64,000 nucleotides of DNA, taken from NCBI GenBank assembly GCA_001818495.1, contig MHKS01000005.1:12288-76287 (forward strand). Reading direction: 5' to 3'. The position numbers and the translations under genes were made by a program. The number at the start of each line of letters is the position of its first letter. The stretch's first letter is position 1. Origin of the DNA: Candidatus Komeilibacteria bacterium RIFOXYD1_FULL_37_29 (lineage in GTDB: Bacteria; Patescibacteriota; Patescibacteriia; UBA1558; GWA2-36-10). The notes under the pieces are model-generated. The model was not told where the DNA came from, made no database searches, and was given only the letters and a program-made list of their open reading frames with translations. This document shows positions 1-64,000 of this stretch, one piece after another.

Positions 1-518
1 GGCTTACCAGTCACTACTCCCAAAGATGGTTTACCAACTAGTTTAGAAAATTCATCAGCCATCCAAGCCATAATTTGTGGCGTGGTATAAACATCGGGGG
101 CTGGAATATCTTTTTCCGGACCAATAATTTCCCGAAAAGCTCTAATCCAAGCGCGAGACAGTCTCTCTGTCTCGCCTAGAGATAATGCTTTGGGGTCAAC
201 AATCACCCCACCCTTACCACCACCCATGGGTATGCCCACTACCGCACATTTTATAGTCATCCAAAAACCCAGAGCCTTTACCTCGTCCAAATCCACTTGA
301 GGATGAAAACGAATCCCTCCTTTATAGGGGCCGCGGGCGCTATTGTATTGGACGCGATAGGCTTGAAAAATCTTTAAAGACCCATCATCCATGCGAATAG
401 GCAAAGAAGCCATCACTACTTTCTCTGGACTAGATAAACGAGCTAACACTTCTTTATCTAGATTAATTAAGTTTGCAGCTTTTTCTAGCTGCCTCAAAGC
501 ATTGTCGTATGCATTCAT
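1..518 (-). CDS. gdhA: NAD(P)-dependent glutamate dehydrogenase, N-terminal part (gene 3' end lies beyond the window start)
   Basis: The reverse-strand translation starts [14 protein letters not shown]... and carries the GGIRFHP and GGGKGG signatures of Glu/Leu/Phe/Val dehydrogenases; ATG at complement of 516-518. Confidence 0.8.
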
Positions 519-547
519 ATATTTATAGTCTAATTAATAACCACTAA

Positions 548-1504
548 TTATTTTTTGGGAGTCCAGTCTGGTGTCAAAGGTTTATCACCTTGTAAATAAC
601 GATAGGCCTGCAAAGCGGCCTTACAACCCTCACCAGCGGATATAACGGCTTGTTTATAGGTAATCTGAGTGATGTCACCAGCGGCAAAAATCCCCTTAAC
701 ATTTGTTTCATTATCAACGGTGATTTTTATTTCCCCCCGCTCAGTCAAATTTAAATTTAAATTTTGTAGCCACTTCGTGCTGGCCAAATGACCAATCTCC
801 ACAAATATTCCATCTACTGCTATTTCTTCTTTTGGTCCGTCAGTGATTTGATAAACCAAAGCCTCCACCCGACTGGTGCCTTTGACTTCAGTAACCGCAG
901 CGTTAAAAATGATCTTAATATTCTTGGCCGCTCGCACTTGATCAACCAAAACACTTTCACCACGAAATTTATCTTTACGCACCAATAGATACACCTGGTT
1001 GGCCAGTTTAGACATATATTCAGCGGCATCCAAAGCCGAATTACCACCACCAATTACCACTACATTTTTACCCCGATACAATGGACCATCACAAGTAGCA
1101 CAATAAGTCACTCCCTTGCCGGTTAATTCTTTTTCTCCTGGTACTTCTAGATTTCTGGGTGTCAAACCAAAAGCCAAAATAATAGTTTTAGCTTTAATCA
1201 ATTTTTTACTACCAGTTTGTACTACAAAATCTCCGGTGCTTTGTTTTTCTATCTGACAAACTTCTTCAAATAAATATTCCACACCGGTTTTGGCCGCCTG
1301 AGCTTGAAATTTTTGAGCCAAAGCTAAACCGCCAATTGATTCAAAACCCGGATAATTTTCTACATCTTCCGTCAAAGAAATTTGACCACCAATGTCTTTG
1401 GAAATAACCAAAGTCTTCATGGAGCGACGAGAAGTATAAATAGCGGCTGTCAGTCCGGACGGACCAGCACCCACTATCACTACATCATAAACTTTATCTT
1501 CCAT
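548..1504 (-). CDS. trxB: thioredoxin-disulfide reductase
   Basis: 318 aa; N-terminal FAD motif VVIVGAGPSGLTAA and redox-active CATCDG. Confidence 0.9.
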   Translation of the reverse strand: MEDKVYDVVIVGAGPSGLTAAIYTSRRSMKTLVISKDIGGQISLTEDVENYPGFESIGGLALAQKFQAQAAKTGVEYLFEEVCQIEKQSTGDFVVQTGSKKLIKAKTIILAFGLTPRNLEVPGEKELTGKGVTYCATCDGPLYRGKNVVVIGGGNSALDAAEYMSKLANQVYLLVRKDKFRGESVLVDQVRAAKNIKIIFNAAVTEVKGTSRVEALVYQITDGPKEEIAVDGIFVEIGHLASTKWLQNLNLNLTERGEIKITVDNETNVKGIFAAGDITQITYKQAVISAGEGCKAALQAYRYLQGDKPLTPDWTPKK

Positions 1505-1508
1505 GATT

Positions 1509-1835
1509 TTATTTTGAATATTTATTAATCAAAGCCAATAAGGCCTCCTTGCCTTGTAAGCCAATCATGTTTTCTACTTCTTGTCCGTCTTTAAACATTT
1601 TTAAAGTGGGAATACTCATGATTTGAAACTCACGCGAGGTAGCTTGGTTGTCATCAACGTTGAGTTTACCAATTTTTACATTGCCCTGACCTTTGGTGGC
1701 CTCAACAACCTCTTCGATAATCGGACCCTGCATCTTACATGGCCCGCACCAGGGAGCCCAAAAATCTACTAACGCTACTCCTTTAAATTGTTTTACTTCT
1801 TGATCAAAGTTTTGATCTGTTAATTCTAGTGCCAT
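1509..1835 (-). CDS. trxA: thioredoxin
   Basis: 108 aa with the WCGPC active site; 4 nt from trxB. Confidence 0.9.
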   Translation of the reverse strand: MALELTDQNFDQEVKQFKGVALVDFWAPWCGPCKMQGPIIEEVVEATKGQGNVKIGKLNVDDNQATSREFQIMSIPTLKMFKDGQEVENMIGLQGKEALLALINKYSK

Positions 1836-1856
1836 ATTTTTTACTTACTTAATTAT

Positions 1857-2117
1857 TTATGTGACGTCAAATAAGACGTCGATTAATTTTAATAATTCTT
1901 CTTTCTTGGCTACCCGGCCACTATCATAACAACCACCGACTTTATCATCTACCAAAAGTTTCATCACTGAATCAAGCGAGGCTCTGGCCGCTTTAACTTG
2001 GCACACAATATCTTCAATGCCTCTTTTGTCCTGATACATTTTTTCTACAGCGCGAATCTGCCCTTCAATCCGATGAAGCTGAGAAATAATGCGTTCTGGC
2101 TGACAAATTTTTTTCAT
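1857..2117 (-). CDS. CsoR/RcnR/CstR-family (DUF156) metal- or persulfide-sensing transcriptional repressor; start moved to the second Met
   Basis: HRIEGQIRAVEKM core typical of the CsoR family, with three Cys and no His at the Y position. The track start at 2147 would put the operator palindrome inside the gene, so the ATG at complement 2115-2117 is preferred. Confidence 0.7.
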   Translation of the reverse strand: MKKICQPERIISQLHRIEGQIRAVEKMYQDKRGIEDIVCQVKAARASLDSVMKLLVDDKVGGCYDSGRVAKKEELLKLIDVLFDVT

Positions 2118-2120
2118 ATT

Positions 2121-2142
2121 ATATACCCTCTGGGGGTATACT
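2121..2142 (-). promoter_or_regulatory. CsoR-type operator overlapping the -10 of the csoR-like/trxA/trxB promoter
   Basis: Inverted repeat ATACCC-tctgg-GGGTAT, close to the B. subtilis copZA CsoR site (ATACCCTACGGGGGTAT). On the minus strand a TTGACA-17-TAGTAT promoter sits immediately upstream. Confidence 0.5.
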
Positions 2143-2258
2143 ATCATTTTTAAAAATCCTTGTCAAATAAAATAATGCTCTATAAAAACTGCCCAAAAGA
2201 TATTTTTGGGCAGTTTTATTTGGCCAATATTAGATAAAAAAAGCTATTCCTGACAGAA

Positions 2259-3233
2259 TTAGCGGATGGTATGATCATCGCTCTCATCACGAATATCCCC
2301 CATGATCTCTTCCAAAATATCCTCCATGGTTACGAGCCCCAAAAGCTCCTCTTCCCGAAAAACCACGGCCATATGCCGATGCTTACGACGCATTTTATTA
2401 AAAACATTATTAATCTTTTCTTCTGGCCTTAAAATAATAATTGGCTGCATTATTTTCTTTAGGGGTGCTTCCCGATCTTCACTATTTAAAACCTTGATAA
2501 TATCAATCACATGGACATAACCAATAATATTATCTTTTTGATTATGATAAACAGGATAACGAGAAAATCCAGAATGGCCAATAAAATAAGCTACTTGATC
2601 AACGTCCGCATCATCGTTTAAAACCTCTATTTTATAACGCGGAGTAATAATATCTTTGACTTCTTTATCATTAAATTCCAAAACATTAATAATCATTTCA
2701 TGCTCTTCAAAATCAATGGTACCGCCCTCTACAGCCAAACGACTAAGTGCCCGAAATTCCATTTCTGATACCCCCTCGGCTTTCCGACCACCAGTTAAAA
2801 GCTGTAATAATTTTTCCAAAATATAAACTATCGGGAATAAAATTAGCTGTAAAAAATAAACAACGGGGACAAAAAATAAAGCAATTTTAGCGGCTCGTGT
2901 CTGAAAAAAGGCTTTGGGGTACATTTCTCCAAAAACCAAAATTAAGAAGGTCATTGTTCCGGTAGCTATTCCCGCTCCAGCCGTACCCCAAATACCAATG
3001 GCTGCCACAGTAGCCAAGGAAGCAGCACTAATATTAACTAAATTATTACCCAAAAGTAAAATAACCAATAATTTTCGCTTATTAGTTAAAAGTTTTTGCA
3101 AAAGATGGGCATTTTTTCTTTTTTGTAAAACCAATTCTTTTACTTTGGCTGAGGAAAGGGAAAACATGGCTATTTCCATACCGGAAAACCAAGCCGACAG
3201 ACACAATAAAACCACTAAACTTAAATAAATCAT
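2259..3233 (-). CDS. HlyC/CorC-family membrane protein (DUF21 TM domain + CBS pair + CorC_HlyC)
   Basis: 324 aa with an N-terminal four-helix TM domain, a CBS region and a C-terminal acidic transporter-associated domain. Confidence 0.8.
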   Translation of the reverse strand: MIYLSLVVLLCLSAWFSGMEIAMFSLSSAKVKELVLQKRKNAHLLQKLLTNKRKLLVILLLGNNLVNISAASLATVAAIGIWGTAGAGIATGTMTFLILVFGEMYPKAFFQTRAAKIALFFVPVVYFLQLILFPIVYILEKLLQLLTGGRKAEGVSEMEFRALSRLAVEGGTIDFEEHEMIINVLEFNDKEVKDIITPRYKIEVLNDDADVDQVAYFIGHSGFSRYPVYHNQKDNIIGYVHVIDIIKVLNSEDREAPLKKIMQPIIILRPEEKINNVFNKMRRKHRHMAVVFREEELLGLVTMEDILEEIMGDIRDESDDHTIR

Positions 3234-3245
3234 ACTGTTATAAAT

Positions 3246-3320
3246 TGGTGTCCTCGAGAGGAATTGAACCTCTATTTAAGCCTTAGGAGAGCCTTGTTCT
3301 ATCCGTTGAACTACGAGGAC
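3246..3320 (-). tRNA. tRNA-Arg (anticodon CCU)
   Basis: Cloverleaf folded by hand: acceptor GTCCTCG/CGAGGAC, D arm GTTC..GAAC, anticodon loop CTCCTAA, T arm AGAGG-TTCAATT-CCTCT, encoded CCA. Confidence 0.75.
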
Positions 3321-3383
3321 AAAAATATTTTATTTACTTTTTTAAACTAATATTAGAACAAATAGTGTGTCGTAATATATTAT

Positions 3384-3989
3384 CTATCTGCCAGCTAGCG
3401 GAACTTTAAACATACAACCATGACCAGGGATAATAAAATCAGCTAATTTTAATATCTTCTGCCTGCTTAGCTCATAAGCTTTTAAATCATTAAATAATAA
3501 TGGTTTTTTATCTAAATCCGCCAAACTAGCTGTGGCTATGGCGTCTCCAGCTATTATTATCTTGCCTTGAGCAGTTGTCACTAATAAAGAAATGTGGTCT
3601 TCGGTGTGTCCCGGGGTAAGCAAAAATTCTACATCTTTAGCTAATTTTAGACCATCTTTTATATCTACCCGCTTTAAATACCGTTCTGTTGGTACGTGGT
3701 ATTGTCCGGGATAATCAGCTTTGAGCTTGCAGTAAATTCGAGCTTTATTAAACAAGGCCACATTACTAGTATGATCAAGGTGTAAATGGGTTAAACAAAC
3801 AATATCAATGTCAGCTGGTTTTAAATTATTTTTAGCTAATTCTAGCAAAACTTCTTCTTGGTCGGGTAAATATCCTGGATCAACAATAATATTTTTATCC
3901 GTTTTAATTAAGGTCACGGTGGCACCAATAATCAATTTGTCATCAGCTACTTGATGACGACCCACTACCAATACTTTCACTTCCGCCAT
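3384..3989 (-). CDS. MBL-fold metallo-hydrolase
   Basis: 201 aa with the THLHLDH metal-binding motif. Confidence 0.75.
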   Translation of the reverse strand: MAEVKVLVVGRHQVADDKLIIGATVTLIKTDKNIIVDPGYLPDQEEVLLELAKNNLKPADIDIVCLTHLHLDHTSNVALFNKARIYCKLKADYPGQYHVPTERYLKRVDIKDGLKLAKDVEFLLTPGHTEDHISLLVTTAQGKIIIAGDAIATASLADLDKKPLLFNDLKAYELSRQKILKLADFIIPGHGCMFKVPLAGR

Positions 3990-4148
3990 ATTTTCATTTC
4001 AATAATTAAGCTTATCTATTGTAATATAAGCCCCTTTAAAAGTCTATATTTAACCACAAATTATACCCATTTTAAACTTTACATAAAGGGGGTTATTAGC
4101 TATTATTAAAGGACTGACATTTTTAATTTATCACTAAAATAAACACTT

Positions 4149-4571
4149 ATGTTTTCAAAAAATCAAACTACTACGCCATCTACCAAGGGCATCGAAACAA
4201 TCATTGGACCATCTGTCAAAGTAGAGGGCGATTTTAAAGGCGAGGGCGATTTGGTAATCGAGGGCGTCTTAATCGGCAATCTACAAACCAAAAATAACCT
4301 AAAAATAGGCAAAAATGCCATCATTGAAGCCAGCATTAAGGCCAATAATGCCTTTATTTCCGGTAAAGTCAAAGGAGATATCCTAGTTAAAGGCAAGGTG
4401 GAAATTACTGGTACGGCCATTATTTTGGGTAACATCAAAGCTCAAATTATCTCTATTGAGAGTGGCGCCTTAATAAAGGGTACTCTAGATATGCCGGTCG
4501 GTAATATTACAGTCGATGAACCACGTTTAGAACCCCACCAAGAAGCGCCGAGAGAAGACAAGGAAAAATAA
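4149..4571 (+). CDS. bactofilin-family cytoskeletal protein
   Basis: 140 aa of repetitive beta-helical bactofilin core (GDFKGEGDLVIEG..., ISGKVKGDILVKGKVEITG), followed by a proline/charged tail. Confidence 0.75.
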   Translation: MFSKNQTTTPSTKGIETIIGPSVKVEGDFKGEGDLVIEGVLIGNLQTKNNLKIGKNAIIEASIKANNAFISGKVKGDILVKGKVEITGTAIILGNIKAQIISIESGALIKGTLDMPVGNITVDEPRLEPHQEAPREDKEK

Positions 4572-4595
4572 TTTCTAAGCTAACTTCTGGAGTTT

Positions 4596-5336
4596 ATGTA
4601 CTTATATATTTACGACTCCTTTCTCAATGATAAAAAATACTCTGATCTTTTAATCAGTATTGAAAAAAGATTAACTGACCTTGGTATCAAAGGAAAAATT
4701 GCCCGCCTGTCCATTTTGAAAAATATGAAAGAGATGATAATGGACGGAGTCAAAGAGGGAGTACAAACTGTAGTGGCCATTGGCAACGCCCAAACTTTTG
4801 CCAAAGTCATCAATGTGGTGGCTGATTTAGATGTAGCATTGGGACTTATTCCGGTAGACAACAACAACCCCATTGCCAAAGTGTTGGGTATCCCTCCGAG
4901 AGTAATGGCCTGTGATGTCTTGGCTTCACGAATAATTAAAAAAATTGATTTGGGAAAAATAAATAATTATTATTTTGTAAATACTGCCCAGATAGAAAAC
5001 GGTGATGTCACCATCGAATACAAAGATTTTAAAATTTCACCCATTACTGAAAAAAGTAAAATTACCCTTTACAATTTCTCCAACAAATTTTCTAAATCAT
5101 CACCAGTCGACGGAATTTTAGAAGCCGTAATCACACCGATAAAATCCGGCCTGTTTGGTAAAAAAATGGTAGAACAAACTATTTTGCCCTTTACTAAGAT
5201 AAAAATTGGCAGTCGAGCAGAGGAGCAGGTGGCCATACTAACTGACGAACAAATCATCATGAAGACCCCGGCCGAGATTGTGGTGGTACCACAAAAACTA
5301 AAAGTAATTGTCGGTAGCGAAAGACATTTTGATTAA
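4596..5336 (+). CDS. diacylglycerol-kinase catalytic-domain-like protein (YegS/NAD-kinase fold) with a degenerate GGDGT motif
   Basis: The layout resembles DAGK_cat (..VVAIGNAQTFAKVIN.., LGLIPVDNNNPIAKVLGIP), but the GGDGT loop reads GNAQT. Confidence 0.45.
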   Translation: MYLYIYDSFLNDKKYSDLLISIEKRLTDLGIKGKIARLSILKNMKEMIMDGVKEGVQTVVAIGNAQTFAKVINVVADLDVALGLIPVDNNNPIAKVLGIPPRVMACDVLASRIIKKIDLGKINNYYFVNTAQIENGDVTIEYKDFKISPITEKSKITLYNFSNKFSKSSPVDGILEAVITPIKSGLFGKKMVEQTILPFTKIKIGSRAEEQVAILTDEQIIMKTPAEIVVVPQKLKVIVGSERHFD

Positions 5337-5346
5337 AGAAAACTAA

Positions 5347-5375
5347 CAAAAAACCCTATTTTATAGGGTTTTTTA
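5347..5375. terminator. bidirectional intrinsic terminator
   Basis: AAAAAACCCTAT-ttt-ATAGGGTTTTTT between convergent genes. Confidence 0.6.
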
Positions 5376-5409
5376 AATTTATTAAAAATAAGTGTATAAA
5401 TTATTTATT

Positions 5410-6129
5410 CTATTTTTTATCAACAATTTCTACCTCGTGTTTTTTTCGCCAGCCCAAAACTAGATACTGTTGAGCCACTGATAAGAGGGTGCTAAAAAAC
5501 CAATAAAAAGTTAAACCGGCTGGAAAACGCGAGCCAATAAAAATAGTTACAATGGGCATAATATAAGTCATCTGTGCACCCATACCAGCCATTCCACCGG
5601 CATTAGATTGTTTCTTACTCATTAACATCTTGGATTGCCAAAATTGTGCCGCACCAGCGAGCACTGCTAACCACCAGCTATTTTTTGCTAAATCTAGAAA
5701 CCCAAAGGCGATATGCTTTAATACTCCAGGATTATCTACAAAAGGATAAAGCGCCTGCATGGCATTGTCGTCAGTCAGGCCGTTGAAGAAAACTCTATAG
5801 ATAGCAAAAAGAAAAGGCAGTTGAATAAGCATGGGCATGCAAGAAGAAAATGGATTGATTCCTTTGCGCTTATAAAGAGCCATCAACTCCGGACCAAGTT
5901 GATCTTTGTTGTCTTTGTGTTTTTGTTTAAGTTCTTCTATTTCTGGTTGTAGAGTAGCTAATTCTTTTTGAGACTTAATGGCTTTTTTGGAAGGAATATA
6001 AAGAACTAATTTTATAATCACAGTGATAACAATAATAGCCACACCCAAATCGTGTCCGGGCAAAATATTATAAATATAAACTAGCAGGTTAAAAATCGGT
6101 TCGTAAAAGATTGTATTAAATATTCCCAT
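5410..6129 (-). CDS. yidC: membrane protein insertase YidC (short Gram-positive/CPR type)
   Basis: 239 aa multi-TM; position in the rpmH-rnpA-yidD-yidC block. Confidence 0.85.
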   Translation of the reverse strand: MGIFNTIFYEPIFNLLVYIYNILPGHDLGVAIIVITVIIKLVLYIPSKKAIKSQKELATLQPEIEELKQKHKDNKDQLGPELMALYKRKGINPFSSCMPMLIQLPFLFAIYRVFFNGLTDDNAMQALYPFVDNPGVLKHIAFGFLDLAKNSWWLAVLAGAAQFWQSKMLMSKKQSNAGGMAGMGAQMTYIMPIVTIFIGSRFPAGLTFYWFFSTLLSVAQQYLVLGWRKKHEVEIVDKK

Positions 6130-6169
6130 TTCTTTTTGTTATTGATTAATTAAAATTCTGCTCTTAAAA

Positions 6170-6406
6170 CTATATTAACGGATCATACCCACCTGACGAT
6201 AGGGGATGACAGCGCAATACTCTCCACAGGGCTTTGACCCCGCCTTTTAAAAAGCCATATTTAGCTATGGCTTGATAGCTATACTCTGAACAATGGGGAT
6301 GAAAACGGCAAAATCCATGTGGAAAATAAACCCTAAACCAACCCTGATCTGGCGATAGAGTCTTTTGATAAAGACGAATTATTTTTAAAATTATTTGTTT
6401 AAACAT
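6170..6406 (-). CDS. yidD: membrane protein insertion efficiency factor YidD
   Basis: 78 aa with the HPHCSEYSYQAI motif of the YidD family. Confidence 0.8.
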   Translation of the reverse strand: MFKQIILKIIRLYQKTLSPDQGWFRVYFPHGFCRFHPHCSEYSYQAIAKYGFLKGGVKALWRVLRCHPLSSGGYDPLI

Positions 6407-6754
6407 TTATTTCTTATAAATCAACCCTATTTTTTCCAAAGCAAAGGTCAGCTGTTTCTTTATGTTTTCAAAATCTAGGTCTAATAACTTTTTTTTAGCT
6501 ATTATTAGCACCAAATAGCCATTTTTAAATTGGGGGAACAGCAGTCTAGAAATTTCCCGCAAGTGTCTAGTAAGCTTATTTCTGACTACTGCTCTCTTGT
6601 CTACCCGCCCAGAAACAATAAAACCAATCTTAGTAGCCTCTGCCTGATTGGTCTTATACTTTATAGTCAGTTCTGGCAAAAAAAAGTTTCGGCCTGACCT
6701 GACCAAGTCTTTAATTTCTTTATCTTGGTGCAATCTGTGTTCCTTAGGCAACAT
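6407..6754 (-). CDS. rnpA: ribonuclease P protein component
   Basis: 115 aa basic protein between rpmH and yidD. Confidence 0.8.
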   Translation of the reverse strand: MLPKEHRLHQDKEIKDLVRSGRNFFLPELTIKYKTNQAEATKIGFIVSGRVDKRAVVRNKLTRHLREISRLLFPQFKNGYLVLIIAKKKLLDLDFENIKKQLTFALEKIGLIYKK

Positions 6755-6780
6755 AATATTTGCCCTAATATTAGCAAAAA

Positions 6781-6921
6781 TTAAACGGTTAAAATCTTAC
6801 GACCCCTTTTTCGACGACGGCTCAAAACTTTTTTGCCGTTTTTGGAAGCCATTCTAGCACGAAAACCGTGAGTCTTAGCTCTTTTTCTAGTATTTGGTTG
6901 ATAGGTTCTCTTAGTAGCCAT
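6781..6921 (-). CDS. rpmH: 50S ribosomal protein L34 (not in the ORF track, 46 aa)
   Basis: Reverse translation gives [46 protein letters not shown], a textbook L34. Confidence 0.9.
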
Positions 6922-7014
6922 ACATTCTTAAATTTCCCAATTAGATTAAATATTTTGACCATCAAACAATAACATATTATAAATATTTTTTCAAGGTTAA
7001 AGATCTTAAAAAAG

Positions 7015-7033
7015 TTATCCACAGTTATCCACA
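7015..7033 (+). promoter_or_regulatory. two tandem perfect DnaA boxes (TTATCCACA g TTATCCACA) just upstream of dnaA
   Basis: Exact consensus 9-mers read directly in the sequence; they fall inside the spurious N-terminal extension of the dnaA ORF. Confidence 0.65.
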
Positions 7034-7122
7034 TGCTATTCACACCATATCAACTACCACCGATATTTTATCTGTGGTATAGTTATACACAGCTAATTTT
7101 TAGACTAAAAATCGCTAAAAAA

Positions 7123-8508
7123 ATGGAAAATAATGACAAAATTTGGGAAAAAACTTTAGGAGAATTAGAGCTCTTAATTAGTAAGGCCAACTTTACCACT
7201 TGGTTTAAAAACACCTTTGTTGCTACTATAGAAAATAACGATATCACCGTGGGCGTACCAAATGCCTTTACTAAAGTTTGGCTAGAAAAAAAATATCATG
7301 ACCAAATTATAGCCGCCCTAGAAAATGTCTTGTCTAAAAATAATCTACAAATTATCTACAAGGTTATTACTAAGGATAGGTCTGCGAATATTAGCCAAGA
7401 AAATACAAAAAAAGTTAATATTAGTAACGGAAAAGAAACCGAAACAATCCAAACATCCACCGAAAACCGCCAGCCAACAGTGGCCCGCTTTGGCTTAAAT
7501 ACTCAATATGTTTTTGAAAGTTTTGTAGTTGGTCCGGGTAATGAATTGGCCCAGGCTGCTGCCCATGCTGCTGCCCAAAAACCAGGCCAAATATATAATC
7601 CGCTCTTTATTTATGGTGGTGTTGGTTTGGGCAAAACTCACTTAGTGCAGGCTGTTGGCAACTATATTTTAGCCAAAGATCCCACTAAAAAGGTAGTTTA
7701 TATTAATAGTGAAAAATTTACCAATGATTTTATTTTTGCTATTAAATCCGGTCAAACTGATAAATTCAAACAAACCTATCGTAATATTGATGTTTTACTA
7801 ATTGATGATATCCAGTTTATCGCTGGTAAAGAGCAAACCCAGGAAGAATTTTTCCATACTTTCAACGCTCTTCATCAAAACAATAAACAAATTGTTATTT
7901 CTTCTGATCGCCCACCCAAGGCCATTCCGGGTATAGAAAATCGATTAATTTCCCGTTTTGAGTGGGGGATGATTGCTGATATTTCCGCTCCCGATCTAGA
8001 AACCCGTATGGCTATCTTAGAAATTAAGGCGCAAGAAAAAAAATATAAACTTAATAAAGATATTATTCACTATGTAGCTGAAAATATCCAAAATAACATT
8101 CGCGAACTAGAGGGTGCTTTAAATAGAATTATTGCCTTTCATCAACTAAACAACACCACACCCACCCTAGATAGTGTTAAGGCTATTTTGGGTGGTCTAT
8201 CTGCCAATCATCGCCGGGCCGGATTAACCCCACGTAAACTTTTAGAATCCATCAGCGTCTTTTATGATATTAGTATGGAAAACTTGCTCGGTGCTAGCCG
8301 TAAAAAAGAGCTGGTGGTTCCTAGACAAATCGCCATGTTTTTAATGCGGGAAGAATTAAAGGCCTCTTATCCCAACATTGGTCAAGAAATTGGGGGCCGA
8401 GATCACACCACCGCCATGCACGCCTGTATTAAAGTTACTACCTTAATAGAAATGGACGAAAAAATAAAAAACGATATCTTAATATTACGACAAAAAATCT
8501 ATGAATAA
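7123..8508 (+). CDS. dnaA: chromosomal replication initiator DnaA
   Basis: AAA+ Walker A GGVGLGKTHL, box VII, and a C-terminal DNA-binding domain. Start moved to MENNDKIWEK because the DnaA boxes lie upstream of it. Confidence 0.95.
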   Translation: MENNDKIWEKTLGELELLISKANFTTWFKNTFVATIENNDITVGVPNAFTKVWLEKKYHDQIIAALENVLSKNNLQIIYKVITKDRSANISQENTKKVNISNGKETETIQTSTENRQPTVARFGLNTQYVFESFVVGPGNELAQAAAHAAAQKPGQIYNPLFIYGGVGLGKTHLVQAVGNYILAKDPTKKVVYINSEKFTNDFIFAIKSGQTDKFKQTYRNIDVLLIDDIQFIAGKEQTQEEFFHTFNALHQNNKQIVISSDRPPKAIPGIENRLISRFEWGMIADISAPDLETRMAILEIKAQEKKYKLNKDIIHYVAENIQNNIRELEGALNRIIAFHQLNNTTPTLDSVKAILGGLSANHRRAGLTPRKLLESISVFYDISMENLLGASRKKELVVPRQIAMFLMREELKASYPNIGQEIGGRDHTTAMHACIKVTTLIEMDEKIKNDILILRQKIYE

Positions 8509-8782
8509 GTTGTTTATAAATTTTTAATAAGTCTGTAGATAAAAAATTATAAATTGTTAACAAACCCCGGACTTATAAACAAAAAATGGACATTCAAAAA
8601 TCACTGGGGATTAAATGACACTTATAAACAAAATTATTCATAACTTACCCCCACATAAAATATAAATAAAAACATAAATTAACTAGAGTTTTTCTCAAAA
8701 AATTTCTCTTATCAACATACCCACAGGCTCTAATACTAATACTTTATTTATATTATAATAATAACTAGTAAATAATAATTAT
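8509..8782. other. candidate oriC / DNA unwinding region between dnaA and dnaN
   Basis: Strongly AT-rich 274-nt spacer with three copies of the box-like TTATAAACA and one TTATCAACA; position is conserved for oriC in many bacteria. Confidence 0.4.
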
Positions 8783-9883
8783 ATGAAAATCGTTTGCACG
8801 CAGGAAAATTTAAACAAAGGATTATCTCTGGTTTCTAATATTGCCAATAAGAGTTCTAATCTTCCTATTTTAAACAATGTTTTATTAAAAGCCGACAAAG
8901 AAGGATTAACTCTGATAACCACCGATCTAGAAATAGGTATTAAGGCTCTTGTGCGCAGCAAGATAGAGGAGCAAGGAGAATTTACCGTTGATGCTAAGCT
9001 ATTACACAATTTCGTTTCTTTCTTGCCCAAAGAAAATATCGAACTAAATTTACAAGAAGATAGTTTGGAAATAAAAAGTTCCAATCAAGAGACCTCTATT
9101 AAGGGTTTGGTGGCCGAAGATTTTCCTCTTATTCCAGACATGGAAAAAACCAATATGGTAGAATTGCCGGTGCAGGAATTTAAAAAAGGACTACACCAAG
9201 TTATTTTAGCGGCTTCTTTGGACACCTCTCGGATTGAGATAAATGCTGTAAATTTTGATTTTCAAAATAATAATTTAGTGTTGGCAGCCACCGACAGCTA
9301 TCGCCTGGCTGAAAAGAAATTAAAATTAGCCAATGGTCAAAAAACTAGTTTAATCATTCCTCTTAAAACCCTCCAGGAATTAAGTCGTATTTTAAACGAG
9401 CAAGCTGAAAAGAAATTAAAGATTTATTTTAATGATAATCAAATATTGTTTGAGTTTGACGGAGTAGAGTTGACCTCTCGAGTTATTGATGGAAAGTATC
9501 CAGACTATAATCAAATTATTCCCGCCCAATTTAAAACCGAAGCCAAGTGTGAAATTAATAAACTGGTTCCCGCTATAAAATCAGTGGCGTTATTTTGTAA
9601 ACAGGGTATCAACGATATTCGTTTGAGCTTAGACAGCAAGAAACAAAAAATAGTTATTGCCACCGCCTCTTCTCACACCGGCACTTCGGTAGCCAAGGTA
9701 GATGCTAAAATATCCGGTGAGGACAACGATATTGTTTTTAACTATCGCTATCTTTTGGATGGTTTGGCACAACTGGGCAGTAGTGAGGTTAATATAAAAA
9801 TGAACAACAACGCCTCTCCAGGATTATTACAGCCGGTCAATGATGATAAATATATTTATTTGGTCATGCCTATTAGGCAATAA
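8783..9883 (+). CDS. dnaN: DNA polymerase III beta sliding clamp
   Basis: 366 aa with three-domain clamp architecture, immediately after dnaA. Confidence 0.9.
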   Translation: MKIVCTQENLNKGLSLVSNIANKSSNLPILNNVLLKADKEGLTLITTDLEIGIKALVRSKIEEQGEFTVDAKLLHNFVSFLPKENIELNLQEDSLEIKSSNQETSIKGLVAEDFPLIPDMEKTNMVELPVQEFKKGLHQVILAASLDTSRIEINAVNFDFQNNNLVLAATDSYRLAEKKLKLANGQKTSLIIPLKTLQELSRILNEQAEKKLKIYFNDNQILFEFDGVELTSRVIDGKYPDYNQIIPAQFKTEAKCEINKLVPAIKSVALFCKQGINDIRLSLDSKKQKIVIATASSHTGTSVAKVDAKISGEDNDIVFNYRYLLDGLAQLGSSEVNIKMNNNASPGLLQPVNDDKYIYLVMPIRQ

Positions 9884-9904
9884 AAAGTCTAAAATAATCG
9901 CAAA

Positions 9905-9938
9905 GAAAAACAACTCGTCTTGGGGGGGGTTGTTTTTT
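9905..9938 (+). terminator. intrinsic terminator after dnaN
   Basis: AAAAACAAC-tcgtcttggggggg-GTTGTTTTTT. Confidence 0.5.
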
Positions 9939-10008
9939 AGTATTGACTTTGGCGCGTTGCCGTGTTAAGACTAGCCAAAAGTGTACCATAACAATTTAGG
10001 AGTAGAAT

Positions 10009-10851
10009 ATGCTAGATATACTAATGTTTTTAGTAGATTTGAGCTGGCATATTTTACAATATGTCTGGCAAGGGCTAGTGTGGTTTTTCCACCTGGAAGA
10101 ACGATTACTAATTTGGTTTGATGTTTGGGGTTGGTCAAACGCCTGGCAAATACCAATTATTTCTTTGGTTAATGCGGTGGTAATCGCTCTAGAGATTTTT
10201 GGCTATATTAATTTAGCTAAAATATTTAGAATTTTTAGAATCGTCAAATCTTTTTTTGGTCGTTTACTAGGTAGCCGACTACGCCGATTTTTCAAAAGAG
10301 TTATTCTCTTTATTAGAGAAAAGTTCTTTAGAAAAAAACCAAAAGATCAACCCTCTAAGGTTGCTAGACTACTAACCATTATTTCTCACGACAAGCCGAT
10401 TGGTTGTTTTGGTCTAGCCACCCTGACACTCATCCCCGAATGTCAAAAAGTTGCCTCCTTCATTTTTACTACTCAAAGAAAACGATTGGGACTTGGGGGC
10501 TACTTGTCTTTGTGTGCCGGTGGAACTACCCGTTTGACTTTGGTAGTTTATTTACCAATGGTTGTAGTCTGGTCAGTAATTGTCCTAGCTGTTAGCTGTC
10601 GGCTACTTAAGTGGTTAGTAGAAATTCGCTACGGATTTTTTAGCTGGCAACATCTTTTTGGTCAAGGCGTTTTGTTAATCAACCGTTTGAAGACAATATT
10701 TTTGTTTTCAATGCTAGCGATTTTTTTGCCCACTAGTTTTTTGTACCCAGTCGCTGGGTTATTGGTGTTTTGTCAGATCACCAAACTATTCATTGGTCGT
10801 CATTTTAGACAAAGACCACCAACAGTCACCTCCTCGGAGGAACAAGTTTAA
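10009..10851 (+). CDS. hypothetical multi-pass membrane protein (Arg/Phe/Trp-rich); GC-elevated
   Basis: An 843-nt ORF in about 42% GC DNA, followed by its own hairpin terminator; no family recognised. Confidence 0.5.
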   Translation: MLDILMFLVDLSWHILQYVWQGLVWFFHLEERLLIWFDVWGWSNAWQIPIISLVNAVVIALEIFGYINLAKIFRIFRIVKSFFGRLLGSRLRRFFKRVILFIREKFFRKKPKDQPSKVARLLTIISHDKPIGCFGLATLTLIPECQKVASFIFTTQRKRLGLGGYLSLCAGGTTRLTLVVYLPMVVVWSVIVLAVSCRLLKWLVEIRYGFFSWQHLFGQGVLLINRLKTIFLFSMLAIFLPTSFLYPVAGLLVFCQITKLFIGRHFRQRPPTVTSSEEQV

Positions 10852-10890
10852 CTGCGCTTTTTATCTTAGATAGGGGCGCAGTTTTCATTT
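10850..10890 (+). terminator. intrinsic terminator
   Basis: AACTGCGC-(18 nt)-GCGCAGTT followed by TTCATTTT. Confidence 0.55.
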
Positions 10891-10969
10891 TGATAACCCG
10901 CTTTACGTCACGTTTACTTGGTGGATAATGGGCTTTGCAATATTTTTTATTCTTTGTTATAATAGAAAT

Positions 10970-11062
10970 ACCTTTATTTAACTCTTGTCGAAGAGTTTTT
11001 GGAGGTAAAAACCTGTCTCATAGGACAGACCGGAAAACACTCTTGCGCGATTGGGGTGTTTT
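10970..11062 (+). ncRNA. candidate small structured RNA (unassigned family)
   Basis: Near-consensus promoter TTGCAA-17-TATAAT (10935-10963) with no ORF downstream on this strand. Three hairpins follow, two ending in U-runs (10979-11001 and 11035-11064). Confidence 0.25.
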
Positions 11063-11072
11063 TTGGTTATTT

Positions 11073-11098
11073 AAAAAATCCCGCTCGGCGGGATTTTT
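11073..11098. terminator. bidirectional terminator shared with the ferredoxin gene
   Basis: AAAAATCCCGC-tcg-GCGGGATTTTT. Confidence 0.6.
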
Positions 11099-11330
11099 AG
11101 TGGCTGATTCTAATAGTTGTTGTTGGACAGCTGGTGGCTATTTTTTGAAATTCCTCCAATTGGCTATCATTTATTTCTAGGACCCAGGCATTTCCTTCTT
11201 TCTTAGAGTTTTTCATTTGTACCAATCCATCGTCGCTATTGATGTCAAATATTTTTGGTAAGATATCAATACAGGTGCCACAGCCAATGCATTTACTTCG
11301 ATCTATATATATTTTATATTTTTTAGTCAT
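11097..11330 (-). CDS. 4Fe-4S ferredoxin
   Basis: 77 aa with CIGCGTC and a C-terminal CP cluster motif; overlaps the U32 gene by 8 nt. Confidence 0.75.
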   Translation of the reverse strand: MTKKYKIYIDRSKCIGCGTCIDILPKIFDINSDDGLVQMKNSKKEGNAWVLEINDSQLEEFQKIATSCPTTTIRISH

Positions 11331-12600
11331 AAATTTTTCTTGGTTTTATAATATAGAGGCCATCATTTTTTTTAACAGGTTTATCTACTGATATGGTAAT
11401 AGTTTGTCCAACCGGTGCTTCTGTGGTTTTTGATCCAGCGGCTAGGCGTAGAGATCTAACTTGTCCAAACAGCACGCCGGTGCTCGGCCCAGTAATAGAA
11501 TATTTGTCGTTTATTTTTATAGCTTGAGCATTGAGGAGTATCTCAGCCACTTTAATTTTGGGGAAATAATGTTGGACTGTGCCAGCAAAATATTTTTCTT
11601 CTGTGGCCTGACTATTTCCAGAAGCTGACCACTCATGGAGAGGCTTACCCAGATAATAGCCGTCGCTTAACCCGCGATTAAAAACTGTGCCCAACTTTTT
11701 TTCCCAGGCCAGAACCTTTTTTAAAGTATAAGTGTCAGAGTTAATGCTGTCTATAGCCTCTCGATAAGCTCTTACTACAGTAGCCACATATTCTGGCGAA
11801 CGACCTCGCCCTTCTATTTTAAGACTGCTGACTCCAGCGGCTAAAAAATCTTTTAAAAATCCAATAGCGCAGATGTCTTTGGGGCTCATGACAAATTCAT
11901 TATCCAAAACCATTTCTTTGTTGGTTTCTAGGTCGGTTACTCTGTAGCGGCGACGGCACATTTGACGACAAGCGCCACGATTGGCTGAAGAGTTCTCATT
12001 GTATAAACTCATCGAACAGCGGCCAGAAATACCAATGCACAGGGCGCCGTGGACAAAGGCTTCAATGGGAATTAAGTGGCCTGCGGGGTTAGTAATTTTT
12101 TGTTTGGTTATTTGCTTGGTAATTTCAGCAATCATTTTTAAGTTTAGCTCACGGGCCAAAACGATTTGATCAGCATATTGGCTAAAAAATTTTACGGCTT
12201 CAACATTGGAGACGGACAATTGGGTGGAAATATGAAGTGGCAGGCCAATCCGATGAGCATATTGGATAGCGGCCATATCAGAAACTATCACGGCGCTTAT
12301 TTTATTGACTTTGGCAGCATCAATTAAAGTACGCATCATTTTAAGATCAGTATCATAGAGCACTGTATTGACTGTCAAATAAGATTTTATTTTATGCTCT
12401 TGGCAAAGCTGGGCAATTTTTTTAAGATCAGCCAAATTAAAATTGGCTGCCGAAACAGAGCGCATGTTAATGTGGCCAACACCAAAGTACACTGCGTCAG
12501 CACCATTGTCTATCGCGGCCATTAGTGACTCATATGATCCGGCTGGAGCCAAGAGCTCCACTTGGTATTTTTTCTTTGGCATAATAGATATTTTTAGCAT
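11323..12600 (-). CDS. peptidase U32-family protein (TrhP/RlhA/UbiU-like Fe-S hydroxylase family); true start may be the Met at MPKKKYQVELLAPAG
   Basis: U32 signature EAFVHGALCIGISGRCSMS and the conserved N-terminal ELLAPAGS. Confidence 0.85.
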   Translation of the reverse strand: MLKISIMPKKKYQVELLAPAGSYESLMAAIDNGADAVYFGVGHINMRSVSAANFNLADLKKIAQLCQEHKIKSYLTVNTVLYDTDLKMMRTLIDAAKVNKISAVIVSDMAAIQYAHRIGLPLHISTQLSVSNVEAVKFFSQYADQIVLARELNLKMIAEITKQITKQKITNPAGHLIPIEAFVHGALCIGISGRCSMSLYNENSSANRGACRQMCRRRYRVTDLETNKEMVLDNEFVMSPKDICAIGFLKDFLAAGVSSLKIEGRGRSPEYVATVVRAYREAIDSINSDTYTLKKVLAWEKKLGTVFNRGLSDGYYLGKPLHEWSASGNSQATEEKYFAGTVQHYFPKIKVAEILLNAQAIKINDKYSITGPSTGVLFGQVRSLRLAAGSKTTEAPVGQTITISVDKPVKKNDGLYIIKPRKIYD

Positions 12601-12621
12601 ATATATTTTAACCCGTCCAGT

Positions 12622-12660
12622 AAAAAAAGAAAGCCCGCGCCCACACTAGGTGAACGCGGG
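12622..12660 (-). terminator. intrinsic terminator of the 12683-13519 gene (minus strand)
   Basis: On the minus strand CCCGCG-N15-CGCGGG is followed by CTTTCTTTTTTT. Confidence 0.6.
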
Positions 12661-12682
12661 TCGGGCCAAGGGCGTGATTGCC

Positions 12683-13519
12683 CTAGGATTGGTGAGTCGG
12701 GAGGAGCCAGTGTTTTCCCCGGCAAGCACCTTTCCATAGCCCTGCTATAACCAGGCATAGCAAAGTGATTAGTAACCCAGTGGCCACAAGAATGTTTATG
12801 GCCAAGGAAAGGGTCCATTGGCCGACTTGTCTAAGCAGTGGCCAGAAATATAAACGGCCGGTTGCCAGCAGGTGTTTGAGGCCCCTAGCAATTAGTAGTA
12901 GTAGCAACACGACCAAAGTCATCACGATGATGGAGACCGGATAAATTAGTGGAGTAAACAAGAAAATTAGTAGTGCCTGTTTAACCGAAAGGCTGGTAGT
13001 CAAGTTGGCTAGACCAGATAAAACAATAAGGGTGTAGAAAAACACCATCGTTGAACCAAAACCATAAGAAAAGGTATTTGGCACTTCATCATCATAAGTA
13101 CTAATCAGATAGTGACGTTTGGTGGCATCGAAATCAGAGGAAAAATAGGCCGATATGAAAACAGAAATTACGATGCTACTAATCACAAAAGTGTGTAAAT
13201 CGTAGCTAGACGAAAAGGCCGTGATAAACAGCGCTTGTAGAACAGCGCGTAGATAGCTGTGCCAGCGAGTTTTGTCCCAAAATGGTTGGAGGGCCAACGC
13301 GTTAGTTTTGACCCAGACGAAGATAAGCACCAATAAGCTGTTGGCTATGGGCCAAACTAACCAAGCTGGCGTGATCGGTGGGACAAGCCAAGGGGCCTGT
13401 TGGGGCAGAACTAAATTCCAAGGATGGAAAATAGCTACCAAGATTGAGAAAAGAAGAGAGACGAAAAAAGTCGTCGCACACCAGCGCCACATGATCATAT
13501 CCCTGATCGTGTAATTCAT
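12683..13519 (-). CDS. hypothetical polytopic membrane protein; strongly GC-shifted (about 48% against a 30-35% background)
   Basis: 278 aa with at least seven hydrophobic helices; no recognised family; has its own terminator. Confidence 0.55.
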   Translation of the reverse strand: MNYTIRDMIMWRWCATTFFVSLLFSILVAIFHPWNLVLPQQAPWLVPPITPAWLVWPIANSLLVLIFVWVKTNALALQPFWDKTRWHSYLRAVLQALFITAFSSSYDLHTFVISSIVISVFISAYFSSDFDATKRHYLISTYDDEVPNTFSYGFGSTMVFFYTLIVLSGLANLTTSLSVKQALLIFLFTPLIYPVSIIVMTLVVLLLLLIARGLKHLLATGRLYFWPLLRQVGQWTLSLAINILVATGLLITLLCLVIAGLWKGACRGKHWLLPTHQS

Positions 13520-13667
13520 TTTACTGCTCCTTGCGGTTTATATGTTATGTAATGAAACATCCTTGTTCAGAGTAATCTGACTATTTAAGGTTTACGACCC
13601 AATATACTATGATTAGCCAAATTTGTCAATTGAAAAAGCCGGGGTATTTTGATAGAATTAAGACATT

Positions 13668-14240
13668 ATGATTGCTTATCTAAAGGGGACAGTTATTAAA
13701 AAGCTTGATAAATCCATAATTCTTATAATTGGGGGTATTGGTTATGAGGTTTTTTTAAGTCGGCAAAATTTGGATAATATCAAAATAGATGAGGAAAGAG
13801 ATTTTTTTGTGCATTCTTATATCAAAGAAGATTTGTTTGATTTATATGGCTTTCCTTCTTGGGAGGAATTGAATTTTTTTAAAAAACTAATTGCTGTATC
13901 AGGTGTTGGTCCCAAGAGTGCTCTAAACGTTTTGGCGCTAGCCACAGTAGATGAATTAAAGCGAGCCATTACTAGCGGGGATTCTTCGCTTTTGCAACAG
14001 GTTTCGGGCATTGGTAAAAAAACCGCCGAGCGTTTGGTAGTAGAATTAAAAGAAAAATTTATCAGGGATTTATCAGAGGCCGGTTTAAAAATAGATGGAA
14101 ATAATCAAGTGATTGAAGCGTTGGTTTCTTTGGGTTATAAACAAATAGAAGCTCAAGAAACTATTAAGCATTTGCCAGTCGAAGAGAACGATTTGGCCAC
14201 CAAGATTAAACAAGCGCTCCAGTTAATTAATAAAAAATGA
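13668..14240 (+). CDS. ruvA: Holliday junction branch migration protein RuvA
   Basis: 190 aa with an OB-fold N-terminus, HhH pairs (GVGPKSAL, GIGKKTAE) and a C-terminal domain III. Confidence 0.9.
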   Translation: MIAYLKGTVIKKLDKSIILIIGGIGYEVFLSRQNLDNIKIDEERDFFVHSYIKEDLFDLYGFPSWEELNFFKKLIAVSGVGPKSALNVLALATVDELKRAITSGDSSLLQQVSGIGKKTAERLVVELKEKFIRDLSEAGLKIDGNNQVIEALVSLGYKQIEAQETIKHLPVEENDLATKIKQALQLINKK

Positions 14241-15250
14241 AATTAGTTTTAGATTATAAGCAGTATGATGATTTTTTAAAAGCCAGATTTGTTTCTGGCA
14301 ATTTTTTGCAGTCTAGTCTTTGGGAGGATTTTTTAAGTCGGCAAGGTTTAAAATTTTGGCGGGCGACGGTTTTAGAACAAGAAAAAAATATTGCCACCGG
14401 TCTTTTTTATGAAAAGAAATTACCTTTTAGTCGGGCCTATCTTTATGCTCCCAAGGGGCCGATTGTTGACTTGGGTATTTCTCAGACCGAGCAAAGGGAA
14501 GCACTAGAATTAATATTATCCAAAGCCAGAGATATTAGTATAGACACTAAAAAGCAAGAAGAGATATTTTTTAAGTTGGAATTAGAAAGCAGTAGCGGGC
14601 TTTTGAAAAATATAAAAAAATCAAAAGATATTCAGCCTCGCGACACCTGGGTTTTGGATTTGGATAAAGAGCAAAAAGATTTACTGGCCGTCATGCATCC
14701 AAAGACTAGATATAATATTGCCCTGGCTAATAAAAAAGGTGTCAAGGTCAGATTTTCTAAAAAAGAGGCAGACCTAAAATATTTTTTTCGTTTAAATAAA
14801 AAAACAGCTAGCCGCAATCAAATAACCACCCATCCGGATGATTATTATCAAAAATTATTTCAAGTACTAGTGGATAAAGATGCGGGAGAATTGGCTCTAG
14901 CGGAAATTGACGGGCAAATAGTCGCGGCCAATATATTGATTTATTTTGGCCAGTCGGCCACTTATTTACACGGCGCTTCTGATTATGCTTTTAGACAATA
15001 TATGGCCCCACAACTTTTGCAGTGGGAAAGTATCAAGCGGGCCCATAGTTTGGGAAAAAAGATTTATGATTTTTGGGGCATTGCACCCCAAGATGGTAGC
15101 AAGCCCAACTGGGAAGGCTTTAGTCGTTTTAAAAAATCTTTTGGCGGACGAGCCATTTATTCTCCGGGAGCCCATGATTTGATTTATGATTCTTTTTGGT
15201 ATACTCTCTATAATCTAAACACCAAAGTAAAATCTTTATTAAAAAAATAA
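14237..15250 (+). CDS. FemAB-family peptidoglycan interpeptide-bridge aminoacyltransferase
   Basis: 337 aa with the FemAB/GNAT-like fold; overlaps ruvA (ATGA) and sits beside a Mur ligase. Confidence 0.75.
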   Translation: MKLVLDYKQYDDFLKARFVSGNFLQSSLWEDFLSRQGLKFWRATVLEQEKNIATGLFYEKKLPFSRAYLYAPKGPIVDLGISQTEQREALELILSKARDISIDTKKQEEIFFKLELESSSGLLKNIKKSKDIQPRDTWVLDLDKEQKDLLAVMHPKTRYNIALANKKGVKVRFSKKEADLKYFFRLNKKTASRNQITTHPDDYYQKLFQVLVDKDAGELALAEIDGQIVAANILIYFGQSATYLHGASDYAFRQYMAPQLLQWESIKRAHSLGKKIYDFWGIAPQDGSKPNWEGFSRFKKSFGGRAIYSPGAHDLIYDSFWYTLYNLNTKVKSLLKK

Positions 15251-15257
15251 TATAGCC

Positions 15258-15986
15258 ATGATCAAAAAAGTCCTTATTTCAGCTGCTGGACGCGGCAGTC
15301 GGATGCTAGATTTATCCAAAGATAAGCCCAAGCATTTAATCGAAGCCAACGGTCGGCCGTTTTTGTATTATGTACTTAGTAATTTACAGGCTGCTGGTTT
15401 TGAAGAAATGATTATGGTAGTGGGTTACAAAAAAGAATTCATGGAGAATTTTTTGAAAACATATAAAAATGATTTTAAAATTACCTTAGTTAATCAGTTT
15501 GATATCTTAGGGGAAGATCGTTATGGTACGGCTTGCCCCCTAGAGTGTGCCAAAGATTTGTTAAAGGGAGAAAGTTTTTTGGCAATCTATGGTGACAATT
15601 TGTATGCCGTGGGTGATTTGAAAAGATTTAATATTGAAGACGACTATTCATATATAGCCGGCCTGCCCCATAATCATCCAGAAAATTATGGCGTTTTAGC
15701 AGTTGATAAAAATGGTTTTCTGGAAAGAGTGGTTGAAAAGCCAACTCATCCGATTGGTAACCTTATTAATACTGGTCTTTATAAATTTACGCCAGAAGTT
15801 TTTAAATATTTAGACAAGATTGATATTTCTCCACGTGGTGAATATGAGCTGACCGATGTGATAAATCTTTTGGCGTCTCAAGGAAAGGTCAAGGCCCTAG
15901 ATCTTCAAGATATTTGGTTGGATTTTGGTCGGCCGGAAGACATCAAAAAAGTAGAAGATTATTTAAACAGTCAGCCAAGTAAATAA
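15258..15986 (+). CDS. sugar-1-phosphate nucleotidyltransferase (GlmU N-terminal-like, no acetyltransferase domain)
   Basis: The N-terminal LISAAGRGSRM matches the (L)AAGKGTRM motif of NTP-transferase enzymes. Confidence 0.7.
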   Translation: MIKKVLISAAGRGSRMLDLSKDKPKHLIEANGRPFLYYVLSNLQAAGFEEMIMVVGYKKEFMENFLKTYKNDFKITLVNQFDILGEDRYGTACPLECAKDLLKGESFLAIYGDNLYAVGDLKRFNIEDDYSYIAGLPHNHPENYGVLAVDKNGFLERVVEKPTHPIGNLINTGLYKFTPEVFKYLDKIDISPRGEYELTDVINLLASQGKVKALDLQDIWLDFGRPEDIKKVEDYLNSQPSK

Positions 15987-15987
15987 A

Positions 15988-17295
15988 ATGGTTAAGCGGA
16001 TTTTGAAAAAATTTTTGGGAAGAAAGCTGTTGTTATTTTATCATTTGATTTTGGCCAAGCTGGCAGTTTTTTATTATCAAAAGCCCTCAGAGAAATTGTT
16101 AGTGATAGGAGTAACCGGTACCAATGGGAAAACGGCTACCGTAAATTTTGTGTCACAGTTTTTGGACAGCTTGGGACAAAAAAATGGCTTGGCTTCCACG
16201 GTCAATTTTAAAGTAGACGACAGACAGTGGCTCAACAAAAAGAAAATGACTATGTTGGGGCGTTTTCAAACGCAAAAACTTTTGGCTGATATGGTCAAAT
16301 CTGGTTGTCGGTACGCAGTGATTGAAACATCGTCTCAGGGAGTAGAACAATTTAGACACATTGGTATCAATTATGATTTACTGATTTTTACCAATCTTAC
16401 ACCCGAGCATATTGAAGCACACGGCAGTTTTGAAAATTATCGGATGTATAAAGAAAAATTATTTGAGCATTTGGTCCAGAGCCATATAAAAACTATCAGT
16501 GGCCAGAAGATAAAAAAAATAATTGTCTCCAACGCTGATGACATAGAAACAGAGCGCTTAAGAAAAATACCAGTCGATAAGTTTGTTACTTATTCCATTG
16601 ATCAGTCAGCTGATTTTCAGGCTACGGAGCTACAACTAGACAATGGAGTGACTTTTTCTGTTCATAATCAAAAAATAAAAACTAGCCTGATCGGTCGCTT
16701 TAATGTTTACAATGTTTTATCAGCCTTGGTTGCTGTAGTAACCTTGGGCTTTGATTTAAAAGTTTTATCTCAAACTAAACTTAGAGGTGTGCCCGGTCGT
16801 CAAGAATGGATTGATCAGGGTCAAGATTTTAAGGTGTTAATAGATTATGCTCCGGAGCCAGTGGGTTTAGAGCAACTTTATAAAACTTTGGAAAGGATAG
16901 AAAAGAATCGATTAATTCATGTTTTGGGTTCTTGTGGTGGTGGCCGAGACAAGGCTCGCCAGCCCATCATGGGGCAAATGGCCGGACAAAGGGCCGATAT
17001 AGTAATAGTCACCAATGAAGACCCCTACGATGATGATCCATTGGCTATTATTGATAATGTGGCCTCAGGAGCTATTAAAGCCGGCAAAACATTGGGTAAA
17101 AACCTTTTTAAGGTAAATGATCGATCAGGGGCTATTGGTCGAGCTATAGCTTTGGCTACTAAAAATGATTTGATTTTGATCACCGGTAAAGGAGCAGAAC
17201 AGTTTATTTGTGGACCCAATGGTCAAATGATGCCCCACGATGATAGGCTGGTTGTTCAGAAAGTTCTCAAAAACCTAATAAAATCTAGAAAATAG
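15988..17295 (+). CDS. Mur ligase-family protein, MurE-like (UDP-MurNAc-tripeptide synthetase)
   Basis: ATP-binding GVTGTNGKT and the Mur ligase central and C-terminal domains. Confidence 0.8.
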   Translation: MVKRILKKFLGRKLLLFYHLILAKLAVFYYQKPSEKLLVIGVTGTNGKTATVNFVSQFLDSLGQKNGLASTVNFKVDDRQWLNKKKMTMLGRFQTQKLLADMVKSGCRYAVIETSSQGVEQFRHIGINYDLLIFTNLTPEHIEAHGSFENYRMYKEKLFEHLVQSHIKTISGQKIKKIIVSNADDIETERLRKIPVDKFVTYSIDQSADFQATELQLDNGVTFSVHNQKIKTSLIGRFNVYNVLSALVAVVTLGFDLKVLSQTKLRGVPGRQEWIDQGQDFKVLIDYAPEPVGLEQLYKTLERIEKNRLIHVLGSCGGGRDKARQPIMGQMAGQRADIVIVTNEDPYDDDPLAIIDNVASGAIKAGKTLGKNLFKVNDRSGAIGRAIALATKNDLILITGKGAEQFICGPNGQMMPHDDRLVVQKVLKNLIKSRK

Positions 17296-17494
17296 GCGAT
17301 TTTTGGGTTTAAAAATGTGGCTTCTGTGGATAAACTGTAGGTAAATGGCTCTAGGTGTGCATAGAAAACCTTTATTTTTAAGGGAAAATAAACAATTTGA
17401 CAAAAAATTCCATTTGTATATAGAGACAATTTAGCTAAAATTAGCTATTTTTTGTTTTAAAAGCAACAGATTTATCAATTTTTGGTCAATACCC

Positions 17495-17523
17495 TTGACA
17501 ATGCTGTTCAAATTTGATAATAT
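17495..17523 (+). promoter_or_regulatory. sigma-70-like promoter of rpoB (TTGACA-17-TAATAT), giving a roughly 155-nt leader
   Basis: Hexamers and spacing read directly from the sequence. Confidence 0.4.
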
Positions 17524-17682
17524 TGGGCTATGAAATTTTTGGCCCCAAGCCTATTTTAAATAAAAATAAATATAATAACTGACCCGAAAATAGGGTGAGT
17601 TTATTTTTTGTGCCCACAATCTATCTTTAGATAATAAAGCCCCAAACAGGAGGCTAATTAAATAATATAATTAGCACTATTT

Positions 17683-20600
17683 ATGCCCCAAGTGAAAACT
17701 CCGACTCGCAAATATTTTACCACCCTGCGAGAAGCTATACCTCTAACAGATTTGGTCGAAATCCAAAAAAAGTCCTATCATTGGTTTTTTGAAGAGGGAC
17801 TCAAAGAACTTTTTGATGAGATTTCACCGATCACAGATTTTATCGGTCGCGATCTTCAGCTTTCTTTTGAAGATTATTATTTGGACGAACCAAAGTTTGA
17901 TGAAACTCAGGCCAAAAATAAGAATATTTCTTATGAAGCGCCGCTTAGAGTCAATGTCAGATTAGTAAATAAAAGAACCAACGAAGTCAAGGAACAAGAA
18001 ATATACCTTGGCGATTTTCCATTGATGACTGAAAGAGGAACTTTTATTATAAACGGAGTAGAGCGTGTTGTGGTTTCTCAGCTGATTAGATCAGCCGGTG
18101 TGTTTTTTACTTCGCAAGTTTTAAGAGGTAGAAAATATTATGGTGCCAAGATTATACCAAATCGCGGTGCCTGGCTTGAAATAGAAACGGATGTTAATGG
18201 CATTATTTATGTAAAGATTGATCGTAAAAGAAAGGTACCAGTCACTGCGCTGCTTCGCGCCTTTGGTTATTTTACTGATGAGGAAATAAAAAGTTTATTT
18301 AAAGACGTTGATACTCATCCAGAAGTAAAATTTATCGGTCGCACTTTGGAAAAAGATATTTCTAGCAATGAAGCGGAGGGTTTAAAAGAAATTTACCGTC
18401 GTATTCGTCCAGGAGATTTGGCCACTACTGACAATGCTCGAAGTCTTATTCATTCTATGTTTTTTGATTTTGATCGTTATGATTTTGGTCGGGTGGGTAG
18501 ATATAAAATAAATGCTCGTTTTAGTTTAGATATACCCAATAGTAAAGAGACCAGAGTTTTGCGCAAAGAAGATTTGATTTTAGTGGTTAAAGAAATTATC
18601 AAATTGAATCTTTCTCAACAAGAAGCCGATGATATCGATCACTTGGGTAATCGTCGGGTGCGCGCCATTGGTGAATTGGTTCAAAATAGATTTCGTATTG
18701 GTTTGGCTCGTATGGAAAGAATTATTAAAGACCGTATGAGTACTTTGGATATGCATAGTATTAATCCAAATCAACTTATAAACTCTCGGCCAGTGATTGG
18801 TGTGGTCAAAGAATTTTTTATGAGCTCACAGCTTTCCCAATTCATGGATCAGGTTAATCCTTTGGCTGAGCTTGAACACAAGCGACGTCTATCAGCCATG
18901 GGACCAGGTGGCTTGTCTCGAGAAAGAGCTGGCTTTGAAGTGCGTGATGTCCATCGCACTCACTATGGCCGTATTTGCCCGATTGCCACTCCCGAAGGAC
19001 CAAACATTGGTCTAGTTGGCCATTTAGCTTCTTACGCTCGGGTCAATGATTTTGGTTTTATTGAAACACCTTATCGTATTGTTTTGCATGATATAGACAA
19101 TGATCCCAAAATTACTACTGGTCAAATTGCTAGAAAAGACATTAAAACTCCCGATGGTAAAAAATTGATTATTGCTTCAGGGCAGACCATTAGCGCCACT
19201 CAAGCTAAAGAATTAGCCAAGTATAAAGAAATTGAAATTGTGGCTATTAAACCGGTGGTGACCAATGAAATTAGATATGTCGACGCCTTTGAAGAAGAAA
19301 AGTACAATACGGCGGCCGCCACTACACCAATTGATGAAAAGGGGTATTTTATTAATGATTTTGCGGAAATCAGAATTCATGGCAATCCGACTTTTGACAG
19401 AGTAGAAAAAATTGATTTTATGGATGTGGCTCCCAATCAGATTATTTCTATTGCCACCTCTATGATTCCTTTTTTGGAGCACGACGATGCTGTCCGCGCT
19501 TTGATGGGAACAAACATGCAAAGACAAGCAGTCTCTGTGATTAGACCACAAGCACCGATTGTTGGTACTGGTATTGAGGCCAAGGCTGCCATTGACAGTG
19601 GCCAGGTGGTAGTAGCCAAGGAAGATGGTGAGGTTACCTATGTAGATAGTCGCCGCATTGAAGTAACTAATAAGAAAAAAGAAACCATTATTTATCATTT
19701 GAATAAATTTGCTAGGTCCAATACTTCTACTAGTATGAATCAACATCCGATAGTAGATAAGGATGAGAAAGTCAAAAAGGGTACAGCTTTAGCTGATGGT
19801 GCCGCCACTGATCAAGGAGAATTGGCTTTGGGACAAAATATGTTGGTAGCCTATATGACTTGGGATGGTGGAAATTATGAAGACGCTATTTTGATATCAG
19901 AGCGGGTAGTAAAAAATGATAATTATACTTCTGTTAGTATTGAAGATTATTCTATTGATATTCGCGATACTAAACTTGGTCCAGAGGTTTTGACGCGGGA
20001 CATACCAAATGTTTCGGAAGAAAAATTAAAAGACTTAGACCGAGAGGGAATCGTGCGTATTGGTGCCAATGTTTCCTCTGGCGATATATTGGTTGGTAAA
20101 ATTACTCCCAAAGGAGAAACCGAATTGTCGGCTGAAGAAAAATTATTGCGGGCTATTTTTGGTGAGAAAGCCAAAGATGTTCGCGATACCTCTCTTTATT
20201 TAAAACACGGCGAAAGAGGAAAAGTAATTGGTGTCAAAGTATTTTCTCGTGATAAAGGTGATAAATTACCAGCGGGAGTAATCAAAACAATTCAAATTAC
20301 AGTTGCCCAACTTAGAAAAATTCAAGTTGGTGATAAAATGGCTGGTCGCCACGGTAACAAAGGCGTTATTTCCAGAGTGGTGCCAGCAGAAGATATGCCA
20401 TTTTTGGAAGACGGTACGCCAGTAGATATTATTTTGAATCCATTGGGTGTTATTTCTCGTATGAACCTCGGACAGCTTTTGGAGACTCATTTGGGATTAG
20501 CGGCCAGAACTTTAAATTATAAAGTAGCTAGCCCCCCCTTAAATGGTGTAGATGAAAAAATAATTAGAGATGAACTCAAAAGAGCTGGTTGGCCAGAAGA

Positions 20601-21123
20601 CGGTAAGTTGCAGCTTTTTGACGGTCGTACCGGTAAGCCATTTGATAATAAAACCACAGTGGGCGTGGCCTATATGTTGAAATTGAATCACTTAGTCGAA
20701 GATAAGATTCATCAGAGATCCATTGGTCCTTATTCTTTGGTTACTCAGCAACCGCTCGGTGGCAAAGCTCAATTTGGTGGCCAGCGTTTTGGAGAAATGG
20801 AAGTTTGGGCTCTCGAAGCTTATGGTGCTGCCAATACTTTGCAGGAAATGATCACTATCAAATCTGATGATGTGCCGGGTAGAGCCAAGGCTTATGAAGC
20901 TATTATCAAAGGCGAACCTATTAATCGATTAAATATTCCCGAATCATTTAATGTGCTGGTCAGAGAGCTCAAGGGCTTGGCTTTGGATGTCGAATTGATC
21001 GGTAAAAGAGAAACTGAAATCGAAGATATTGACAGAAGGACCAGGGAAGACCTAGCTGAACAAGCGTCGACAGTAGCCGATGCCAGCTCTGATAATTTGT
21101 CAGTTGAGGATTCTAAAGAATAA
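17683..21123 (+). CDS. rpoB: DNA-directed RNA polymerase beta subunit
   Basis: 1146 aa with conserved RpoB blocks throughout. Confidence 0.97.
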
Positions 21124-21152
21124 TTTTTGATCATATAAAATTATAAAAATAT

Positions 21153-24100
21153 ATGCCTACTCCTTCATCAACAAAAACCACTTTTATGGCCAGAGAAAAG
21201 ACTACTGTTTTGGAATTTGACGCTATAAAATTGCGATTAGCTTCCTCTGACGATATTCATAGATGGTCACATGGGGAAATTTTGAAACCAGAAACCATCA
21301 ACTATCGTACTCAGAAACCAGAAAAAGATGGTTTGTTTTGCGAAAGAATATTTGGTCCAACTAAAGATTGGGAATGTTATTGTGGTAAGTATAAAAGAAT
21401 TCGTTATAAAGGTATTACTTGCGATAAATGCGGTGTGGAAGTAACCAGAGCCGCTGTTCGTAGAGAAAGGATGGGACATATTGATCTAGCCGCACCCGTT
21501 TCTCATATTTGGTTTTTGCGTGGTATTCCTTCTAAAATCGGCTTGGTTTTAGATCTGAGCATCCAGGCGCTTGAAAAAGTAATTTACTTTGCTAGTTTTA
21601 TCGTTACTCAGGTTGATGAAGAAGCTCGTAAAGAAACCATTGAACAGATTAAAAATGAGTTAAAGAGTAAACGCAAGCAAATTGATAATGAGTTTAATCA
21701 AAGAAATCAAGAATTAAATAACAATAAAGTTAAATTACTGGCTGAGGGTAAGGAAAAGGAAAAAATCAATAAGCAAATTGAACAGGATTTGATGAATTTG
21801 AATGTTGCTAAAATTGATAAAATAAAAACTTTAGAAGAAGCGGCCGAGACTGCTCTAAAAGAATTGCGAGAATTAAAACTTTTGCAGATTATTTCTGAAA
21901 CTAAATATCAAGAATTGGCTTTGCGTTATGGACATGTTTTTGAAGCTGGTATTGGTGCCGAAGCTGTCCGAGACTTGCTTAAGAAAGTTAATTTAAAAGA
22001 GCTATACGAAGCTTTGGAAGAAGAAATTGGTGATTCCATTGCCTCCAAGAGAAAAAAATTGATTAGACGCTCCCGATTAATCAAGAGTTTAATGGTCAAT
22101 GGTATTCGTCCGGAATGGATGATCTTGACCGTTGTACCAGTAATCCCACCCGATCTTCGTCCCATGGTCCAACTTGATGGAGGGCGCTTCGCTTCTTCTG
22201 ATTTAAATGATCTTTATCGTCGCGTTATTAATCGTAATAATCGTTTAAAGAGATTAAAAGATTTAAATGCTCCAGAAGTTATTCAGCGCAATGAAAAAAG
22301 AATGTTACAAGAAGCGATTGATGCTTTAATTGATAACAATGCTCGTCAAGGAAAAACCGTTACGGCTTCTACTGGGCAAAAACGCTCTTTAAAGAGCATT
22401 GCCGATATGCTCAAAGGTAAGCAGGGTCGTTTTAGACAGAACTTACTAGGCAAACGCGTGGATTATTCTGGTCGTTCAGTTATAGTAGTGGGGCCTCATC
22501 TTAAAATTTATCAGTGTGGTTTGCCCAAGACCATGGCTTTGGAATTGTTTAGACCCTTTGTCATTTCTCAACTGATCAAACGGGAGTTTGTCCATAATGT
22601 TAGAAGCGCCAATCGTTTTATTGAAGCCGGTCATCCCGAAGTGTGGGCCATTTTGGAAGAAGTAATCGCCGGAGCCAATGTTATGTTAAATCGTGCACCG
22701 ACTTTACATCGTCTTGGTATCCAAGCTTTTCAACCAACTCTGATTGAGGGTAAGGCTATTCAACTTCATCCCCTAGTCTGCTCAGCTTTTAACGCTGATT
22801 TTGATGGTGACCAAATGGCTGTCCACGTGCCGTTAACCGAAGAAGCCAAAGAAGAGGCTAGAACCATTATGCTTTCCTCTAACAATTTGTTAAAACCAGC
22901 CACCGGTGATCCAGTCGCTGTACCTAACCAAGATATTGTTTGGGGTGGATATTATCTGACTTATATTTCTCCGGAAGCCAAGGCCAAAAAAGCCTTTGGT
23001 GATGAAGATGAAGCAGAAAAAGCTTTTGTCTTGGGAGTAATTTCTTTACAGGAACCTATTAAGGCTAGGGTAGCTCGAGCTAAGAATCAGATTTTAGACA
23101 CCAGTGTTGGTCGTATTTTGTTTAATAAGATTTTACCTGAGGAAATGACTTATGTGAACAAAACATTAGACAAAAAAGGTTTAAAAAATATTGTGGCCTT
23201 GGCTTTTAGAACTTTGTCTCACGATAAAACAGTGGCCTTACTGGATGATATTAAAGATATTGCTTTTAAATATATTACTACCTCTGGTTCTTCTTGGGGC
23301 ATGGATGATATTCCAAAATTGCCAGAGAAAAAAGAATTGATTAAAGAGGGCGAAAAGAGAGTAGAAGAAATTAAGGAACAATATAATCAGGGTCTTTTAA
23401 CCAACAATGAAAGGTATATTAAGGTAATTGAGGTTTGGAATGAAATCAAAAACAGGATTTATGATAAATCTCAAGGCACCTTTACTTCTAAAAATTCAGT
23501 GGCCAGTATTATTGAGTCCGGTGCTCGCGGTTCTTGGTCACAGATGATTCAGATTATGGGTATGAAAGGATTGGTTATCAATCCGGCTGGTGATATTATC
23601 GAATTGCCGGTTAAAGCTAATTTTCAGGAAGGTTTGGATGTTTTGGAATATTTTATTTCCACCCACGGTACTCGTAAGGGACTTTCTGATACAGCTCTTC
23701 GTACGGCCAATGCCGGGTATTTAACCAGACGTTTGGTCGATGTTTCACAAGATGTAGTGATCTTGGAAAGTGATTGTAAAGATAAAGAAGGATTGGTTAT
23801 TACTAAAGCCGAAAGTAAAGACATTAATGAAACATTATCAGAAAGAGCTATTGGCCGGATAATCTTGGATGATATTATTGATCCAAAAAATAAAAAAGTA
23901 TTAATCAAGAAACATACTTTAGTCACCAAAGAATTGTCGGAACAGATTGAAAAAGCCAACCCGGAACATATTAGAATTAGATCACTCTTATCTTGTAAAT
24001 CTATTAGGGGTGCTTGTCAAAAATGTTATGGTTTTGATTTGGGCTTTAATGAATTGGTAAAATTGGGTACAGCTGTTGGCATAGTAGCGGCTCAAAGTAT

Positions 24101-25040
24101 TGGCGAGCCTGGCACCCAGCTAACTATGAGAACTTTTCATACTGGTGGTGTGGCCGAAGGCGATATTACTCAAGGTTTGCCTAGGGTAGAAGAATTATTT
24201 GAAGCTCGCCAGCCCAAGAAGCAGTCAATTCTAGCGCCAATTTCTGGTCTGGTGCAAATTGATAATGACAATAAGCTGATTAGTAAGGAGCAGAGAATTA
24301 TTAAGATCAAGCCGCATGAAATCAGAATTGAAGAATACATACTAGAAGATGGCATGGAACCCAAAGTAAAGGATGGCCAGGAAGTAGAAGTTGATCAGGT
24401 CATTATTATGAATAAAAAGGACAAGGTTCGTACCAAGCTGGAAGGTTTGGTTAAACTAAAGGACAAGAGAATGACCATCGTCAGTCGAGAGGGTAGCATG
24501 CAGGATGTCATTATCCCAGCTGGTTACAATCTTTGGATCAAAGATAAAGATATGGTTGAGGAAGGTCAACAAATTACTGAGGGTAGTATTGACCTTAAAG
24601 AATTGTATGCTTTGAAGGGCAAGTTGAGTGTCCAAAAATATATTATCAAAGAAATCAAACATATTTACTCTTCGCAGGGACAAAATTTAAATGACAAACA
24701 TGTTGAGTTGATTGTCAAGCAGATGTTTTCTAGAATTTTAGTGAAAGATATTGGTGATACAGAGCTTTTGCCCGGAGAAGTAGTCACCTCTACCCAATTT
24801 GAAGAAGCCAACCGAGCTGTCAAAGGAGAAAAATCTACCGGAGACATTTTACTGCTAGGCATTACTAAAGCGGCCTTAACTTCAGATTCTTTCTTGTCCG
24901 CCGCTTCTTTTCAGGAGACAGCTCGCGTTTTAATTGATGCCGCTATTTCCGGAAAGGTAGATTATTTGAGAGGTCTCAAGGAGAATGTAATCATTGGTCG
25001 CAAGATTCCAGCTGGTACTGGTTTTAAGCAGAAAAAATAA
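21153..25040 (+). CDS. rpoC: DNA-directed RNA polymerase beta' subunit
   Basis: 1295 aa with the Zn-binding [19 protein letters not shown] and the catalytic NADFDGD. Confidence 0.97.
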
Positions 25041-25054
25041 AGATATTTTTAGCA

Positions 25055-25085
25055 AAAAAGCCCCCCAAAAGGGGGCTTTTTCTAT
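25055..25085 (+). terminator. intrinsic terminator after rpoC
   Basis: AAAAAAGCCCCC-caaaa-GGGGGCTTTTTT. Confidence 0.7.
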
Positions 25086-25152
25086 TTTGTTAGGGATTTA
25101 TTTTTCTAGATAAATATGATAAAATATAGATAGATTATTATTTTTTAAACTA

Positions 25153-27372
25153 ATGTCTAGACGAAAAACTAGTGTTAATTATCAGGAGGAAGAGTCCTTG
25201 GGACTCAAGCCAGAAACTAAACGCGCTATTTTTGTTATATTGTTATTTACCTTGGCTGCTTTAAGCGTTTTGTCTATATTTGATATGGCTGGATCTTTTG
25301 GCCGAGTTTTAAATTTCGCTCTCGCCTATATTTTTGGTTGGGGCATTTGGTTATTTATTTTGATTTTATTATGGTTGGTTTATATTTTGATGAAGAGTGG
25401 CATTTATGGAGTACGATTTGTTACTTATATTGGGCTATCCTTAATTTTATTATCATTTTCTGGTATTTTACATTTTTTTGTGCTGGATTTTAATTTAGAA
25501 GAAATTACCGCTGCTGGCAAAGGCGGCGGAGCCATTGGGTATTTTATTAGCGAAGCGGGGGTAAGTGCTCTGGGAGTTGGTGGATCGCTAGTGATACTTT
25601 TGGCCATATTATTTATTGGGGTATTCTTGGGTTTTAATACTTCTTTTTCCGCTTTGTTAGATAAAGCTAAAACTTTGGGTATTATTAAAGAAAAATTTTT
25701 ACCAGACAAAGGCACAGACGGAGAAGACGAGAATACGGAGGAGGAAAATGAATTTCAAACGGAGGATATTATTGAAGAAGATCAGATAGAAGAGCCAGTT
25801 GAAGAAGGTGGTCAAGAACCAGCCGGAGAAATAGCCTTGGCCGAGGGTAGTGTTGAGGAGGAAGAGCAAGTTATACCGGTTAAAAAAGTCAGAAAAAAAA
25901 TAGTTGTGCCAATAGAGCTGCTTTCTAAATCAACTAGCAAACCAGACTCGGGCGATGTCAATGCTAACATGAATAAAATTCAAAAGACTTTTGAAAATTT
26001 TGGCATTGATGTTACTATGGCCGAGGTCAATGTTGGTCCGACCGTTACGCAATATACTTTGCGACCAGCCGAGGGCGTCAGATTGTCTCAAATGTTGACT
26101 TTGCAAAATGATTTAGCCCTGGCTTTGGCTGCTCATCCCCTACGCATGGAAGCACCGATTCCAGGTAAATCATTGGTGGGCGTAGAAGTACCAAATCAAT
26201 CTGTTTCCACAGTTAAACTAAGAGAAATATTAGAAAGTGCTACTTATAAAAAGAGAAAAAATAATTTGTATTTATCCTTAGGTAAAGATGTAGCGGGAAA
26301 TGCCATTATGGCGAACTTAGCGACGATGCCCCATCTTTTAATTGCTGGAGCAACTGGTAGCGGTAAATCGGTTTGTATTAATAATGTTATTTTGAGTTTG
26401 ATTTATGAAAACTCGCCAGATGAATTGAAATTTATTTTAATTGATCCCAAACGCGTAGAACTTTCTTCTTATAATGATATTCCACATTTGTTAGCCCCGG
26501 TGATAAATGATACTGATAAAGCTATCAATGCCTTGCGTTGGGTAGTAAATGAGATGCATGGCCGATACAAATTGTTGCAAGCGGCTGGCAAAAGAAATAT
26601 TGAGGCGTATAATAAGGCGGTGATTGTTAATAAAATTCCTTATATTGTGGTCATTGTTGATGAATTTGCCGCTCTGATGTCTTTGGCTTCTAAAGAAATA
26701 GAAGCGGCTGTAGTATCTTTAGCTCAAATGGCTCGCGCCGTAGGTATTCATTTGGTTTTAGCCACCCAGAGACCATCGGTTGATGTGATTACGGGACTTA
26801 TTAAAGCTAACATTACTTCTCGCATTGCCTTTGCTGTCGCTTCCTCTATGGATTCTCGCACCATTATTGATACTTCAGGGGCAGAAAAATTATTAGGCAA
26901 AGGAGATATGTTGTTTATGACCGCCGAAGTTTCCAAACCGCGTCGTATCCAAGGTGCCTATGTATCGGATGAGGAAATAACAGCTGTTGTAGATTTTCTA
27001 AAAAGTAAAGCGGAACCAGAATATAATAGTAATGTTACAGAAAGGGCTAGCGGGCCAGTGGCTGGCTTTGGTGGCGGCGGAGATTTTGATGATGCCTTGA
27101 CTCAAGAGGCCAAGGAAGTAGTGATCAAGGCTGGTAAAGCTTCAGCTACACTACTGCAAAGAAGACTAAGAGTTGGCTATGCCCGAGCTGCTCGGCTATT
27201 AGATATTTTGGAAGAAATGGGAGTAGTCAGTGCTGCTGACGGGTCTAAACCTCGGGAAGTATTAATTTCTCAGGGGGATTTAGAAGAAAATTTTTCTTCC
27301 GTCTTAGATGAGGAAGAGATATCGGACGAAACTGACGAAGAAGACGATAAGGATGAGCAGCCCCGCTTTTAA
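25153..27372 (+). CDS. ftsK: DNA translocase FtsK/SpoIIIE
   Basis: N-terminal TM helices, an acidic linker, a motor with Walker A GATGSGKS, and a C-terminal gamma winged-helix. Confidence 0.9.
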   Translation: MSRRKTSVNYQEEESLGLKPETKRAIFVILLFTLAALSVLSIFDMAGSFGRVLNFALAYIFGWGIWLFILILLWLVYILMKSGIYGVRFVTYIGLSLILLSFSGILHFFVLDFNLEEITAAGKGGGAIGYFISEAGVSALGVGGSLVILLAILFIGVFLGFNTSFSALLDKAKTLGIIKEKFLPDKGTDGEDENTEEENEFQTEDIIEEDQIEEPVEEGGQEPAGEIALAEGSVEEEEQVIPVKKVRKKIVVPIELLSKSTSKPDSGDVNANMNKIQKTFENFGIDVTMAEVNVGPTVTQYTLRPAEGVRLSQMLTLQNDLALALAAHPLRMEAPIPGKSLVGVEVPNQSVSTVKLREILESATYKKRKNNLYLSLGKDVAGNAIMANLATMPHLLIAGATGSGKSVCINNVILSLIYENSPDELKFILIDPKRVELSSYNDIPHLLAPVINDTDKAINALRWVVNEMHGRYKLLQAAGKRNIEAYNKAVIVNKIPYIVVIVDEFAALMSLASKEIEAAVVSLAQMARAVGIHLVLATQRPSVDVITGLIKANITSRIAFAVASSMDSRTIIDTSGAEKLLGKGDMLFMTAEVSKPRRIQGAYVSDEEITAVVDFLKSKAEPEYNSNVTERASGPVAGFGGGGDFDDALTQEAKEVVIKAGKASATLLQRRLRVGYARAARLLDILEEMGVVSAADGSKPREVLISQGDLEENFSSVLDEEEISDETDEEDDKDEQPRF

Positions 27373-27383
27373 TTAAAGTTAAT

Positions 27384-28064
27384 ATGGCAAGTTTTAAACA
27401 AAAGAAGATTAGCCGATCACAAACTCTGGCTGATAAACTAAGACAATCTAGATTGGAACAAAATAAGACTTTGGCTGAAGCAGAGGCTGTTACCGGGATT
27501 CAAACCAAATATCTAGAAATATTAGAAGAAGGAAATTATCAGAAGTTACCAGGCAATATCTACGCCAAGGCTTGGCTTAGACTTTATGCTAATTTTTTGG
27601 GTTTACAAGCCAATGAATTGTTAGTTGATTATAAAATAGAAAAATCAATTAGTGACAGATTAGTTAAAGTAGATGTTCCCCAAGAGAAAAATAATAATAT
27701 TTTTGCTTATAGAATATTAAAGCCACGAGTTTTAAAATCTTTAGGCATTGGCTTGCTGATTGTTGCTCTATTTGCTTATTTGGGTTGGGAGGTTAATAAT
27801 ATAATTTCTCCGCCAGAGGTATTAATCTTTGAACCAACTAGTAATTTTAAGACCACCGATTCTAGTGTGGTTATCAAAGGTCAAACCAAACCAGAGGTGC
27901 AGTTGACTATTAATAATGAATTGGTATTATTGGATGAGGCAGGCTATTTTAGCCAGGAAGTAAATTTATTGAATGGGCTAAATAATTTAGAAATAAGTGC
28001 CAAAAAGAAACACAGTCGAATTCGAACCATAGAAATAGTAATTTTAAGAGAGTCATTAGAATAA
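27384..28064 (+). CDS. RodZ-like HTH (XRE) + single-TM morphogenetic protein
   Basis: The N-terminus (LADKLRQSRLEQNKTLAEAEAVTGIQTKYLEILEEGNYQKLPG..YAKAWLRLYANFLGL) matches the RodZ HTH region and is followed by one TM helix. Confidence 0.6.
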   Translation: MASFKQKKISRSQTLADKLRQSRLEQNKTLAEAEAVTGIQTKYLEILEEGNYQKLPGNIYAKAWLRLYANFLGLQANELLVDYKIEKSISDRLVKVDVPQEKNNNIFAYRILKPRVLKSLGIGLLIVALFAYLGWEVNNIISPPEVLIFEPTSNFKTTDSSVVIKGQTKPEVQLTINNELVLLDEAGYFSQEVNLLNGLNNLEISAKKKHSRIRTIEIVILRESLE

Positions 28065-28126
28065 TTAATAACATAATTAAGGCAAGCATAAACAGGCGGT
28101 TTGCTATTTAAGAAAGGATTATACAT

Positions 28127-29137
28127 ATGGTTAAGAAAACCAAAGAAGATTTTGATCCAGCTACCAGGAGTGCCATTGAGGAGATTAGGACGCGTTTTGG
28201 CGAGGGCGCTATTATGAATTTAGGCGACGCTAAAGCTATGAATGTAGAAGCAGTTAGTACAGGCTGTTTATCTTTAGATATTGCCTTGGGTGTGGGTGGT
28301 GTACCGCGTGGTCGGATTATTGAAATTTATGGACCAGAAGCCTCTGGTAAAACTACTTTGGCCCAACACATTGTGGCGGAAGTACAAAGGGGTGGCGGTA
28401 CAGCAGCTTTTGTGGATGCTGAGCATGCTCTAGATCCTGATTATGCCAAAAAAATTGGTGTAGACATTGATCATCTACTTATCTCTCAACCAGACACTGG
28501 TGAACAAGCTTTAGAGATTGTGGAGGCTTTAGTACGTAGCGGCGGAGTGGACGTGATAGTCATTGACTCAGTTGCTGCCTTGGTGCCCAAAGCAGAAATT
28601 GAGGGAGAAATGGGTGATTCTCATATGGGACTGCAAGCTAGACTGATGAGCCAAGCCCTTAGAAAATTAGCTGGTATTGTACACAAGAGCAAAACAATGG
28701 TGATTTTTATCAATCAGATTCGCATGAAAATCGGAGTGTTTTTTGGCAATCCAGAGACTACTACTGGTGGTAATGCTTTAAAATTTTATGCTTCGGTCAG
28801 AATTGAAGTCAGACGATCAGCCCAGATCAAGCAAGGAGAAAAAATTATTGGTAATCAGGTTAAAGCTAAGGTTGTAAAAAATAAAGTAGCAGCTCCTTTT
28901 AAAGGCACTAGCTTTGATATCATGTATAATGAGGGCATTTCAGTCTCAGGCGATCTTTTGGATACTGGTTTGGCCTTGGGGGTAATCACCAAATCGGGTA
29001 ACTCCTATAATTATGGAGATATGAAATTGGGAGTTGGTCGAGAAAACGCCAAAGCATTTTTGCGCGCTGATAAAACATTAATGGGTGAACTTCGACAAAA
29101 TATTTGGAAACAATACCGCTCTTCTGAGGAATTATAA
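28127..29137 (+). CDS. recA: recombinase RecA
   Basis: Walker [10 protein letters not shown] plus the L1/L2 loops. Confidence 0.97.
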
Positions 29138-29157
29138 ATAACATTAGATTATGAGAA

Positions 29158-29187
29158 AAGACTGGTCAATGACCAGTCTTTTTTTCT
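29158..29187. terminator. bidirectional terminator between recA and the convergent Cys-rich gene
   Basis: AAGACTGGTC-aat-GACCAGTCTT followed by TTTTTC. Confidence 0.6.
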
Positions 29188-29552
29188 TTGGGGGTGTTCT
29201 TGTTTTGTAGTATAAAATGTGCCAAGGCTTTGGCCAGTTCAAAGCGGATGCTATTACAGTTGTCTCCATCACCACAGGCCAAAGAATGTCTGCCCATACC
29301 AACGCCAGATAAACATGTACCGTCGTCTTTGGCAAGCATTGTAGCTAACCGAAGGGCTTGTTTATGAGTTTTGACTCGGTAGCGACACGCATCGGGACTG
29401 TATCCAGAATTTTTACATTTTTTGCCCTTACATTTGTGGTCAGGCAAGTAGCTTTTCCCTGGTTCGAGTTTTAGCCATTTTTGGCAGTCGGAGCAAAGAC
29501 CCTCCTCGGTCAAAAATGTCTTTTCGGCCAGCTCTAGCATGCTTCTATTCAT
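29166..29552 (-). CDS. hypothetical Cys-rich protein (possible zinc-ribbon / HNH-like); GC-elevated
   Basis: 128 aa with about ten Cys, including CSDC..DHKCKGKKCKNSG..CRYRVKTHK. About 45% GC; the only long ORF in this interval. Confidence 0.4.
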   Translation of the reverse strand: MNRSMLELAEKTFLTEEGLCSDCQKWLKLEPGKSYLPDHKCKGKKCKNSGYSPDACRYRVKTHKQALRLATMLAKDDGTCLSGVGMGRHSLACGDGDNCNSIRFELAKALAHFILQNKNTPKEKKTGH

Positions 29553-29685
29553 GGTCTTCCTCTTTCTTTTATTTGGATTGATAAGGACTATTTAATTAGG
29601 TAACTTTAGTACAGACCTAGGGTTGTGTCAATTGTTATTTTTTATTACTCTCAGTCTTGCTAGGGGCGGTTTTTATTAGTATAAT

Positions 29686-31116
29686 TTGAATATGTCAACA
29701 GCTAATAAAATATTTACCAATACTCTTTGGCAGGTTGTCATTAGAATCGTCAATGTTTTTATTGGCGTTTTTTCTTTGGCCTTGGTCACCCGCATGCTGG
29801 GTCAAGTTGGTTTTGGATATTATACTACTATCTTTGCCTTTGTTCAGATTTTTGCTATTTTGGCTGATTTGGGATTGTACATGGCTATGCTGAGGGAAAT
29901 TTCATCTGCCAAAGATAAGGAGAGTGAAAATAAAATTATCAATAATATTTTTACTATTCGGATCTTGTCTTCTTTTTTGATGTTGGTGTTGATTGTGGTG
30001 GCCATTCAGTTTTTTCCTTATGATAAAGTAGTTAAAACTGGCGTTATATTTTTTATGGGTACTTTCTTTTTTCAGACTTTGATTACTACTTTAACAGCGG
30101 TATTTTCCAAATATTTGGATATGGCCAAAGTAGCCTTGGTAGATTTCGCGAATAAAATATTATATGCTGGATTTTTGCTTTACCTTTTTGTTTATGGGTT
30201 TTCTTTAAAGGCTATACTGTTAGGAAATAGTTTTACTATGGCCGTTTCTTTTATTTTATTATTATTATTTTTTAAGCGCTACGGACGTTTATCTTTGTCT
30301 TGGGATTTTGGTTATTGGAAAATAGTTTTTAAACGTTCTTGGCCATTGGCTATTACGGTAGTTTTAAACTTATTATATTTTAAAGCCGACACCTTGGTTT
30401 TATCTGTTTATCGTCCACCAGCCGAAGTTGGCCTCTATGGTGCCCCTTATCGAGTATTAGAAGTGATGGCTACCTTTCCCCATATGTTTATGTCTTTAAT
30501 TTTGCCCATTTTTACTGCTCATTGGATAGCTAAAAAGAGTCAAGAGTTAAAGCAAAGTTTCCAGTATAATTTTGATTTTTTCAGCATTTTATCAGTGGCT
30601 ATGTTATTTAGCATCTGGTTAGTCAGTCGCCCGTTGATGATCAAATTGGCCGGTCCAGACTTTGCTCTTTCCGGGCCAATTTTGGATATTTTAATTGTCG
30701 CGACAGTCGGTATATTTTTTGGGACATTGTTTATATATATGGTTGTAGCTATTGATGCCCAAAAGCAAATGATTAAATATTTTTTCTTCGCAGCTGTGAT
30801 AGCTCTCGTTGGTTATTTTATTTTTATACCAATTTATTCTTACTGGGGTGCGGCTTATATGACGTTGTTTGTAGAGTGGCTAATAACTTTTTTTGCTTGG
30901 CGAGTTGTTTACAAAAACACTTCTTTGAGAGTAAATTTAAAAGTGTTTTATAAAAGTTTACTGGCCGGAGCAATAGCTTTTTTCGTAGCCAAGATGTTTG
31001 GTGCTTATAATATAATTTTTGTTCTCTTGGTGTCCTGGCTTTTATATCTAGTCGTTTTAGCATTACTAAAAACGGTCAGTCGTGCACAACTTAAAAATAT
31101 ATTTTTAGCTAAATAA
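29686..31116 (+). CDS. MOP-superfamily oligosaccharide flippase (Wzx-like)
   Basis: 476 aa with 12-14 TM helices and the polysaccharide-biosynthesis-protein family layout. Confidence 0.8.
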   Translation: MNMSTANKIFTNTLWQVVIRIVNVFIGVFSLALVTRMLGQVGFGYYTTIFAFVQIFAILADLGLYMAMLREISSAKDKESENKIINNIFTIRILSSFLMLVLIVVAIQFFPYDKVVKTGVIFFMGTFFFQTLITTLTAVFSKYLDMAKVALVDFANKILYAGFLLYLFVYGFSLKAILLGNSFTMAVSFILLLLFFKRYGRLSLSWDFGYWKIVFKRSWPLAITVVLNLLYFKADTLVLSVYRPPAEVGLYGAPYRVLEVMATFPHMFMSLILPIFTAHWIAKKSQELKQSFQYNFDFFSILSVAMLFSIWLVSRPLMIKLAGPDFALSGPILDILIVATVGIFFGTLFIYMVVAIDAQKQMIKYFFFAAVIALVGYFIFIPIYSYWGAAYMTLFVEWLITFFAWRVVYKNTSLRVNLKVFYKSLLAGAIAFFVAKMFGAYNIIFVLLVSWLLYLVVLALLKTVSRAQLKNIFLAK

Positions 31117-31128
31117 CAAAACAAACAT

Positions 31129-32394
31129 ATGATAAACATTTTTTTCTTACTGTTTTTAATAATTTTTATAATGGTGGCTTATCGCAATTTATTGTGGGGT
31201 ATTGGGGCGATCATAGTGCTTTTGCCTACTTATCTTTGGCGTTTTGAATTTATTATTTTTCCCACTAGTTTCTTGGAATTAATGATTATCGCTCTTTTTG
31301 TAATTTGGCTGGTTAAAGATAAAAGATATTCTCAAATAAATTTTTCTTTAAATAAAAAAACCAACAATGCTTTATCTGGGCCCCTCCAATATTTACTAGG
31401 GCTGTGGTTGATAGTCAGTGTCTTGGCTCTTTTGACTAATTTTACTTGGGGATCTCTGGGCCTATGGCGAGCTTATTTTTTAGAACCCATGATGTTCTTG
31501 TTAGTTTTTGTTTACTCCGTTAAAGGTATAAGGGATTTAAAATTTATTATTGTTTGTTTGATGATGCTTTTGTTGTGGCTATTTGAAATTGCCATGTATC
31601 AAAATTTTACTAATTATAATTATCTCTTAGCTTATAATTTTCCCCATATTAAGCGTCTGACTGGCCCATTCCTTTATCCCAATGCTCTTAGTCTCTTAAC
31701 AGCTCCGCTGGCAGCTTTATTTTCTGGTTTATGGATTTATAGTAAAGATAAGCTTCAAAATATTCATTATCTAGTTTTGGCTATCATGGGTGTGGTTTTA
31801 GCTGTTTTGTCAGTTAGTCAGGGGGCTATTTTAGCTATTGGGATATCTTTATTTTTATGTCTAATTTTAGCTAAAAAATGGTATAAATATGGGATAGCTA
31901 TTTTATTGGTTCTAGCTTTGGGTGTTTTACTGATAGTATCGACTCTAGATTTTAATCCGCGTTTAAATTTACAATCCAGCTCTTTAGATATTCGTTTTAA
32001 TCAATGGCAAGAAACCAGAACTATGTTATCTGATAATTTTGTCTTGGGTTCTGGTTTGGCTGGTTATCAGAACGCTTTAAAGCCCTACCATCAGACAGAT
32101 TGGTTAGAAATTTTCCTCTATCCCCATAATATATTTTTAAATTTTTGGACGGAATTAGGAATAATGGGGCTGGGAATTTTTATTTCTCTACTGGTCTATC
32201 TGGGCTGTCTGCTTAAAAAAATATTTAAATATAATTATAGTTTATTTTGGCCACTGACTCTGATGTGGAGTACCTGGTTAATACATGGCTTGGTGGATGT
32301 CCCTTATTTTAAAAATGATTTGGCGGTATTATTTTTTATAATGTTAGGTTTTACTTTTTTAGTATCTACTTATAAGAAAGATGTTAAAATTTAG
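31129..32394 (+). CDS. Wzy_C / O-antigen ligase-family membrane protein (polymerase, ligase or O-oligosaccharyltransferase-like)
   Basis: 421 aa polytopic protein with a periplasmic loop after TM9 and a YPHN motif, typical of the Wzy_C superfamily. Confidence 0.6.
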   Translation: MINIFFLLFLIIFIMVAYRNLLWGIGAIIVLLPTYLWRFEFIIFPTSFLELMIIALFVIWLVKDKRYSQINFSLNKKTNNALSGPLQYLLGLWLIVSVLALLTNFTWGSLGLWRAYFLEPMMFLLVFVYSVKGIRDLKFIIVCLMMLLLWLFEIAMYQNFTNYNYLLAYNFPHIKRLTGPFLYPNALSLLTAPLAALFSGLWIYSKDKLQNIHYLVLAIMGVVLAVLSVSQGAILAIGISLFLCLILAKKWYKYGIAILLVLALGVLLIVSTLDFNPRLNLQSSSLDIRFNQWQETRTMLSDNFVLGSGLAGYQNALKPYHQTDWLEIFLYPHNIFLNFWTELGIMGLGIFISLLVYLGCLLKKIFKYNYSLFWPLTLMWSTWLIHGLVDVPYFKNDLAVLFFIMLGFTFLVSTYKKDVKI

Positions 32395-32998
32395 TAAATT
32401 ATTATACCCCTCCGGCTTGATTTTAATCTTAGTTAATCTTACTCCCATTATTGGGCTATTATTTTGGGATTGGGATGTTTTTACTATTATTATTTTATAT
32501 TGGATGGAGTCAGCGGTAGTGGGGTTTTTCAATATTTTGAAAATGCAAAGGATAAACAATTATGTCTTTTCTCCAGCCCTGCCACTTTTTATTGTGCATT
32601 ATTCTATTTTTATGTTTGTTCATTTATTTTTTATTTTGCAATTTTTTAAACCAGACTTAGGAAGTGCCATCGAACAATTTGGAGCATTTAAAATAGTTTT
32701 TAAATATTTGGAAGGATTGCTTATCTCTTTGGCTTTTTTATTTTTAAGTCACGGCTTATCTTTTATTTTTAATTTTATAAAAAAAGAGGAATATAAAAAT
32801 AGCAGTCTAGTCAAGCAGATATTTTTTCCTTATCAGAGAATTATTATCATGCAGATAGTTATTTTTTTGATTGGCAGTGGAGTCTTTTATTATGGTTATA
32901 GCCAAGATTTGTCGGCCATAGCCTTTTTGGTTATTTTGAAAATATTTTTTGATTTAGTTGGCCATATTTTTGAACACCGTAAAAATATTTTAAGTTAA
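32381..32998 (+). CDS. hypothetical polytopic membrane protein
   Basis: 205 aa with six hydrophobic helices; 14-nt overlap with the upstream gene. Confidence 0.5.
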   Translation: MLKFSKLLYPSGLILILVNLTPIIGLLFWDWDVFTIIILYWMESAVVGFFNILKMQRINNYVFSPALPLFIVHYSIFMFVHLFFILQFFKPDLGSAIEQFGAFKIVFKYLEGLLISLAFLFLSHGLSFIFNFIKKEEYKNSSLVKQIFFPYQRIIIMQIVIFLIGSGVFYYGYSQDLSAIAFLVILKIFFDLVGHIFEHRKNILS

Positions 32999-33037
32999 TT
33001 TATTTACAAAAAGCTTAAATTTTAGTATAATATAGAC

Positions 33038-33901
33038 ATGAAAAAAGTTAAAAAAGCTATAGTAGCCGTGGCTGGATCCGGTACCAGATTGTTGCCAGCC
33101 ACTAAATCTATGCCTAAAGAAATGTTGCCGATAGTTGATAAACCAGCTATTCAGTGGGTAGTGGAAGAGCTAGTAGCTGGGGGTATAGAGGATATTATTT
33201 TGGTTACTAAATGGGACAAAAAGCCCCTGGAAGATCACTTTGATCATTCTTGGGCTCTAGAGAATGAATTGGCTAAGGCTGGCAAAAAAGATAAGCTAGC
33301 CGAGATTCGTAAGCTTTCCGAAATGGCCAATTTTATCTATGTTCGACAAAAGGGGCCCTATGGAAATGGTACACCAGTTTTGTCCGCTGCTAGTTTGGTA
33401 GACGATGAGCCTTTTATGTATGTTTGGGGAGATGATTTGGTTAAATCTAAGGTTTCTTTTACCAAACAAATGATCGACGAATACAATCGAACTGGTCATT
33501 TGATGATTGGCGTTCAAGAGGTGCCACGTGATCAGGTTAATCGTTATGGTATTGTTAGTTTAAAGGATAAAAAAACTATGCAATTAGACGGCATTATTGA
33601 AAAGCCAGATATCAAATCTGCCCCCTCTCGATTGGCCGATTTTGGACGCATGATACTCAATCAAGATATTATCAATGTTTTACGTAAAACAAAATTGGGT
33701 AAAGGCAAAGAACTTTGGATTGTGGACGCTATACGTGATTATATCAAAGCGGGTGGTGAATTTTATGCTAAGAAAATAGAAGACGGTCAGTGGTTGACTA
33801 CCGGGGACCCTTTAAATCTTCTTAAAGCCAACTTGGAATATGCCAAAGACAGAAAAGAATTGAGGAGTTTTTTAAAAAAATATCTCCAAAATTTAAAATA
33901 A
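33038..33901 (+). CDS. galU: UTP--glucose-1-phosphate uridylyltransferase
   Basis: N-terminal KAIVAVAGSGTRLLPATKSMPKEMLPIVDKPAIQ; predicted near-leaderless transcript from TTTACA-17-TATAAT. Confidence 0.9.
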   Translation: MKKVKKAIVAVAGSGTRLLPATKSMPKEMLPIVDKPAIQWVVEELVAGGIEDIILVTKWDKKPLEDHFDHSWALENELAKAGKKDKLAEIRKLSEMANFIYVRQKGPYGNGTPVLSAASLVDDEPFMYVWGDDLVKSKVSFTKQMIDEYNRTGHLMIGVQEVPRDQVNRYGIVSLKDKKTMQLDGIIEKPDIKSAPSRLADFGRMILNQDIINVLRKTKLGKGKELWIVDAIRDYIKAGGEFYAKKIEDGQWLTTGDPLNLLKANLEYAKDRKELRSFLKKYLQNLK

Positions 33902-33911
33902 TTTTTTAAAC

Positions 33912-35294
33912 ATGCTTGTAAAAAGAAAAATAAAATTATCAACCTTATGCTTATTGGTGATTTTAATAATTAACTCTGGTTTTAGTTGTAAATGGAATCC
34001 TTTTCGTTCTGATCCAGAGCTTTATGAGCCAGTCACTTTGGAATACTGGGGCGTTTGGGATACCCCAGAACAATTACAAACTTTAATTACTGATTATACT
34101 CAGTCTCATCCAACGGTTAAGGTGAATTATAGAAATTTTAGATACGAAGAATATGAAAGAAAATTGTTGGAAGCCTGGGCTGATGACAGAGGCCCTGATG
34201 TCTTTGCTATTCCTTCTACTTGGTTAAAAAGTTACAAGTCTCGTTTGGTTCCAATGCCCGATACTCACCAAATCCCGATTTATGAGCTACAAGGTACTCT
34301 TAAAAAAGAGCAAGTGACCGTATTGAAAACTTTCCGTGGTTTATCAGCCAACGAAGTAAAGAATCAATATGTTTCTGTGGTTTATGACGATGTGATAATG
34401 GATGGTCAGGTCTATGGTCTGCCCTATTATTTGGATACTTTAGCCACTTTTTATAACATTGATTTATTGACACAAGCCGGCATTGCTGAGCCAATTGATG
34501 ATTTTTTTGATTTGGTCGAGCAGGCACCTCGTTTGACTAAGGTTACCGATAGTAATCGTATTATTCAGTCAGCTGTAGCCTTGGGTGGTACTCAAAATAT
34601 TCCGCGTTTTTTTGATATTTTTTCTAGTATCATGCTACAAAACGGTGTAGAAGCCGACGGTAGTCACTTTGATCCTTTGGCTAGTAGGGAATCAGCTACT
34701 CGTTTGGCTCAGGCTTTTGGTTTTTATACGGATTTTTCTCGTCCTGGAAAGGCTAGCTATAGTTGGAACAGCGAAGCGGAAGATGCTTTGGAAATGTTTG
34801 CCAACGGTCGTCTAGCTTATTTTTTTGGTTATAGTTATCATGCTGACCAGCTTCGATCTAGAAATTTACAATTTGATTGGGATATTAAAAATTTTCCACA
34901 GACCCGTGGTGCCCAAGGCACCAAGTATTATGCCGACTACTGGATTAATGTAGTGGCTAAAAAATCCAAAAATACCGACGCAGCCTGGAATTTTATTCAA
35001 AGTACAGCCGCCGAAGATAAAGTAAAAATTTATTTAGAGGCCAATAAGAGGCCGACGGCTCTACGTTCTTTAATTGATGCTCAGTTGGAAGACTATGAGA
35101 TAGCCACCTTTACTTCCCAAGTTTTAACGGCCAGTAATTGGTATAATGGTTACAATATAGCTTTAGCGGAAAAATATACTCGGGAAATAATTGATGATTT
35201 GGTTTCTGGAAAAATGGTTATGGATAAAGAGGGAACGGTCTTGGAATTATTTGTTAATAAAATTAATCAGACCTATGTACCACCTAGCAACTAA
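33912..35294 (+). CDS. extracellular solute-binding protein (ABC-type sugar SBP family 1), probable lipoprotein
   Basis: Signal peptide ending NSGFSC, then an SBP_bac_1-like body; no permease or ATPase nearby. Confidence 0.7.
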   Translation: MLVKRKIKLSTLCLLVILIINSGFSCKWNPFRSDPELYEPVTLEYWGVWDTPEQLQTLITDYTQSHPTVKVNYRNFRYEEYERKLLEAWADDRGPDVFAIPSTWLKSYKSRLVPMPDTHQIPIYELQGTLKKEQVTVLKTFRGLSANEVKNQYVSVVYDDVIMDGQVYGLPYYLDTLATFYNIDLLTQAGIAEPIDDFFDLVEQAPRLTKVTDSNRIIQSAVALGGTQNIPRFFDIFSSIMLQNGVEADGSHFDPLASRESATRLAQAFGFYTDFSRPGKASYSWNSEAEDALEMFANGRLAYFFGYSYHADQLRSRNLQFDWDIKNFPQTRGAQGTKYYADYWINVVAKKSKNTDAAWNFIQSTAAEDKVKIYLEANKRPTALRSLIDAQLEDYEIATFTSQVLTASNWYNGYNIALAEKYTREIIDDLVSGKMVMDKEGTVLELFVNKINQTYVPPSN

Positions 35295-35387
35295 AATTTT
35301 GTAGGTAGGAATAGCCCTCAGTTCTTTTATCAAAATGTGGTTGACTGCCAAAACCTTAAATCATTTTTAAAAAATATTTTAAATATT

Positions 35388-35720
35388 ATGTTTATAAAAA
35401 AAATCATCTTAGCTGTTCTATTATTTCTTCCCAGCCTAGCTCAAGCTCAGGGCGGAGTGCCGTTACCCAATCCTTTGGAAGCTGAAAGCATACCAGAGTT
35501 GGCTGGGCAAATGATTAAAGGTCTTTTAGGAGTCACCGGGGCCATTGCCTTGTTTATGTTGGTCTGGGGAGGTATAGTTTGGATGACTTCTGGGGGTAAT
35601 TCCAATCGCGTAGAGCAGGGTAAAAATACTATTTTATGGGCTATATTGGGGATAGTTATTATATTTATGAGTTATATTATATTGAATTTTGTCTTTGATT
35701 TGATTGGTGGCAATGCCTAG
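35388..35720 (+). CDS. secreted two-TM small protein, paralog 1 (VirB2/TrbC pilin-like topology)
   Basis: Sec signal peptide ending LAQAQ, then TM1, a WMTSGGN loop and TM2. Start moved to MFIKKIIL. Confidence 0.6.
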   Translation: MFIKKIILAVLLFLPSLAQAQGGVPLPNPLEAESIPELAGQMIKGLLGVTGAIALFMLVWGGIVWMTSGGNSNRVEQGKNTILWAILGIVIIFMSYIILNFVFDLIGGNA

Positions 35721-35802
35721 ACACTGTTGATAAAGAATTGTAAAAAAGTGATTTTTGTTTTATACTTTAATTAACATTTTATATTAGAAAGGGGGTGAAA
35801 CA

Positions 35803-36162
35803 ATGAAAAAAATACTTACTTCTTTATTGCTTTTATTACCAGTAGTAGCCAATGCTCAAACAAACCTAGAGGATTGGGGATACAATGATTTTTCAGACAC
35901 TGACATTAAATTAGGATCAAGACCTCTAAGAGACACAATTGGTGGTGTAGTAAACATCATTTTGGGATTTTTAGGAATTTTGACAACTTTAATTATTCTA
36001 ATGGGCGGCTTTAAGTGGATGACTTCACAAGGTAACACTGAAAAAGTTGATGAGGCTAAAAAACTTATCGGCGCTGGTGTTGTCGGTTTAGTTATCGTAT
36101 TAACAGCTTACGCCGTATCTAGATTCGTATTAAGCGAATTATATTCACAAACTGTTGTTTAG
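35803..36162 (+). CDS. secreted two-TM small protein, paralog 2 (VirB2/TrbC pilin-like topology)
   Basis: Signal peptide ending VVANAQ, then TM1, a WMTSQGNTEKV loop and TM2; strong SD (AAAGGGGGTGAAAC). Confidence 0.65.
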   Translation: MKKILTSLLLLLPVVANAQTNLEDWGYNDFSDTDIKLGSRPLRDTIGGVVNIILGFLGILTTLIILMGGFKWMTSQGNTEKVDEAKKLIGAGVVGLVIVLTAYAVSRFVLSELYSQTVV

Positions 36163-36172
36163 TTGACCTATT

Positions 36173-36212
36173 TAGTCTAGACTATAGTAGGTCATTAACT
36201 AATGACCTACTA
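36173..36212. promoter_or_regulatory. two abutting perfect palindromes (12 nt TAGTCTAGACTA and 28 nt TAGTAGGTCATTA-AC-TAATGACCTACTA)
   Basis: Read directly from the sequence, between paralog 2 and 3; no U-run follows. Confidence 0.4.
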
Positions 36213-36238
36213 GAGCTTATACTACATGACAAAAATAG

Positions 36239-36619
36239 ATGTTAAAAAAATTTTATAAATTATCCTTAGCTTTATTTTTATTTTTTGTGCCAGTATTTTT
36301 TGCGTCTGCTCAAGTGATTGGTCAAGATAGTTTAGCTACTGCCGCTCAAAAAGCTGGTTTTGGTGGAGAGACAGATGTTTATGTAATTATTACTCGTTTT
36401 ATCAACGGTTTCCTATCCATTTTTATGATGGTTTTTTTGTATTTTATTATTGCGGCTGGTTTTACTTGGATGACTTCTGGAGGTAATGCTGAAAAGATAA
36501 ATACCGCCAAAGAGACCATTAAATATTCATTGATTGGCATAGTTGTAGCTTTAACTGCTTATTCTCTGGCGCGGTATGTATTATTTGCTATGGGAGCGAC
36601 CACTGGTATTGTCAGGTAA
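36239..36619 (+). CDS. secreted two-TM small protein, paralog 3 (VirB2/TrbC pilin-like topology)
   Basis: Signal peptide ending FFASAQ, then TM1, a WMTSGGNAEKI loop and TM2. Confidence 0.65.
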   Translation: MLKKFYKLSLALFLFFVPVFFASAQVIGQDSLATAAQKAGFGGETDVYVIITRFINGFLSIFMMVFLYFIIAAGFTWMTSGGNAEKINTAKETIKYSLIGIVVALTAYSLARYVLFAMGATTGIVR

Positions 36620-36639
36620 ACATTATTTTGACAAATTTG

Positions 36640-36662
36640 CTCCCCCTAAGGGGAGTTTTTTG
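36640..36662 (+). terminator. intrinsic terminator after paralog 3
   Basis: CTCCCC-ctaa-GGGGAG followed by TTTTTTG. Confidence 0.6.
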
Positions 36663-36701
36663 TTTTCTTTAAAAGATAATTTATGTGGTATAATTAATTT
36701 A

Positions 36702-38594
36702 ATGATAGAAATTTTTAGCAAATACGGCAGTAAATTTTTAGTGGCCTTAATGGGTTTTTATGCCTGTTTGTTTTCTTGGTTAAGCTGGAAAAAATATTAT
36801 AATTTTCATTATAATATTTTTGATTTAGCTATTTTTAATCAAGTTTTTTATAACACTACCCATGGTCGATGGTTTGAGATGACTTTTAATTTACATAATT
36901 ATTTAGCTGATCATTTTTCACCAATTATTTTAGGGTTGCTTCCATTTTATTGGTTGTGGCAGAGTCCGCAAAATTTGTTAATAATACAAAGTATTGTTTT
37001 AGCACTGAGTGGCTGGCCGATTTATTTAATCAGCCAACAAGTTATCGGCCAGAAAAATATTTCTTTAATTATAGTTTGTCTATGGTTTTTAAATTTTATA
37101 CTGCACAATGGTAATTTATATGAATTTCATCTTTTATCCCTGGCGGTATTTTTTGTATTATGGGCTTTTTATTTTTATCAAAAAAATAATTTTAAAATAT
37201 TTTTTCTGTTTTTTGTTTTGGCCTTATTGGTACGCGAAGACATATTCTTGTCTTTACTTGGTTTTTCAATTTTATCTTGTTTGGATAAAAAAGACTATCG
37301 GTGGCGTCTGGCTCCTTTGTTGGGGATTTTATATTTTTTAGGAGCTCTCAAGATAGTTAGTTTTTTCAATTTGGAGACAGAGAATAAATTTTTATTATAT
37401 TATGGTTGGTTGGGAGGAGATGACTTGCTTAGCATATTGTGGGCTTGGGGGACTAATTTTTGGCTATTTTTAGCTCATTTATTTAGTTTAGATAATTTTA
37501 TCAGCTCCCTAATCATTTTAGTTTCAGTGGGATTTTTGCCTTTATTAGCCCCTCGTTATTTGTGGCTTTTATTTTTTCCGCTCTTGCAATTTTTATTCAC
37601 TTCAACTGGGCTAAATAGTGTAGTTTATAGTACGCATTATGGCCTAATTTTTTTGCCGGGGTTGTTTGTTGCTAGTATTTTTGCCTGGAAAAATATATTG
37701 TCTAAAAAAAAGTTTATTTTCAGTTCGGTATTTTATAATAATTTAAATTTTTTTAAGGTCTTATTTATTGTAACAATATTTTATTTTTTTATATTTTTAT
37801 CACCAATTAAAAATATTTTATTTGCCCAGGGGAATTTATCTATAGATAATAATTTAGCCCAAATAAATAAAATTCTATCGCCGTCAGCTAGTTTAGTAGT
37901 TAGCGAAAGTTTGGCGGCGGCTTTTAGTAGTCGGCAGGCAGTTTATCCTTTTCAGTATAGTTATATGGGCCGGGGCCAGTTTTATTTGGAGGAGTTTAAT
38001 TTTCCCGAAGTAGATTATATATTGATTGATACCAACGACATTTTTGAAACACTGGCTTATGTTGATACCAGTAAAGTTATTTTTAATAAAAATTTTGAAC
38101 AAAATATACCCAAGGATTTTAGAGAGCGTTTGGACAATTATATTTTAATTTTTGCTCGCAATAATTTATTATTATGGCAAAATAAAACTATCAGTCAAGA
38201 CAAGGATGCTTTACTTTTGTATAAGTTTATTGACAATCCAGATTTATCTGATAACAGTTCTTTAATATCGGGCTTTGATTATTCTTTTGATTCAGCTGGC
38301 AGTATTTTAAATCTAACTTATCAAAAAACGCAGTTGTTAGAACATAATTATTTGCTACGTTTTTATGCTAAGGATTATTATTTTGATGTGCCTTTAGATT
38401 ATGGCTTATGGCCTCAAGCTGATTGGCCGGAAGATAAGCTTGGTAGTTTTTATTATTATTTAAATCCTGATATTACTGCTTACCAAATTTTTTCTTGGCA
38501 GGGCGAAGTAGCACTAGGACGGTATCGTCAGGCCGAGGTTGATTTTAATCTCAGAGAAATTACTCCTCGTTTGGAGATTGATGGAGCCCTCTAG
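36702..38594 (+). CDS. large polytopic membrane protein, DUF2079-like (putative GT-C-type glycosyltransferase)
   Basis: 630 aa; N-terminal block FDLAIFNQVFYNTTHGRWFEMT...HFSPIILGLLPFYWLW. Start moved downstream of the paralog-3 terminator (track start 36576). Confidence 0.5.
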   Translation: MIEIFSKYGSKFLVALMGFYACLFSWLSWKKYYNFHYNIFDLAIFNQVFYNTTHGRWFEMTFNLHNYLADHFSPIILGLLPFYWLWQSPQNLLIIQSIVLALSGWPIYLISQQVIGQKNISLIIVCLWFLNFILHNGNLYEFHLLSLAVFFVLWAFYFYQKNNFKIFFLFFVLALLVREDIFLSLLGFSILSCLDKKDYRWRLAPLLGILYFLGALKIVSFFNLETENKFLLYYGWLGGDDLLSILWAWGTNFWLFLAHLFSLDNFISSLIILVSVGFLPLLAPRYLWLLFFPLLQFLFTSTGLNSVVYSTHYGLIFLPGLFVASIFAWKNILSKKKFIFSSVFYNNLNFFKVLFIVTIFYFFIFLSPIKNILFAQGNLSIDNNLAQINKILSPSASLVVSESLAAAFSSRQAVYPFQYSYMGRGQFYLEEFNFPEVDYILIDTNDIFETLAYVDTSKVIFNKNFEQNIPKDFRERLDNYILIFARNNLLLWQNKTISQDKDALLLYKFIDNPDLSDNSSLISGFDYSFDSAGSILNLTYQKTQLLEHNYLLRFYAKDYYFDVPLDYGLWPQADWPEDKLGSFYYYLNPDITAYQIFSWQGEVALGRYRQAEVDFNLREITPRLEIDGAL

Positions 38595-38608
38595 CTAACA
38601 TTTTTAAA

Positions 38609-40189
38609 TTAGATAATCCTATATATTATTGTTTTATCATTTTGATAAACTTCTTTGGCTCCTTGATCTCTGAAAAGATTTTTTATCATTTGATCATGGC
38701 CAAATTTATCTACAAAGATATATTGAGCTTGGAAATATTTTTTTATGTAACTAGCTGGTTTGTAGCTAATATTACCATAAGTTAGCTCTCTATAAAGCCA
38801 GTGTAAATTAGCATCGTAATTTTCTATGAAAGTAGGGTCTAAACCTATAATGTAGTAGTTGTGCGAGCTGTTGTAAAAGAGAATAGGCCATTCATCCCAA
38901 TCACTGTGAAATACTATAGAGTTTTTTGGGGTATTTTTTTCTAACCACTGGCTAGCGGGAACAAATTGGTTTATTTCATAACGGCCTGATAAACGGACAT
39001 TTAATATTTTATCATAGGTTATGGGCATAATCATAATCAGCAAAAGAGTAAAGAATATCATTAAGTAAAGCCGCATTTTAGAAGAGAAATTTTGCCATTT
39101 TATTAAATATTTTTTCTTATCTAAAAATTTATTAATATCTTTGGTGGCACTAGCGGTAAATAGAAGAGCAAATGGTAAGCAATATTCTATATATCTTTTG
39201 GATTTTAGAGTTAAGAGGAAAAATCCCAAGGCCATTAAAAAACTAAAAATACTCAAGTGGCTGGTTTTTTTTATATTTAATAGTAAAACAGCCATGGCCA
39301 ATAGAGCCACAGCGAATAAGTGAGGAGCAGAAGAAACAATTTGACTCAAGGTAGCGCCATACCATTCGCTACCGACAGTAAATTTATCACCCATATTTAT
39401 CACCCCAATTTGTAAAAATTGCTGGTAGTAAAAATAAATATTTTGTGGCCAATAAGGATTGACTATTAATCCAGTGATTAATCCAGCTAATAGGTATGAG
39501 GCTGTTTTTAGCAATTTTGGCCTTTTTTTAAAATGGTCTAGTATTTCAATGCGTTGATTTATAAATATTTTTAACTTATGTTTACTTAATTGGCGATAGA
39601 TTTTTTCTGATAAAATGTAGACAGTTAGTATCACTAGAGCCATTGGCCACCCGCCATAGAGCCAAACAAATAAAATTCCCAGCAGAGTGCTCAGTAGATA
39701 TTTTTGTTTAAATAGAGCGTAAATTATTAGGTAGATAATTAAAAGAGATAAGCTGTTGACTTTGATCAAGGAGATGCGCCAATTAAGGCCATTGAGTATT
39801 AAAAAAGATAGAGCAAATATTAGAGGCCAAGGTATTTTAAATTTTTTCAAAAGCCAGTAAAAAATCAGTATCATAGCCATAGAAAAAAATACAGTAGCGA
39901 TTTTGACAGCTAGTAAAGGGTCCCAAAAAATAGTAAAAGGAGCTAGGAGAATATGATAAAGAAGTTGATGGTCTGTGAAGTTGTCTTTGAGGGTACTAAA
40001 TTGCATCCAGGGTAGGCTTTTTATAAATATACCTTGGCTAATCAGCTGGGCAAGCTTAGCATGATAAAAACCATCAGGATCACCTATAAAATTATTCCAT
40101 TGAATCTGGCCGTAGTAAATAGACATGGTGAAAGCTAGTAGCCAATAGTCTATTTTGTATTTTTCTTTTAGCTTTTTTATGTTAAGCAT
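38609..40189 (-). CDS. large polytopic membrane protein, GT-C fold-like (ArnT/PMT/YfhO-like)
   Basis: 526 aa with about 12 TM helices and an N-terminal DPDGFYHAKLAQLISQG loop motif. Confidence 0.45.
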   Translation of the reverse strand: MLNIKKLKEKYKIDYWLLAFTMSIYYGQIQWNNFIGDPDGFYHAKLAQLISQGIFIKSLPWMQFSTLKDNFTDHQLLYHILLAPFTIFWDPLLAVKIATVFFSMAMILIFYWLLKKFKIPWPLIFALSFLILNGLNWRISLIKVNSLSLLIIYLIIYALFKQKYLLSTLLGILFVWLYGGWPMALVILTVYILSEKIYRQLSKHKLKIFINQRIEILDHFKKRPKLLKTASYLLAGLITGLIVNPYWPQNIYFYYQQFLQIGVINMGDKFTVGSEWYGATLSQIVSSAPHLFAVALLAMAVLLLNIKKTSHLSIFSFLMALGFFLLTLKSKRYIEYCLPFALLFTASATKDINKFLDKKKYLIKWQNFSSKMRLYLMIFFTLLLIMIMPITYDKILNVRLSGRYEINQFVPASQWLEKNTPKNSIVFHSDWDEWPILFYNSSHNYYIIGLDPTFIENYDANLHWLYRELTYGNISYKPASYIKKYFQAQYIFVDKFGHDQMIKNLFRDQGAKEVYQNDKTIIYRII

Positions 40190-40416
40190 GCTTTTATTTT
40201 ATCAAAAATAGCCCTAATAAGAAAGCCCGAAAAACAAAAAATCTCCGCCAGGCACGGGTGCGGAGATTGGAGCTAGTTAATGAATACTTGTATCTTATTA
40301 TTTAAATTTTCATCAGTCAAGTGGATATCTATTTATTAGCTTAGGAGAGAATCTCAAGATTGATTTTTTGGTCTATTATTGCTAAGATATTACAAGAAAT
40401 CTATTAAATATTTTTT

Positions 40417-41124
40417 ATGAGTGGACACAGCAAGTGGGCAACAACCAAGCGCGCTAAAGAAGGTAAAGACGCTAAACGTAGTAGTTTATTTACCAAAATA
40501 TCCAAGATTATCAGTGTAGCGGCGCGCGATGGAGCTGATCCAGAGATGAATTTTAAATTAAGAATGGCCATAGACAAAGCTAAGACTTTTTCTATGCCCA
40601 AGGAAAACATAGACCGAGCCGTCAAAAAAGGCAGTGGGGATAGCGGAGAGACCAGAATAGAAAACTATATTTATGAGGGTTATGGTCCGGGCGGTGTAGC
40701 TTTGATTTTAGAGGTTTTGACCGATAATAAGAACAGAAGCGCTTCTAATATCAAACATATTTTTAGTAAATTCGGAGGCAATATGGGAGCAGAGGGCAGT
40801 GTGCGGTGGATGTTTGAAACCAAAGGGCAGATTACCTTGAAACAATCTCAGCTAACAGAAGAAGACGAATTAAAAATTATTGAGGCGGGCGCAGAGGATA
40901 TTGAAAATGAAGATGATAAAATAAAAGTAATCGTGGTTTTAGAGGAGCTAGAGAAAATAAAAAATAAATTACAGACAGTCGGATTTGCAGTGGAATCATC
41001 GGAGATGGTTTATCGGGCTAAGGATAAGGTAGTATCAGCCAAAGAAGAACAGCTTTTGAAACTCATGGATGCTTTAGATGATGATGACGATGTCAATAAT
41101 ATTTATACTAACGCGGATATTTAA
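40417..41124 (+). CDS. yebC: YebC/PmpR-family DNA-binding regulator
   Basis: MSGHSKWATTKRAKEGKDAKR is a hallmark N-terminus of this family. Confidence 0.9.
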   Translation: MSGHSKWATTKRAKEGKDAKRSSLFTKISKIISVAARDGADPEMNFKLRMAIDKAKTFSMPKENIDRAVKKGSGDSGETRIENYIYEGYGPGGVALILEVLTDNKNRSASNIKHIFSKFGGNMGAEGSVRWMFETKGQITLKQSQLTEEDELKIIEAGAEDIENEDDKIKVIVVLEELEKIKNKLQTVGFAVESSEMVYRAKDKVVSAKEEQLLKLMDALDDDDDVNNIYTNADI

Positions 41125-41618
41125 TGCTAAAAAAAGATAAAATAATTTTAGGTTTTGATCCGGGTATAGCAGACACCGGCTGGGGTTTGATATCAAAGAA
41201 TAACCAAAGCTTGCGGTTTATTGCGGCTGGTAGTATCAAAACAGCTAAAGGAAAGAAATTTTCTAGTCGTTTGGAGATTATATATCAAGAAGTAGATGAA
41301 TTGATAAAAAAATATCAGCCAGATATTGTAGCGGTTGAAAAGTTATTTTTTGCCAAAAATGCCAAAACCGCTCTAGATGTTGGTCAGGCACGAGGGGTTC
41401 TTTTATTAGCTATTATAAAAAATAATAAAGAAATATTAGAGTTTACCCCTTTACAGATTAAGCAGGCTGTTTGTGCCAATGGACAGGCGGCTAAGAAGCA
41501 GGTTGGTTTAATGGTTAAGGCCATTTTGAAGCTTACGGCAGTTCCTCAGCCCGATGATGCAGCTGATGGCTTGGCCACAGCTATTACCGCTTCATTTTTT
41601 AATAAAAATATAGCTTAA
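41124..41618 (+). CDS. ruvC: crossover junction endodeoxyribonuclease RuvC
   Basis: 164 aa with the N-terminal ILGFDPGIADTGWGLI catalytic Asp motif. Confidence 0.9.
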   Translation: MLKKDKIILGFDPGIADTGWGLISKNNQSLRFIAAGSIKTAKGKKFSSRLEIIYQEVDELIKKYQPDIVAVEKLFFAKNAKTALDVGQARGVLLLAIIKNNKEILEFTPLQIKQAVCANGQAAKKQVGLMVKAILKLTAVPQPDDAADGLATAITASFFNKNIA

Positions 41619-41620
41619 AA

Positions 41621-43096
41621 ATGAAAAAAAACCTTAAGATAGTTTCCATATCTTCAGAGGTTGATCCATATTCTAAAACTGGCGGATTGGCCGACGTGGC
41701 TCGCTCTTTGCCCAAGTCTCTTTTTCGTTTGGGTCATCAGGTAATTATTATTACCCCATTTTATGAAAAAGTGATTGATCAGGGAGCCTATAAGCTGGAT
41801 AAAATATATAGCGATGTTAGTTTGTATATGGATAGTGGAAGTGAAATTAAGGTCGCCTATTATCGGACAGAACTAGTGCCAGGATTATCAGTTTATTTTG
41901 TGGGCAATGAAAAATATTTTTCTCGTCGTAAGCAAATTTATGGATCAGACCATGAAAATGCTCGTTTTTATGTATTTTCAGTCGCCGCTTTAAAGCTGAT
42001 ATCTTTATTAAAGTTTGATGCTGATATCATACATTGCCATGATTGGCATACGGGGCTTATCCCTCATTTGAAGAAAACTCGTTTTAAAGATAGTCATACT
42101 TTGGCCAAAGCAGCCACTGTTTATACTATCCATAATTTAGTTTTTCAAATGGGGCGTCCCTGGTGGGAGGTCTCCAGTAAGAATAAAGATAATGGTAAAA
42201 AAGCTTTACCACTTTTATCCGATCATAGCTTAGAGTATTTCAATTTTGCTAAACGGGGTATTTTGGAAGCTGATGTCATAAATACTGTGTCAGAAACTTA
42301 TGCCCAAGAAATAATGGCCAAAGATTTTGGTCAAGACCTCCATCGTATTTTGCTCAATCGTCGTCACAAGTTATTTGGAGTAGTAAACGGCATTGATTAT
42401 AAAAATTATAATCCTAAAACCGATCGGGGTTTATATAAAAATTATACGCCCGACAAAATAGATTTGAAATTATTGAATAAAAGGTATTTACAAAAGTTTT
42501 ATCATTTACCGGTCAAAGATAATATCCCGCTGCTTGGTTTTACTTCTCGGATTGCTGAGCAAAAAGGCCTGGATTTAATTGTCGAGATACTTCCGACCTT
42601 ACTTTTGCGTGATGTGCAATTCATTATTATGGGGGATGGTGATAAGGAATATATTAATAAAATAAAAAAAATTCAGCGAAGATTTCCGTCTAAATTGGTT
42701 TGTGTGTCTTTTGACAGAAAAATGGAGACCTCTGTTTATGCTGGTGGCGATATGTTTTTACTACCTTCTCGTTTTGAACCATGCGGTATTAATCAGTTGA
42801 TTAGTTTCCGCTATGGCTGCGTGCCGATTGTCCGCAGTATCGGTGGGTTGTCTGATACAGTAGTAAATTTTGATCCCGAGACCAATTCTGGTAATGGTTT
42901 TACCTTTAAACATTATAATGCTAGTGAATTTTTAGTGGCTGTGACCAGAGCTCTGGAGACATATAAATATAAAACTGCCTGGAAGAAAGTAATTAGGAAT
43001 GGTATGGATGTTTCATTTTCTTGGGACTTGCCAGCTATTAAATATGTTCAATTATACAAGCGAGCTATAAAATTTAAGAAAGAAAATGGTAAATAA
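41621..43096 (+). CDS. glgA: glycogen/starch synthase (GT5), paralog 1
   Basis: N-terminal EVDPYSKTGGLADV, the K-x-GGL nucleotide-sugar motif. Confidence 0.85.
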   Translation: MKKNLKIVSISSEVDPYSKTGGLADVARSLPKSLFRLGHQVIIITPFYEKVIDQGAYKLDKIYSDVSLYMDSGSEIKVAYYRTELVPGLSVYFVGNEKYFSRRKQIYGSDHENARFYVFSVAALKLISLLKFDADIIHCHDWHTGLIPHLKKTRFKDSHTLAKAATVYTIHNLVFQMGRPWWEVSSKNKDNGKKALPLLSDHSLEYFNFAKRGILEADVINTVSETYAQEIMAKDFGQDLHRILLNRRHKLFGVVNGIDYKNYNPKTDRGLYKNYTPDKIDLKLLNKRYLQKFYHLPVKDNIPLLGFTSRIAEQKGLDLIVEILPTLLLRDVQFIIMGDGDKEYINKIKKIQRRFPSKLVCVSFDRKMETSVYAGGDMFLLPSRFEPCGINQLISFRYGCVPIVRSIGGLSDTVVNFDPETNSGNGFTFKHYNASEFLVAVTRALETYKYKTAWKKVIRNGMDVSFSWDLPAIKYVQLYKRAIKFKKENGK

Positions 43097-44243
43097 AATA
43101 ACTTGGGTAAATTTTTTGCATATTTATCAACCACCTTGGCAAAGCAAGGGGGTGGTTGAGCAAGTGGCTAGCGAAAGTTATGATTATTTGTTGACTTTAT
43201 TGGAAAAATATCCAAATTTTACAATAAGTTTGAATATTTCTGGATCTTTGGCCGAGCAACTAAATGTTTATCGTCCAGATTTATTAAAAAGATTAAAATC
43301 TTTAATTACTTGTGGGCAAGTAGAGCTGACTGGCAGTTCTCATTATCATGCTCTATTACCACTACTACCTAAAGTAGAGATAAAAAGACAAATACAGTTA
43401 AATCAGGAAGCCATAGATAAATATTTTGCCATTAAAAAAATGCAGGGTTTTTATTTGCCGGAAATGGCCTATTCTGATCAGATAGCAAAAATAATTAAGC
43501 AGCTGGGATTTCGGTGGATTATTTTAGATCCGATACATTGTCCAGATAAGATCCAACCAGGATTCAACTATATTCACAAATCAACCGGTCTAAAGGTAAT
43601 TTTTAGAGATCGTCAGATATCAAAGTCCTATCCAGCGGAGATTATTTTTAATAAATTAAAAGATAATCAGTCTAGCCAGACAATTATTAGTGCTACGGAC
43701 GGTGAAATTTATGGCCATTTTCATGAGGATTGGCAGGGCTGTTTGGAAAAGATTTTATTAAACAAAAATTTGAGCATGCCGACAGTTTCTCAGTATTTGG
43801 AAGTTTTTCGGCCAGTGAAAAAAATTTCTCTTCGGCCAGCTTCTTGGGAGAGTCTAGAGAGCGAAATAAAAAAAGGCATTCCCTTTGCTTTGTGGGATCA
43901 TCCCCAAAATAAGATTCATCAGCTATTGTGGTCTTTGGTAGCTTTGTCTATTAAACTAGTCAATAAGTATAAACGAGACAAAAATTGGTCTTGGGCCAGA
44001 CAGCACCTAGATCGTGGCTTGACTTCTTGCACTTTTTGGTGGGCCAGCGCTCAAAAACCATCAGATTTTTCCCCTCTAACTTGGAATCCAGACATGATAG
44101 ACAATGGTGCAGAGGAACTGATTAGATCGGTAAGGTCTTTGAGCTTAGCCACTAGCCCAGAAAAGATTAAAGCCGAGAAATTGTATATGGGTATTAAAAA
44201 AAATACTTGGTTTAATCATTGGAATAAATATAATAAAAAATAG
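43086..44243 (+). CDS. glycoside hydrolase family 57 protein (alpha-glucan branching / 4-alpha-glucanotransferase-like)
   Basis: N-terminal NFLHIYQPPWQ, the HxHQP-type motif of GH57. Confidence 0.7.
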   Translation: MVNKITWVNFLHIYQPPWQSKGVVEQVASESYDYLLTLLEKYPNFTISLNISGSLAEQLNVYRPDLLKRLKSLITCGQVELTGSSHYHALLPLLPKVEIKRQIQLNQEAIDKYFAIKKMQGFYLPEMAYSDQIAKIIKQLGFRWIILDPIHCPDKIQPGFNYIHKSTGLKVIFRDRQISKSYPAEIIFNKLKDNQSSQTIISATDGEIYGHFHEDWQGCLEKILLNKNLSMPTVSQYLEVFRPVKKISLRPASWESLESEIKKGIPFALWDHPQNKIHQLLWSLVALSIKLVNKYKRDKNWSWARQHLDRGLTSCTFWWASAQKPSDFSPLTWNPDMIDNGAEELIRSVRSLSLATSPEKIKAEKLYMGIKKNTWFNHWNKYNKK

Positions 44244-44246
44244 TTT

Positions 44247-45314
44247 ATGAAGTTATCAGAAACTACTAAACAAAAAATCGCTCAGCTAATAGCCAAAGAT
44301 TTTGTTTGTCATATTTTTAATGAACGCTTGAAAAAGTATTATTCGGATTTTAAAGAAGTTAAAAGTATTGAAACAAAGCCTTTTAAAAAACATCTGGGAT
44401 TAACTAGTGCCGTCTTTGTAGTGGAGTATCAGATTAAATATCTGAGCAGTCAGGGCGCTTTAAAAGATTTGGATATTTTTGTTTCAGCTCATTCTGATGG
44501 TTCTAGAAAGGGAGCTTATGAAAAAACCAAGACTTTGTATGAGCATGGTTTTGGCCAAGGAAAATATAGAGTAACCAAACCTTTGTTTTTTTTGGATGAG
44601 CAACAAGCTTTTTTTTATGTCTCTTCCCCCGGCCGAAGCTTTTTTAGTTTTTTTCTAGAAAATACCCAAGCTGATTTGACCAAGGCTATGGAATTAATGG
44701 CTGGTTGGCTTAAACAGTTACACAATTTTGATACAAAAATAGCAAATTTTAAGTGGCCAATTTTTAATATTTTAGATATGGTACCTACTCCGCAAAAATT
44801 CGTTAAGGATTTTTATAATAGTAGTGACAAATTAGGCCAACACATGGATAATTTAGTCAAAGACCTTCAGGCTTTGGATTTAGAGTATCGTCAGAAAAAT
44901 AAAGAGACTTTAGTTTATGGTGATTTTCATCCAGAAAATGTCATTATGCGTGGTCTAGATGTCCAGGACATTGAAATGATTGATTTTACCGACATTGCTC
45001 TAGGAGATCCGATGATGGATATTGGTGCATTTATTCAGCAATTTGATTTTATGGGTCACAATTTTATTTCTCGCCCAGAGATTGATAGACACAAACAATC
45101 TTTTGTGGAAATTTATTTTGGTCAAAAATTTGAAGAAATTGATATTGAATATATTAACCGTATCAATTTATATCAGTCTTGGACGGCTATGCGCACCGCA
45201 GTTTTTCTTTTTTATATGAAAAATGTTTTTAATCCTATTGATGATCTTTTGCTCGATAGCATCAAGTATTTAGACATGGCCAAAAATAGTCAGCGCGCTA
45301 TTAATATTAGTTAA
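44247..45314 (+). CDS. APH/choline-kinase-fold phosphotransferase (maltokinase-like?)
   Basis: Catalytic loop GDFHPENVI and the IDFTDIALGDPMMDIGAF metal-binding segment. Confidence 0.6.
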   Translation: MKLSETTKQKIAQLIAKDFVCHIFNERLKKYYSDFKEVKSIETKPFKKHLGLTSAVFVVEYQIKYLSSQGALKDLDIFVSAHSDGSRKGAYEKTKTLYEHGFGQGKYRVTKPLFFLDEQQAFFYVSSPGRSFFSFFLENTQADLTKAMELMAGWLKQLHNFDTKIANFKWPIFNILDMVPTPQKFVKDFYNSSDKLGQHMDNLVKDLQALDLEYRQKNKETLVYGDFHPENVIMRGLDVQDIEMIDFTDIALGDPMMDIGAFIQQFDFMGHNFISRPEIDRHKQSFVEIYFGQKFEEIDIEYINRINLYQSWTAMRTAVFLFYMKNVFNPIDDLLLDSIKYLDMAKNSQRAINIS

Positions 45315-45315
45315 T

Positions 45316-45894
45316 ATGAAAAAACTTAAATACAATATTATTTTTGAAGGAGCAGAGTTAGCTGGCAAAAGCTACTTAATGAGTCAGGTTTATGATTATT
45401 TGGAGCCCAAATACAATAGTGGAGGCAAGATTATGGATGGTTGTCATTGGTTCAATTGCGATGTGGGAATTTTTGGTACCAAATTTGGTCAAAAAGCCCT
45501 CGAACATTATTTAGGACTGTTGGAGGATATAACAGATGTTAGTGTTATGATAGAAAAATTTCACCTGACGGAAGCAGTTTATCAAAAATTGTATAATCAG
45601 AAAGATTTTAATTTTTCCAAGATGGAAGAGCGGCTTTATAAGATAAAAACTAAGATTGTTTTATTAATTTTTGATGAAGATGAAAAATTACTCCAGCAAA
45701 GATTGGATGATCGCTTAAAATTGTACCATCACTATAGTCGGATTGCCAGTCGTCCGGCAGATTATATCAAACAGCAACAGCTTTATTTGGAGTTTATAAA
45801 AAAAAGTAAGTTAGATTATTTGATTATCAACTCATCGAAGTTGCCCAATCCGTCTTTGGTAGCTAAGATTTTGGAATTTTTAGGAGAAAAATAA
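45316..45894 (+). CDS. P-loop NTPase, nucleoside/nucleotide-kinase-like
   Basis: 192 aa with Walker A FEGAELAGKSY. Confidence 0.45.
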   Translation: MKKLKYNIIFEGAELAGKSYLMSQVYDYLEPKYNSGGKIMDGCHWFNCDVGIFGTKFGQKALEHYLGLLEDITDVSVMIEKFHLTEAVYQKLYNQKDFNFSKMEERLYKIKTKIVLLIFDEDEKLLQQRLDDRLKLYHHYSRIASRPADYIKQQQLYLEFIKKSKLDYLIINSSKLPNPSLVAKILEFLGEK

Positions 45895-45910
45895 TATTTA
45901 GGATAATTTT

Positions 45911-46756
45911 ATGCGCCAAGCTTTTATTGGTTTTGATGTCGGTGGCACCAACATTGCCGCCGGAATAGTTTCGCCCCATGGTAGGATTTTAAAGTTTATT
46001 TCTCATCCCGCTGAAGCTAAAAAAGGAAAAAAACAAATTGCTCAAAATACTCTATTAGTTTTGGATAGTCTTTTAAAATCCAATATTAGCTGTTTGGGGC
46101 TATGTTTGGCTTGGCCTAGTCCAGCCAATATGCCGCTAACCTTAGAGGAAATAAAGGGTATTATAAACAAGAAATATCGTTATCCAATTTATTTTGAAAA
46201 TGATGCCAATTTGTTTACTTTGGCCGAGGCTTTAATTGGTCAGGGTAAGAAATATAAAACAGTAGTGGGGCTGACTCTGGGTACTGGTATTGGTTGCGGG
46301 GTAGTAGATAATAAAAAGATTTTCAATGGGCGTGGTTTAGCTTCTGAATTTGGTCATGTTTCATTAAATTTTAATGGACCAGTTTGTGTTTGCGGTCAGC
46401 GCGGCTGTTTTGAGGAATATGCAGGATCTAGGACTTTGCGGCGCTTGGCTAAAAAATATAAATTATCCAGTCAAACTGGTCGCGAGCTTTATGATTTAGC
46501 CAAAGGTGGAAATAAAAAAGCCTTAAAAGTTTGGCAGGACTTTGGTAAAAATTTAGGCCTAGGTTTAAATGGCGTAATCAAGGCCTATGATCCAGATATT
46601 ATAGTTTTGGGTGGTCAAATATCTCGGGCTTATCAGTTTTTCAAAGGAGCTATGTATCAAGAGTTACGCTACAGGCCATTTTTTAAACTACCAATCATTA
46701 AAGTGTCAAAGTTAAAAAACGCAGCCATTGTGGCAGCCGCTTTTATGGACAAATAA
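45911..46756 (+). CDS. ROK-family glucokinase
   Basis: N-terminal FIGFDVGGTNIAAG and the ROK zinc motif CVCGQRGCFE. Confidence 0.8.
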   Translation: MRQAFIGFDVGGTNIAAGIVSPHGRILKFISHPAEAKKGKKQIAQNTLLVLDSLLKSNISCLGLCLAWPSPANMPLTLEEIKGIINKKYRYPIYFENDANLFTLAEALIGQGKKYKTVVGLTLGTGIGCGVVDNKKIFNGRGLASEFGHVSLNFNGPVCVCGQRGCFEEYAGSRTLRRLAKKYKLSSQTGRELYDLAKGGNKKALKVWQDFGKNLGLGLNGVIKAYDPDIIVLGGQISRAYQFFKGAMYQELRYRPFFKLPIIKVSKLKNAAIVAAAFMDK

Positions 46757-46858
46757 ATTAAGCAAAGCTTTCGATTAAAAGCGTCTTTTTAGTAATAGTC
46801 TAAGGAGGCGTTTTTTGGTATAATGATGGTATTAAATATTATTTAAAAACTAGCAATA

Positions 46859-48343
46859 ATGGCCGATAATAAATTAGAAATAGTCATGACTGGAGCAGAG
46901 ATGTCGCCGTTTGTTAAGGTTGGTGGTTTGGGTGATGTAGCCGGATCATTACCTTTAGCTTTGGCTAAATTGGGTGTTAATGTTAAGTTTTTTCTGCCAC
47001 TTTATGGAGCCATTGATAGAAATAAATTTAAAATTAAACAGTTTAAAAAAGATTTTAGTGTCATAATACACGGACAAGAACATTTTTTTGATATTTATCA
47101 AACCAAATTGGCGACGGGCGTCAATGTTTTTTTTATAAAAAATGAGGTGTTTGATTTCGCGGATATTTATATTGGTGGTCGCAAATATCTGGACAAGAAT
47201 AAACAGGGGGTTTATACCCGTAAGCTCAGCGACATAAAAAGATTTGTCTTTTTTTCCAAGGCAGTAGTGGAAACCATAAAACAATTGAAATGGCAGCCAG
47301 ATTTGGTCCATGCGCATGATTGGCATACGGCTATGTTGCCAGCTTTTATTGATGAATATAGCCTAAAATATGATAATTTTAAAAATATTAAGAGTCTTTA
47401 TACTATTCACAATTTGGCCAACCAAGGAGTAGCTGGTTTGGATATCTTAGATTATGCTGGTTTGGATAAAGATTTGAGTCCAGCAGTTATGGAAGATTAT
47501 CATGATCAGGACGGTGGCAAAATCAATGCCATGAAATTGGGTATCTTATCAGCTGATTATATCAATACTGTCAGCCCCAGCTATGCTAAAGAGATCTTAA
47601 CCAAAGAATATGGTGCTCATTTAGAAGAGTATTTGAATCGCCGGAAAAAACATTTAGTGGGTATTTTAAATGGTTTGGATTTTAAGTTATTTGATCCAGC
47701 CAAAGATAAAAACATCGGGCAGAATTATTCAGTTAAAGATTTTTTAAAAGGTAAGGAGAGTAATAAACAAGTTTTACAAAAAGTTAGCCAATTACCAGTC
47801 AGAGATGTTCCGGTTTTTGGTTTGGTGTCTCGTTTGGTTGCCCAGAAAGGCCTAGATATTTTACTGGAAGCCCTAGAAGAAAGGATAACTCAGTTTGATT
47901 TTCAAATAATAATACTGGGCACGGGACAAAAATATTTCGAAGATCATTTTAGGTCCTTAGCGCAAAAATATCCAGAAAAATTCGCGGCTCACATTGGTTT
48001 TTCTCTGCCTTTGGCGCAAAAAGTTTATGCGGGAGCGGATTTTTTTCTAATGCCATCTCGTTTTGAGCCTTGTGGCTTGGGGCAAATGATAGCCATGCGC
48101 TATGGGGCTATACCAGTAGTCCGAGCTACTGGGGGGTTAAAAGATACAGTAGTCGATAATAAAACCGGTTTGGTCTTTAAGGCTTATAATAAACAGGAAA
48201 TGGGGAAAGTTTTGGATAGATCTTTGACCCTCTATAAAAATAAAGCCAAATTTGTTAAAATTTTAAAGGCTGGGATGGAACAAGATTTTTCTTGGGACAA
48301 ATCGGCTAAAGAGTATTTGAAGCTCTATAATAAATTGAAATAG
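46859..48343 (+). CDS. glgA: glycogen/starch synthase (GT5), paralog 2
   Basis: N-terminal MSPFVKVGGLGDV plus GT-B C-terminal motifs; roughly 30% identical to paralog 1 by eye. Confidence 0.85.
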   Translation: MADNKLEIVMTGAEMSPFVKVGGLGDVAGSLPLALAKLGVNVKFFLPLYGAIDRNKFKIKQFKKDFSVIIHGQEHFFDIYQTKLATGVNVFFIKNEVFDFADIYIGGRKYLDKNKQGVYTRKLSDIKRFVFFSKAVVETIKQLKWQPDLVHAHDWHTAMLPAFIDEYSLKYDNFKNIKSLYTIHNLANQGVAGLDILDYAGLDKDLSPAVMEDYHDQDGGKINAMKLGILSADYINTVSPSYAKEILTKEYGAHLEEYLNRRKKHLVGILNGLDFKLFDPAKDKNIGQNYSVKDFLKGKESNKQVLQKVSQLPVRDVPVFGLVSRLVAQKGLDILLEALEERITQFDFQIIILGTGQKYFEDHFRSLAQKYPEKFAAHIGFSLPLAQKVYAGADFFLMPSRFEPCGLGQMIAMRYGAIPVVRATGGLKDTVVDNKTGLVFKAYNKQEMGKVLDRSLTLYKNKAKFVKILKAGMEQDFSWDKSAKEYLKLYNKLK

Positions 48344-48347
48344 CCTT

Positions 48348-49286
48348 ATGTCTAAAATGAAAAAGCCAGAGTTAAGAAAAGATTATATTCAGGAGAAGTA
48401 TGTTATTATTGCACCCAAACGCGGTAAAAGACCGCATGATGTTATCAAACCAACAGATCATCATAAGCAAATGGTCTCTTCTTGTATATTTTGTCCCAAC
48501 AATATTAAGGAGGTTCGCAGTTTATATAAAAAAGGTGAGGGAGAAAATTGGGCTATCAATGTTATTGCCAATAAATATCCGGCGGTATCGCTAGATAATG
48601 ACAAAGCTTATGGTACCCAAGAAGTGGTGATAGAAACAGCAGATCATACTTTAGAACTGGAAGATTTGTCCATTGAGCAGATTGCTGATTTACTGGAAGC
48701 TTATGCCTGGCGTACTAAGGAAATATCCAAAGATGATAAAATTGATTATATTTTAATTTTTAAAAACGATGGTGGTGTAGCTGGTGCATCTTTACAACAT
48801 GCCCATTCTCAGATTTTTGCCACCAATTTTTTACCGCCGCATTTGGTAGACAAATCTCAGCGACAGCAGGCCTACAAACTGGAGCACGGTAATTGTGTTT
48901 ACTGTGATGTGCTAAAAAAAGAGTCCAAAGGACCCCGCTTAGTTTATCAAGATAAAGAAGTAATGGCTTTTACTCCTTACGCTTCTATGTTTAATTATGA
49001 AATATGGATTATGCCCTTAAAGCATCGGGATAATATCACTGAGTTATCAGCTCCAGAACGGCATTCTTTTGCTAAAATACTGAAGCATATTTTGATAAAA
49101 ATCGGTCAACTAGATTTGCCTTATAATTTTTATTTTCATCAGATCATCAATGATAATGATCAGCATCTTTATATGAAAATAGTGCCCCGCGGATCAGTCT
49201 GGGCTGGAGTAGAGATTGGTTCTGGTCTCATTATCAATCCGATTGATCCCGATGATGCTGCTGAATTTTATCGACAAGGATTATGA
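48348..49286 (+). CDS. galactose-1-phosphate uridylyltransferase-family (HIT-like GalT / ADP-glucose phosphorylase-like) protein
   Basis: Zn site CIFCPNN and the nucleotidyl-His motif HAHSQIF. Confidence 0.65.
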   Translation: MSKMKKPELRKDYIQEKYVIIAPKRGKRPHDVIKPTDHHKQMVSSCIFCPNNIKEVRSLYKKGEGENWAINVIANKYPAVSLDNDKAYGTQEVVIETADHTLELEDLSIEQIADLLEAYAWRTKEISKDDKIDYILIFKNDGGVAGASLQHAHSQIFATNFLPPHLVDKSQRQQAYKLEHGNCVYCDVLKKESKGPRLVYQDKEVMAFTPYASMFNYEIWIMPLKHRDNITELSAPERHSFAKILKHILIKIGQLDLPYNFYFHQIINDNDQHLYMKIVPRGSVWAGVEIGSGLIINPIDPDDAAEFYRQGL

Positions 49287-49924
49287 TCAAAGCTATTATT
49301 TTCGACATGGACGGAGTAATATCCGATACTCAACAAAATCATTCGCAAACCGAAGCGGCTATTTTAAATGATTGTGGAATAAAAATTACGGCTGATGAAG
49401 TAACGGCCAAGTATTCTAGCGTTAGGGTAGAAGATATTTTTAGAGATTTATTTAAAAAATATAATATTCAAGCCGATATTGAGGCTTTGGCTGTTAAGAA
49501 GAGAAAAATGGTTTTAGCTTCTTTAAAAAAAGAGGTTACACCAATAGAAGGAATTCATAATTTAGTAAATACTTTATATTCTGCCAAGTATGAGTTGGCT
49601 GTCGGGACTACCTCATCGGTAGCCAATGCTAATATTATCTTAAAAACTTTGAAGTTGTCTGATAAGTTTTCGTTTATTGCCAGTGGACATGATGTAAAAA
49701 ATGGAAAACCAGCACCTGATGTTTTCTTGCTAGCAGCCAAAAAATTAAAAGTAAAACCTCAAGAGTGTTTGGTAATTGAAGACGGTTTGGCGGGCATGCA
49801 GGCTGCTAAAAATGCTGGTATGAAGTGTATTGGTTTGGTTAAGACAAAAAATAAAAATTACCAAGCTGATATTTTGGTGAATAAATTAGGGGATATCTCC
49901 TTAGAGTTAATTAAGAAATTGTAG
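49283..49924 (+). CDS. HAD-superfamily hydrolase, beta-phosphoglucomutase-like
   Basis: N-terminal IIFDMDGVISDT, plus K and DD motifs. Confidence 0.8.
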   Translation: MIKAIIFDMDGVISDTQQNHSQTEAAILNDCGIKITADEVTAKYSSVRVEDIFRDLFKKYNIQADIEALAVKKRKMVLASLKKEVTPIEGIHNLVNTLYSAKYELAVGTTSSVANANIILKTLKLSDKFSFIASGHDVKNGKPAPDVFLLAAKKLKVKPQECLVIEDGLAGMQAAKNAGMKCIGLVKTKNKNYQADILVNKLGDISLELIKKL

Positions 49925-49926
49925 TT

Positions 49927-49958
49927 TTAAAACAGCCCTTCATCAAGGCTGTTTTAAA
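49927..49958. terminator. bidirectional terminator between the pgmB-like gene and tyrS
   Basis: AAAACAGCC-cttcatcaa-GGCTGTTTT. Confidence 0.7.
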
Positions 49959-49959
49959 G

Positions 49960-51168
49960 TTATTTTATTTTAGCAAATTTTCTTTTACCGGCTTGGACTA
50001 TATCACCAGATTTTATGTTTAGGTTTTCTTTCCAAGAGGACACTTTTTCGCTGTTTATTTTCATACCACCACCATCAATCAGTCGGCGGGCATCAGATTT
50101 TGAGGCTATTAGTTTTAGCGTTATCAGTAAATCAACCGGATTAATAGAACCAATATTGATATTGTGTTCAACGATTGCTTCTGGAGTTTCTCTTTGGCTA
50201 AATACTTTTATAAAATTAGTTTCAGCTTTGGTTGCTTCTTTAGCTCCGTAGTATAAAGTAACTATTTCTTTGGCCAACTGCAATTTAGCGTCGCGTGGAT
50301 TAGCACCAGTTTTGATATTTTTGGCAGTTTGATTGATTTGCTCCAATGGAACAGTCGTGCACAATTCAAAACCGTTTAAAATCATAGCATCAGTCCAAGA
50401 CATTACCTTGCCAAACATTTGTTCAGGCGTATCATTTAAGGCCAGCATATTGCCTTCGCTTTTACCCATTTTGGTACCGACCACATCAGTCAAAAGTTTC
50501 ATAGTTAGGACAAATTTGTCCTGACCCTTCAGAGATTTCATCAAAGTACGGCCAGCTAGCATATTAAAAGTTTGGTCATTGCCACCAATTTCGCCATCAA
50601 CATTCATGGCTACACAGTCTTGAGCTTGAAGCATCGGATACATAAATTCATGCAAGCCAATGGGCTTACCCGCTTTGATTCTTTGTTGGAACATGTCTCT
50701 TTCCAGTAGTTGTTGGACGGTAAAATTACTAGACAGTTTTAGGACATCAGCAAAATTCATTTTATTTAACCAACGACTGTTATATTTTAATTCGGCTTTG
50801 TTTGAGCCGGAGAAATTTAAAAATATAGAAGCTTGTTTTTTGTAATACTTGGCATTATTTAAAACCTCTTGTTTGCTCAGTGGTTTGCGAGTAGCCTGTT
50901 TGTCAGTCGGATCGCCAATGGTGCCGGTAAAATCTCCGATTAGTAGAATAATTTTATGTCCCAGCTCTTGAAATTGTTTTAATTTGGCCAAAATAATAGC
51001 ATGGCCCAAATGTAAAGTCGGTCCAGTGGGGTCAATGCCCAAATAGATAGATAATTTTTGGCCAGAACCTAGCCGTTTTTCTAAGTAGGATTTGTCCGGA
51101 TAGATGTTTTCTACGCCTCTTTCTAGTAATTCTTGAATTTTTTGCTGATCTGTATTAATCTTAAGCAT
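49960..51168 (-). CDS. tyrS: tyrosine--tRNA ligase
   Basis: HIGH-type HLGHAI, KMSKS-type KMGKS, and a C-terminal S4 domain. Confidence 0.95.
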   Translation of the reverse strand: MLKINTDQQKIQELLERGVENIYPDKSYLEKRLGSGQKLSIYLGIDPTGPTLHLGHAIILAKLKQFQELGHKIILLIGDFTGTIGDPTDKQATRKPLSKQEVLNNAKYYKKQASIFLNFSGSNKAELKYNSRWLNKMNFADVLKLSSNFTVQQLLERDMFQQRIKAGKPIGLHEFMYPMLQAQDCVAMNVDGEIGGNDQTFNMLAGRTLMKSLKGQDKFVLTMKLLTDVVGTKMGKSEGNMLALNDTPEQMFGKVMSWTDAMILNGFELCTTVPLEQINQTAKNIKTGANPRDAKLQLAKEIVTLYYGAKEATKAETNFIKVFSQRETPEAIVEHNINIGSINPVDLLITLKLIASKSDARRLIDGGGMKINSEKVSSWKENLNIKSGDIVQAGKRKFAKIK

Positions 51169-51235
51169 ACTTTTACTTATATTTTTTACTTATCATATTC
51201 AAATTATAGCTTATTTTTGCTATAATTTAAATACT

Positions 51236-54169
51236 ATGCCAATTCCCCAACTCAAGTCAAATTTTACTAAGCGACAAATCGGTGATTCTAGTCCGCAGTT
51301 TTCTCATCGGCCGATAGAGCCAGTTCAAGAACCAAAAAAAAGGATATTTGGCAGTCGTTTTATTTATCACAAAACTCCCCGTTTACCCAAGCCACAGATT
51401 TCTAAAACTTGGTTAAGAAAATTTATCAAGCGTTTTTGGAGACAGTTATTAGCCTTGGTGCTTTTGGGGGGTATTTTTATGATTGGATTATTTGCTTGGT
51501 ATTCTCGTGATTTACCAGAGCCAGGCAAGATTATGGATAGATCCGTAGCACTAAGCACCAAAATTTATGATCGGACTGGCGAGGTCTTACTCTATGAAGT
51601 CCATGGTCCGGAAAATAGAAGTTTAGTAAAAATAGATGATGTCCCTCAGCACGTGGTGGATGCTACTATTGCTATTGAAGACAAGGATTTTTATAATCAC
51701 GGCGGTATTTCCATTTGGGGTATTATCAGAGGACAGATAGTTCCTCGTCTCAGTGGTAACCGGTCTCAAGGTGGATCCACACTGACTCAACAATTTGTCA
51801 AAAATGCTATTTTAACTGACGAAAGAAAATTATCTCGTAAAATAAAAGAATGGATTTTATCTTGGCAGATTGAAAAGAAATATGATAAAAGACAAATTTT
51901 GGAATTTTATTTTAATGAAATTCCTTATGGCGGGTCAGTTTATGGTGTTGAGGCGGCCGCTCGGTATTATTTTGATAAATCAGTTAAAGATTTGACTATT
52001 GCTGAAGCCGCTGTATTAGCCTCTTTGCCGCAAGCACCCACTACTTATTCTCCTTATGGTAATAACAAAGATTTGTTAATCAACCGCCAGCATATCATTT
52101 TGGATTTGATGGTTGAACAGAAATATATTACTAAAGAGCAAGCCGAAATAGCCAAAGATCAAGAGCTAGTTTTCAAAAAAAGAGCCGAGCAGATCAAAGC
52201 GCCACATTTTGTGATGTATGTCAGAGAGCTGTTAGAGCAAAAATACGGAGCTAGCATTGTGGAGCAAAGCGGTTGGGAAATAAAAACCTCTTTAGATTGG
52301 ACCGCTCAACAAAAAGCCCAAGAAATTATTGATGACATCGCTCAGAAAAATTTAGAAAATTATAAGGCCAATAATGCCGCCTTAGTATCGATTGATGTAG
52401 AAAGCGGAGAGATATTGTCTATGATCGGTTCCAAGGATTATTTTGACGATAGTATAGACGGTCAGGTTAATGTCGCTTTATCTAGTCGTCAGCCCGGATC
52501 ATCATTAAAACCCCTGGTCTATTTAGCGGCGTTTAATAAAGGTTATCGTCCTGATACTATACTCTTTGACTTGGAAACAAATTTTGCTGCCTCTGGTGAT
52601 CCTTATAAACCGAAAAATTATGATGGCGGGCAGCGCGGACCAGTTTCTATGCGTAAGGCTCTGGCTGGCTCCTTAAATATTCCAGCTGTTAAAACTCTAT
52701 ATTTGGCGGGAATTTATACAGTCACTGATTTAGCTAGCCGTTTTGGCTATACCACCTTAAATGATCCAGATAGGTACGGTTTATCACTAGTCTTGGGAGG
52801 TGGAGAAGTAAAGCTTTTGGAGCATGTCAATGCTTATGCTACTTTTGCCAGAGAAGGGGTCTATAAAGACGCAGTAGCCGTTTTGGAGATAAAGGATAGT
52901 AAAGGTAAGATTATCGAGGAAAAGGATAATAATAAAGGACGTCGAGTATTAGAAAAAGAACCAGTTCGTTTATTGAATGATATTTTATCAGACAATGATG
53001 CTCGGTCTTATATTTTTGGAGCCAATAATTATCTGACCTTACCCGATCGTCCGGTAGCGGCCAAAACTGGTACTACCAATAATTATCACGATGCTTGGAC
53101 AGTAGGTTTTACACCACAGATAGCCACTGGTGTTTGGGTCGGTAATAATAATAATACCGAAATGTCTGCTGGAGCTGATGGATCGGTAGTAGCTGCTCCG
53201 ATTTGGCAAGGCTATATGAAAGAAGTGACCAAAAATTTGCCAGTAGTTGGTTTTAAAAAAGAAGAATTACCAAAATGTGATAAAGCTATGGTTTGTGGTG
53301 AATTGTCTTCTGGCCAGCCTATTAAAATTGATAAGCTATCGGGCAAATTAGCTACCGAAAATACTCCTTATACTACTATAGAAGAAAAGAAATATGTTGA
53401 AGTACACAATATTTTACATTATGTAAATATCAATGATCCACTAGGTGATCCTTTGGCTGATCCAACCAATGATCCGCAGTATAACCTGTGGGAGGCTCCG
53501 GTGGCCAAATATGCCGAGGAGCAGGGCTATATTAGTCAGATTTCGCCGACTGAATATGATGATATTCATAAGCCAGAAGACAAGCCTAGTCTCAGCTGGC
53601 AAGAGCCTTATAACAATCAAAATGTCACCAGTAGTCATTTGGAGCTGTCAGTTACCACCGATGCCCCTAGAGGAGTTGAGCGAGTGGAATATTTTTTGGA
53701 CAATGAACTTATTGGTACCAGCTACTTAAAACCTTTTGACTTTGTTTATCAAATCAGTCCTTTTATTAGCAATGGTGGTCATCAGCTCAAAGCTATGGCT
53801 TTTGATGACTTGGATAATTTCCGTGAAGAGAGTATTAATATAAATATCAATTTAGATAATGCCCAAAAAGATTTTAATTTAATTTGGCTTAGTCCATCTA
53901 GTGGTGCTACTCTCAATCTTTTAGATTTTCCCATTAATCTAGAACTCAGTTTAGATCAGCCAGCCAAAGTTAAAAAAATAGATTTTTATTATATTGATCC
54001 AGAAGAAAATTCTCGATGGTTTGCTTATATTGACTTACCAGCTGGTAATAAAATTTCTGTCCCCTGGAATAAGGACTTAGCTCCCGGGATTTATAAATTG
54101 TATCTGGTGGTCAAAAATCAATCGGACGATTTAATTACTATGCCTAGCATTATTGTCAATTTACAGTAA
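51236..54169 (+). CDS. class A penicillin-binding protein (PBP1A: GT51 transglycosylase + transpeptidase) with a C-terminal beta-sandwich repeat extension
   Basis: GT51 motifs (EDKDFYNHGG, GGSTLTQQ), transpeptidase SxxK (SSLKP), SxN and KTGT. Confidence 0.9.
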   Translation: MPIPQLKSNFTKRQIGDSSPQFSHRPIEPVQEPKKRIFGSRFIYHKTPRLPKPQISKTWLRKFIKRFWRQLLALVLLGGIFMIGLFAWYSRDLPEPGKIMDRSVALSTKIYDRTGEVLLYEVHGPENRSLVKIDDVPQHVVDATIAIEDKDFYNHGGISIWGIIRGQIVPRLSGNRSQGGSTLTQQFVKNAILTDERKLSRKIKEWILSWQIEKKYDKRQILEFYFNEIPYGGSVYGVEAAARYYFDKSVKDLTIAEAAVLASLPQAPTTYSPYGNNKDLLINRQHIILDLMVEQKYITKEQAEIAKDQELVFKKRAEQIKAPHFVMYVRELLEQKYGASIVEQSGWEIKTSLDWTAQQKAQEIIDDIAQKNLENYKANNAALVSIDVESGEILSMIGSKDYFDDSIDGQVNVALSSRQPGSSLKPLVYLAAFNKGYRPDTILFDLETNFAASGDPYKPKNYDGGQRGPVSMRKALAGSLNIPAVKTLYLAGIYTVTDLASRFGYTTLNDPDRYGLSLVLGGGEVKLLEHVNAYATFAREGVYKDAVAVLEIKDSKGKIIEEKDNNKGRRVLEKEPVRLLNDILSDNDARSYIFGANNYLTLPDRPVAAKTGTTNNYHDAWTVGFTPQIATGVWVGNNNNTEMSAGADGSVVAAPIWQGYMKEVTKNLPVVGFKKEELPKCDKAMVCGELSSGQPIKIDKLSGKLATENTPYTTIEEKKYVEVHNILHYVNINDPLGDPLADPTNDPQYNLWEAPVAKYAEEQGYISQISPTEYDDIHKPEDKPSLSWQEPYNNQNVTSSHLELSVTTDAPRGVERVEYFLDNELIGTSYLKPFDFVYQISPFISNGGHQLKAMAFDDLDNFREESINININLDNAQKDFNLIWLSPSSGATLNLLDFPINLELSLDQPAKVKKIDFYYIDPEENSRWFAYIDLPAGNKISVPWNKDLAPGIYKLYLVVKNQSDDLITMPSIIVNLQ

Positions 54170-54171
54170 TT

Positions 54172-54205
54172 AAAAAAACGCCCTAGCTATTGGGGCGTTT
54201 TTTTA
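54172..54205 (+). terminator. intrinsic terminator after PBP1A
   Basis: AAAAAAACGCCC-tagctatt-GGGGCGTTTTTTT. Confidence 0.7.
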
Positions 54206-54451
54206 ATAGCCTTCGTTAGCGTGAATGTGGTTGGCTTTTTCGGCGCTGAGCTCATCCTCATTTATTTTTTCATTAAGCGGATTAGCGGAGTTTAGAAAAA
54301 CTAAGAGCAGGCCCATAATTAAAGTAGTGATTGATAGCCACAGTGGCATAAAAATTTCCCAAATATTAAAAAAGGCCAAACAGGCTAAAATGACCATAAA
54401 AATACCCATAGTAACGTTAAAAACGGTTGGACAGTAGCAATATTTTCCCAT
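54203..54451 (-). CDS. hypothetical small two-TM membrane protein
   Basis: 82 aa with two hydrophobic helices; weak evidence. Confidence 0.35.
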   Translation of the reverse strand: MGKYCYCPTVFNVTMGIFMVILACLAFFNIWEIFMPLWLSITTLIMGLLLVFLNSANPLNEKINEDELSAEKANHIHANEGY

Positions 54452-54521
54452 ATTATCTACCCCCTTTCAATTTTTTAGTGATGCTTAATTACTCTTATAT
54501 TTTATCCACGATAGGCATTTT

Positions 54522-55649
54522 TTGTCAATTTTGCTTATTTGGTATAAGATAATCTTTGATATGAATAAAAAAGTTTTAGTTTTTGGAAAATTTGATATTT
54601 TTCATCCTGGTCATAAATATATCTTAACTGTGGCCAAAAAATTGGGTCAGGTCACGGTGGTTTTGGAGTCTGATCAAGCCATTAAGAAATGGGGTCATTA
54701 TCAACCATATCATGATCAGAATTTTAGAAAGCACAAATTGGAGAAACTCGGTTTTCGGGTTTTTGTCAGGCACTTGGAGCAGGGCGCTGATTATATTATT
54801 GATAGCCTTAGGCCAGATATTTTATGTTTAGGGGAGGATCAAAAACTTTTACAAAAAATATTTTCACCTTTTCCTAATATAAATTTGGAAATTATAAAGT
54901 TTATCAAAAGCAATTTATATAAGTCTTCACATCTTACGCCAATTTTAGAAGACCTCACGGCGGGGGTATATTTAATTGATAAACCCAAGGGAGTCAATTC
55001 TTTTCGGGCAGTAGCGGTTATTAGAAAAGTTTTAAATATGAGGCGAGTGGGTTTTTCTGGTACTTTAGATCCTTTGGCCTCGGGATTATTGATTGTCGCC
55101 ACTGGTCGAGCTACCAGATTATTAGATTGGTTTCATGATTTGCCCAAAACATATCAGGCCAAAATAGTTTTTGGGAAAGAATCGTCTAGTTATGATTTGG
55201 AAATGCCGGCATTAGAAAATAAATCAGCTAAATCTTTTACTAAAAAACAGCTAGAAAAAGTCCTAGCTGGTTTTATGGGTAAAAAAATACAAACCACGCC
55301 AATTTATAGTGCCAAAAAAGTACAGGGAGAGAAAGCCTATTTGCTAGCCCGTTCTGGTCAAAGTTTTAAGCCGCCTATTCAGGAGATAGAAATTTATAAA
55401 TTGAAAATAAATAAGTTTAATTATCCTTATTTAAGTTTAACAGCTACTGTTTCGGCTGGCACTTATATCAGGTCACTAGCCCATGATTTGGGGCAAGCGA
55501 TGAAAACGGGAGCAGTGCTGATTGATTTAGAGCGCATGGTCATTGGAGATTTTAAACTCAAAAAATCTTTAGCCCTTGAGCAGATTAACAAGGCTAGTTT
55601 GGCTAAGTATAAAATAGCGCCGGCTACTATTATAGAGCGCTTAAGTTGA
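54522..55649 (+). CDS. truB: fusion: HxGH cytidylyl/adenylyltransferase-like domain (archaeal RibL/TagD-like) + tRNA pseudouridine-55 synthase TruB
   Basis: The N-terminus VLVFGKFDIFHPGHKYIL..VTVVLESDQAIKK..PDILCLGEDQ matches the RibL/TagD nucleotidyltransferase core. The C-terminus LIDKPKGVNSF..GTLDPLASGLL is TruB. One uninterrupted 375-codon ORF; the start may be MNKKVLVF at 54561. Confidence 0.75.
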   Translation: MSILLIWYKIIFDMNKKVLVFGKFDIFHPGHKYILTVAKKLGQVTVVLESDQAIKKWGHYQPYHDQNFRKHKLEKLGFRVFVRHLEQGADYIIDSLRPDILCLGEDQKLLQKIFSPFPNINLEIIKFIKSNLYKSSHLTPILEDLTAGVYLIDKPKGVNSFRAVAVIRKVLNMRRVGFSGTLDPLASGLLIVATGRATRLLDWFHDLPKTYQAKIVFGKESSSYDLEMPALENKSAKSFTKKQLEKVLAGFMGKKIQTTPIYSAKKVQGEKAYLLARSGQSFKPPIQEIEIYKLKINKFNYPYLSLTATVSAGTYIRSLAHDLGQAMKTGAVLIDLERMVIGDFKLKKSLALEQINKASLAKYKIAPATIIERLS

Positions 55650-55878
55650 TATATTGACCAGTAATGTCTTTGATAAAACGCTCGATGTTTTCTTCTTTAA
55701 ATTCAGTTTCTTTCATTTTTTTGGCAAAATCATATAAACGCAGAGTTCTTTCACCCATTTCGCCTAGGCGTTCCTCATAGATTTTATTGAATTTTTCAGT
55801 GCTAGTTATAGAATCATTGGAATAATATAGTTTTTCTATAACCAACCTCTGCTCCTCGGGAGATATGTATTTATCCAT
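55630..55878 (-). CDS. hypothetical protein
   Basis: 82 aa charged ORF with no recognised motif; convergent with truB and overlapping it by 20 nt. Confidence 0.3.
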   Translation of the reverse strand: MDKYISPEEQRLVIEKLYYSNDSITSTEKFNKIYEERLGEMGERTLRLYDFAKKMKETEFKEENIERFIKDITGQYINLSAL

Positions 55879-55951
55879 AGTATTGACTAATTAGCTTTAT
55901 TATGTTAATATTTTAGCAGTTTTATTATAAATTTTAAAGGAACAAGTATTT

Positions 55952-56245
55952 ATGCCAAATAAGAAAGCAGCCATCAAAGATCTGAAGAAATCTAAAAAGC
56001 GTAGTGTGCGCAATTCTTTGATTAAGAGAAATATTAAAGAAATCATTAAAAAGGGTCAAAAAGCAGTGACTGAAGGAAAGCCAGTGGGTGATTTATCTAA
56101 ACAATTACAAAAAGCCGTCGATAAAGCCATTAAGAATAAAATTTTAAAACCCAATGCTGGTAATCGTAAGAAATCTCGTTTTGCCAAGATGATAAAAAGA
56201 GGGCCCGTAACCGAAAAATCAAAGAACAAAGCTAAAACAGAATAA
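55952..56245 (+). CDS. rpsT: 30S ribosomal protein S20
   Basis: MPNKKAAIKDLKKSKKRSVRN. Confidence 0.9.
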   Translation: MPNKKAAIKDLKKSKKRSVRNSLIKRNIKEIIKKGQKAVTEGKPVGDLSKQLQKAVDKAIKNKILKPNAGNRKKSRFAKMIKRGPVTEKSKNKAKTE

Positions 56246-56251
56246 TTTTTT

Positions 56252-56278
56252 AAAAGTCTCCTTGCGGGGACTTTTTTC
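56252..56278 (+). terminator. intrinsic terminator after rpsT
   Basis: AAAAGTCTCC-ttgc-GGGGACTTTTTT. Confidence 0.55.
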
Positions 56279-56296
56279 TTTTGTTAGAATTTAGCT

Positions 56297-57019
56297 ATGT
56301 CAGCAGAACAGTTAGTCAAACAATTAAAAAAATATTCTTCAGCCAAGCGGCAAAGAGCTAGTCAATGGTTTTTTAAAACTGCGCCGGGGCAATACGGCTA
56401 TGGCGATAAATTTTTAGGTGTCCGGGTGCCGGATATTAGAAGAGTAGCTAGACAATTTTTGAGCTTGGATTTTAAGGAGATAGTGCCTTTGATAAAATCA
56501 CCAATTCATGAGATCAGACTGGCGGCTATTTTGATTTTGGTAGAAAAAAACAAAGAAGCTATTAAAAATAAAAATGTAGCCTTAAGAAAAGATATTTTGA
56601 ATTTTTATATTAAGTATCGGCAGTGGGTCAATAATTGGGACTTGGTTGATTTATCAGTCCATCGTATTTTAGGTCAAGCCATTTTGGATAATTTACTAGG
56701 GAAGAAAATTTTGTATCAATATGCCAAAAGCCAAAATCTTTGGGAGCGGCGGATGTCTATTATTGCTACCGCCATGTTTATTAGTCAAGGAAAATTGGAT
56801 GATTGTTTGAAGATTTCAAAAATATTGTTAAAAGATAAGGAAGATTTGATGCATAAGGCGGTGGGCTGGATGCTTCGAGAGGCTTGGAAAAAAGATAGCC
56901 AAAGAGTAGAGGCTTTTTTGAAAAAATATTATCAAGCTTTACCGCGTACTACTTTAAGGTATGCCATCGAAAGGATCAAAGAACCCAAACGGAAGAAAAT
57001 TTTGCAAGGTAAGTTTTAA
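56297..57019 (+). CDS. DNA alkylation repair protein (AlkD/AlkC HEAT-like repeat glycosylase family)
   Basis: 240 aa helical repeat protein matching the DNA_alkylation family layout. Confidence 0.75.
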   Translation: MSAEQLVKQLKKYSSAKRQRASQWFFKTAPGQYGYGDKFLGVRVPDIRRVARQFLSLDFKEIVPLIKSPIHEIRLAAILILVEKNKEAIKNKNVALRKDILNFYIKYRQWVNNWDLVDLSVHRILGQAILDNLLGKKILYQYAKSQNLWERRMSIIATAMFISQGKLDDCLKISKILLKDKEDLMHKAVGWMLREAWKKDSQRVEAFLKKYYQALPRTTLRYAIERIKEPKRKKILQGKF

Positions 57020-57027
57020 GGAGCAAA

Positions 57028-57055
57028 TAAAATCCAGCTTTTTAGCTGGATTTTA
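57028..57055. terminator. bidirectional terminator between the alkD-like gene and holA
   Basis: AAAATCCAGC-ttttta-GCTGGATTTT. Confidence 0.6.
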
Positions 57056-58003
57056 TAGATCATTAATCATTTTAGCAAAGAGTACTCTTTCCTGATTAGT
57101 GCTGGACTTAAATTTTTCGTCAATATATAAAAGATATTTATAGATAATTTTTAATTGAGGCAATGTATATAATTTGCTTTGCACATAAGTTTTTTCGGCC
57201 ACTATTTTTGGTATTTTTAGAACTTGCATCAGGGCAAAGTAGTTTTTGGCTTTATCTCCCAAGGCCTTGGTTTTGATGATTAGTCTATATTGACGGATAA
57301 TCATCGTCAGGATGTACTGATGATTCACTCCGCTGTTTATTTTTTCTTCCATTAGTCTTAGAGCCAGAGATTTGTCTTTGTTACCTAAAGCGTCAATTAA
57401 ATTGAAGATATTGTCGTCTATTTTAGCTTGGACCAATTCTTTAACTTCTTTGGCTCCTATTTCTCCGCTAGCAAAGTTACTTAATTTATTTATTTCTTGA
57501 TGCATTTGCCACAAGTTGTTGCCCACATAAGCAATTAAAAGATCCAAAGCGTTTGGGGTGATTGTTTTGGAGTTATTTACAAATTGTTTGTGGGTCCAAG
57601 ATTTTAATTGAGTTAGGTTGAGTGGTTCAAATTCCTCGCTAAATTTTATTTGGGATAATTTTTTATAAAGTTTTAAACGGGTGTCTGGCTTGTCGGTTTG
57701 TAAAAAAACAATATAATTTTCGTCCTGGCTGTCTTTTTGGTTGTTTAAAAATTTTAATAACTGCTCCTGCCAGTCTTTTAATTTTTTGTTGTGGAAAATA
57801 TTTTTTATGATAATCAATTTTTTGTCAGCCAAAAAACCCATCACAGACACTGCTTGGAAAAAATCCTCCGGTCCAATAATTTCTCCGTCGAGGACTTGGA
57901 TATTGTGTCCATGGGGATCGATTTTATCTTTAAATTTGTTTTTAATGGCCTCAACTTTTTGGTTGGCTCTAAAAGAGTCTTGGCCGTAGTAAAAAAATAA
58001 CAT
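57053..58003 (-). CDS. holA: DNA polymerase III delta subunit
   Basis: 316 aa with the delta N- and C-domains; sits 0 nt downstream of polA in the same orientation. Confidence 0.75.
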   Translation of the reverse strand: MLFFYYGQDSFRANQKVEAIKNKFKDKIDPHGHNIQVLDGEIIGPEDFFQAVSVMGFLADKKLIIIKNIFHNKKLKDWQEQLLKFLNNQKDSQDENYIVFLQTDKPDTRLKLYKKLSQIKFSEEFEPLNLTQLKSWTHKQFVNNSKTITPNALDLLIAYVGNNLWQMHQEINKLSNFASGEIGAKEVKELVQAKIDDNIFNLIDALGNKDKSLALRLMEEKINSGVNHQYILTMIIRQYRLIIKTKALGDKAKNYFALMQVLKIPKIVAEKTYVQSKLYTLPQLKIIYKYLLYIDEKFKSSTNQERVLFAKMINDL

Positions 58004-60730
58004 TTAGATAGCGTAGTTTTTTAATTCACCCCAATTTTTACCAATCTCCAAGTCAACACTTAAAGGGACCGGTAACTGATAGACTGATTCCATGGTTTTT
58101 TTGACAAATGTGGCTACTTTGTCCAGTTCCTTTTCCGGTACTTCTAAGACCAATTCATCGTGAACTTGTAGGACTATTTTAGAGCCAGGGCTTAGTTTTG
58201 GCAAGTCCTGACTGATACTTATCATAGCGAGCTTTATGAGGTCAGCGGCTGTTCCTTGGACGGGCATATTGATAGCCATGCGCTCGGCAGCGGCTCGGAG
58301 CATCGGCATAGAGGAGTTGATGTCGGGCAGGTAGCGACGACGGCCAAAAATAGTTTGGCTATAGCCGTTTTGGTGGGCAAAATTTTTGGTGTAGTCTATG
58401 TATTGTTTGATTTTTTTGTAAACATTAAAGTATTTTTCTATAAAGTCTTTGGCCTCATTGCGACTAAGGCCGGTTCTTTGAGCTAGACCCAATGATCCCA
58501 GACCGTATAAAATACCAAAGTTTATTTCCTTGGCTGTTCGGCGAATATCTTTGGTCACTTGATCTAGTTCTATCTTGTGTATTTCAGCAGCCGTGCGGGC
58601 GTGAATATCTTCTCCTCTTTGGAAAGCGGCGATCATTTTGGGGTCATTGGACAAAGCGGCCGCTAGGCGCAATTCAATTTGGGAGTAATCGGCGGACAGT
58701 AATATATGTTTGTCTGGTGCCACAAAAGCTTGGCGTATTTTTTTGCCCAATTCCGTACGGATAGGTATATTTTGTAAATTGGGGTTAGAGGATGATAAGC
58801 GGCCGGTAGCGGTAACGGTTTGGTTAAAGCTGGTATGTAGTCTATGGCTATGGCTATTTATTAATTCTGGTAAGGCTTTGATGTAGGTAGATTGCAATTT
58901 ACTGAGCTCTCGGTATTCTACTAGTAACGATATGATGGGATGGACACCTTTTAATTTATCTAGCTCGGAGGCAGCCGTTGATAGGCCGGTTTTGGTTTTT
59001 TTAATGCCGGAAACGCTTATGGCCATATCTTCAAATAGCACTTTTTTAAGTTGGGCTGGGGAGGCAATATTAAATTCTTTACCAGCTAATTTGTATATTT
59101 TTTCAGTTAATTTTTCTAGATCTTTTTTAAATTGTAGCTCCATGTTAGCTAAGAATTTTTTATCCAAACATATGCCGGCTAGTTCCATATCAGCCAAAGC
59201 GGGGATGAGGGGGATTTCTATTTTTTGTAGCAGTTCAAAATTTTTATCATTTTTCATTATTGCATAAATCTTCTCATATAATCTAAAAGTAATGTCAGCG
59301 TCTTCTGCTCCATACCAAGCCAATTTATCCGGGGCTATCTTTAAAATATCAATATCATTTTTTTTCTTGGGCTTTTCTTCCAAGAGATCTTCCAATTTTA
59401 ATTTTTTATAACCCAAATAAGCAAAGGCTAATTCTTCCAATTTTAAGCCCCGGTCATAATTGATCAGATAAGCAGCCACTAAAGTATCAAAAGATAAACC
59501 AGTCAGTTTAATATCAAGTACTCTTAAAACTTTATAGTCAAATTTTATATTATGACCAACTTTGGCTATTTTTTCATCTTCAAAAATTGGCTTTAATTTT
59601 TCTAGTACCAAATCATTAAATTTTTTATCACCCATTTGTATATAATAGGCTTCCTTGGCCTGCCAGCAAAAAGATAGACCTAGTAATTTTTTAGTCAGAA
59701 CATCTAAACCAGTGGTTTCAGTATCAAAAGCAAATATTTTTTGAAGTTTTAGCTTGGCGTAAAAATTTTTAAAAACCTCTTCATCTTTAATGATGGTATA
59801 ATTGTTATCTTGATTTTGAGAAAAAGCATTATTATTGATGTCTGACTGATTGTGAGGAATTTTATTTAGTAATGATTTAAATTCTAATTTTTGAAACACT
59901 TTATAAACATCTTCACTGTCAAATTGAGAAAACCTAGCTTCTTCCAAGGTCCAGTCCAGCGGTACATTTCTGACAATAGTCACCAGAGTCCGACTATCAT
60001 AAGCTTGTTGCTTTTGGTCTAGTAATAATTGTTTAGTTTTTTCTTTGATATCAGCACTATCGATTTTTTTGTACAAATTATCTAAGGAACCAAATTTTTT
60101 TATTAGCTCGGCGGCACCCTTTTCTCCAATACCTTTAACACCTTTGATGTTATCGGAAGTATCACCTTGAATAGCTTTTAGGTCTATCAATTGTTCTGGT
60201 TTTAGATCATAGCGCTTTTTAACAGCTGCTAAATCATAAGTAACAGTATCATTAAAACCTCTTTTGAGTGTTAGTACCTTGACGCGGTCGTTGACTAGTT
60301 GTAGAGCATCTAAGTCACCGGTAATAATAATAATTTCCAAATCTTTATATTTTTGATAGGCCTCTTGGCTAATAGTTCCAATGATATCATCAGCTTCAAA
60401 ACCAGCTTTAGTTAGAATAGGAATATTAAAAGCCGCCAAGACTTCTTTACTCAAAGGGAATTGCTCGTAAAATTCATCGGCCTGTTTAATTCGCTGGGCT
60501 TTATAGTCTTTATATTGCTCATGACGAAAAGTTTTTCCGGCTATATCAAAAGAAGCAATAATATATTCTGGTTTTAATTCCCTGAGAATATTTAAAAGTA
60601 GTGAAGTATAACCAAAAACAGCATTGACCATTAAACCGTCTTTGGTTTTGAGTGGTGGTATAGCATGCCAGGCCCGATGAAGTAGGGCGTTACTGTCTAT
60701 TATTACCAATTTTTTTAGCTTTTTAGTCAT
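58004..60730 (-). CDS. polA: DNA polymerase I (5'-3' exonuclease + 3'-5' exo-like + polymerase domains)
   Basis: 908 aa with polymerase motifs A (DYSQIELR), B (RRxAKxxNFGxxYG) and C (VHDE). Confidence 0.95.
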   Translation of the reverse strand: MTKKLKKLVIIDSNALLHRAWHAIPPLKTKDGLMVNAVFGYTSLLLNILRELKPEYIIASFDIAGKTFRHEQYKDYKAQRIKQADEFYEQFPLSKEVLAAFNIPILTKAGFEADDIIGTISQEAYQKYKDLEIIIITGDLDALQLVNDRVKVLTLKRGFNDTVTYDLAAVKKRYDLKPEQLIDLKAIQGDTSDNIKGVKGIGEKGAAELIKKFGSLDNLYKKIDSADIKEKTKQLLLDQKQQAYDSRTLVTIVRNVPLDWTLEEARFSQFDSEDVYKVFQKLEFKSLLNKIPHNQSDINNNAFSQNQDNNYTIIKDEEVFKNFYAKLKLQKIFAFDTETTGLDVLTKKLLGLSFCWQAKEAYYIQMGDKKFNDLVLEKLKPIFEDEKIAKVGHNIKFDYKVLRVLDIKLTGLSFDTLVAAYLINYDRGLKLEELAFAYLGYKKLKLEDLLEEKPKKKNDIDILKIAPDKLAWYGAEDADITFRLYEKIYAIMKNDKNFELLQKIEIPLIPALADMELAGICLDKKFLANMELQFKKDLEKLTEKIYKLAGKEFNIASPAQLKKVLFEDMAISVSGIKKTKTGLSTAASELDKLKGVHPIISLLVEYRELSKLQSTYIKALPELINSHSHRLHTSFNQTVTATGRLSSSNPNLQNIPIRTELGKKIRQAFVAPDKHILLSADYSQIELRLAAALSNDPKMIAAFQRGEDIHARTAAEIHKIELDQVTKDIRRTAKEINFGILYGLGSLGLAQRTGLSRNEAKDFIEKYFNVYKKIKQYIDYTKNFAHQNGYSQTIFGRRRYLPDINSSMPMLRAAAERMAINMPVQGTAADLIKLAMISISQDLPKLSPGSKIVLQVHDELVLEVPEKELDKVATFVKKTMESVYQLPVPLSVDLEIGKNWGELKNYAI

Positions 60731-60836
60731 AAAAAGTCATTTTTTATCTTAGTTTATCATAGCATTTTTACAGGCTAATACCAAATAGTTTAAGCTTGAC
60801 TTTATGAGTATTTATTGTATAATACTTGTGTTTTAA

Positions 60837-60913
60837 GCGGGTGTAGTTCAGTTGGCTAGAACATTTCCTTGCCAAGGAAAAGGTCGCCGGTTCGAGCCCG
60901 GTCACCCGCTCCA
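60837..60913 (+). tRNA. tRNA-Gly (anticodon GCC)
   Basis: Cloverleaf: acceptor GCGGGTG/CACCCGC, anticodon loop TTGCCAA, T loop TTCGAGC, CCA encoded. Upstream promoter TTGACT-16-TATAAT. Confidence 0.85.
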
Positions 60914-60949
60914 GTTTATTATATTAATGTAGTTATATTTAACAGTTGC

Positions 60950-61036
60950 GCCGGCGTGGTGGAATTGGTAGACACGCAGGACTTAAAATCCTGTGGCCGT
61001 AAGGTCGTATCGGTTCAAGTCCGATCGCCGGTACCA
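60950..61036 (+). tRNA. tRNA-Leu (anticodon UAA), type II with long variable arm
   Basis: Anticodon stem-loop CAGGA-CTTAAAA-TCCTG, long variable arm, T loop TTCAAGT, CCA encoded. Confidence 0.8.
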
Positions 61037-61043
61037 GAGGATA

Positions 61044-61073
61044 AAAAATCAGCTTAAGTAAAGCTGTTTTTTG
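61044..61073 (+). terminator. intrinsic terminator after the tRNA pair
   Basis: CAGCTT-aagta-AAGCTG followed by TTTTTTG. Confidence 0.6.
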
Positions 61074-61234
61074 TTATCGAAATTATTTAAGAAATTTATT
61101 ATTTTCTTCTCTAATTGTTAATGACGGCTATTTGTCTTTGTAGAAAAATTTTGTAGGGACTATTGTTGAATTTTAGTAGCTATTGTATAATATGGGTAGT
61201 TGAGCAGTAATAAATATTAATAATCCGCAGATTT

Positions 61235-62038
61235 TTGGCTGTTGTATGTCAAAATTTACGGTATAAAAATTGTATGGAAATAGTTTTCATTTTTTGGCTA
61301 ATTTTAATTATCGGTTTCTTTATCCTCATTGGCCTGAGGATTGTCGATCAATATGAACGTGGTGTAGTGTTGACATTGGGAAAATATACCGGCACTCGTT
61401 CGCCTGGCCTAACTTGGATTTTTGTTGGAATTCAACGAATGATGAAAGTAGATTTACGTATTACAACGACCGATATACCGCAACAAGAAGTTATTACCAA
61501 AGATAATGTTCCCGTAGGTATAAATGCAGTGGTTTATTTTCAAGTGCAAAATGCTGAAAATGCTCTTTTGAATATCAAAGATTATACGACAGCCGTTTCG
61601 CAATATGCTCAAGCAGCCCTTCGCGATGTTATTGGTGCTATTGAGCTTGACCCTTTGCTTTCTGAAAGAGAAAAAATTGCTGAAGAAGTTCAAAAAATTG
61701 TCAGTGCCGCTACTCAATCATGGGGTATTTTGGTTACCGATATAAAAATTCAGGATATTGAGCTACCGGCCGACATGAAGCGTGTTATGGCTAAGCAAGC
61801 AGAATCAGAGCGAGAACGACGGGCTATTATTATTAGAGCTGAGGGAGAATTTCAAGCTTCTGAACGCTTGGCTCAAGCCGCTAAAGTGCTGGGCGCTACT
61901 CCAGGTGGTCTTTCTATGAGAACACTACAGACAATAGAAAAAATAAACCCAGACCCATCAAAGACTGTAATCTTTGCTCTGCCAGTTGAGGTGTTTGAGG
62001 GTATCAAAGCAATATCTCAAACAGTTAAATCTAAGTAA
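61235..62038 (+). CDS. SPFH/Band-7 (stomatin-like) membrane protein
   Basis: N-terminal TM helix, then RIVDQYERGVVLTLGKY... and a coiled-coil tail. Confidence 0.85.
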   Translation: MAVVCQNLRYKNCMEIVFIFWLILIIGFFILIGLRIVDQYERGVVLTLGKYTGTRSPGLTWIFVGIQRMMKVDLRITTTDIPQQEVITKDNVPVGINAVVYFQVQNAENALLNIKDYTTAVSQYAQAALRDVIGAIELDPLLSEREKIAEEVQKIVSAATQSWGILVTDIKIQDIELPADMKRVMAKQAESERERRAIIIRAEGEFQASERLAQAAKVLGATPGGLSMRTLQTIEKINPDPSKTVIFALPVEVFEGIKAISQTVKSK

Positions 62039-62049
62039 TAAAAAAGCTG

Positions 62050-62994
62050 TTATTTTATCTCTTTGAGGAAAGACTCAGCTAATTGAGCAGTTTCTGCGCT
62101 AGCTTGATAAAAGTTTTTCCAGACGACGACTATATCAGCATCATTAAAAGTCGCTCGTTGGACTTCTCTTATTGTATCTCCTCCGGCGATAGCTACTAAT
62201 ATATTATAGTTTCCCTTAATTTGTTTTATTTGATAGTAGGGAATTTGTTTTTCTTTAGAAAATTCAGTCTCATCAACTCCTCTATGAAGTATTACTACAT
62301 CGGGGAGTTTTTTTAATTTTTTTAAAACAACTATCGCACTTTCAACATTCATCATATCAATCATTGAATCAACGTTGAATTTTTGGCATTCCTCTATAAA
62401 ATTATCAATTGTTTCAATCGGCGCTACTCCTAGACATGTTACGGCATTAGCGCCGGCAGTAGCCATCATTTCTACTTCGCGGGCGGCTAAGTCGGCACAT
62501 TTACTATCGGCTACTATATATGCTCCAATCGGAGCCATTGCTTTTATCCGTGATACAGCTTCCGTTCCGTATATTTTTATTAAAGGTGTTCCCGCTTCAA
62601 TTAAAATTCTATCGGAAGTCGGTAGTTGCCAAATAATTTCCCTTGCTTCTTCCAGAGTACTATTGAGGGCTACCTGAAGATATTTTTTCTTTTTTTCTAA
62701 TCGGGTTGTTTTATTGAATAATAAGCTAGGAATTTGCAACGGCATAGCAGATTTGAGGGAGCTGATTTTTTCTAAAATTGGTTGAGTATTGTTAGCTAAA
62801 CTGTTTGGTAGTTTATTTACTGTCTTTAGATAATTGGCAAAATCGGGATTTAAATATTTTAATTTTTTTCTTAAGAAAATCATAAGGGCAATTATACCAA
62901 TAAATCCCAAAATTGGATTTCTGAGCAAAATAATAATAAGACCAACAATTATTAGGACTGCTAGGTTAAGATTTCGGGGTTTTTTATTTTCCAT
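62050..62994 (-). CDS. 3-hexulose-6-phosphate synthase / KGPDC-family (OMPDC suprafamily) protein with an N-terminal roughly 100-aa two-TM extension
   Basis: The C-terminal 210 aa align with HPS (YLQVALN.., EAGTPLIK, VADSKCADLA = AD-x-K-x-x-D, LHRGVDE, AGG). The N-terminus adds two hydrophobic helices. The ATG sits 2 nt after the upstream paralog's stop. Confidence 0.65.
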   Translation of the reverse strand: MENKKPRNLNLAVLIIVGLIIILLRNPILGFIGIIALMIFLRKKLKYLNPDFANYLKTVNKLPNSLANNTQPILEKISSLKSAMPLQIPSLLFNKTTRLEKKKKYLQVALNSTLEEAREIIWQLPTSDRILIEAGTPLIKIYGTEAVSRIKAMAPIGAYIVADSKCADLAAREVEMMATAGANAVTCLGVAPIETIDNFIEECQKFNVDSMIDMMNVESAIVVLKKLKKLPDVVILHRGVDETEFSKEKQIPYYQIKQIKGNYNILVAIAGGDTIREVQRATFNDADIVVVWKNFYQASAETAQLAESFLKEIK

Positions 62995-62996
62995 AG

Positions 62997-63665
62997 TTAT
63001 TTAACCAATTTCAAAAATTCTCGCGCTAAATTAGCAGTATTTTTAGGGTTTTCATAAAAAGACTTCCAAATAACCGTAATATCAGCGTCATTAAAAAAGC
63101 TTCTCACTACATCGCGTGGCATTTCTCCACCAGCCACTGAGATTAGAACATTGCCGTAAGTGCCTTTGATGCGGTGAATTTGATCGTGTGGTATTTTTTT
63201 TCCATTTTTATTTTCATTTTCATCTACTCCGCGATGTAAAACAACTACAGTTGGAAGTTTTTTTAATTTTTGTAAAATCTCAAAGGGAAATTCTATATTC
63301 ATCATATCAACCATTGAATCAATGCCGGCTTTTTCACACTCCTTGATAAATTCATTTATAGTGGCTATTGGTGCCAAACCTAAACAAGTAGCGGCAGAAG
63401 CGCCAGCAGTAGCTACTGCCTCAACTTCCCGAGATCCCCTATCCATACATTTTAAATCAGCCACAATATAACCCGGTTTATGTATTTTTTCACTCCACCA
63501 GTTTTTTAAGGTACTGATGCCACTCTGTCCATATTTTTTAATAAAAGGAGTACCGGCTTCAATAATTATTTTTTCCGAAGCCGGAAGTAGGGTAATCATT
63601 TCTCTGACATCAGCCAGAGAACGATTAAAAGCAATTTGTAGATATTTTGATTTGCGATTTAGCAT
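62997..63665 (-). CDS. 3-hexulose-6-phosphate synthase / KGPDC-family protein (soluble paralog)
   Basis: 222 aa with YLQIAFN, EAGTPFIK, VADLKCMDRG and LHRGVDE, the same family as the downstream paralog. Confidence 0.7.
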   Translation of the reverse strand: MLNRKSKYLQIAFNRSLADVREMITLLPASEKIIIEAGTPFIKKYGQSGISTLKNWWSEKIHKPGYIVADLKCMDRGSREVEAVATAGASAATCLGLAPIATINEFIKECEKAGIDSMVDMMNIEFPFEILQKLKKLPTVVVLHRGVDENENKNGKKIPHDQIHRIKGTYGNVLISVAGGEMPRDVVRSFFNDADITVIWKSFYENPKNTANLAREFLKLVK

Positions 63666-63742
63666 AGTATTATAGATTATTATATCTAATTTTTAATAAA
63701 TTGCCCAGCCATAGTAAAATTTTAAAAAATGAATTTTACTAT

Positions 63743-63768
63743 CTAAAAAATCGTCTAAAAAGACGATT
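63743..63768 (-). terminator. intrinsic terminator downstream of tRNA-Cys (minus strand)
   Basis: On the minus strand AATCGTCT-tttt-AGACGATT is followed by TTTTTAG. Confidence 0.5.
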
Positions 63769-63822
63769 CGATTGGACCAAATCCCTTTCTACCTACCGGC
63801 AGGTAGGGGTGAAGAGTTTGGT

Positions 63823-63897
<75 letters not shown>

Positions 63898-64000
63898 TTA
63901 GGTATGCTAATTTATCAAATTATTTTACTTTAGGCAAGCCTTACAATCAGGAAAATTTTTCTTTAAACTCATTGATTTCTCGGACGAAAAAACCATAACC

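Follow-up and report, generated by a model that had tools for sequence, protein, structure and literature searches.

A CsoR-family regulator heading a conserved thioredoxin gene cluster in Patescibacteria is a candidate thiol switch

The window analysed in this study (the whole 64-kb stretch of DNA), from a Komeilibacteria-like genome of the Patescibacteria, carries an 86-aa repressor of the CsoR family that stands ahead of the genes for thioredoxin (trxA), thioredoxin reductase (trxB) and glutamate dehydrogenase (gdh). The best reading, to which we give a probability of roughly 0.55 as a whole, is that this protein works as a thiol-disulfide switch, placing itself, the thioredoxin system and gdh under its own control. 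The family, the operator and the wiring are well supported; the pairing of Cys5 with Cys63 and the nature of the oxidant are inferred, as are the DNA binding, the role of Lys59, the feedback through thioredoxin and the supply of NADPH. It is very likely that the reduced repressor would occupy an ATACCC-N5-GGGTAT operator lying over the -10 element and the transcription start and thereby block RNA polymerase, and it is likely that the signal would be thiol oxidation and not a metal. The remaining steps, taken jointly, fall slightly short of an even chance. Oxidation would link Cys5, in a lysine-rich N-terminal arm, to Cys63, just after helix 2, as a disulfide or by way of a similar sulfur bridge, and Lys59, at a distance of one helical turn, would help to keep Cys63 in its thiolate form. 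The tethered arm would then remodel the DNA-binding face of helix 1 and release the DNA, akin to the Pro2-Cys35 bridge of FrmR, whose N-terminal arm becomes ordered beside the sensor site upon the signal (PMC5146963). Derepression would raise thioredoxin and thioredoxin reductase, NADPH would come from glutamate dehydrogenase and, in some relatives, from malic enzyme as well, and thioredoxin would re-reduce the repressor, closing a negative feedback loop.

The regulator sequence, which includes HRIEGQIRAVEKM, matched Pfam PF02583 with 61.9 bits (cut-off 22.8, E = 8e-17, residues 8-79), and phmmer matched it to InrS, CsoR, CstR and FrmR structures, with InrS and Cu-sensing CsoR among its closest sequence matches. 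An AlphaFold2 single-chain model (pLDDT 88.6) contained helices at residues 7-29, 34-61 and 72-82, the three-helix protomer of about 90 residues expected for the CsoR/RcnR superfamily, and when the model was compared with the PDB using Foldseek, the top 18 matches were all CsoR-family structures. The assignment to the CsoR/RcnR superfamily (PF02583) is well supported, and the initial annotation had recognised the same reading frame and family. A dimer-of-dimers tetramer that is DNA-bound when uninduced is a trait of the family and is predicted for this member. Public sources label the relatives of the regulator "metal-sensing transcriptional repressor". The ATG at 2147, which the initial annotation had already set aside, was rejected as the start because most relatives are 86-87 aa long and because this ATG lies within the extended -10 element and is not conserved. 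The features of the locus are listed in Table 1.

Table 1. Features of the regulator-thioredoxin locus, with positions in the window
Feature	Position	Strand	Details
Intrinsic terminator of upstream CNNM/CBS gene	2184..2213	minus	stem-loop followed by UUUUU
Sigma-70-type promoter	2138..2166	minus	-35 TTGACA at 2166..2161, 17-nt spacer, extended -10 TGaTAGTAT at 2146..2138
Candidate operator ATACCC-TCTGG-GGGTAT	2123..2139	.	inverted repeat, 2-nt overlap with -10
CsoR-family repressor gene	1857..2117	minus	86 aa; ATG at 2117, stop at 1857; PF02583 match
trxA, thioredoxin	1509..1835	minus	WCGPC active site; 21 nt after regulator
trxB, low-molecular-weight thioredoxin reductase	548..1504	minus	CATC redox motif; 4 nt after trxA
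gdh, glutamate dehydrogenase	1..518	minus	N-terminal 172 aa, cut by window edge; 29 nt after trxB

The promoter scan gave 10 of 12 matches plus a TG extension upstream of the -10 hexamer TAGTAT (2143..2138), and TTGAC and TGnTAnnAT were the best-conserved upstream columns across 25 loci, with unconserved flanks. The candidate operator, ATACCCCCAGAGGGTAT, has the TAC-N9-GTA geometry of a type-2 CsoR site, overlaps both the -10 and the transcription start predicted near 2131, and has arms of 7 nt if extended to 2122..2140. Both the TTGACA-17-TAGTAT promoter and the inverted repeat overlapping its -10 had been proposed in the initial annotation, and both held up, the promoter gaining its TG extension and the repeat its CsoR-type geometry. 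The operator agrees with the consensus ATATACCCCTNAGGGGTATAT as well as with the TAC-X9-GTA rule; an inverted repeat of this spacing with a G/C tract is the CsoR-type operator rule (PMC3902906), and the cst operator of S. mitis, ATATACCCTTATGGGGTATAT, is of a near-identical type (PMC8643695). The exact pattern occurred once in the 64 kb and in 0 of 100 shuffles. Exactly one copy was present per locus in 24/24 related loci (mismatch-free in 23/24), at 17-37 nt from the regulator start, and operator, -35 and extended -10 were all kept in 25/25 loci.

It had been suggested that further copies of the operator might define a regulon. The results showed no second operator in the 64-kb window, where sites with up to 2 mismatches were at chance level (3 found, 1.86 expected), and none in the regulator-trxA spacers of 92-185 nt at four loci, which held only GC-rich hairpin inserts. 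Experimentally defined CsoR, CstR and FrmR sites share the rule to which ATACCC-N5-GGGTAT conforms, and among the matches listed in a metagenome operator scan most were generic CsoR-type operators of unrelated, often GC-rich organisms, together with further thioredoxin links. The operator is family-generic and therefore does not by itself reveal which protein binds it.

TrxA matched PF00085 (E = 2e-30) and TIGR01068 (score 117.6, cut-off 96.8), TrxB matched PF07992 and scored 341.4 against TIGR01292, just under the cut-off of 343.45, and a full-length orthologue of gdh carried PF02812 and PF00208. The initial annotation had named trxA and trxB as the only genes downstream of the regulator; the gaps that it gave between the three genes are correct, but gdh follows trxB closely. 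Its proposal that the regulator heads trxA-trxB is borne out by 24/24 related Patescibacteria genomes, in which gene order, promoter and operator are all kept and regulator identity is 60-86%. The trxA gene followed the regulator in 24/24 loci and trxB was present in 23/23 loci reaching that far, while tblastn placed gdh downstream of trxB in 22/24 loci and likewise at L028, a distant locus, with a malic enzyme gene between trxB and gdh in L002, L004, L005 and L011. The trxB-gdh gaps in relatives are mostly about 8-25 nt and carry no conserved promoter; no terminator-like fold was found between trxB and gdh, and the promoter scan found no promoter-like site between the regulator start and trxA. 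The regulator, trxA, trxB and gdh are probably one transcription unit read from one promoter, with gdh as the last gene, and the linkage of trxB to gdh and malic enzyme suggests a packaged reductant supply. Two other signals were considered and rejected: a promoter-like TTGACA within trxB, at its 3' end, is no conserved gdh promoter, being absent in relatives, and a hairpin at 1862..1881 in the end of the regulator gene is no terminator, since it has no U-tract and is produced by two Asp-Val codon pairs. Rfam and tRNA scans gave nothing in the region, the tRNAs of the window lying elsewhere.

The sensor-site residues of the regulator are Cys5 in the N-terminal arm, Ile34 at position X, Lys59 at Y and Cys63 at Z. 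The X-position Cys of InrS, CsoR and CstR aligned without gaps to Ile34, and the alignment with SpCstR (C30/N55/C59) was likewise gap-free, with an offset of +4. Position X is Ile or Val in the regulator clade, which precludes both the Cu site and the dithiol site of CstR. The N-arm Cys, Lys59 (four residues before Cys63) and Cys63 were each kept in 40/40 relatives, which gives the fingerprint C-[I/V]-K-C, compared with x-C-x-C in CstR. Position W aligned to Lys2 of the N-terminus MKKIC (InrS residue 27 corresponds to regulator residue 8). By the helix boundaries of the AlphaFold2 monomer, Cys5 lies two residues ahead of helix 1 and Cys63 two residues beyond helix 2, and in this model they would be placed at adjacent ends of one antiparallel hairpin. 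The initial annotation had taken Cys39 and Cys63 as the ligands of a CstR-like x-C-x-C site, with Lys in place of His four residues before the second Cys. Lys59 and both cysteines are indeed present, and Cys63 is the Z residue, but Cys39 is X+5 and lineage-specific (10/40 relatives), and the conserved pair is Cys5 with Cys63, Cys5 being a third cysteine that had been missed. The alignment that had been proposed for checking the fingerprint revealed no His or metal ligand set, yet no CstR x-C-x-C either. The extra Cys39 of this protein, beside the DNA-contact residue Gln40, may participate.

The regulator shares the PF02583 fold with CstR of S. aureus, E. faecalis, S. pneumoniae and S. mitis, and further resembles it as a predicted cysteine-based, non-metal sensor with no His at Y and with the Z Cys in the flexible stretch joining helices 2 and 3. 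In a CstR-type persulfide sensor, Cys39 and Cys63' would form a dithiol joined by interprotomer di-, tri- or tetrasulfide links. Both of these cysteines exist, but Cys39 lies five residues, about 7.5 A of helix, beyond X, where CstR has C30 or C31, and this position is Arg in 29/40 clade members that have the same operator and operon. The likeness of the operator to that of S. mitis cst, and the true x-C-x-C of more distant thioredoxin-linked relatives, speak for such a sensor, whereas Y is an invariant Lys and not the Asn wedge that defines CstR clusters 4 and 10 (PMC11672702), and the regulator has an additional conserved N-arm Cys. CstR controls sulfide/persulfide detoxification genes such as those for rhodaneses, in contrast to trxA-trxB-gdh here, and no sulfurtransferase, persulfide dioxygenase, SQR or CoA-persulfide reductase gene was found in the 24 loci examined for synteny. 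Many Patescibacteria have been described from anoxic groundwater, and reactive sulfur species are plausible inducers there. On this evidence a CstR-type mechanism is quite unlikely, and the persulfide specificity suggested earlier is unsupported because sulfur-oxidation genes are lacking. CstR itself reacts with H2O2 in vitro, and the regulator may therefore still sense persulfide.

A thiol switch could also operate without the Cys5-Cys63 bridge, with Cys63 alone sulfenylated or S-thiolated, like the cysteine of one-Cys OhrR, or with symmetric intermolecular Cys63-Cys63' or Cys5-Cys5' disulfides; Cys5 would then be auxiliary or resolving. Of the sensor-site residues, only Cys63 stays the same throughout the thioredoxin-linked group and in the reference structures, Lys59 at i-4 could activate it by itself, and EcFrmR is known to give adventitious intermolecular disulfides (PMC5146963). 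We nevertheless consider this arrangement unlikely, since the N-arm Cys is retained in 40/40 clade members, as it is in the closest outgroups without the X Cys, which would be hard to explain if a single cysteine sufficed. Among 150 family representatives, which are phylogenetically non-independent, the N-arm Cys was present in 6/12 without the X Cys (5 of these 6 from the thioredoxin-linked group) and in 10/138 with it (Fisher p = 3.6e-4).

The bridged Cys5-Cys63 switch was also weighed against metal sensing, in which Cys5 and Cys63 would coordinate a thiophilic metal such as Cu(I). A pair of thiolates can ligate Cu(I), and the public naming of the relatives and the closeness of InrS and Cu-sensing CsoR in sequence point the same way. 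Position X lacks its Cys and Y its His, however, which leaves the regulator without the x-C-H-C ligand set of Cu(I)-sensing CsoR; it also lacks the H-C-H-H or H-C-H-C fingerprint of RcnR/InrS, with its N-terminal His at W, and the P-C-H-x fingerprint of FrmR (Pro2, Cys35, His60), and no frmA lies at the locus. No NCBIfam metal-sensor equivalog includes the protein (RicR score 37.9, cut-off 175), no copA, copZ, rcnA or nrsD-like gene is adjacent to it, no copA/copZ efflux genes occur in the operon of the window or in the 24 related loci, and trxA-trxB-gdh are the controlled genes throughout the loci (gdh in 22/24). These results make a metal sensor highly improbable and agree with the non-metal reading of the initial annotation, which had pointed to the missing His at Y. 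A non-sensing autorepressor that merely buffers the thioredoxin operon, with structural or incidental cysteines, is very unlikely: negative autoregulation alone would account for an operator on the regulator's own promoter, but the cysteines of this cytoplasmic 86-aa protein are invariant exactly at the signal-perception site of the family, the Z Cys is kept in every thioredoxin-linked subgroup while other site residues vary, and the characterised family members all respond to an inducer.

With Cu(I)-sensing CsoR (M. tuberculosis, B. subtilis, S. lividans, G. thermodenitrificans), the regulator shares the fold, its predicted autoregulation and the type-2 operator, TAC-N9-GTA with a G/C tract, and the DNA-contact residues R57 and Q81 of SlCsoR correspond to R16 and Q40. 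It differs in having no x-C-H-C site and no copZA, and the first Arg of the CsoR RLXR motif is Gln13. In FrmR and RcnR/InrS the N-terminal arm likewise belongs to the sensor site (a His at W, or Pro2 bridged to Cys35), and its ordering alters the DNA-binding surface. Here the arm contributes a Cys at W+3 in place of the N-terminal amine, Pro2 or His3, and this Cys would pair with the Z Cys and not with the X Cys; neither frmA nor rcnA is present.

TTHA1953 of Thermus thermophilus is a CsoR-family, thiol-modulated repressor of the Sox pathway that has two cysteines (C39 and C68), binds DNA only when reduced, forms disulfide-linked dimers with H2O2 or Cu(II), and includes among its targets soxW, a thioredoxin-fold gene (PMC10318464). 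It differs from the present regulator in controlling a sulfur-oxidation regulon and not cytoplasmic TrxA/TrxB, and its operator lacks the G/C tract. Outside the family, the closest circuits couple a redox sensor to thioredoxin genes. In Streptomyces, RsrA-SigR controls trxBA and RsrA is re-reduced by thioredoxin. In Nostoc, RexT is an ArsR-family H2O2 sensor coupled to thioredoxin genes (PMC8960804). Both follow the same logic, in which the oxidised sensor frees transcription of thioredoxin genes, but RexT (ArsR/SmtB) and RsrA (a zinc anti-sigma factor) belong to unrelated families, and the likeness is functional only.

CsoR-like proteins that are 31-43% identical to the regulator and carry x-C-x-C or C-C-x-C also head trxA-trxB(-gdh). 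The regulator-trxA-trxB order was found at seven distant loci (P0051, P0052, P0053, P0055, P0064, P0056 and P0060), at most of which a TAC-N9-GTA operator again overlies the promoter; the contigs of P0054 and P0058 are too short to show neighbouring genes. Some thioredoxin-linked relatives have an RcnR/FrmR-style type-1 operator, ATACT-G7-AGTAT, instead. Judged from sequence and gene order, the CsoR-family proteins heading trxA-trxB form a broad thioredoxin-linked clade. P0056 and P0060, which are x-C-x-C, have no N-arm Cys and yet head the same genes; thioredoxin control as such therefore does not depend on the arm Cys, which may serve a different purpose. Full-text searches of the literature gave no description of a CsoR-family member regulating trxA-trxB, nor of this cysteine layout in the family. 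Thioredoxin goes unmentioned in the principal SSN paper on the family, although the clade could coincide with one of its uncharacterised clusters 6-9.

A 2024 Chem Rev review noted that no H2O2-specific CsoR-family sensor had been characterised, which limits the understanding of oxidant specificity (PMC11672702). The thioredoxin-linked clade offers a concrete, testable candidate for an oxidant-sensing member of the family, and the regulator described here is a probable redox-stress regulator of Patescibacteria. A wider combined reading is possible but on balance doubtful: these proteins would be the first CsoR-family disulfide or peroxide sensors, with an arm-Z topology in which, the X Cys having been lost in evolution, the N-arm Cys pairs with the Z Cys within one protomer. 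Regulator, TrxA/TrxB and co-transcribed NADPH-generating dehydrogenases would together make up a homeostat that resets itself, and this could be the core, perhaps the sole, oxidative-stress regulon in many genome-reduced Patescibacteria. The evolutionary series from x-C-x-C through C-C-x-C to C-x-K-C offers a natural case for studying how a sensor site can shift within one scaffold. Promoter, operator and operon are all conserved, and metatranscriptomes can therefore be read against a clear prediction.

The upstream CNNM/CBS gene ends in an intrinsic terminator with a core stem of 10 bp (CUGCCCAAAA/UUUUGGGCAG), predicted to reach 14 bp with flanking A-U pairs. Its folding energy was -20.6 kcal/mol (z = -4.5), and 0/200 shuffles folded as well. 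This terminator shields the trx promoter from read-through transcription, and comparable elements of a hairpin and a T-run were found upstream of the promoter in many related loci.

The initial annotation described a thiol-based CsoR-family regulator that autoregulates a thioredoxin operon; this outline stood, while the cysteines it singled out, its CstR label and its operon extent did not. As first described, an 86-aa regulator lies ahead of trxA and trxB on the minus strand, with short gaps between the genes. A 96-aa version of the regulator in the ORF list, from start 2147, was ruled out, as it had been before: that ATG falls within the extended -10, relatives do not conserve it, and most of them are 86-87 aa long. 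The thioredoxin genes had been taken as the only genes downstream, but we found glutamate dehydrogenase (gdh) next on the same strand; a full-length orthologue carries PF02812 and PF00208. No terminator-like fold was found between trxB and gdh in the window.

Features of the regulator-thioredoxin locus and its neighbours
Feature	Coordinates	Strand	Details
gdh	1..518	-	truncated by window start; 29 nt after trxB
trxB (CATC)	548..1504	-	TIGR01292 341.4, slightly below cut-off 343.45; 4 nt after trxA
trxA (WCGPC)	1509..1835	-	TIGR01068 passed; 21 nt after regulator
CsoR-family regulator, 86 aa	1857..2117	-	ATG 2117, stop 1857; ORF; Pfam PF02583 61.9 bits, cut-off 22.8
Operator, ATACCC-N5-GGGTAT inverted repeat	2123..2139	.	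two bases shared with -10
Promoter TTGACA-17-TAGTAT, TG extension	-35 2166..2161; -10 2143..2138	-	promoter scan
Terminator hairpin of upstream CNNM/CBS gene	2184..2213	-	-20.6 kcal/mol, z = -4.5
CNNM/CBS (CorC-type) membrane protein	2259..3233	-	neighbour
tRNA-Arg(CCT)	3246..3320	-	neighbour
Metallo-beta-lactamase-fold protein	3384..3989	-	neighbour
Bactofilin	4149..4571	+	neighbour

We scanned one genome per species and obtained 24 related loci, whose regulators were 60-86% identical to the window protein. trxA and trxB followed the regulator on the same strand in all 24, one of them cut by a contig end; the CsoR-trx architecture is real and strongly conserved. An exhaustive profile search across 1.84 billion cluster representatives returned two at E < 1e-30 and the next match at 2e-18, a gap indicating that this clade, with its C-x-K-C pattern, is discrete. 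Downstream of trxB, gdh was present in 22 of the 24 loci, and likewise in L028, a more distant locus; the trxB-gdh gaps of the related loci were mostly about 8-25 nt and contained no conserved promoter. Moreover, a malic enzyme (PF00390 and PF03949) was inserted between trxB and gdh in four loci (L002, with coordinates given as 5603..6745, L004, L005 and L011). This arrangement suggests that NADPH-generating enzymes may be co-transcribed with the NADPH-consuming reductase. The glutamate dehydrogenase and malic enzyme families both contain NADPH-producing members, and the RKDKFR segment of TrxB resembles the NADPH-binding HRRxxxR motif, from which we infer that the operon may pair an NADPH consumer (TrxB) with NADPH suppliers.

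Seven MAGs titled 'uncultured Gammaproteobacteria bacterium' also have the locus (L009, L014, L017, L018, L019, L021 and L022), and their regulator, trxA, trxB and gdh share 59-81% identity with the Komeilibacteria/Parcubacteria counterparts; these taxonomic labels are probably wrong. In 15 of the 24 related loci, the CNNM gene was located upstream of the regulator at a distance of no more than 4 kb, and bactofilin was also close by in L029 and L032.

The strong terminator ending the CNNM/CBS gene indicates that the regulator promoter begins an independent transcript, and no promoter-like site was found from the regulator start to trxA. The promoter and the inverted repeat over its -10 are present as initially annotated; the exact repeat occurs once in the 64 kb window and in none of 100 shuffles. 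Exactly one copy lay 17-37 nt ahead of the regulator start in every related locus, without mismatch in 23 and with one in the other. When the 25 loci, including the window, were aligned on the operator, TTGAC, TGnTAnnAT and the operator itself were the conserved columns, and the flanking DNA was unconserved. We consider it likely, at roughly 85%, that the reduced repressor binds this predicted operator, which covers the -10 and the expected transcription start (~2131), shutting off regulator-trxA-trxB-gdh. An autorepressor that senses nothing seems improbable.

In 20 of the 24 loci, 17-38 nt separate the regulator from trxA. GC-rich hairpin elements, such as GATTCCCGCTTTCGCGGGAATGAC, occurred in L012 upstream of the promoter (~3890..3915) and in the regulator-trxA spacer (~4285..4310), and in the spacers of L001, L007 and L009. 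The DNA around them is otherwise AT-rich, and they resemble small repeats of the REP or MITE kind. In the window, a 6-bp GACGTC/GACGTC hairpin without a U-tract (1862..1881; -9.8 kcal/mol, z = -2.5) is encoded where the regulator gene ends. It is probably incidental, arising from two Asp-Val codon pairs, and could reduce read-through into trxA.

We then compared the sensor site with known structures. Phmmer alignments to InrS (5fmn), CsoR (6ahx and 4m1p) and SpCstR (7mq1), and a MAFFT alignment including those structure fragments, were gapless from helix 1 to Z, the last of the sensor positions W, X, Y and Z. Ile34 aligned with the canonical X Cys (SpCstR C30, query numbering minus 4), Lys59 with Y, which is His in CsoR and InrS and Asn55 in CstR, and Cys63 with Z. 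All 40 clade members carried a Cys on the N-terminal arm (39 of them at position 5, the other at position 6), Ile, Val or Leu at 34, Lys at 59, Gly at 62 and Cys at 63. These counts define the fingerprint C-[I/V]-K-C, whose leading Cys belongs to the arm, near W+3, in place of the CstR-type x-C-x-C claimed initially. Cys63 and the Lys replacing His four residues before it were thus correctly assigned. Cys39, proposed as the other ligand, lies at X+5, where 10 of the 40 have Cys and 29 have Arg; CstR-style sensing through Cys39-Cys63' is accordingly improbable.

Cys39 stands beside Gln40, the counterpart of S. lividans CsoR Q81, a DNA-contact residue (PMC3902906). Residues 39-40 (codons ~1998..2003) covary, being Cys-Gln in 9/40, Cys-Leu in one more and Arg-Val in most others. 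Since X+6 is Gln in nearly all other CsoR-family representatives, most clade members have replaced this conserved DNA-binding Gln but retain the operator.

The AlphaFold2 model (pLDDT 88.6) contains helices at 7-29, 34-61 and 72-82, and the best 18 Foldseek matches were all CsoR-family structures. Cys5, two residues ahead of helix 1, and Cys63, two past helix 2, occupy adjacent ends of one antiparallel hairpin; ideal helix geometry gives an estimated resting C-alpha separation of ~10 A between two flexible segments. Among 150 family representatives, an arm Cys was present in 6 of 12 without the X Cys versus 10 of 138 with it (p = 3.6e-4, the cases not being phylogenetically independent), which fits the arm Cys having taken over the X Cys role.

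Thiol oxidation is probably the inducing event, because the protein matches none of the metal-sensor fingerprints and its regulon is the disulfide-reducing system. Metal sensing is very unlikely. Our tentative proposal, put at somewhat under even odds, is that oxidation would form a Cys5-Cys63 bridge, assisted by Lys59, and that this bridge would draw helix 1 and the Lys-rich arm off the DNA until thioredoxin reversed it. Precedents bearing on this bridge are the FrmR N-terminal arm, which orders against the sensor site upon signal and reshapes the DNA-binding surface (PMC5146963), and the CstR Z-position Cys, which stands at the start of the helix 2-helix 3 loop, the protein's most dynamic one. 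A switch using one Cys or a symmetric disulfide is unlikely, though the least so of the alternatives.

By profile, fold and operator, the regulator is a CsoR/RcnR superfamily member. It lacks each tested defining fingerprint of CstR, Cu-CsoR, RcnR/InrS and FrmR, and NCBIfam holds no specific model for it. A full-text literature search found no paper on a CsoR-family regulator of trxA-trxB. The circuit logic presumably resembles that of RsrA-SigR. It also resembles that of RexT (PMC8960804). The regulator itself is most likely a thiol switch acting in the manner of CstR or TTHA1953 (PMC10318464). The CsoR-family SSN paper leaves thioredoxin unmentioned and clusters 6-9 uncharacterised (PMC8643695), and a 2024 review describes an H2O2-specific CsoR-family sensor as not yet characterised (PMC11672702).

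The nearest outgroups of the clade, 31-43% identical, were likewise wired to thioredoxin genes. The distant CsoR-like proteins P0051, P0052 and P0053 have the arm and Z Cys, lack the X Cys, and each precede trxA, followed by trxB and gdh in L028, a locus of this group. P0055 and P0064 (C-C-x-C) also precede trxA, with trxB and gdh following at the P0055 locus, and P0056 and P0060 (x-C-x-C without the arm Cys) precede trxA-trxB, with gdh further downstream for P0056. Most outgroup loci have a TAC-N9-GTA palindrome overlapping the promoter, in the flavours ATACT-G7-AGTAT (RcnR/FrmR type-1 style), ATACCCCTAGGGGGTAT and AT-rich TACT-N7-AGTA. Among the matches listed in a metagenome scan for the operator, a regulator preceded trxA in L044 (Cys at X, Lys at Y, Cys at Z) and L127, and trxA and trxB in L117. 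In two others, a CsoR-type operator lay immediately ahead of trxA (L075, ~360..400, reverse orientation) or ahead of genes for a glutaredoxin-like CxxC protein and a TrxR-like protein (L089, 6738..8387). In these two, operator and target have no regulator gene between them, indicating that thioredoxin control through CsoR-type sites reaches beyond autoregulated operons and beyond the clade. Two distant loci, L028 (2300..2430, three copies) and L034 (~1865..1880), carry repeated palindromes (TGTTCTGCGTGGAACA, TGTTCTACGTAGAACA and GTTCCACGTGGAAC) ahead of the promoter of the trx operon, to which a second regulator may bind.

Follow-up and report, generated by a model that had tools for sequence, protein, structure and literature searches.

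Four independent transcription units in the origin-proximal neighbourhood between dnaN and ruvA of a Komeilibacteria clade

Gene content and base composition of the interval

The 3.6-kb block described here belongs to a 64-kb stretch of DNA (the window) from a groundwater member of the Komeilibacteria (CPR) and is located between dnaN upstream and ruvA/femAB downstream. The gene content and the coordinates of the original prediction were confirmed, as was the observation that the borders carry no tRNA, integrase or transposase. Intrinsic terminators, which had been proposed for each unit, were indeed found for memA (10852-10891), fdx (a bidirectional hairpin at 11080-11092) and memB (12660-12634). 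The features are the following.

10009-10851, + strand: memA, membrane protein of 280 aa
10852-10891, + strand: intrinsic terminator of memA, CTGCGC...GCGCAG followed by a T-run (read from the sequence)
10935-10963, + strand: sRNA promoter, -35 TTGCAA, 17-nt spacer, extended -10 TGTTATAAT (scan 10/12 with TG)
10970-11068, + strand: structured sRNA of about 100 nt (fold, covariation and covariance-model matches)
11070-11096, - strand: intrinsic terminator of U32-fdx, starting right after the fdx stop codon (read from the sequence)
11097-11330, - strand: fdx, ferredoxin of 77 aa
11323-12600, - strand: U32; the start used in the orthologs is 12582, which gives 419 aa (11323-12582)
12590-12619, - strand: candidate U32-fdx promoter, T(G/A)GAC(G/A), 17 nt, TAAAAAT (conserved block)
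12634-12660, - strand: strong memB terminator, 11-bp stem with 8 GC pairs, then a T-run (terminator scan)
12683-13519, - strand: memB, membrane protein of 278 aa with 7 hydrophobic segments
13601-13629, - strand: memB promoter, TTGACA, 17 nt, TATATT (promoter scan 11/12)
13630-13658, + strand: ruvA promoter, back to back with the memB promoter

The block consists of four independent transcription units and is no single module. U32 and fdx would form an operon of two translationally coupled genes, served by a separate promoter and terminator, the sRNA would be transcribed from a near-consensus promoter directly 3' of dnaN, and memA and memB, each with a promoter and a terminator of its own, would flank this core in two variable slots.

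The block had been singled out because of a raised GC content, and this shift is real, but its size was overstated, and it is mostly that of memB alone. The block has 41.1% GC, whereas the window averages 36.4%; no other interval of this size in the 64 kb is as GC-rich, yet the excess over the mean is only about 2.4 sd. The earlier estimate for U32 (about 42%) agrees with the measured 41.2%, whereas those for memA (42%, measured 38.3%), memB (48-50%, measured 45.5%) and ruvA/femAB (about 30%, measured 34.7% and 36.6%) have to be corrected; fdx has 33.8%. At third codon positions memB is the sole outlier (GC3 0.504 vs 0.321 +/- 0.040 in 50 other ORFs, z=+4.6), and the z values of memA (0.65), fdx (0.43) and U32 (1.2) are ordinary. 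The memB interval is also the most deviant 840-bp interval in tetranucleotide composition (z about 4), and memB is the most deviant gene in codon usage among those of at least 200 aa. From this we conclude that essentially the codon-level composition of memB accounts for almost all of the GC shift. Normal variance among membrane-protein genes, which had been considered as an explanation, does not account for memB, since the remaining polytopic membrane genes of the window are GC-poor (0.28-0.34).

Such a composition could indicate that the 3.6-kb block as a whole arrived recently as an island of foreign origin, inserted between dnaN and ruvA, as the original prediction of a laterally acquired module implied; in support of this, the block is the GC-richest 3.6-kb interval in 64 kb, and GC3, codon usage and tetranucleotides of memB are aberrant. 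We regard this as very improbable. The composition of U32-fdx is normal, neither mobility genes nor flanking repeats were found at the block, nor were any viral homologs. Furthermore, in 9 of 10 lineages memB has a higher GC3 than the genes around it (0.41-0.63 vs 0.19-0.40) despite saturated synonymous divergence between the lineages, with a dS of already 0.66 to the closest relative, so that the GC content is no relic of a recent transfer. The high GC3 of memB is therefore a maintained property of the gene and not a donor signature, and it results from a force still at work, either selection or biased repair, rather than from recent horizontal transfer. Relaxed constraint alone is not the cause, since fdx also evolves fast (37-60% identity) with normal GC3.

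The sRNA and the U32-ferredoxin operon

The sRNA, which had been proposed as a candidate, is placed on firmer ground by its own promoter, a conserved fold and covariation. The three-stem fold comprises P1 around hairpin P1a, then hairpin P2, a long 3' hairpin P3 and a U-tract (MFE -39 kcal/mol, z=-5.7). Mean column identity is 87% in species in which the flanking proteins are only 30-60% identical, and the promoter segment is nearly invariant in 8 species. In all loci of the clade, the covariance model places the sRNA directly 3' of dnaN and in the same orientation, and all 14 metagenome contigs that match the hairpin have it in the same context. In an alignment fitted to the model, 17 of the 31 pairs are changed on both sides, and 98% of the cells are paired, compared to 41-59% in slid controls; P3 barely varies. 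An independent MAFFT/RNAalifold run recovered P1, P1a and P3. No Rfam family matched at E<0.1. The sRNA is thus previously unclassified and conserved across the clade. Its P3 loop, UGCGCGAU(U), is invariant, which suggests that it may be a binding site for a specific partner.

The fdx product is a single-cluster ferredoxin (CxxCxxC...CP, with Cys at 14, 17, 20 and 68) that matches Pfam Fer4_15 with 53 bits (cut-off 22.4). The beginning of fdx and the end of U32 share 8 nt (ATGACTAA), which indicates translational coupling. U32 matches Pfam Peptidase_U32 with 230 bits and carries the signature EAFVHGALCIGISGRCSMS at residue 174 and Cys at 182, 189, 205 and 209; the U32 C-terminal domain was not detectable in this protein with Pfam/NCBIfam. 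It is strongly constrained, with a dN/dS of 0.025 and 78-87% identity among clade members. The candidate promoter, a block downstream of the memB terminator that is conserved in the window and in L001, L013, L043, L044 and L051, stops some 8 nt short of the ATG, so that the mRNA may be leaderless-like. At the other end, the terminator hairpin CCCGC-N3-GCGGG (11080-11092) lies between runs of A and T and can act on both strands.

The U32 proteins UbiU/V, TrhP and RlhA carry out O2-independent, prephenate-dependent hydroxylation, and their 4Fe-4S clusters have been proposed as electron donors to a "yet unidentified electron acceptor" (PMC10990095; PMC6599085); TrhP binds a [4Fe-4S] cluster (bioRxiv 10.1101/2021.04.01.438105). 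TrhP (180 bits) and UbiU (173 bits) are the NCBIfam models closest to the U32 protein described here, but its scores lie under both equivalog cut-offs. By analogy with TrhP, RlhA and UbiU/V we infer that it is a putative O2-independent (prephenate-type) hydroxylase, for which RNA (tRNA U34 or rRNA C2501) would be a more likely substrate than quinone. U32, with a [4Fe-4S] cluster, would hydroxylate without O2, and the dedicated ferredoxin would carry the electrons withdrawn from the substrate. It is uncertain where prephenate would come from, since aromatic amino-acid biosynthesis is usually absent from CPR bacteria.

Two fast-evolving orphan membrane proteins

As had been predicted, the two membrane proteins are unrelated to each other (hhalign probability 0.25%) and resemble no known family: neither memA (Pfam, NCBIfam and PADLOC) nor memB (Pfam and NCBIfam) had a match. 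The basic memA protein (net charge +21) belongs to a family of only 7 clusters in 5.8 billion proteins, all "hypothetical" and from Patescibacteria. These are usually 190-230 aa long, and the copy in the window alone has a C-terminal extension of about 75 aa. For memB, only 10 representatives were found among 1.84 billion representative proteins. The AlphaFold models are of low confidence (pLDDT 58 for memA, 48 for memB), so that no fold-based inference is possible.

Both genes are also outliers in predicted nucleic-acid structure. Based on predicted MFEs with 16-20 shuffles each, the z-scores against synonymous shuffles are -4.4 for memA and -4.7 for memB in the window, and -3.0 to -7.2 for memA/memB genes in total (n=8) compared to -1.9 to +1.2 in controls (n=14; p=3e-6); with dinucleotide shuffles as the reference, mean values are -3.3 and -3.5 vs -0.22 in 31 controls. 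No control gene has a comparable excess. Among memB orthologs, GC3 excess and z-score are uncorrelated (rho=-0.17, n=8). We interpret the short local hairpins, which would be set via synonymous sites, as a probable result of selection at the nucleic-acid level. In the simplest version, the heavily structured mRNAs would restrain or stabilise expression of the proteins. However, the excess is present on both strands, and a DNA-level or mutational origin (template switching) is therefore as compatible with it as selection on the mRNA.

Orphan status without a confident fold, together with this structure on both strands, could also mean that memA and memB are chance long ORFs that overlie non-coding elements rich in GC and hairpins, either structured RNAs or palindromic selfish DNA, with the membrane-like sequence being a by-product of T-rich second codon positions. 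Stop codons are few in GC-rich DNA of an AT-rich genome, and similarly structured GC-rich DNA in L016 has no long ORFs. This is nevertheless hardly credible in view of the substitution patterns. dN/dS is 0.13-0.26 in the annotated frames (memA 0.134, memB 0.255), compared to 0.75-1.9 (memA) and 0.9-1.4 (memB) in shifted sense frames, and the sole low antisense frame is the one that shares wobble positions. Third codon positions hold most substitutions (20/12/37 in memA and 33/17/55 in memB), and the only indel in memB relative to its closest relative is one in-frame codon. Protein motifs are kept among orthologs of about 30% identity whose DNA is not alignable; in memB these are an N-terminal MNYxxRNxxLWRWC...WLxWPxTNTLFVL and a C-terminal W-LFPP. 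memA and memB each come with a promoter and a terminator. The 5' arm of the memA terminator, CTGCG, is kept in L014, L044 and L049, and every memB ortholog has a GC-rich hairpin with a T-tract at the equivalent position, and the stem sequence differs from one ortholog to the next. Compared with the relative of 81% identity, the ruvA-memB intergenic region (89%) is better conserved than the memB coding sequence (78%). memA and memB are real proteins under purifying selection.

Both diverge about 10 times faster than their neighbours (dN/dS 0.039 for RuvA, 0 for the DnaN tail): where U32 is 78-87% identical, memB is 23-41% and memA 30-45% identical. The term "fast-evolving accessory" used in the original prediction is therefore apt for memA and memB, with their rate and their repeated loss, truncation or replacement, but not for U32-fdx and the sRNA, which are conserved.

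Synteny and variable slots in relatives

Synteny was compared at about 30 related loci. The order dnaA-dnaN-[slot 1]-fdx-U32-[slot 2]-ruvA-femAB-NTP-transferase-Mur ligase-rpoB is found in L013-L017, L020, L021 and L041, where DnaN is 62-88% identical, and of the 10 genome relatives with shared ruvA synteny, 8 have U32-fdx here. In L044/L045 and L049, memA, fdx, U32 and memB all lie between dnaN and ruvA in unchanged order and orientation, with 81-84% identity to the window for U32 and 31-45% for the membrane proteins; such conserved synteny of all four genes speaks against a lateral module. In the family alignment, memA orthologs from the same slot in L014, L016, L044, L049 and L058 have 34-41% identity. 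All memB homologs from the 1.84 billion representative proteins with a readable contig adjoin ruvA, and they are located upstream of U32 wherever the contig is long enough, except in L048, where U32-fdx is absent and memB lies between ruvA and the sRNA. INDEPENDENCE of units is seen in loci with U32-fdx without memB (L014, L015, L020) or without memA (L013, L015, L047), and with the sRNA without either U32-fdx or memB (L019). In L019, ruvA comes almost directly after dnaN, as might be expected of a site before the arrival of an island, but a diverged copy of the sRNA still lies between them, and a deletion of U32-fdx therefore fits better than a never-occupied site. From these results we conclude that dnaN-[memA]-sRNA-fdx-U32-[memB]-ruvA is the ancestral order in this Komeilibacteria clade.

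The slots themselves vary in size from about 100 bp to 2.8 kb, and several close relatives lack memA or memB (leaving a slot of about 100 bp) or have a truncated copy or another gene instead. Besides memB or nothing, slot 2 contains a STAS-domain protein (L041), memB with a retron-type RT and two small TM ORFs (L049), or non-homologous multi-TM ORFs with a GC3 of 0.61-0.74, above that of memB (L016, L017, L018), which indicates that gene replacement, possibly by transfer, occurs in this slot; slot 1 of L016 has about 2 kb of additional GC-rich non-coding DNA. Both slots could thus be recombination or integration hotspots, in which accessory genes, some of them foreign, are swapped repeatedly, so that the GC-rich ORFs of slot 2 including memB would be successive imports, with their GC content raised by frequent recombination (GC-biased gene conversion) or by GC-richer donors. 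Although the variable content is in line with this, we consider it rather unlikely. memA and memB are restricted to this clade and these slots and their divergence is star-like, as in the neighbours; for these two families, vertical descent with loss is thus a better fit than repeated import, and the searches turned up no donor lineage and no mobile-element homolog.

Taken together, the block is probably a clade-specific, vertically inherited origin-proximal neighbourhood of four independent transcription units. memA and memB are dispensable, as sister lineages have lost, truncated or replaced them, and this pattern would be typical of envelope proteins at an interface with a host, phage or the environment.

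Setting and base composition of the dnaN-ruvA interval

The block between dnaN and ruvA, which adjoins the replication origin of this CPR bacterium, consists of a conserved U32-ferredoxin operon, an unclassified conserved small RNA (sRNA) and two clade-specific orphan membrane genes located in variable slots. One of the orphans, memB, shows a maintained anomaly in the GC content of third codon positions (GC3), and both show an excess of hairpins in their coding sequences. The features of the region are the following.

yidC, yidD, rnpA and rpmH, minus strand: precede dnaA
7015-7033: two tandem perfect DnaA boxes (TTATCCACA), directly upstream of dnaA
7033-8508: dnaA
8783-9883: dnaN, followed by the block (9950-13560)
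10009-10851, plus strand: memA, orphan membrane-protein gene (280 aa)
10935-10963: near-consensus promoter of the sRNA (TTGCAA, 17 nt, TGTTATAAT)
10970-11068, plus strand: sRNA
11097-11330, minus strand: fdx, ferredoxin gene
11323-12582, minus strand: U32, gene of a U32-family Fe-S protein
12583-12625, minus strand: promoter-like block of U32-fdx (T(G/A)GAC(G/A), 17 nt, TAAAAAT), conserved at the orthologous positions, downstream of the memB terminator
12683-13519, minus strand: memB, orphan seven-segment membrane-protein gene (278 aa)
3' of the block: ruvA, a FemAB-type gene, a nucleotidyltransferase gene, a Mur ligase gene and rpoB/rpoC
3246 and 60837: the tRNAs nearest to the block

The two DnaA boxes and the minimum of the cumulative GC skew, which turns at about 8-9 kb of the window, mark the replication origin region, and the block with its sRNA lies within about 2-6 kb of it. 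We could confirm the gene inventory, coordinates and strands of the block as originally predicted, and also that its borders are free of tRNAs, integrases and transposases.

The GC shift on which the original prediction was built does exist, the block having 41.1% GC compared to a window mean of 36.4% and being the GC-highest among all windows of equal size in the 64 kb, but it is modest (about 2.4 sd). The sampled values had been too high for memA (38.3%, not 42%) and memB (45.5%, not 48-50%), and the roughly 30% assigned to ruvA and femAB was too low (34.7% and 36.6%). The sole GC3 outlier in the block is memB, with 0.504 compared to 0.321 ± 0.040 in 50 other ORFs (z=+4.6), and memA (z=0.65), fdx (0.43) and U32 (1.2) all remain within 1.3 sd. 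In tetranucleotide content, the memB interval deviates more than any other 840-bp window of the 64 kb, and among genes of at least 200 aa it is again memB in which synonymous codon usage deviates most (TTC 47% vs 9%, ATC 43% vs 16%). Since the remaining polytopic membrane genes of the window are GC-poor (0.28-0.34), this anomaly is not general to membrane genes.

The memB orthologs have a GC3 of 0.41-0.63 compared to 0.19-0.40 in their neighbours in nine of ten lineages, the exception being L051 (L numbers denote loci or contigs of relatives). The synonymous divergence of memB is 0.66 to the nearest relative and saturated among the other orthologs, so that the elevated GC3 must be continuously maintained. 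Relaxed constraint alone does not explain it, since the ferredoxin also diverges fast (37-60% identity) and its GC3 is ordinary.

Only one further ORF of the window has a clearly raised GC3 (29166-29552, minus strand, 128 aa; GC3 0.445, GC 44.7%); it has no Pfam match and, unlike memA and memB, no excess of RNA structure (z=+0.5 and +1.0). Across the window, several 4-bp palindromes are avoided (observed/expected: ACGT 32/198, TGCA 72/198, TCGA 76/198, GTAC 82/198) and others are over-represented (GGCC 206/63, CCGG 131/63), which suggests restriction-modification pressure or a sequence-specific process. Six GGCC sites with a spacing of about 20 nt are found at the 3' end of memB (12782-12880); as a memB-specific feature this enrichment is only partly specific, since the GGCC excess is genome-wide (206 observed, 63 expected).

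The orphan membrane genes and their slots

In a relative represented by the Logan contigs L001 and L002 (nucleotide identity about 81%), ruvA, memB and U32 are collinear, and the memB frame is intact with a single one-codon indel and a dN/dS of 0.255, compared to 0.025 in the N-terminal part of U32 and 0.039 in RuvA. For memA, a dN/dS of 0.134 was obtained over 110 codons of a partial ortholog (L067), the DnaN tail on the same contig having a dN of 0. Shifted sense frames of both genes gave omega values of 0.75-1.9, and substitutions fall mostly at third codon positions; the intergenic regions flanking memB are 89-90% identical in nucleotides compared to 78% for its coding sequence. Frame, codon positions and dN/dS together indicate that memA and memB are expressed protein genes evolving about ten times faster than their neighbours, and on this comparative evidence we take both to be real genes.

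As predicted, neither gene belongs to a recognised family, both being without Pfam, NCBIfam and PADLOC matches, and they are unrelated to each other. Eleven memB and six memA family members gave only isolated chance-level matches against HMM families. The AlphaFold models are helical and of low confidence, memA reaching a pLDDT of 58 and a pTM of 0.24 from a single sequence and memB 48 and 0.23 from a two-sequence alignment. An exhaustive HMMER profile search of 1.84 billion representative proteins returned only ten representatives of the memB family, with conservation of the N-terminal half (MNYxxRNxxLWRWC..KPWGW..WLxWPxTNTLFVL..FVW..T..PFW) and of W-LFPP at the C-terminus. All memB homologs with a readable contig are divergent beside ruvA, and those on long enough contigs lie about 100 nt upstream of U32-fdx, with the exception of L048. 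The memA family comprises seven clusters among 5.8 billion sequences, all of them annotated as "hypothetical protein" of Patescibacteria and, where context is available, always located between dnaN and the ferredoxin gene. No homologs of either gene were found outside the clade or on viral contigs.

Like fast-evolving ORFan envelope proteins in host-associated bacteria, among them CPR/Patescibacteria, memA and memB are clade-limited, polytopic and without recognisable domains, and they diverge rapidly under weak purifying selection with patchy loss. They differ from these in that each is found strictly in its own origin-proximal slot, that the third positions of memB are persistently GC-rich and that both carry a synonymous-site hairpin excess. 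To our knowledge, neither GC3 enrichment nor hairpin excess has been described as a property of ORFan envelope genes.

We retrieved 30 genome loci via DnaN and scanned them with the window proteins. The order dnaA-dnaN-[slot 1]-fdx-U32-[slot 2]-ruvA-femAB-NTP-transferase-Mur ligase-rpoB, in which slot 1 is the position of memA and slot 2 that of memB, is kept in eight of the ten relatives sharing ruvA synteny (DnaN 62-88% identical). Six of the GTDB representative MAGs (L019, L020, L021, L023, L024, L041) are labelled "uncultured Gammaproteobacteria bacterium", yet they clearly belong to this Patescibacteria clade by DnaA, DnaN and RpoB identity and by synteny, so that the label is likely erroneous.

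The length of slot 1 varies between 117 bp and 2.8 kb, and memA occupies it in some of the lineages. In L014, L015 and L020, slot 2 is empty (about 100 bp); it is occupied by memB in the window and L013 and by a STAS-domain ORF in L041, and it contains multi-TM ORFs on the strand of memB in three further loci (L016:7331-8842, L017:13111-13611, L018:11579-12277). The latter have a GC3 of 0.61-0.74 in loci of 37-42% GC, and they showed no homology to memB by HMM search and hhalign and no Pfam or PADLOC match. In genomes in which U32 is 78-87%, RuvA 69-81% and FemAB 66-76% identical, memB is only 23-41% and memA 30-45% identical.

Several loci show reduced states of the block. A 46-codon remnant of memA with an intact N-terminus is found at L061:1897-2037, and the closest relative carries a truncated 114-codon copy (L067:392-736), for which a sequencing error is possible because the contig has 1x coverage. 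U32-fdx is missing in L048, in which memB abuts the sRNA, and in L019 a diverged sRNA alone is left between dnaN and ruvA. These states are signs of loss rather than gain.

Two slots hold additional DNA. At L049:7543-9501, slot 2 contains, between memB and U32, an inserted reverse transcriptase (RT) of 320 aa whose best match is of the retron type (PADLOC RT_II-A, 110 bits, E=5e-32). Two small TM-rich ORFs (80 and 60 aa) come before it, and their RBS/start regions duplicate the memB start (TCTAGGAGGAAATATG...). Neither TR/VR repeats nor group II intron RNA were detected in this region, which looks like a defence-type insertion in a variable slot. Targeting by a DGR was considered for the hypervariability of memB and rejected, the window having no RT and the L049 RT being retron-type without TR/VR repeats. 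In slot 1 of L016 (DnaN 87% identical), about 2 kb of extra GC-rich DNA (46-49%) without long ORFs surround a memA homolog (L016:2990-3830 and 4680-5520). For this DNA, extremely strong folding is predicted (z=-5.6 and -6.6 compared to dinucleotide shuffles). It yielded neither an Rfam match nor repeats, and may represent a large structured RNA or else a decayed element.

The original prediction had suggested a laterally acquired or fast-evolving accessory module. The fast-evolving accessory alternative holds for memA and memB alone. Regarding lateral acquisition, which is not supported, all four genes are kept in order and orientation in L044/L045 and L049, and such conserved four-gene synteny is the very outcome that the prediction itself had named as refuting it. 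Like classical genomic islands, the block contains a gene of atypical composition and differs in presence and absence among relatives. Unlike in such islands, however, the atypical composition and codon usage are those of memB alone and not of the whole block; the borders carry no integrase, transposase, tRNA or direct repeats and are formed by dnaN and ruvA; no donor is apparent; and orthologs of all four genes are located at the same site in relatives, with the composition kept over long divergence. Reading GC-rich DNA with orphan genes as a foreign island is therefore attractive but wrong in this case, and a distinguishing rule can be derived: a compositional anomaly that lasts in syntenic orthologs past synonymous saturation cannot be a relic of transfer.

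The small RNA and the U32-ferredoxin operon

No other sequence of the block is as conserved as that within the 245-nt spacer between memA and fdx. The sRNA encoded there has about 100 nt and folds into three stems (P1 with P1a inside it, P2 and P3; MFE -39 kcal/mol, z=-5.7). Its column identity is 87% over eight species, between which memA and the ferredoxin reach only 30-60% protein identity. A covariance model placed it directly 3' of dnaN and on the dnaN strand in all loci of the clade; the copies of L017-L021 and L041 are weaker, with mainly the 3' hairpin and its invariant UGCGCGAU(U) loop retained. A metagenome scan for this hairpin returned 14 contigs, all with the same context. In an alignment of 18 sequences, which was fitted to the model and in which P3 is nearly invariant, both sides changed in 17 of 31 pairs compared to 2-6 in slid controls, and 98% of the cells were paired compared to 41-59%; none of 500 shuffles reached the observed values. 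An independent MAFFT/RNAalifold analysis again gave P1, P1a and P3, and in the first two of these it showed compensatory changes. The original proposal of an sRNA candidate is thus supported by a conserved promoter, the fold and compensatory changes.

At gathering level, the only Rfam matches in the window are four tRNAs, and the best sub-threshold match of the sRNA is rsmX (RF02144, 23.9 bits compared to a gathering threshold of 56, E=0.16). It lacks the repeated GGA loops by which Rsm-type RNAs are defined, and it has a fixed site 3' of dnaN and the invariant UGCGCGAU loop. It resembles free-standing sRNAs with a Rho-independent terminator in its length of about 100 nt, its own sigma-70-like promoter, its terminal hairpin with U-tract and its intergenic position. 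An identity with SRP RNA, 6S RNA or another known RNA finds no Rfam support. Control of the promoter by DnaA was likewise rejected, the single 8-of-9 box (10920-10928) not being kept in relatives, as was a small ORF behind an SD-like GGAGGU, which has no suitably spaced start codon and covaries away in L062. Weak matches of the sRNA model elsewhere in the window (54089-54211, plus strand; 25050-25141, minus strand; E=0.05-0.1) are probably unrelated terminator hairpins. Our search of the literature on structured RNAs of Patescibacteria found nothing relevant. Judged by conservation and covariation, we regard the sRNA as real, unclassified and clade-specific.

The U32 protein matches Peptidase_U32 (PF01136) over residues 89-320 with 230.2 bits (cut-off 22.4), which places it in the family. 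The signature E-x-F-x2-G-[SA]-[LIVM]-C-x4-G-x-C-x-[LIVM]-S is present (residue 174, EAFVHGALCIGISGRCSMS), and four cysteines cluster at 182, 189, 205 and 209. The signature Glu and two Cys are essential in TrhP and RlhA (E162, C170 and C177 in TrhP; PMC6599085), and the E-x-F-x2-G-A-L-C-x6-C spacing of U32 equals that of these essential residues. The pair Cys 205 and Cys 209 could complete a 4Fe-4S site. With 419 aa the protein is close in length to YrrO (TrhP2) and TrhP (YegQ). It comes closest to the TrhP and UbiU models but stays well under their cut-offs, with 180.1 of 534 bits for the TrhP equivalog (NF011996; best stretch only the N-terminal ~215 residues) and 173.1 of 440 bits for UbiU (NF047963), and is thus placed in the U32 family but in neither subfamily. 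A C-terminal U32 domain was not detected, and a PDB sequence search gave nothing at E<=1e-3. No second U32 gene and no SCP2 (UbiT) gene is adjacent; in contrast to UbiU/UbiV, the adjacent partner gene encodes a ferredoxin.

This ferredoxin of 77 aa matches Fer4_15 (53.1 bits, cut-off 22.4) and Fer4_13 (44.9 bits, cut-off 24.5) and shows a CxxCxxC...CP motif (Cys 14, 17, 20 and 68, with a Pro after Cys 68). It resembles single-cluster ferredoxins in motif, size and the location of its gene directly downstream of the presumed partner enzyme, and differs from them in that this partner belongs to the U32 family instead of being a P450 or comparable enzyme, and in its fast evolution (37-60% identity where U32 is 64-82% identical). 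The fdx start lies 8 nt ahead of the U32 stop (ATGACTAA), which indicates translational coupling of both genes; L043, L047, L049 and L051 have the same overlap. U32 is thereby coupled in expression to a dedicated ferredoxin, unlike the arrangement in E. coli. The conserved promoter-like block stops about 8 nt short of the ATG, and the gap contains no Shine-Dalgarno sequence, which suggests a leaderless-like U32 mRNA.

U32 proteins are linked to O2-independent, prephenate-dependent hydroxylation, and their 4Fe-4S clusters were proposed to relay electrons to a "yet unidentified electron acceptor" (PMC10990095). By analogy, the co-translated ferredoxin would fit this role. The ferredoxin YfhL has reportedly been implicated in ho5U synthesis, in work of Lauhon from 2019. 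We infer that RNA is the more likely substrate of U32, because CPR bacteria are expected to be without quinones; this host presumably lacks them, and possibly also prephenate synthesis. A search of the literature on U32 proteins and ferredoxins of CPR bacteria found nothing relevant.

Local hairpins in the memA and memB coding sequences

Compared to dinucleotide shuffles, both orphan genes fold more strongly than expected, with z-scores of -7.6 for memB and -6.5 for memA according to the fold tool, and of -3.9 and -5.3, respectively, according to our own implementation, in which 16 other window genes ranged from -2.4 to +2.0. The orthologs behave alike, with z averaging -3.3 in the memB set (n=9) and -3.5 in the memA set (n=6) compared to -0.22 (sd 1.1, n=31) in controls (Mann-Whitney p ~1e-4). 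When synonymous codons were shuffled, which holds protein sequence and codon usage constant, memA and memB gave z-scores from -3.0 to -7.2 (n=8) and controls from -1.9 to +1.2 (n=14; p=3e-6). The excess is local (80-nt windows), distributed along both genes and mostly present on both strands, and no long repeats or palindromic elements were found behind it, which points to many short hairpins. GC3 excess does not predict the structure z-score, the two being uncorrelated across memB orthologs. The hairpins may result from selection on mRNA structure, from a DNA-level process or, as a mutational by-product, from e.g. template switching.

Sites resembling terminators, i.e. a hairpin with a T-run, are fourfold enriched in the surrounding region (8500-15500; 25 compared to 5.7 ± 2.5 in shuffles), and within memB they occur on the sense strand at 13475, 13248, 13232, 13046 and 12869.

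A joint reading of these results, to which we give a low probability as a whole, would be that memA and memB are coding genes under a second constraint at the nucleic-acid level, that the neighbouring RNA of about 100 nt represents a new class of dnaN-locus RNA and that the U32-coupled ferredoxin is the natural candidate for the electron acceptor of U32 hydroxylases. Under such a constraint, synonymous sites may build dense local hairpins and in memB may also be kept GC-rich, conserved over orthologs of about 30% identity. The hairpins could act as built-in throttles or stabilisers of the expression of potentially toxic membrane proteins, but alternatively a hairpin-directed DNA process (template switching, recombination) could act on them and itself drive the hypervariability of the two slots.

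With the claim of a lateral module deflated, the sRNA, the coupling of U32 to its ferredoxin and the hairpin signal remain as concrete leads. The operon of a U32 gene with its own ferredoxin is a concrete candidate for the sought electron acceptor of U32 hydroxylases (PMC10990095). In Komeilibacteria, a CPR lineage with almost no experimental study, the block defines two families of uncharacterised membrane proteins and a structured, unclassified sRNA. The synonymous-site hairpin excess, carried by precisely the two genes that evolve fast, is a clean and reproducible signal, which could bear on the control of envelope-protein expression or on diversification in reduced genomes.

Follow-up and report, generated by a model that had tools for sequence, protein, structure and literature searches.

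Within the 64 kb window (the whole stretch of DNA that was analysed), three consecutive genes on the plus strand encode small related proteins, here called pilins A, B and C. Pilin A is located at 35388..35720 (110 aa; A2406_00065), pilin B at 35803..36162 (119 aa; A2406_00060) and pilin C at 36239..36619 (126 aa; A2406_00055). The original prediction had placed three same-strand open reading frames at these coordinates, and all of them are present on the plus strand; the loop sequences it gave are exact, with WMTS[GQ]GN common to A, B and C. Other gene callers also start pilin A at ATG 35388, resulting in 110 aa, and the GenBank entry A2406_00065 starts at the upstream GTG 35337, resulting in 127 aa. 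Pilin A is an exact match to OGY93373.1, and A, B and C are identical to A2406_00065/60/55 of Ca. Komeilibacteria RIFOXYC1_FULL_37_11 (GCA_001818445.1, class ABY1). The global identity among the three proteins is 26-31% and pairwise BLASTP with the signal peptides removed gave E = 1e-12 to 1e-16; judged by sequence comparison, the paralogy of A, B and C is not due to chance. A reading of the triplet as chance ORFs was rejected. A hidden Markov model built from the family gave exactly three matches in the window, namely A, B and C, and no further family member in the 10 kb past each window edge.

Architecture and family assignment of the three proteins

All three proteins are predicted, by sequence heuristics, to carry a Sec signal peptide of the signal peptidase I type with a K-rich n-region, a hydrophobic core of 12-16 residues and AxA at -3/-1, the ends being AQA↓Q in A, ANA↓Q in B and ASA↓Q in C. 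Hydropathy analysis revealed three hydrophobic segments per protein, i.e., the signal peptide and two helices, the latter located at 42-68 and 78-107 in A with equivalents in B and C, and 19-28 hydrophilic residues lie between the AxA leader and the first helix. The loop of A is WMTSGGNSNRVEQGKN, and the loops of A, B and C hold two to three K/R residues. For A, AlphaFold2 modelled helices at 2-19, 35-66 and 72-107 (mean pLDDT 82.7), with pLDDT 89-96 for 35-66 and 72-107 and a linker of low confidence following helix 2-19. The AxA↓Q signal peptide and two-helix architecture claimed earlier was seen in A, B and C by hydropathy and, for A, also in the AlphaFold2 model.

In the Pfam profile search proposed along with the original prediction, all three proteins pass PF18895 (T4SS_pilin), with 45.8 bits for A, 34.6 bits for B and 36.7 bits for C at a curated gathering cut-off of 26.6 bits and with matches spanning 67-70 of the 71 profile positions. 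Only A passes PF04956 (TrbC/VirB2; 35.2 bits, E = 1.5e-8; gathering cut-off 27.9 bits), B staying below the cut-off with 18.2 bits and C showing no match to this profile. PF04956 is precomputed on many B-type orthologues and PF18895 on homologues of A, B and C, and hundreds of homologues have the same precomputed domains, some of them being named 'pilin' or 'TrbC/VirB2 family protein' by their sources. By hhalign, the helix-loop-helix aligns in register with Agrobacterium VirB2 (sequence verified; P = 2.9e-4), and the profile-sequence alignment places the conserved loop W-M (W65-M66) on ISWMFG of VirB2. In NCBIfam, all three proteins match best to the Mbov_0395 pilin-like family NF045849, at 28.5-38.1 bits and thus below the 40-bit cut-off. 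Searches of PDB chains with protein A and with a 59-sequence profile returned compositional matches only (GPCRs), with VirB2 at E ~8-10. The proposal of VirB2/TrbC-type pilin-like proteins is borne out by PF18895 for A, B and C, by PF04956 for A and by the VirB2 alignment, and the assignment of the triplet to VirB2/TrbC-type T4SS pilin-like proteins is supported at the level of sequence.

The family comprises 70,446 representatives at E <= 1e-3. The pilin module is also found in tandem fusions of 2-17 copies and at the N-terminus of proteins with 2500-3300 aa, and these poly-pilin fusions and giant pilin-anchored proteins raise the question if all members of the wider family build pili.

RNA elements and conserved neighbourhood of the array

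Between pilins B and C an RNA hairpin is located at 36173..36224 on the plus strand, which has an interrupted stem of ~21 bp and a 5' arm opening with the invariant 12-nt palindrome TAGTCTAGACTA (MFE = -21 kcal/mol, z = -4.5). The motif occurs once in the window. Across 29 aligned loci, 97% of the cells are paired and compensatory changes are present in 9 of the 21 pairs, while none of 500 shuffles was as good and slid controls were paired to 27-44%. A covariance model located the hairpin where the motif lies, immediately behind the B-like match, in 32 loci (the window and 31 others; among the hairpin loci, L034 and L045 are re-fetched contigs of L009 and L020), with one copy per locus and two copies in L040. 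The sense strand scores ~19-49 bits above the antisense strand and contains many G-U pairs. A search of the hairpin region against Rfam gave no family, the sole match being a chance snoRNA with E = 0.39. Most likely, the hairpin after B would set how much B is expressed relative to C, acting as a processing site or stabilising the 3'-end of the B message.

An intrinsic-terminator-like hairpin with a T-run lies at 36639..36666 on the plus strand, 20 nt past the stop codon of pilin C. It consists of GCTCCCCCTAAGGGGAGT followed by TTTTTGTTTT, and the fold of the surrounding 82 nt has z = -2.6. The element lies within the 5' end of the DUF2079 ORF as annotated; the true start of this ORF is probably ATG 36702. 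Transcription of the pilin unit probably ends at this element. Related arrays usually have a stem of 9 or more perfect bp behind their last gene, and this stem is often GC-rich and T-flanked.

Upstream of the triplet, an NTP_transferase gene (33038..33901, plus strand; sugar-1-phosphate nucleotidylyltransferase, GalU-like; PF00483) is followed by the gene of an SBP_bac_1 extracellular solute-binding protein (SBP; 33912..35294, plus strand; 460 aa; Pfam SBP_bac_1/SBP_bac_8) with a hydrophobic signal at the N-terminus. The neighbourhood was compared in 80 related loci, a set that was derived from the B-type pilin alignment and is biased towards B-like pilins of ABY1. An SBP gene lies directly upstream of the pilin array in 48 of the 70 related loci having upstream sequence, the distance from the SBP stop to the first pilin start being -86 to +28 nt for 44 of 51 SBP ORFs, and most SBP-type loci encode an NTP_transferase 5' of the SBP gene. 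An ABC ATPase-like ORF was found in 4 of 49 SBP-type loci and in none of the ORFs of the window. The number of pilin genes per array ranges from 1 to 12 in related genomes. Genes for Wzx, Wzy_C, DUF6498, NTP_transferase and DUF2079 form a conserved block with the array. The envelope-glycan neighbourhood described earlier is real in the sense of conserved synteny, but the SBP gene, which had not been singled out, is the strongest neighbour.

Paralogue roles, T4SS machinery and rival readings

Compared by position, orthologue identity is 51-67% for A, 66-76% for B and 30-34% for the C of the window, pilin B being the most conserved and pilin C the fastest-evolving paralogue. The original prediction postulated diverging, surface-variable N-termini. 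The N-terminal segments do differ, but rapid variation is not upheld, as A, B and C are each matched by a separate orthologue at the corresponding position in other genomes; for the same reason the division of labour among A, B and C, as read from these comparisons, is old and stable. Pilin B is probably the main subunit, since its conservation is the highest of the three, its ribosome-binding site, with the strong Shine-Dalgarno sequence AGGGGGTG, is the strongest, and it is duplicated at an ATPase-linked locus of the same genome, which encodes close paralogues of B (71-85%). A promoter-like site at 35738-35766 was assigned to pilin B.

None of the sizeable ORFs of the window belongs to the VirB4, VirD4 or VirB6 families and no T4SS family was found in the 10 kb flanks either, leaving ~84 kb around the triplet without a T4SS gene; the claim that no VirB4, VirD4 or other T4SS ATPase is present in the window is correct and extends to these flanks. 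The description of the genes as orphans holds for the window but not for the genome, considering a second pilin pair and a VirB4-positive listing. The second pair, A2406_02155/02160 (A2406_02155, P0030, has 118 aa), is encoded in the same genome, and in same-species contigs with an identical A2406_02155 the pilin pair lies 3' of a VirD4/T4CP-like ATPase of 817 aa, which shows DUF87, T4SS-DNA_transf, TrwB_AAD_bind and TraG-D_C domains and a match to TrwB in the PDB. GCA_001818445.1 is listed as VirB4-positive (Table S1, PMC12102498).

The reading we favour, with a probability of roughly 70%, is that A, B and C are subunits of a T4SS filament, with the machinery encoded elsewhere and B as main subunit. 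Signal peptidase would cut at AxA↓Q, after which the hairpins would be held in the membrane with the K/R-containing WMTSxGN loop facing the cytoplasm. The T4SS ATPase machinery from other loci would then extract and polymerise them, and the resulting surface filament may be used for host-cell contact. In such a filament A and C would play specialised or minor parts next to B; the terminator after C would close the transcription unit, and the upstream SBP-like protein would probably be a partner of the pilins on the cell surface.

Alternatively, A, B and C might be membrane hairpins of VirB2 fold that form no pilus but remain in the cytoplasmic membrane and serve, independently of a T4SS, as small integral subunits or anchors of a surface or transport assembly, with the SBP-like protein and the nearby glycan enzymes as its partners. 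The array has no linked T4SS gene, yet it is coupled to an SBP in those 48 of 70 loci, its block encodes Wzx, Wzy_C, DUF6498, NTP_transferase and DUF2079, and both the tandem fusions and the proteins of 2500-3300 aa would suit a membrane anchor. Moreover, a pilus is normally absent from monoderm T4SSs (PMC12102498, PMC10633639). We nevertheless consider such an anchor unlikely, given the curated TrbC/VirB2 and T4SS_pilin matches and the near-identical B-type paralogues that the same species carries next to a VirD4-like ATPase. In VirB2 pili, such as the T-pilus and the F-pilus, the N- and C-termini both face outward, which would allow the fusions to fit into a filament. In Saccharibacteria, the T4SS cluster includes the pilin array, and the two are essential together (PMC10633639).

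It was also considered that A, B and C are interchangeable variants of a major pilin used for antigenic or host-range variation, a hypothesis put forward for the VirB2 paralogues of Bartonella and Anaplasma and raised for Patescibacteria (PMC12102498). The exposed N-terminal segments are wholly different while loop and helices are conserved, and the range from 1 to 12 genes per array across related genomes would also fit. This is improbable, however, as the identity to orthologues (A 51-67%, B 66-76%) contrasts with 26-40% between paralogues, the conserved RNA element is dedicated specifically to the B-type gene and fast divergence is seen in C only. The positional orthologues and the B-specific hairpin argue for fixed and distinct roles of A, B and C. 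A rapid antigenic-variation cassette was rejected.

That the proteins belong to another class, such as type IV/Flp pilins, holins or bacteriocin-like peptides, with a merely compositional likeness to VirB2, is hardly credible: short two-TM proteins do draw compositional matches (GPCRs, weakly Chromate_transp, DUF4064) and the fold search was non-specific, but PF18895 and PF04956 score above curated cut-offs and align in register across 69-83 profile positions, the N-terminal signal is of the classical Sec/SPase I type with AxA and not a class III prepilin leader, and the Flp, N-methyl pilin and holin families gave no match at E <= 1 in Pfam and no such model in NCBIfam, so that type IV/Flp pilins, for which the original prediction had suggested a profile comparison, were rejected.

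An extension of the filament reading, which we regard as tentative and rather unlikely, is that ABY1 bacteria possess a distinct conserved module apart from the T4SS core, consisting of NTP_transferase, an SBP_bac_1 lipoprotein whose gene is coupled to that of the first pilin, 3-12 VirB2-like pilins and, in a Komeilibacteria-like subset, the hairpin, with the SBP as filament-displayed ligand binder and the hairpin as cis-regulatory RNA. If true, the filament would display or load the SBP-like protein as its ligand-binding partner, not as a transporter component, for instance for the capture of host-derived sugars or the recognition of glycans on the host surface. The pilins might be glycosylated by the Wzy_C/GT-C enzymes encoded nearby, and the hairpin would represent an undescribed cis-regulatory RNA fixing pilin stoichiometry.

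Comparison with known systems

Arrays of 2-11 divergent VirB2-like pilins have been published for Patescibacteria and also feature in a review; one survey counted 441 VirB2 arrays in 383 assemblies, with a mean identity of 25% (Quinonero-Coronel et al. 2025, Microb Genom, PMC12102498). GCA_001818445.1 is within the dataset of this survey (PMC12102498), and the triplet falls under its definition of an array, i.e., at least two pilins in tandem or with a one-gene gap and of low identity. Like the surveyed arrays, the triplet consists of tandem same-strand PF18895/PF04956 genes, with an identity of 26-31% compared to the mean of 25% (PMC12102498). The array is not novel, as family, arrays and assembly were already surveyed; VirB2-like pilins in a monoderm lineage are an odd feature of the Patescibacterial T4SS, to which the triplet for this reason adds nothing. 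The triplet is accompanied by the NTP_transferase-SBP_bac_1 pair, and its B gene is followed by the conserved RNA hairpin. The terms 'solute' and 'substrate-binding' are absent from the text of PMC12102498 and no mention of an RNA hairpin was found in the available part of that article; apart from the SBP coupling and the covarying RNA hairpin, nothing about the locus looks new. Most related ABY1 arrays lie away from virB4 and are joined to an SBP gene without a nearby ABC transporter partner. The SBP gene and the hairpin are concrete, testable leads for the balance of pilin expression and for the role of the filament at the host interface.

In Southlakia epibionticum, six pilins are encoded inside an essential T4SS cluster (Wang et al. 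2023, Cell, PMC10633639), whereas the triplet described here is unlinked. The Patescibacterial T4SS is essential to epibiotic growth in the one species tested. With Agrobacterium tumefaciens VirB2 and RP4 TrbC, the major subunits of the T-pilus and the P-pilus, the three proteins have in common a cleavable signal peptide and a pair of hydrophobic helices, which are connected by a short loop with a conserved Trp and basic residues. In contrast to VirB2 the loop is ~8 residues longer, the host is monoderm and no virB operon is adjacent, and B and C stay below the PF04956 cut-off. The Mycoplasma ICE protein Mbov_0395/MMCAP2_0565 (NF045849) is likewise a small VirB2-like two-helix protein of wall-less/monoderm bacteria; A, B and C differ from it in scoring below the 40-bit equivalog cut-off and in lacking an ICE context. 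The virB2 paralogues of Bartonella and Anaplasma resemble the triplet in the tandem amplification of divergent VirB2 genes (PMC12102498), but they are thought to serve antigenic variation, whereas the paralogues in the window are old and conserved in position.

The pilin triplet and its protein family

The genes A (35388-35720), B (35803-36162) and C (36239-36619) are three consecutive ORFs on the plus strand encoding proteins of 110, 119 and 126 aa, which confirms the original prediction of three tandem same-strand genes of 110-126 aa. For A, the ATG start is found in independent gene calls (at least 20 metagenomic contigs); the GenBank version (35337-35720) starts at a GTG at 35337 and encodes 127 aa. 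All three proteins begin with a K-rich n-region and a hydrophobic core ending in AQA↓Q, ANA↓Q or ASA↓Q, and the predicted cleavage site is followed by 19-28 mostly acidic residues. Two hydrophobic helices are joined by the motif WMTS[GQ]GN and a K/R-containing stretch. The signal peptide ending in A-x-A-Q, the two helices and the exact loop sequences had thus been described correctly from the translation. AlphaFold2, run for A with a 59-sequence alignment, placed helices at residues 2-19, 35-66 and 72-107 (mean pLDDT 82.7; hairpin 89-96). Global identity among the three is 26-31%, and pairwise BLASTP yields E-values of 1e-12 to 1e-16 even without signal peptides; they are a tandem paralogous triplet with similarity far beyond chance.

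A, B and C almost certainly belong to the VirB2/TrbC-type pilins, as had been proposed. All three exceed the curated threshold of 26.6 bits of Pfam PF18895 (T4SS_pilin) with 45.8, 34.6 and 36.7 bits, and A also exceeds that of PF04956 (TrbC/VirB2; 35.2 against 27.9 bits). The top NCBIfam model, the Mycoplasma ICE pilin-like family NF045849, scores below its cut-off. The family is very large: at E ≤ 1e-3 a combined A, B and C profile retrieved 70,446 cluster representatives (clusters at 50% identity), of which 20,554 remained at E ≤ 1e-10, and homologues elsewhere carry source names such as 'pilin', 'TrbC/VirB2 family protein' and 'VirB2 component'.

Two unusual protein forms were observed in the family. 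'Poly-pilin' proteins carry one signal peptide and 2-17 tandem TM-loop-TM pilin modules in a single polypeptide (P0170, 552 aa, 6 modules; P0172, 1775 aa, 17 modules; P0183; P0189) and rank among the best matches to the family profile. Giant predicted proteins carry one N-terminal VirB2-like module (L055 11598-19160, 2520 aa; L061 11646-20318; L095 9944-20020, 3358 aa; L098; P0280, 3310 aa), which looks as if it anchored a huge surface protein to the membrane or to a filament.

Genomic context and a second pilin locus

Related genomes share a syntenic block running FtsK ... NTP_transferase-SBP-pilins-DUF2079 ... RuvC. Positional orthologues are 51-67% identical for A and 66-76% for B, and between-paralogue identity is 26-40%; as A and B are closer to their positional orthologues than to their paralogues, the paralogues are old and individually maintained. 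Orthologues of C share 30-47% overall, and the C of the window is no closer to its own (30-34%) than to paralogues. Constraint is thus highest for B and lowest for C. Most relatives have a fourth member at the head of the array, a protein of 211-272 aa in which a pilin module is followed by a Cys-rich C-terminal extension of at least about 100 aa (L007 8919-9554; L009 8917-9570; L019 9157-9975; L020 9196-9924). It is missing from a few genomes and from the window, where the SBP stop and the start of A are only 93 nt apart.

Upstream of the triplet lie, in order, a genuine FtsK (alpha and gamma domains), an HTH_25 protein, RecA, a Wzx-type flippase, Wzy_C, DUF6498, NTP_transferase and SBP_bac_1; downstream follow DUF2079, a 526-aa polytopic membrane protein (38609-40189, minus strand), YebC, RuvC and glycogen enzymes. 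The 526-aa protein has no Pfam match, and a 527-aa protein on the opposite strand in the same neighbourhood of L019 matches PMT_2 (GT-C glycosyltransferase). Taken with Wzx, Wzy_C and DUF2079, this match suggests that the genes around the pilins form a glycan or protein-glycosylation region. Pfam matches are also lacking for four conserved ORFs of 128-280 aa (10009-10851 and 45316-45894, plus strand; 12683-13519 and 29166-29552, minus strand). Further upstream are dnaA, dnaN and rpoBC; dnaA and dnaN (7033-9883) lie about 26-28 kb from the pilins, which puts the array fairly near the replication origin. Origin-proximal T4SS genes were noted for some Patescibacteria in a recent survey (Quinonero-Coronel et al., 2025, PMC12102498).

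Directly before the array, the window encodes an NTP_transferase and SBP_bac_1 pair (33038-35294). The coupling was assessed in 80 loci from GTDB species representatives, a sample biased to ABY1 because B-type patterns were used for retrieval. An SBP_bac_1 gene directly precedes the array in 48 of the 70 loci with enough upstream sequence (among L021-L100), usually itself preceded by NTP_transferase. These loci take in Uhrbacteria, Falkowbacteria and Magasanikbacteria, and identity between the SBPs falls to 30-40%. The interval between SBP stop and first pilin start falls within -86 to +28 nt for 44 of the 51 SBP ORFs, the negative values being inflated by the use of maximal ORFs. An ABC ATPase-like ORF is near the array in only 4/49 SBP-type loci and absent from the window. 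The terms 'solute' and 'substrate-binding' do not occur in the text of the 2025 survey (PMC12102498).

The original prediction had called the triplet orphan, with no VirB4, VirD4 or other T4SS ATPase in the window. A Pfam scan of all window ORFs of at least about 100 aa, apart from those nested within a longer ORF in a different frame or strand, found no T4SS family, nor was any found within 10 kb past either edge. 'Orphan' is therefore right for the locus and wrong for the genome, since the latter encodes a second pilin pair (A2406_02155 and A2406_02160, 71% and 85% identical to B) that lies beside a T4SS-type ATPase on contigs of the same species. These contigs carry a protein identical to the 118-aa A2406_02155 (P0030), and one of them shares its assembly with window-identical contigs. 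The order is two small proteins, an 817-aa ATPase, a 195-aa protein, dnaX, 1-3 B-type pilins, uppS and a Beta_propel protein (L102 4159-10777; L026 4108-10375; L103, from the genome of the window, 178-954). Judged by sequence, the 817-aa protein is VirD4/T4CP-like: its precomputed annotation in L102 lists an N-terminal DUF8128, T4SS-DNA_transf, DUF87 and TrwB_AAD_bind. Direct searches, done on the homologue from the related genome of L026, matched DUF87, T4SS-DNA_transf, TrwB_AAD_bind and TraG-D_C in Pfam, TraD-/VirD4-like models in NCBIfam and TrwB in the PDB. A further DUF8128 ATPase begins some 9 kb downstream and extends off the locus end. At least four other genomes show the same pairing of two loci (L021/L026, L024/L022, L025/L023, L027/L028).

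Conserved RNA elements around B and C

An RNA hairpin on the plus strand (36173-36224; MFE -21 kcal/mol, z = -4.5) begins 11 nt past the B stop and ends 14 nt ahead of the C start. Its 5' arm opens with the perfect palindrome TAGTCTAGACTA, unique in the window and invariant in 29/29 aligned loci. In more distant genomes the inner stem is fully changed in sequence and still pairs: 97% of alignment cells are paired and 9 of 21 pairs show double (compensatory) changes, matched by 0/500 shuffles, with slid controls at 27-44% paired. G-U pairs are frequent on the sense strand, which a covariance model scores about 19-49 bits above the antisense. The model finds the hairpin just past the B-like match in 32 loci (the window and 31 others, two of them on contigs already counted), once per locus and twice in L040, and nowhere else in 1.5 Mb; relatives include L007 (~10361-10412), L009, L020, L021-L049, L060, L067 and L069. 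Rfam holds no similar family.

A terminator-like hairpin with a T-run (36639-36666) follows C and falls within the annotated 5' part of the DUF2079 ORF (region 36576-36702), which overlaps C by 44 nt and whose first 42 codons translate this hairpin. The true start is probably the ATG at 36702, giving about 630 aa compared with 604-633 aa in relatives. Neither the RNA hairpin nor the terminator is mentioned in the searched text of the 2025 survey (PMC12102498).

A putative filament and its known counterparts

By analogy with established knowledge of VirB2, TraA and TrbC, the pilins would be exported by Sec, cleaved by SPase I and inserted into the membrane, the basic loop pointing into the cytoplasm. 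A T4SS would then extract and polymerise them to a filament whose lumen may be lined by the loop, with the variable N-terminal segment on the surface. As main subunit, B is the strongest candidate: conservation is highest for B, no other gene of the triplet has a strong Shine-Dalgarno sequence (AGGGGGTG in B), and B also has a promoter-like site, duplicates at the ATPase locus and the hairpin behind it. Plausibly, this hairpin would serve to stabilise the B message, or to process it, in relation to that of C. The probability of a T4SS-filament function as a whole is put at roughly 70%. A less probable alternative is a non-polymerising membrane hairpin or anchor associated with the SBP and glycan genes, for which the poly-pilin fusions (e.g., P0170 and P0172) and the giant proteins that begin with a pilin module (L055, L061, L095) speak. 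An antigenic-variation cassette is improbable, as the position-specific orthology of A and B speaks against it, and a different small-protein class scarcely comes into consideration.

VirB2-like pilin arrays are a known class. In the survey, 3,035 Patescibacteria genomes were searched with PF18895 and PF04956 models, yielding 441 VirB2 arrays of 2-11 genes across 383 assemblies (within-array mean identity 25%), with pilins near virB4 in 1,135 of the 1,948 assemblies having both (Quinonero-Coronel et al., 2025, PMC12102498). Its Table S1 lists GCA_001818445.1, the organism of the window (class ABY1), as VirB4-positive, as are all Komeilibacteria entries among those consulted. In Southlakia epibionticum a pilin series within a T4SS cluster was shown to be essential (Wang et al., 2023, PMC10633639), as restated in a 2025 review. 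The triplet is a further member of these Patescibacterial arrays, probably already counted in the survey; the original prediction was correct and well read but of an already described kind, and the value for follow-up lies in the SBP coupling and the RNA hairpin. Compared by hhalign with Agrobacterium tumefaciens VirB2 (query 100% identical over 120 aa to the annotated Ti-plasmid record), the family profile aligns in register over the helix-loop-helix (P = 2.9e-4); its loop is 8 residues longer, and GIVWMTS stands opposite GISWMFG of VirB2.
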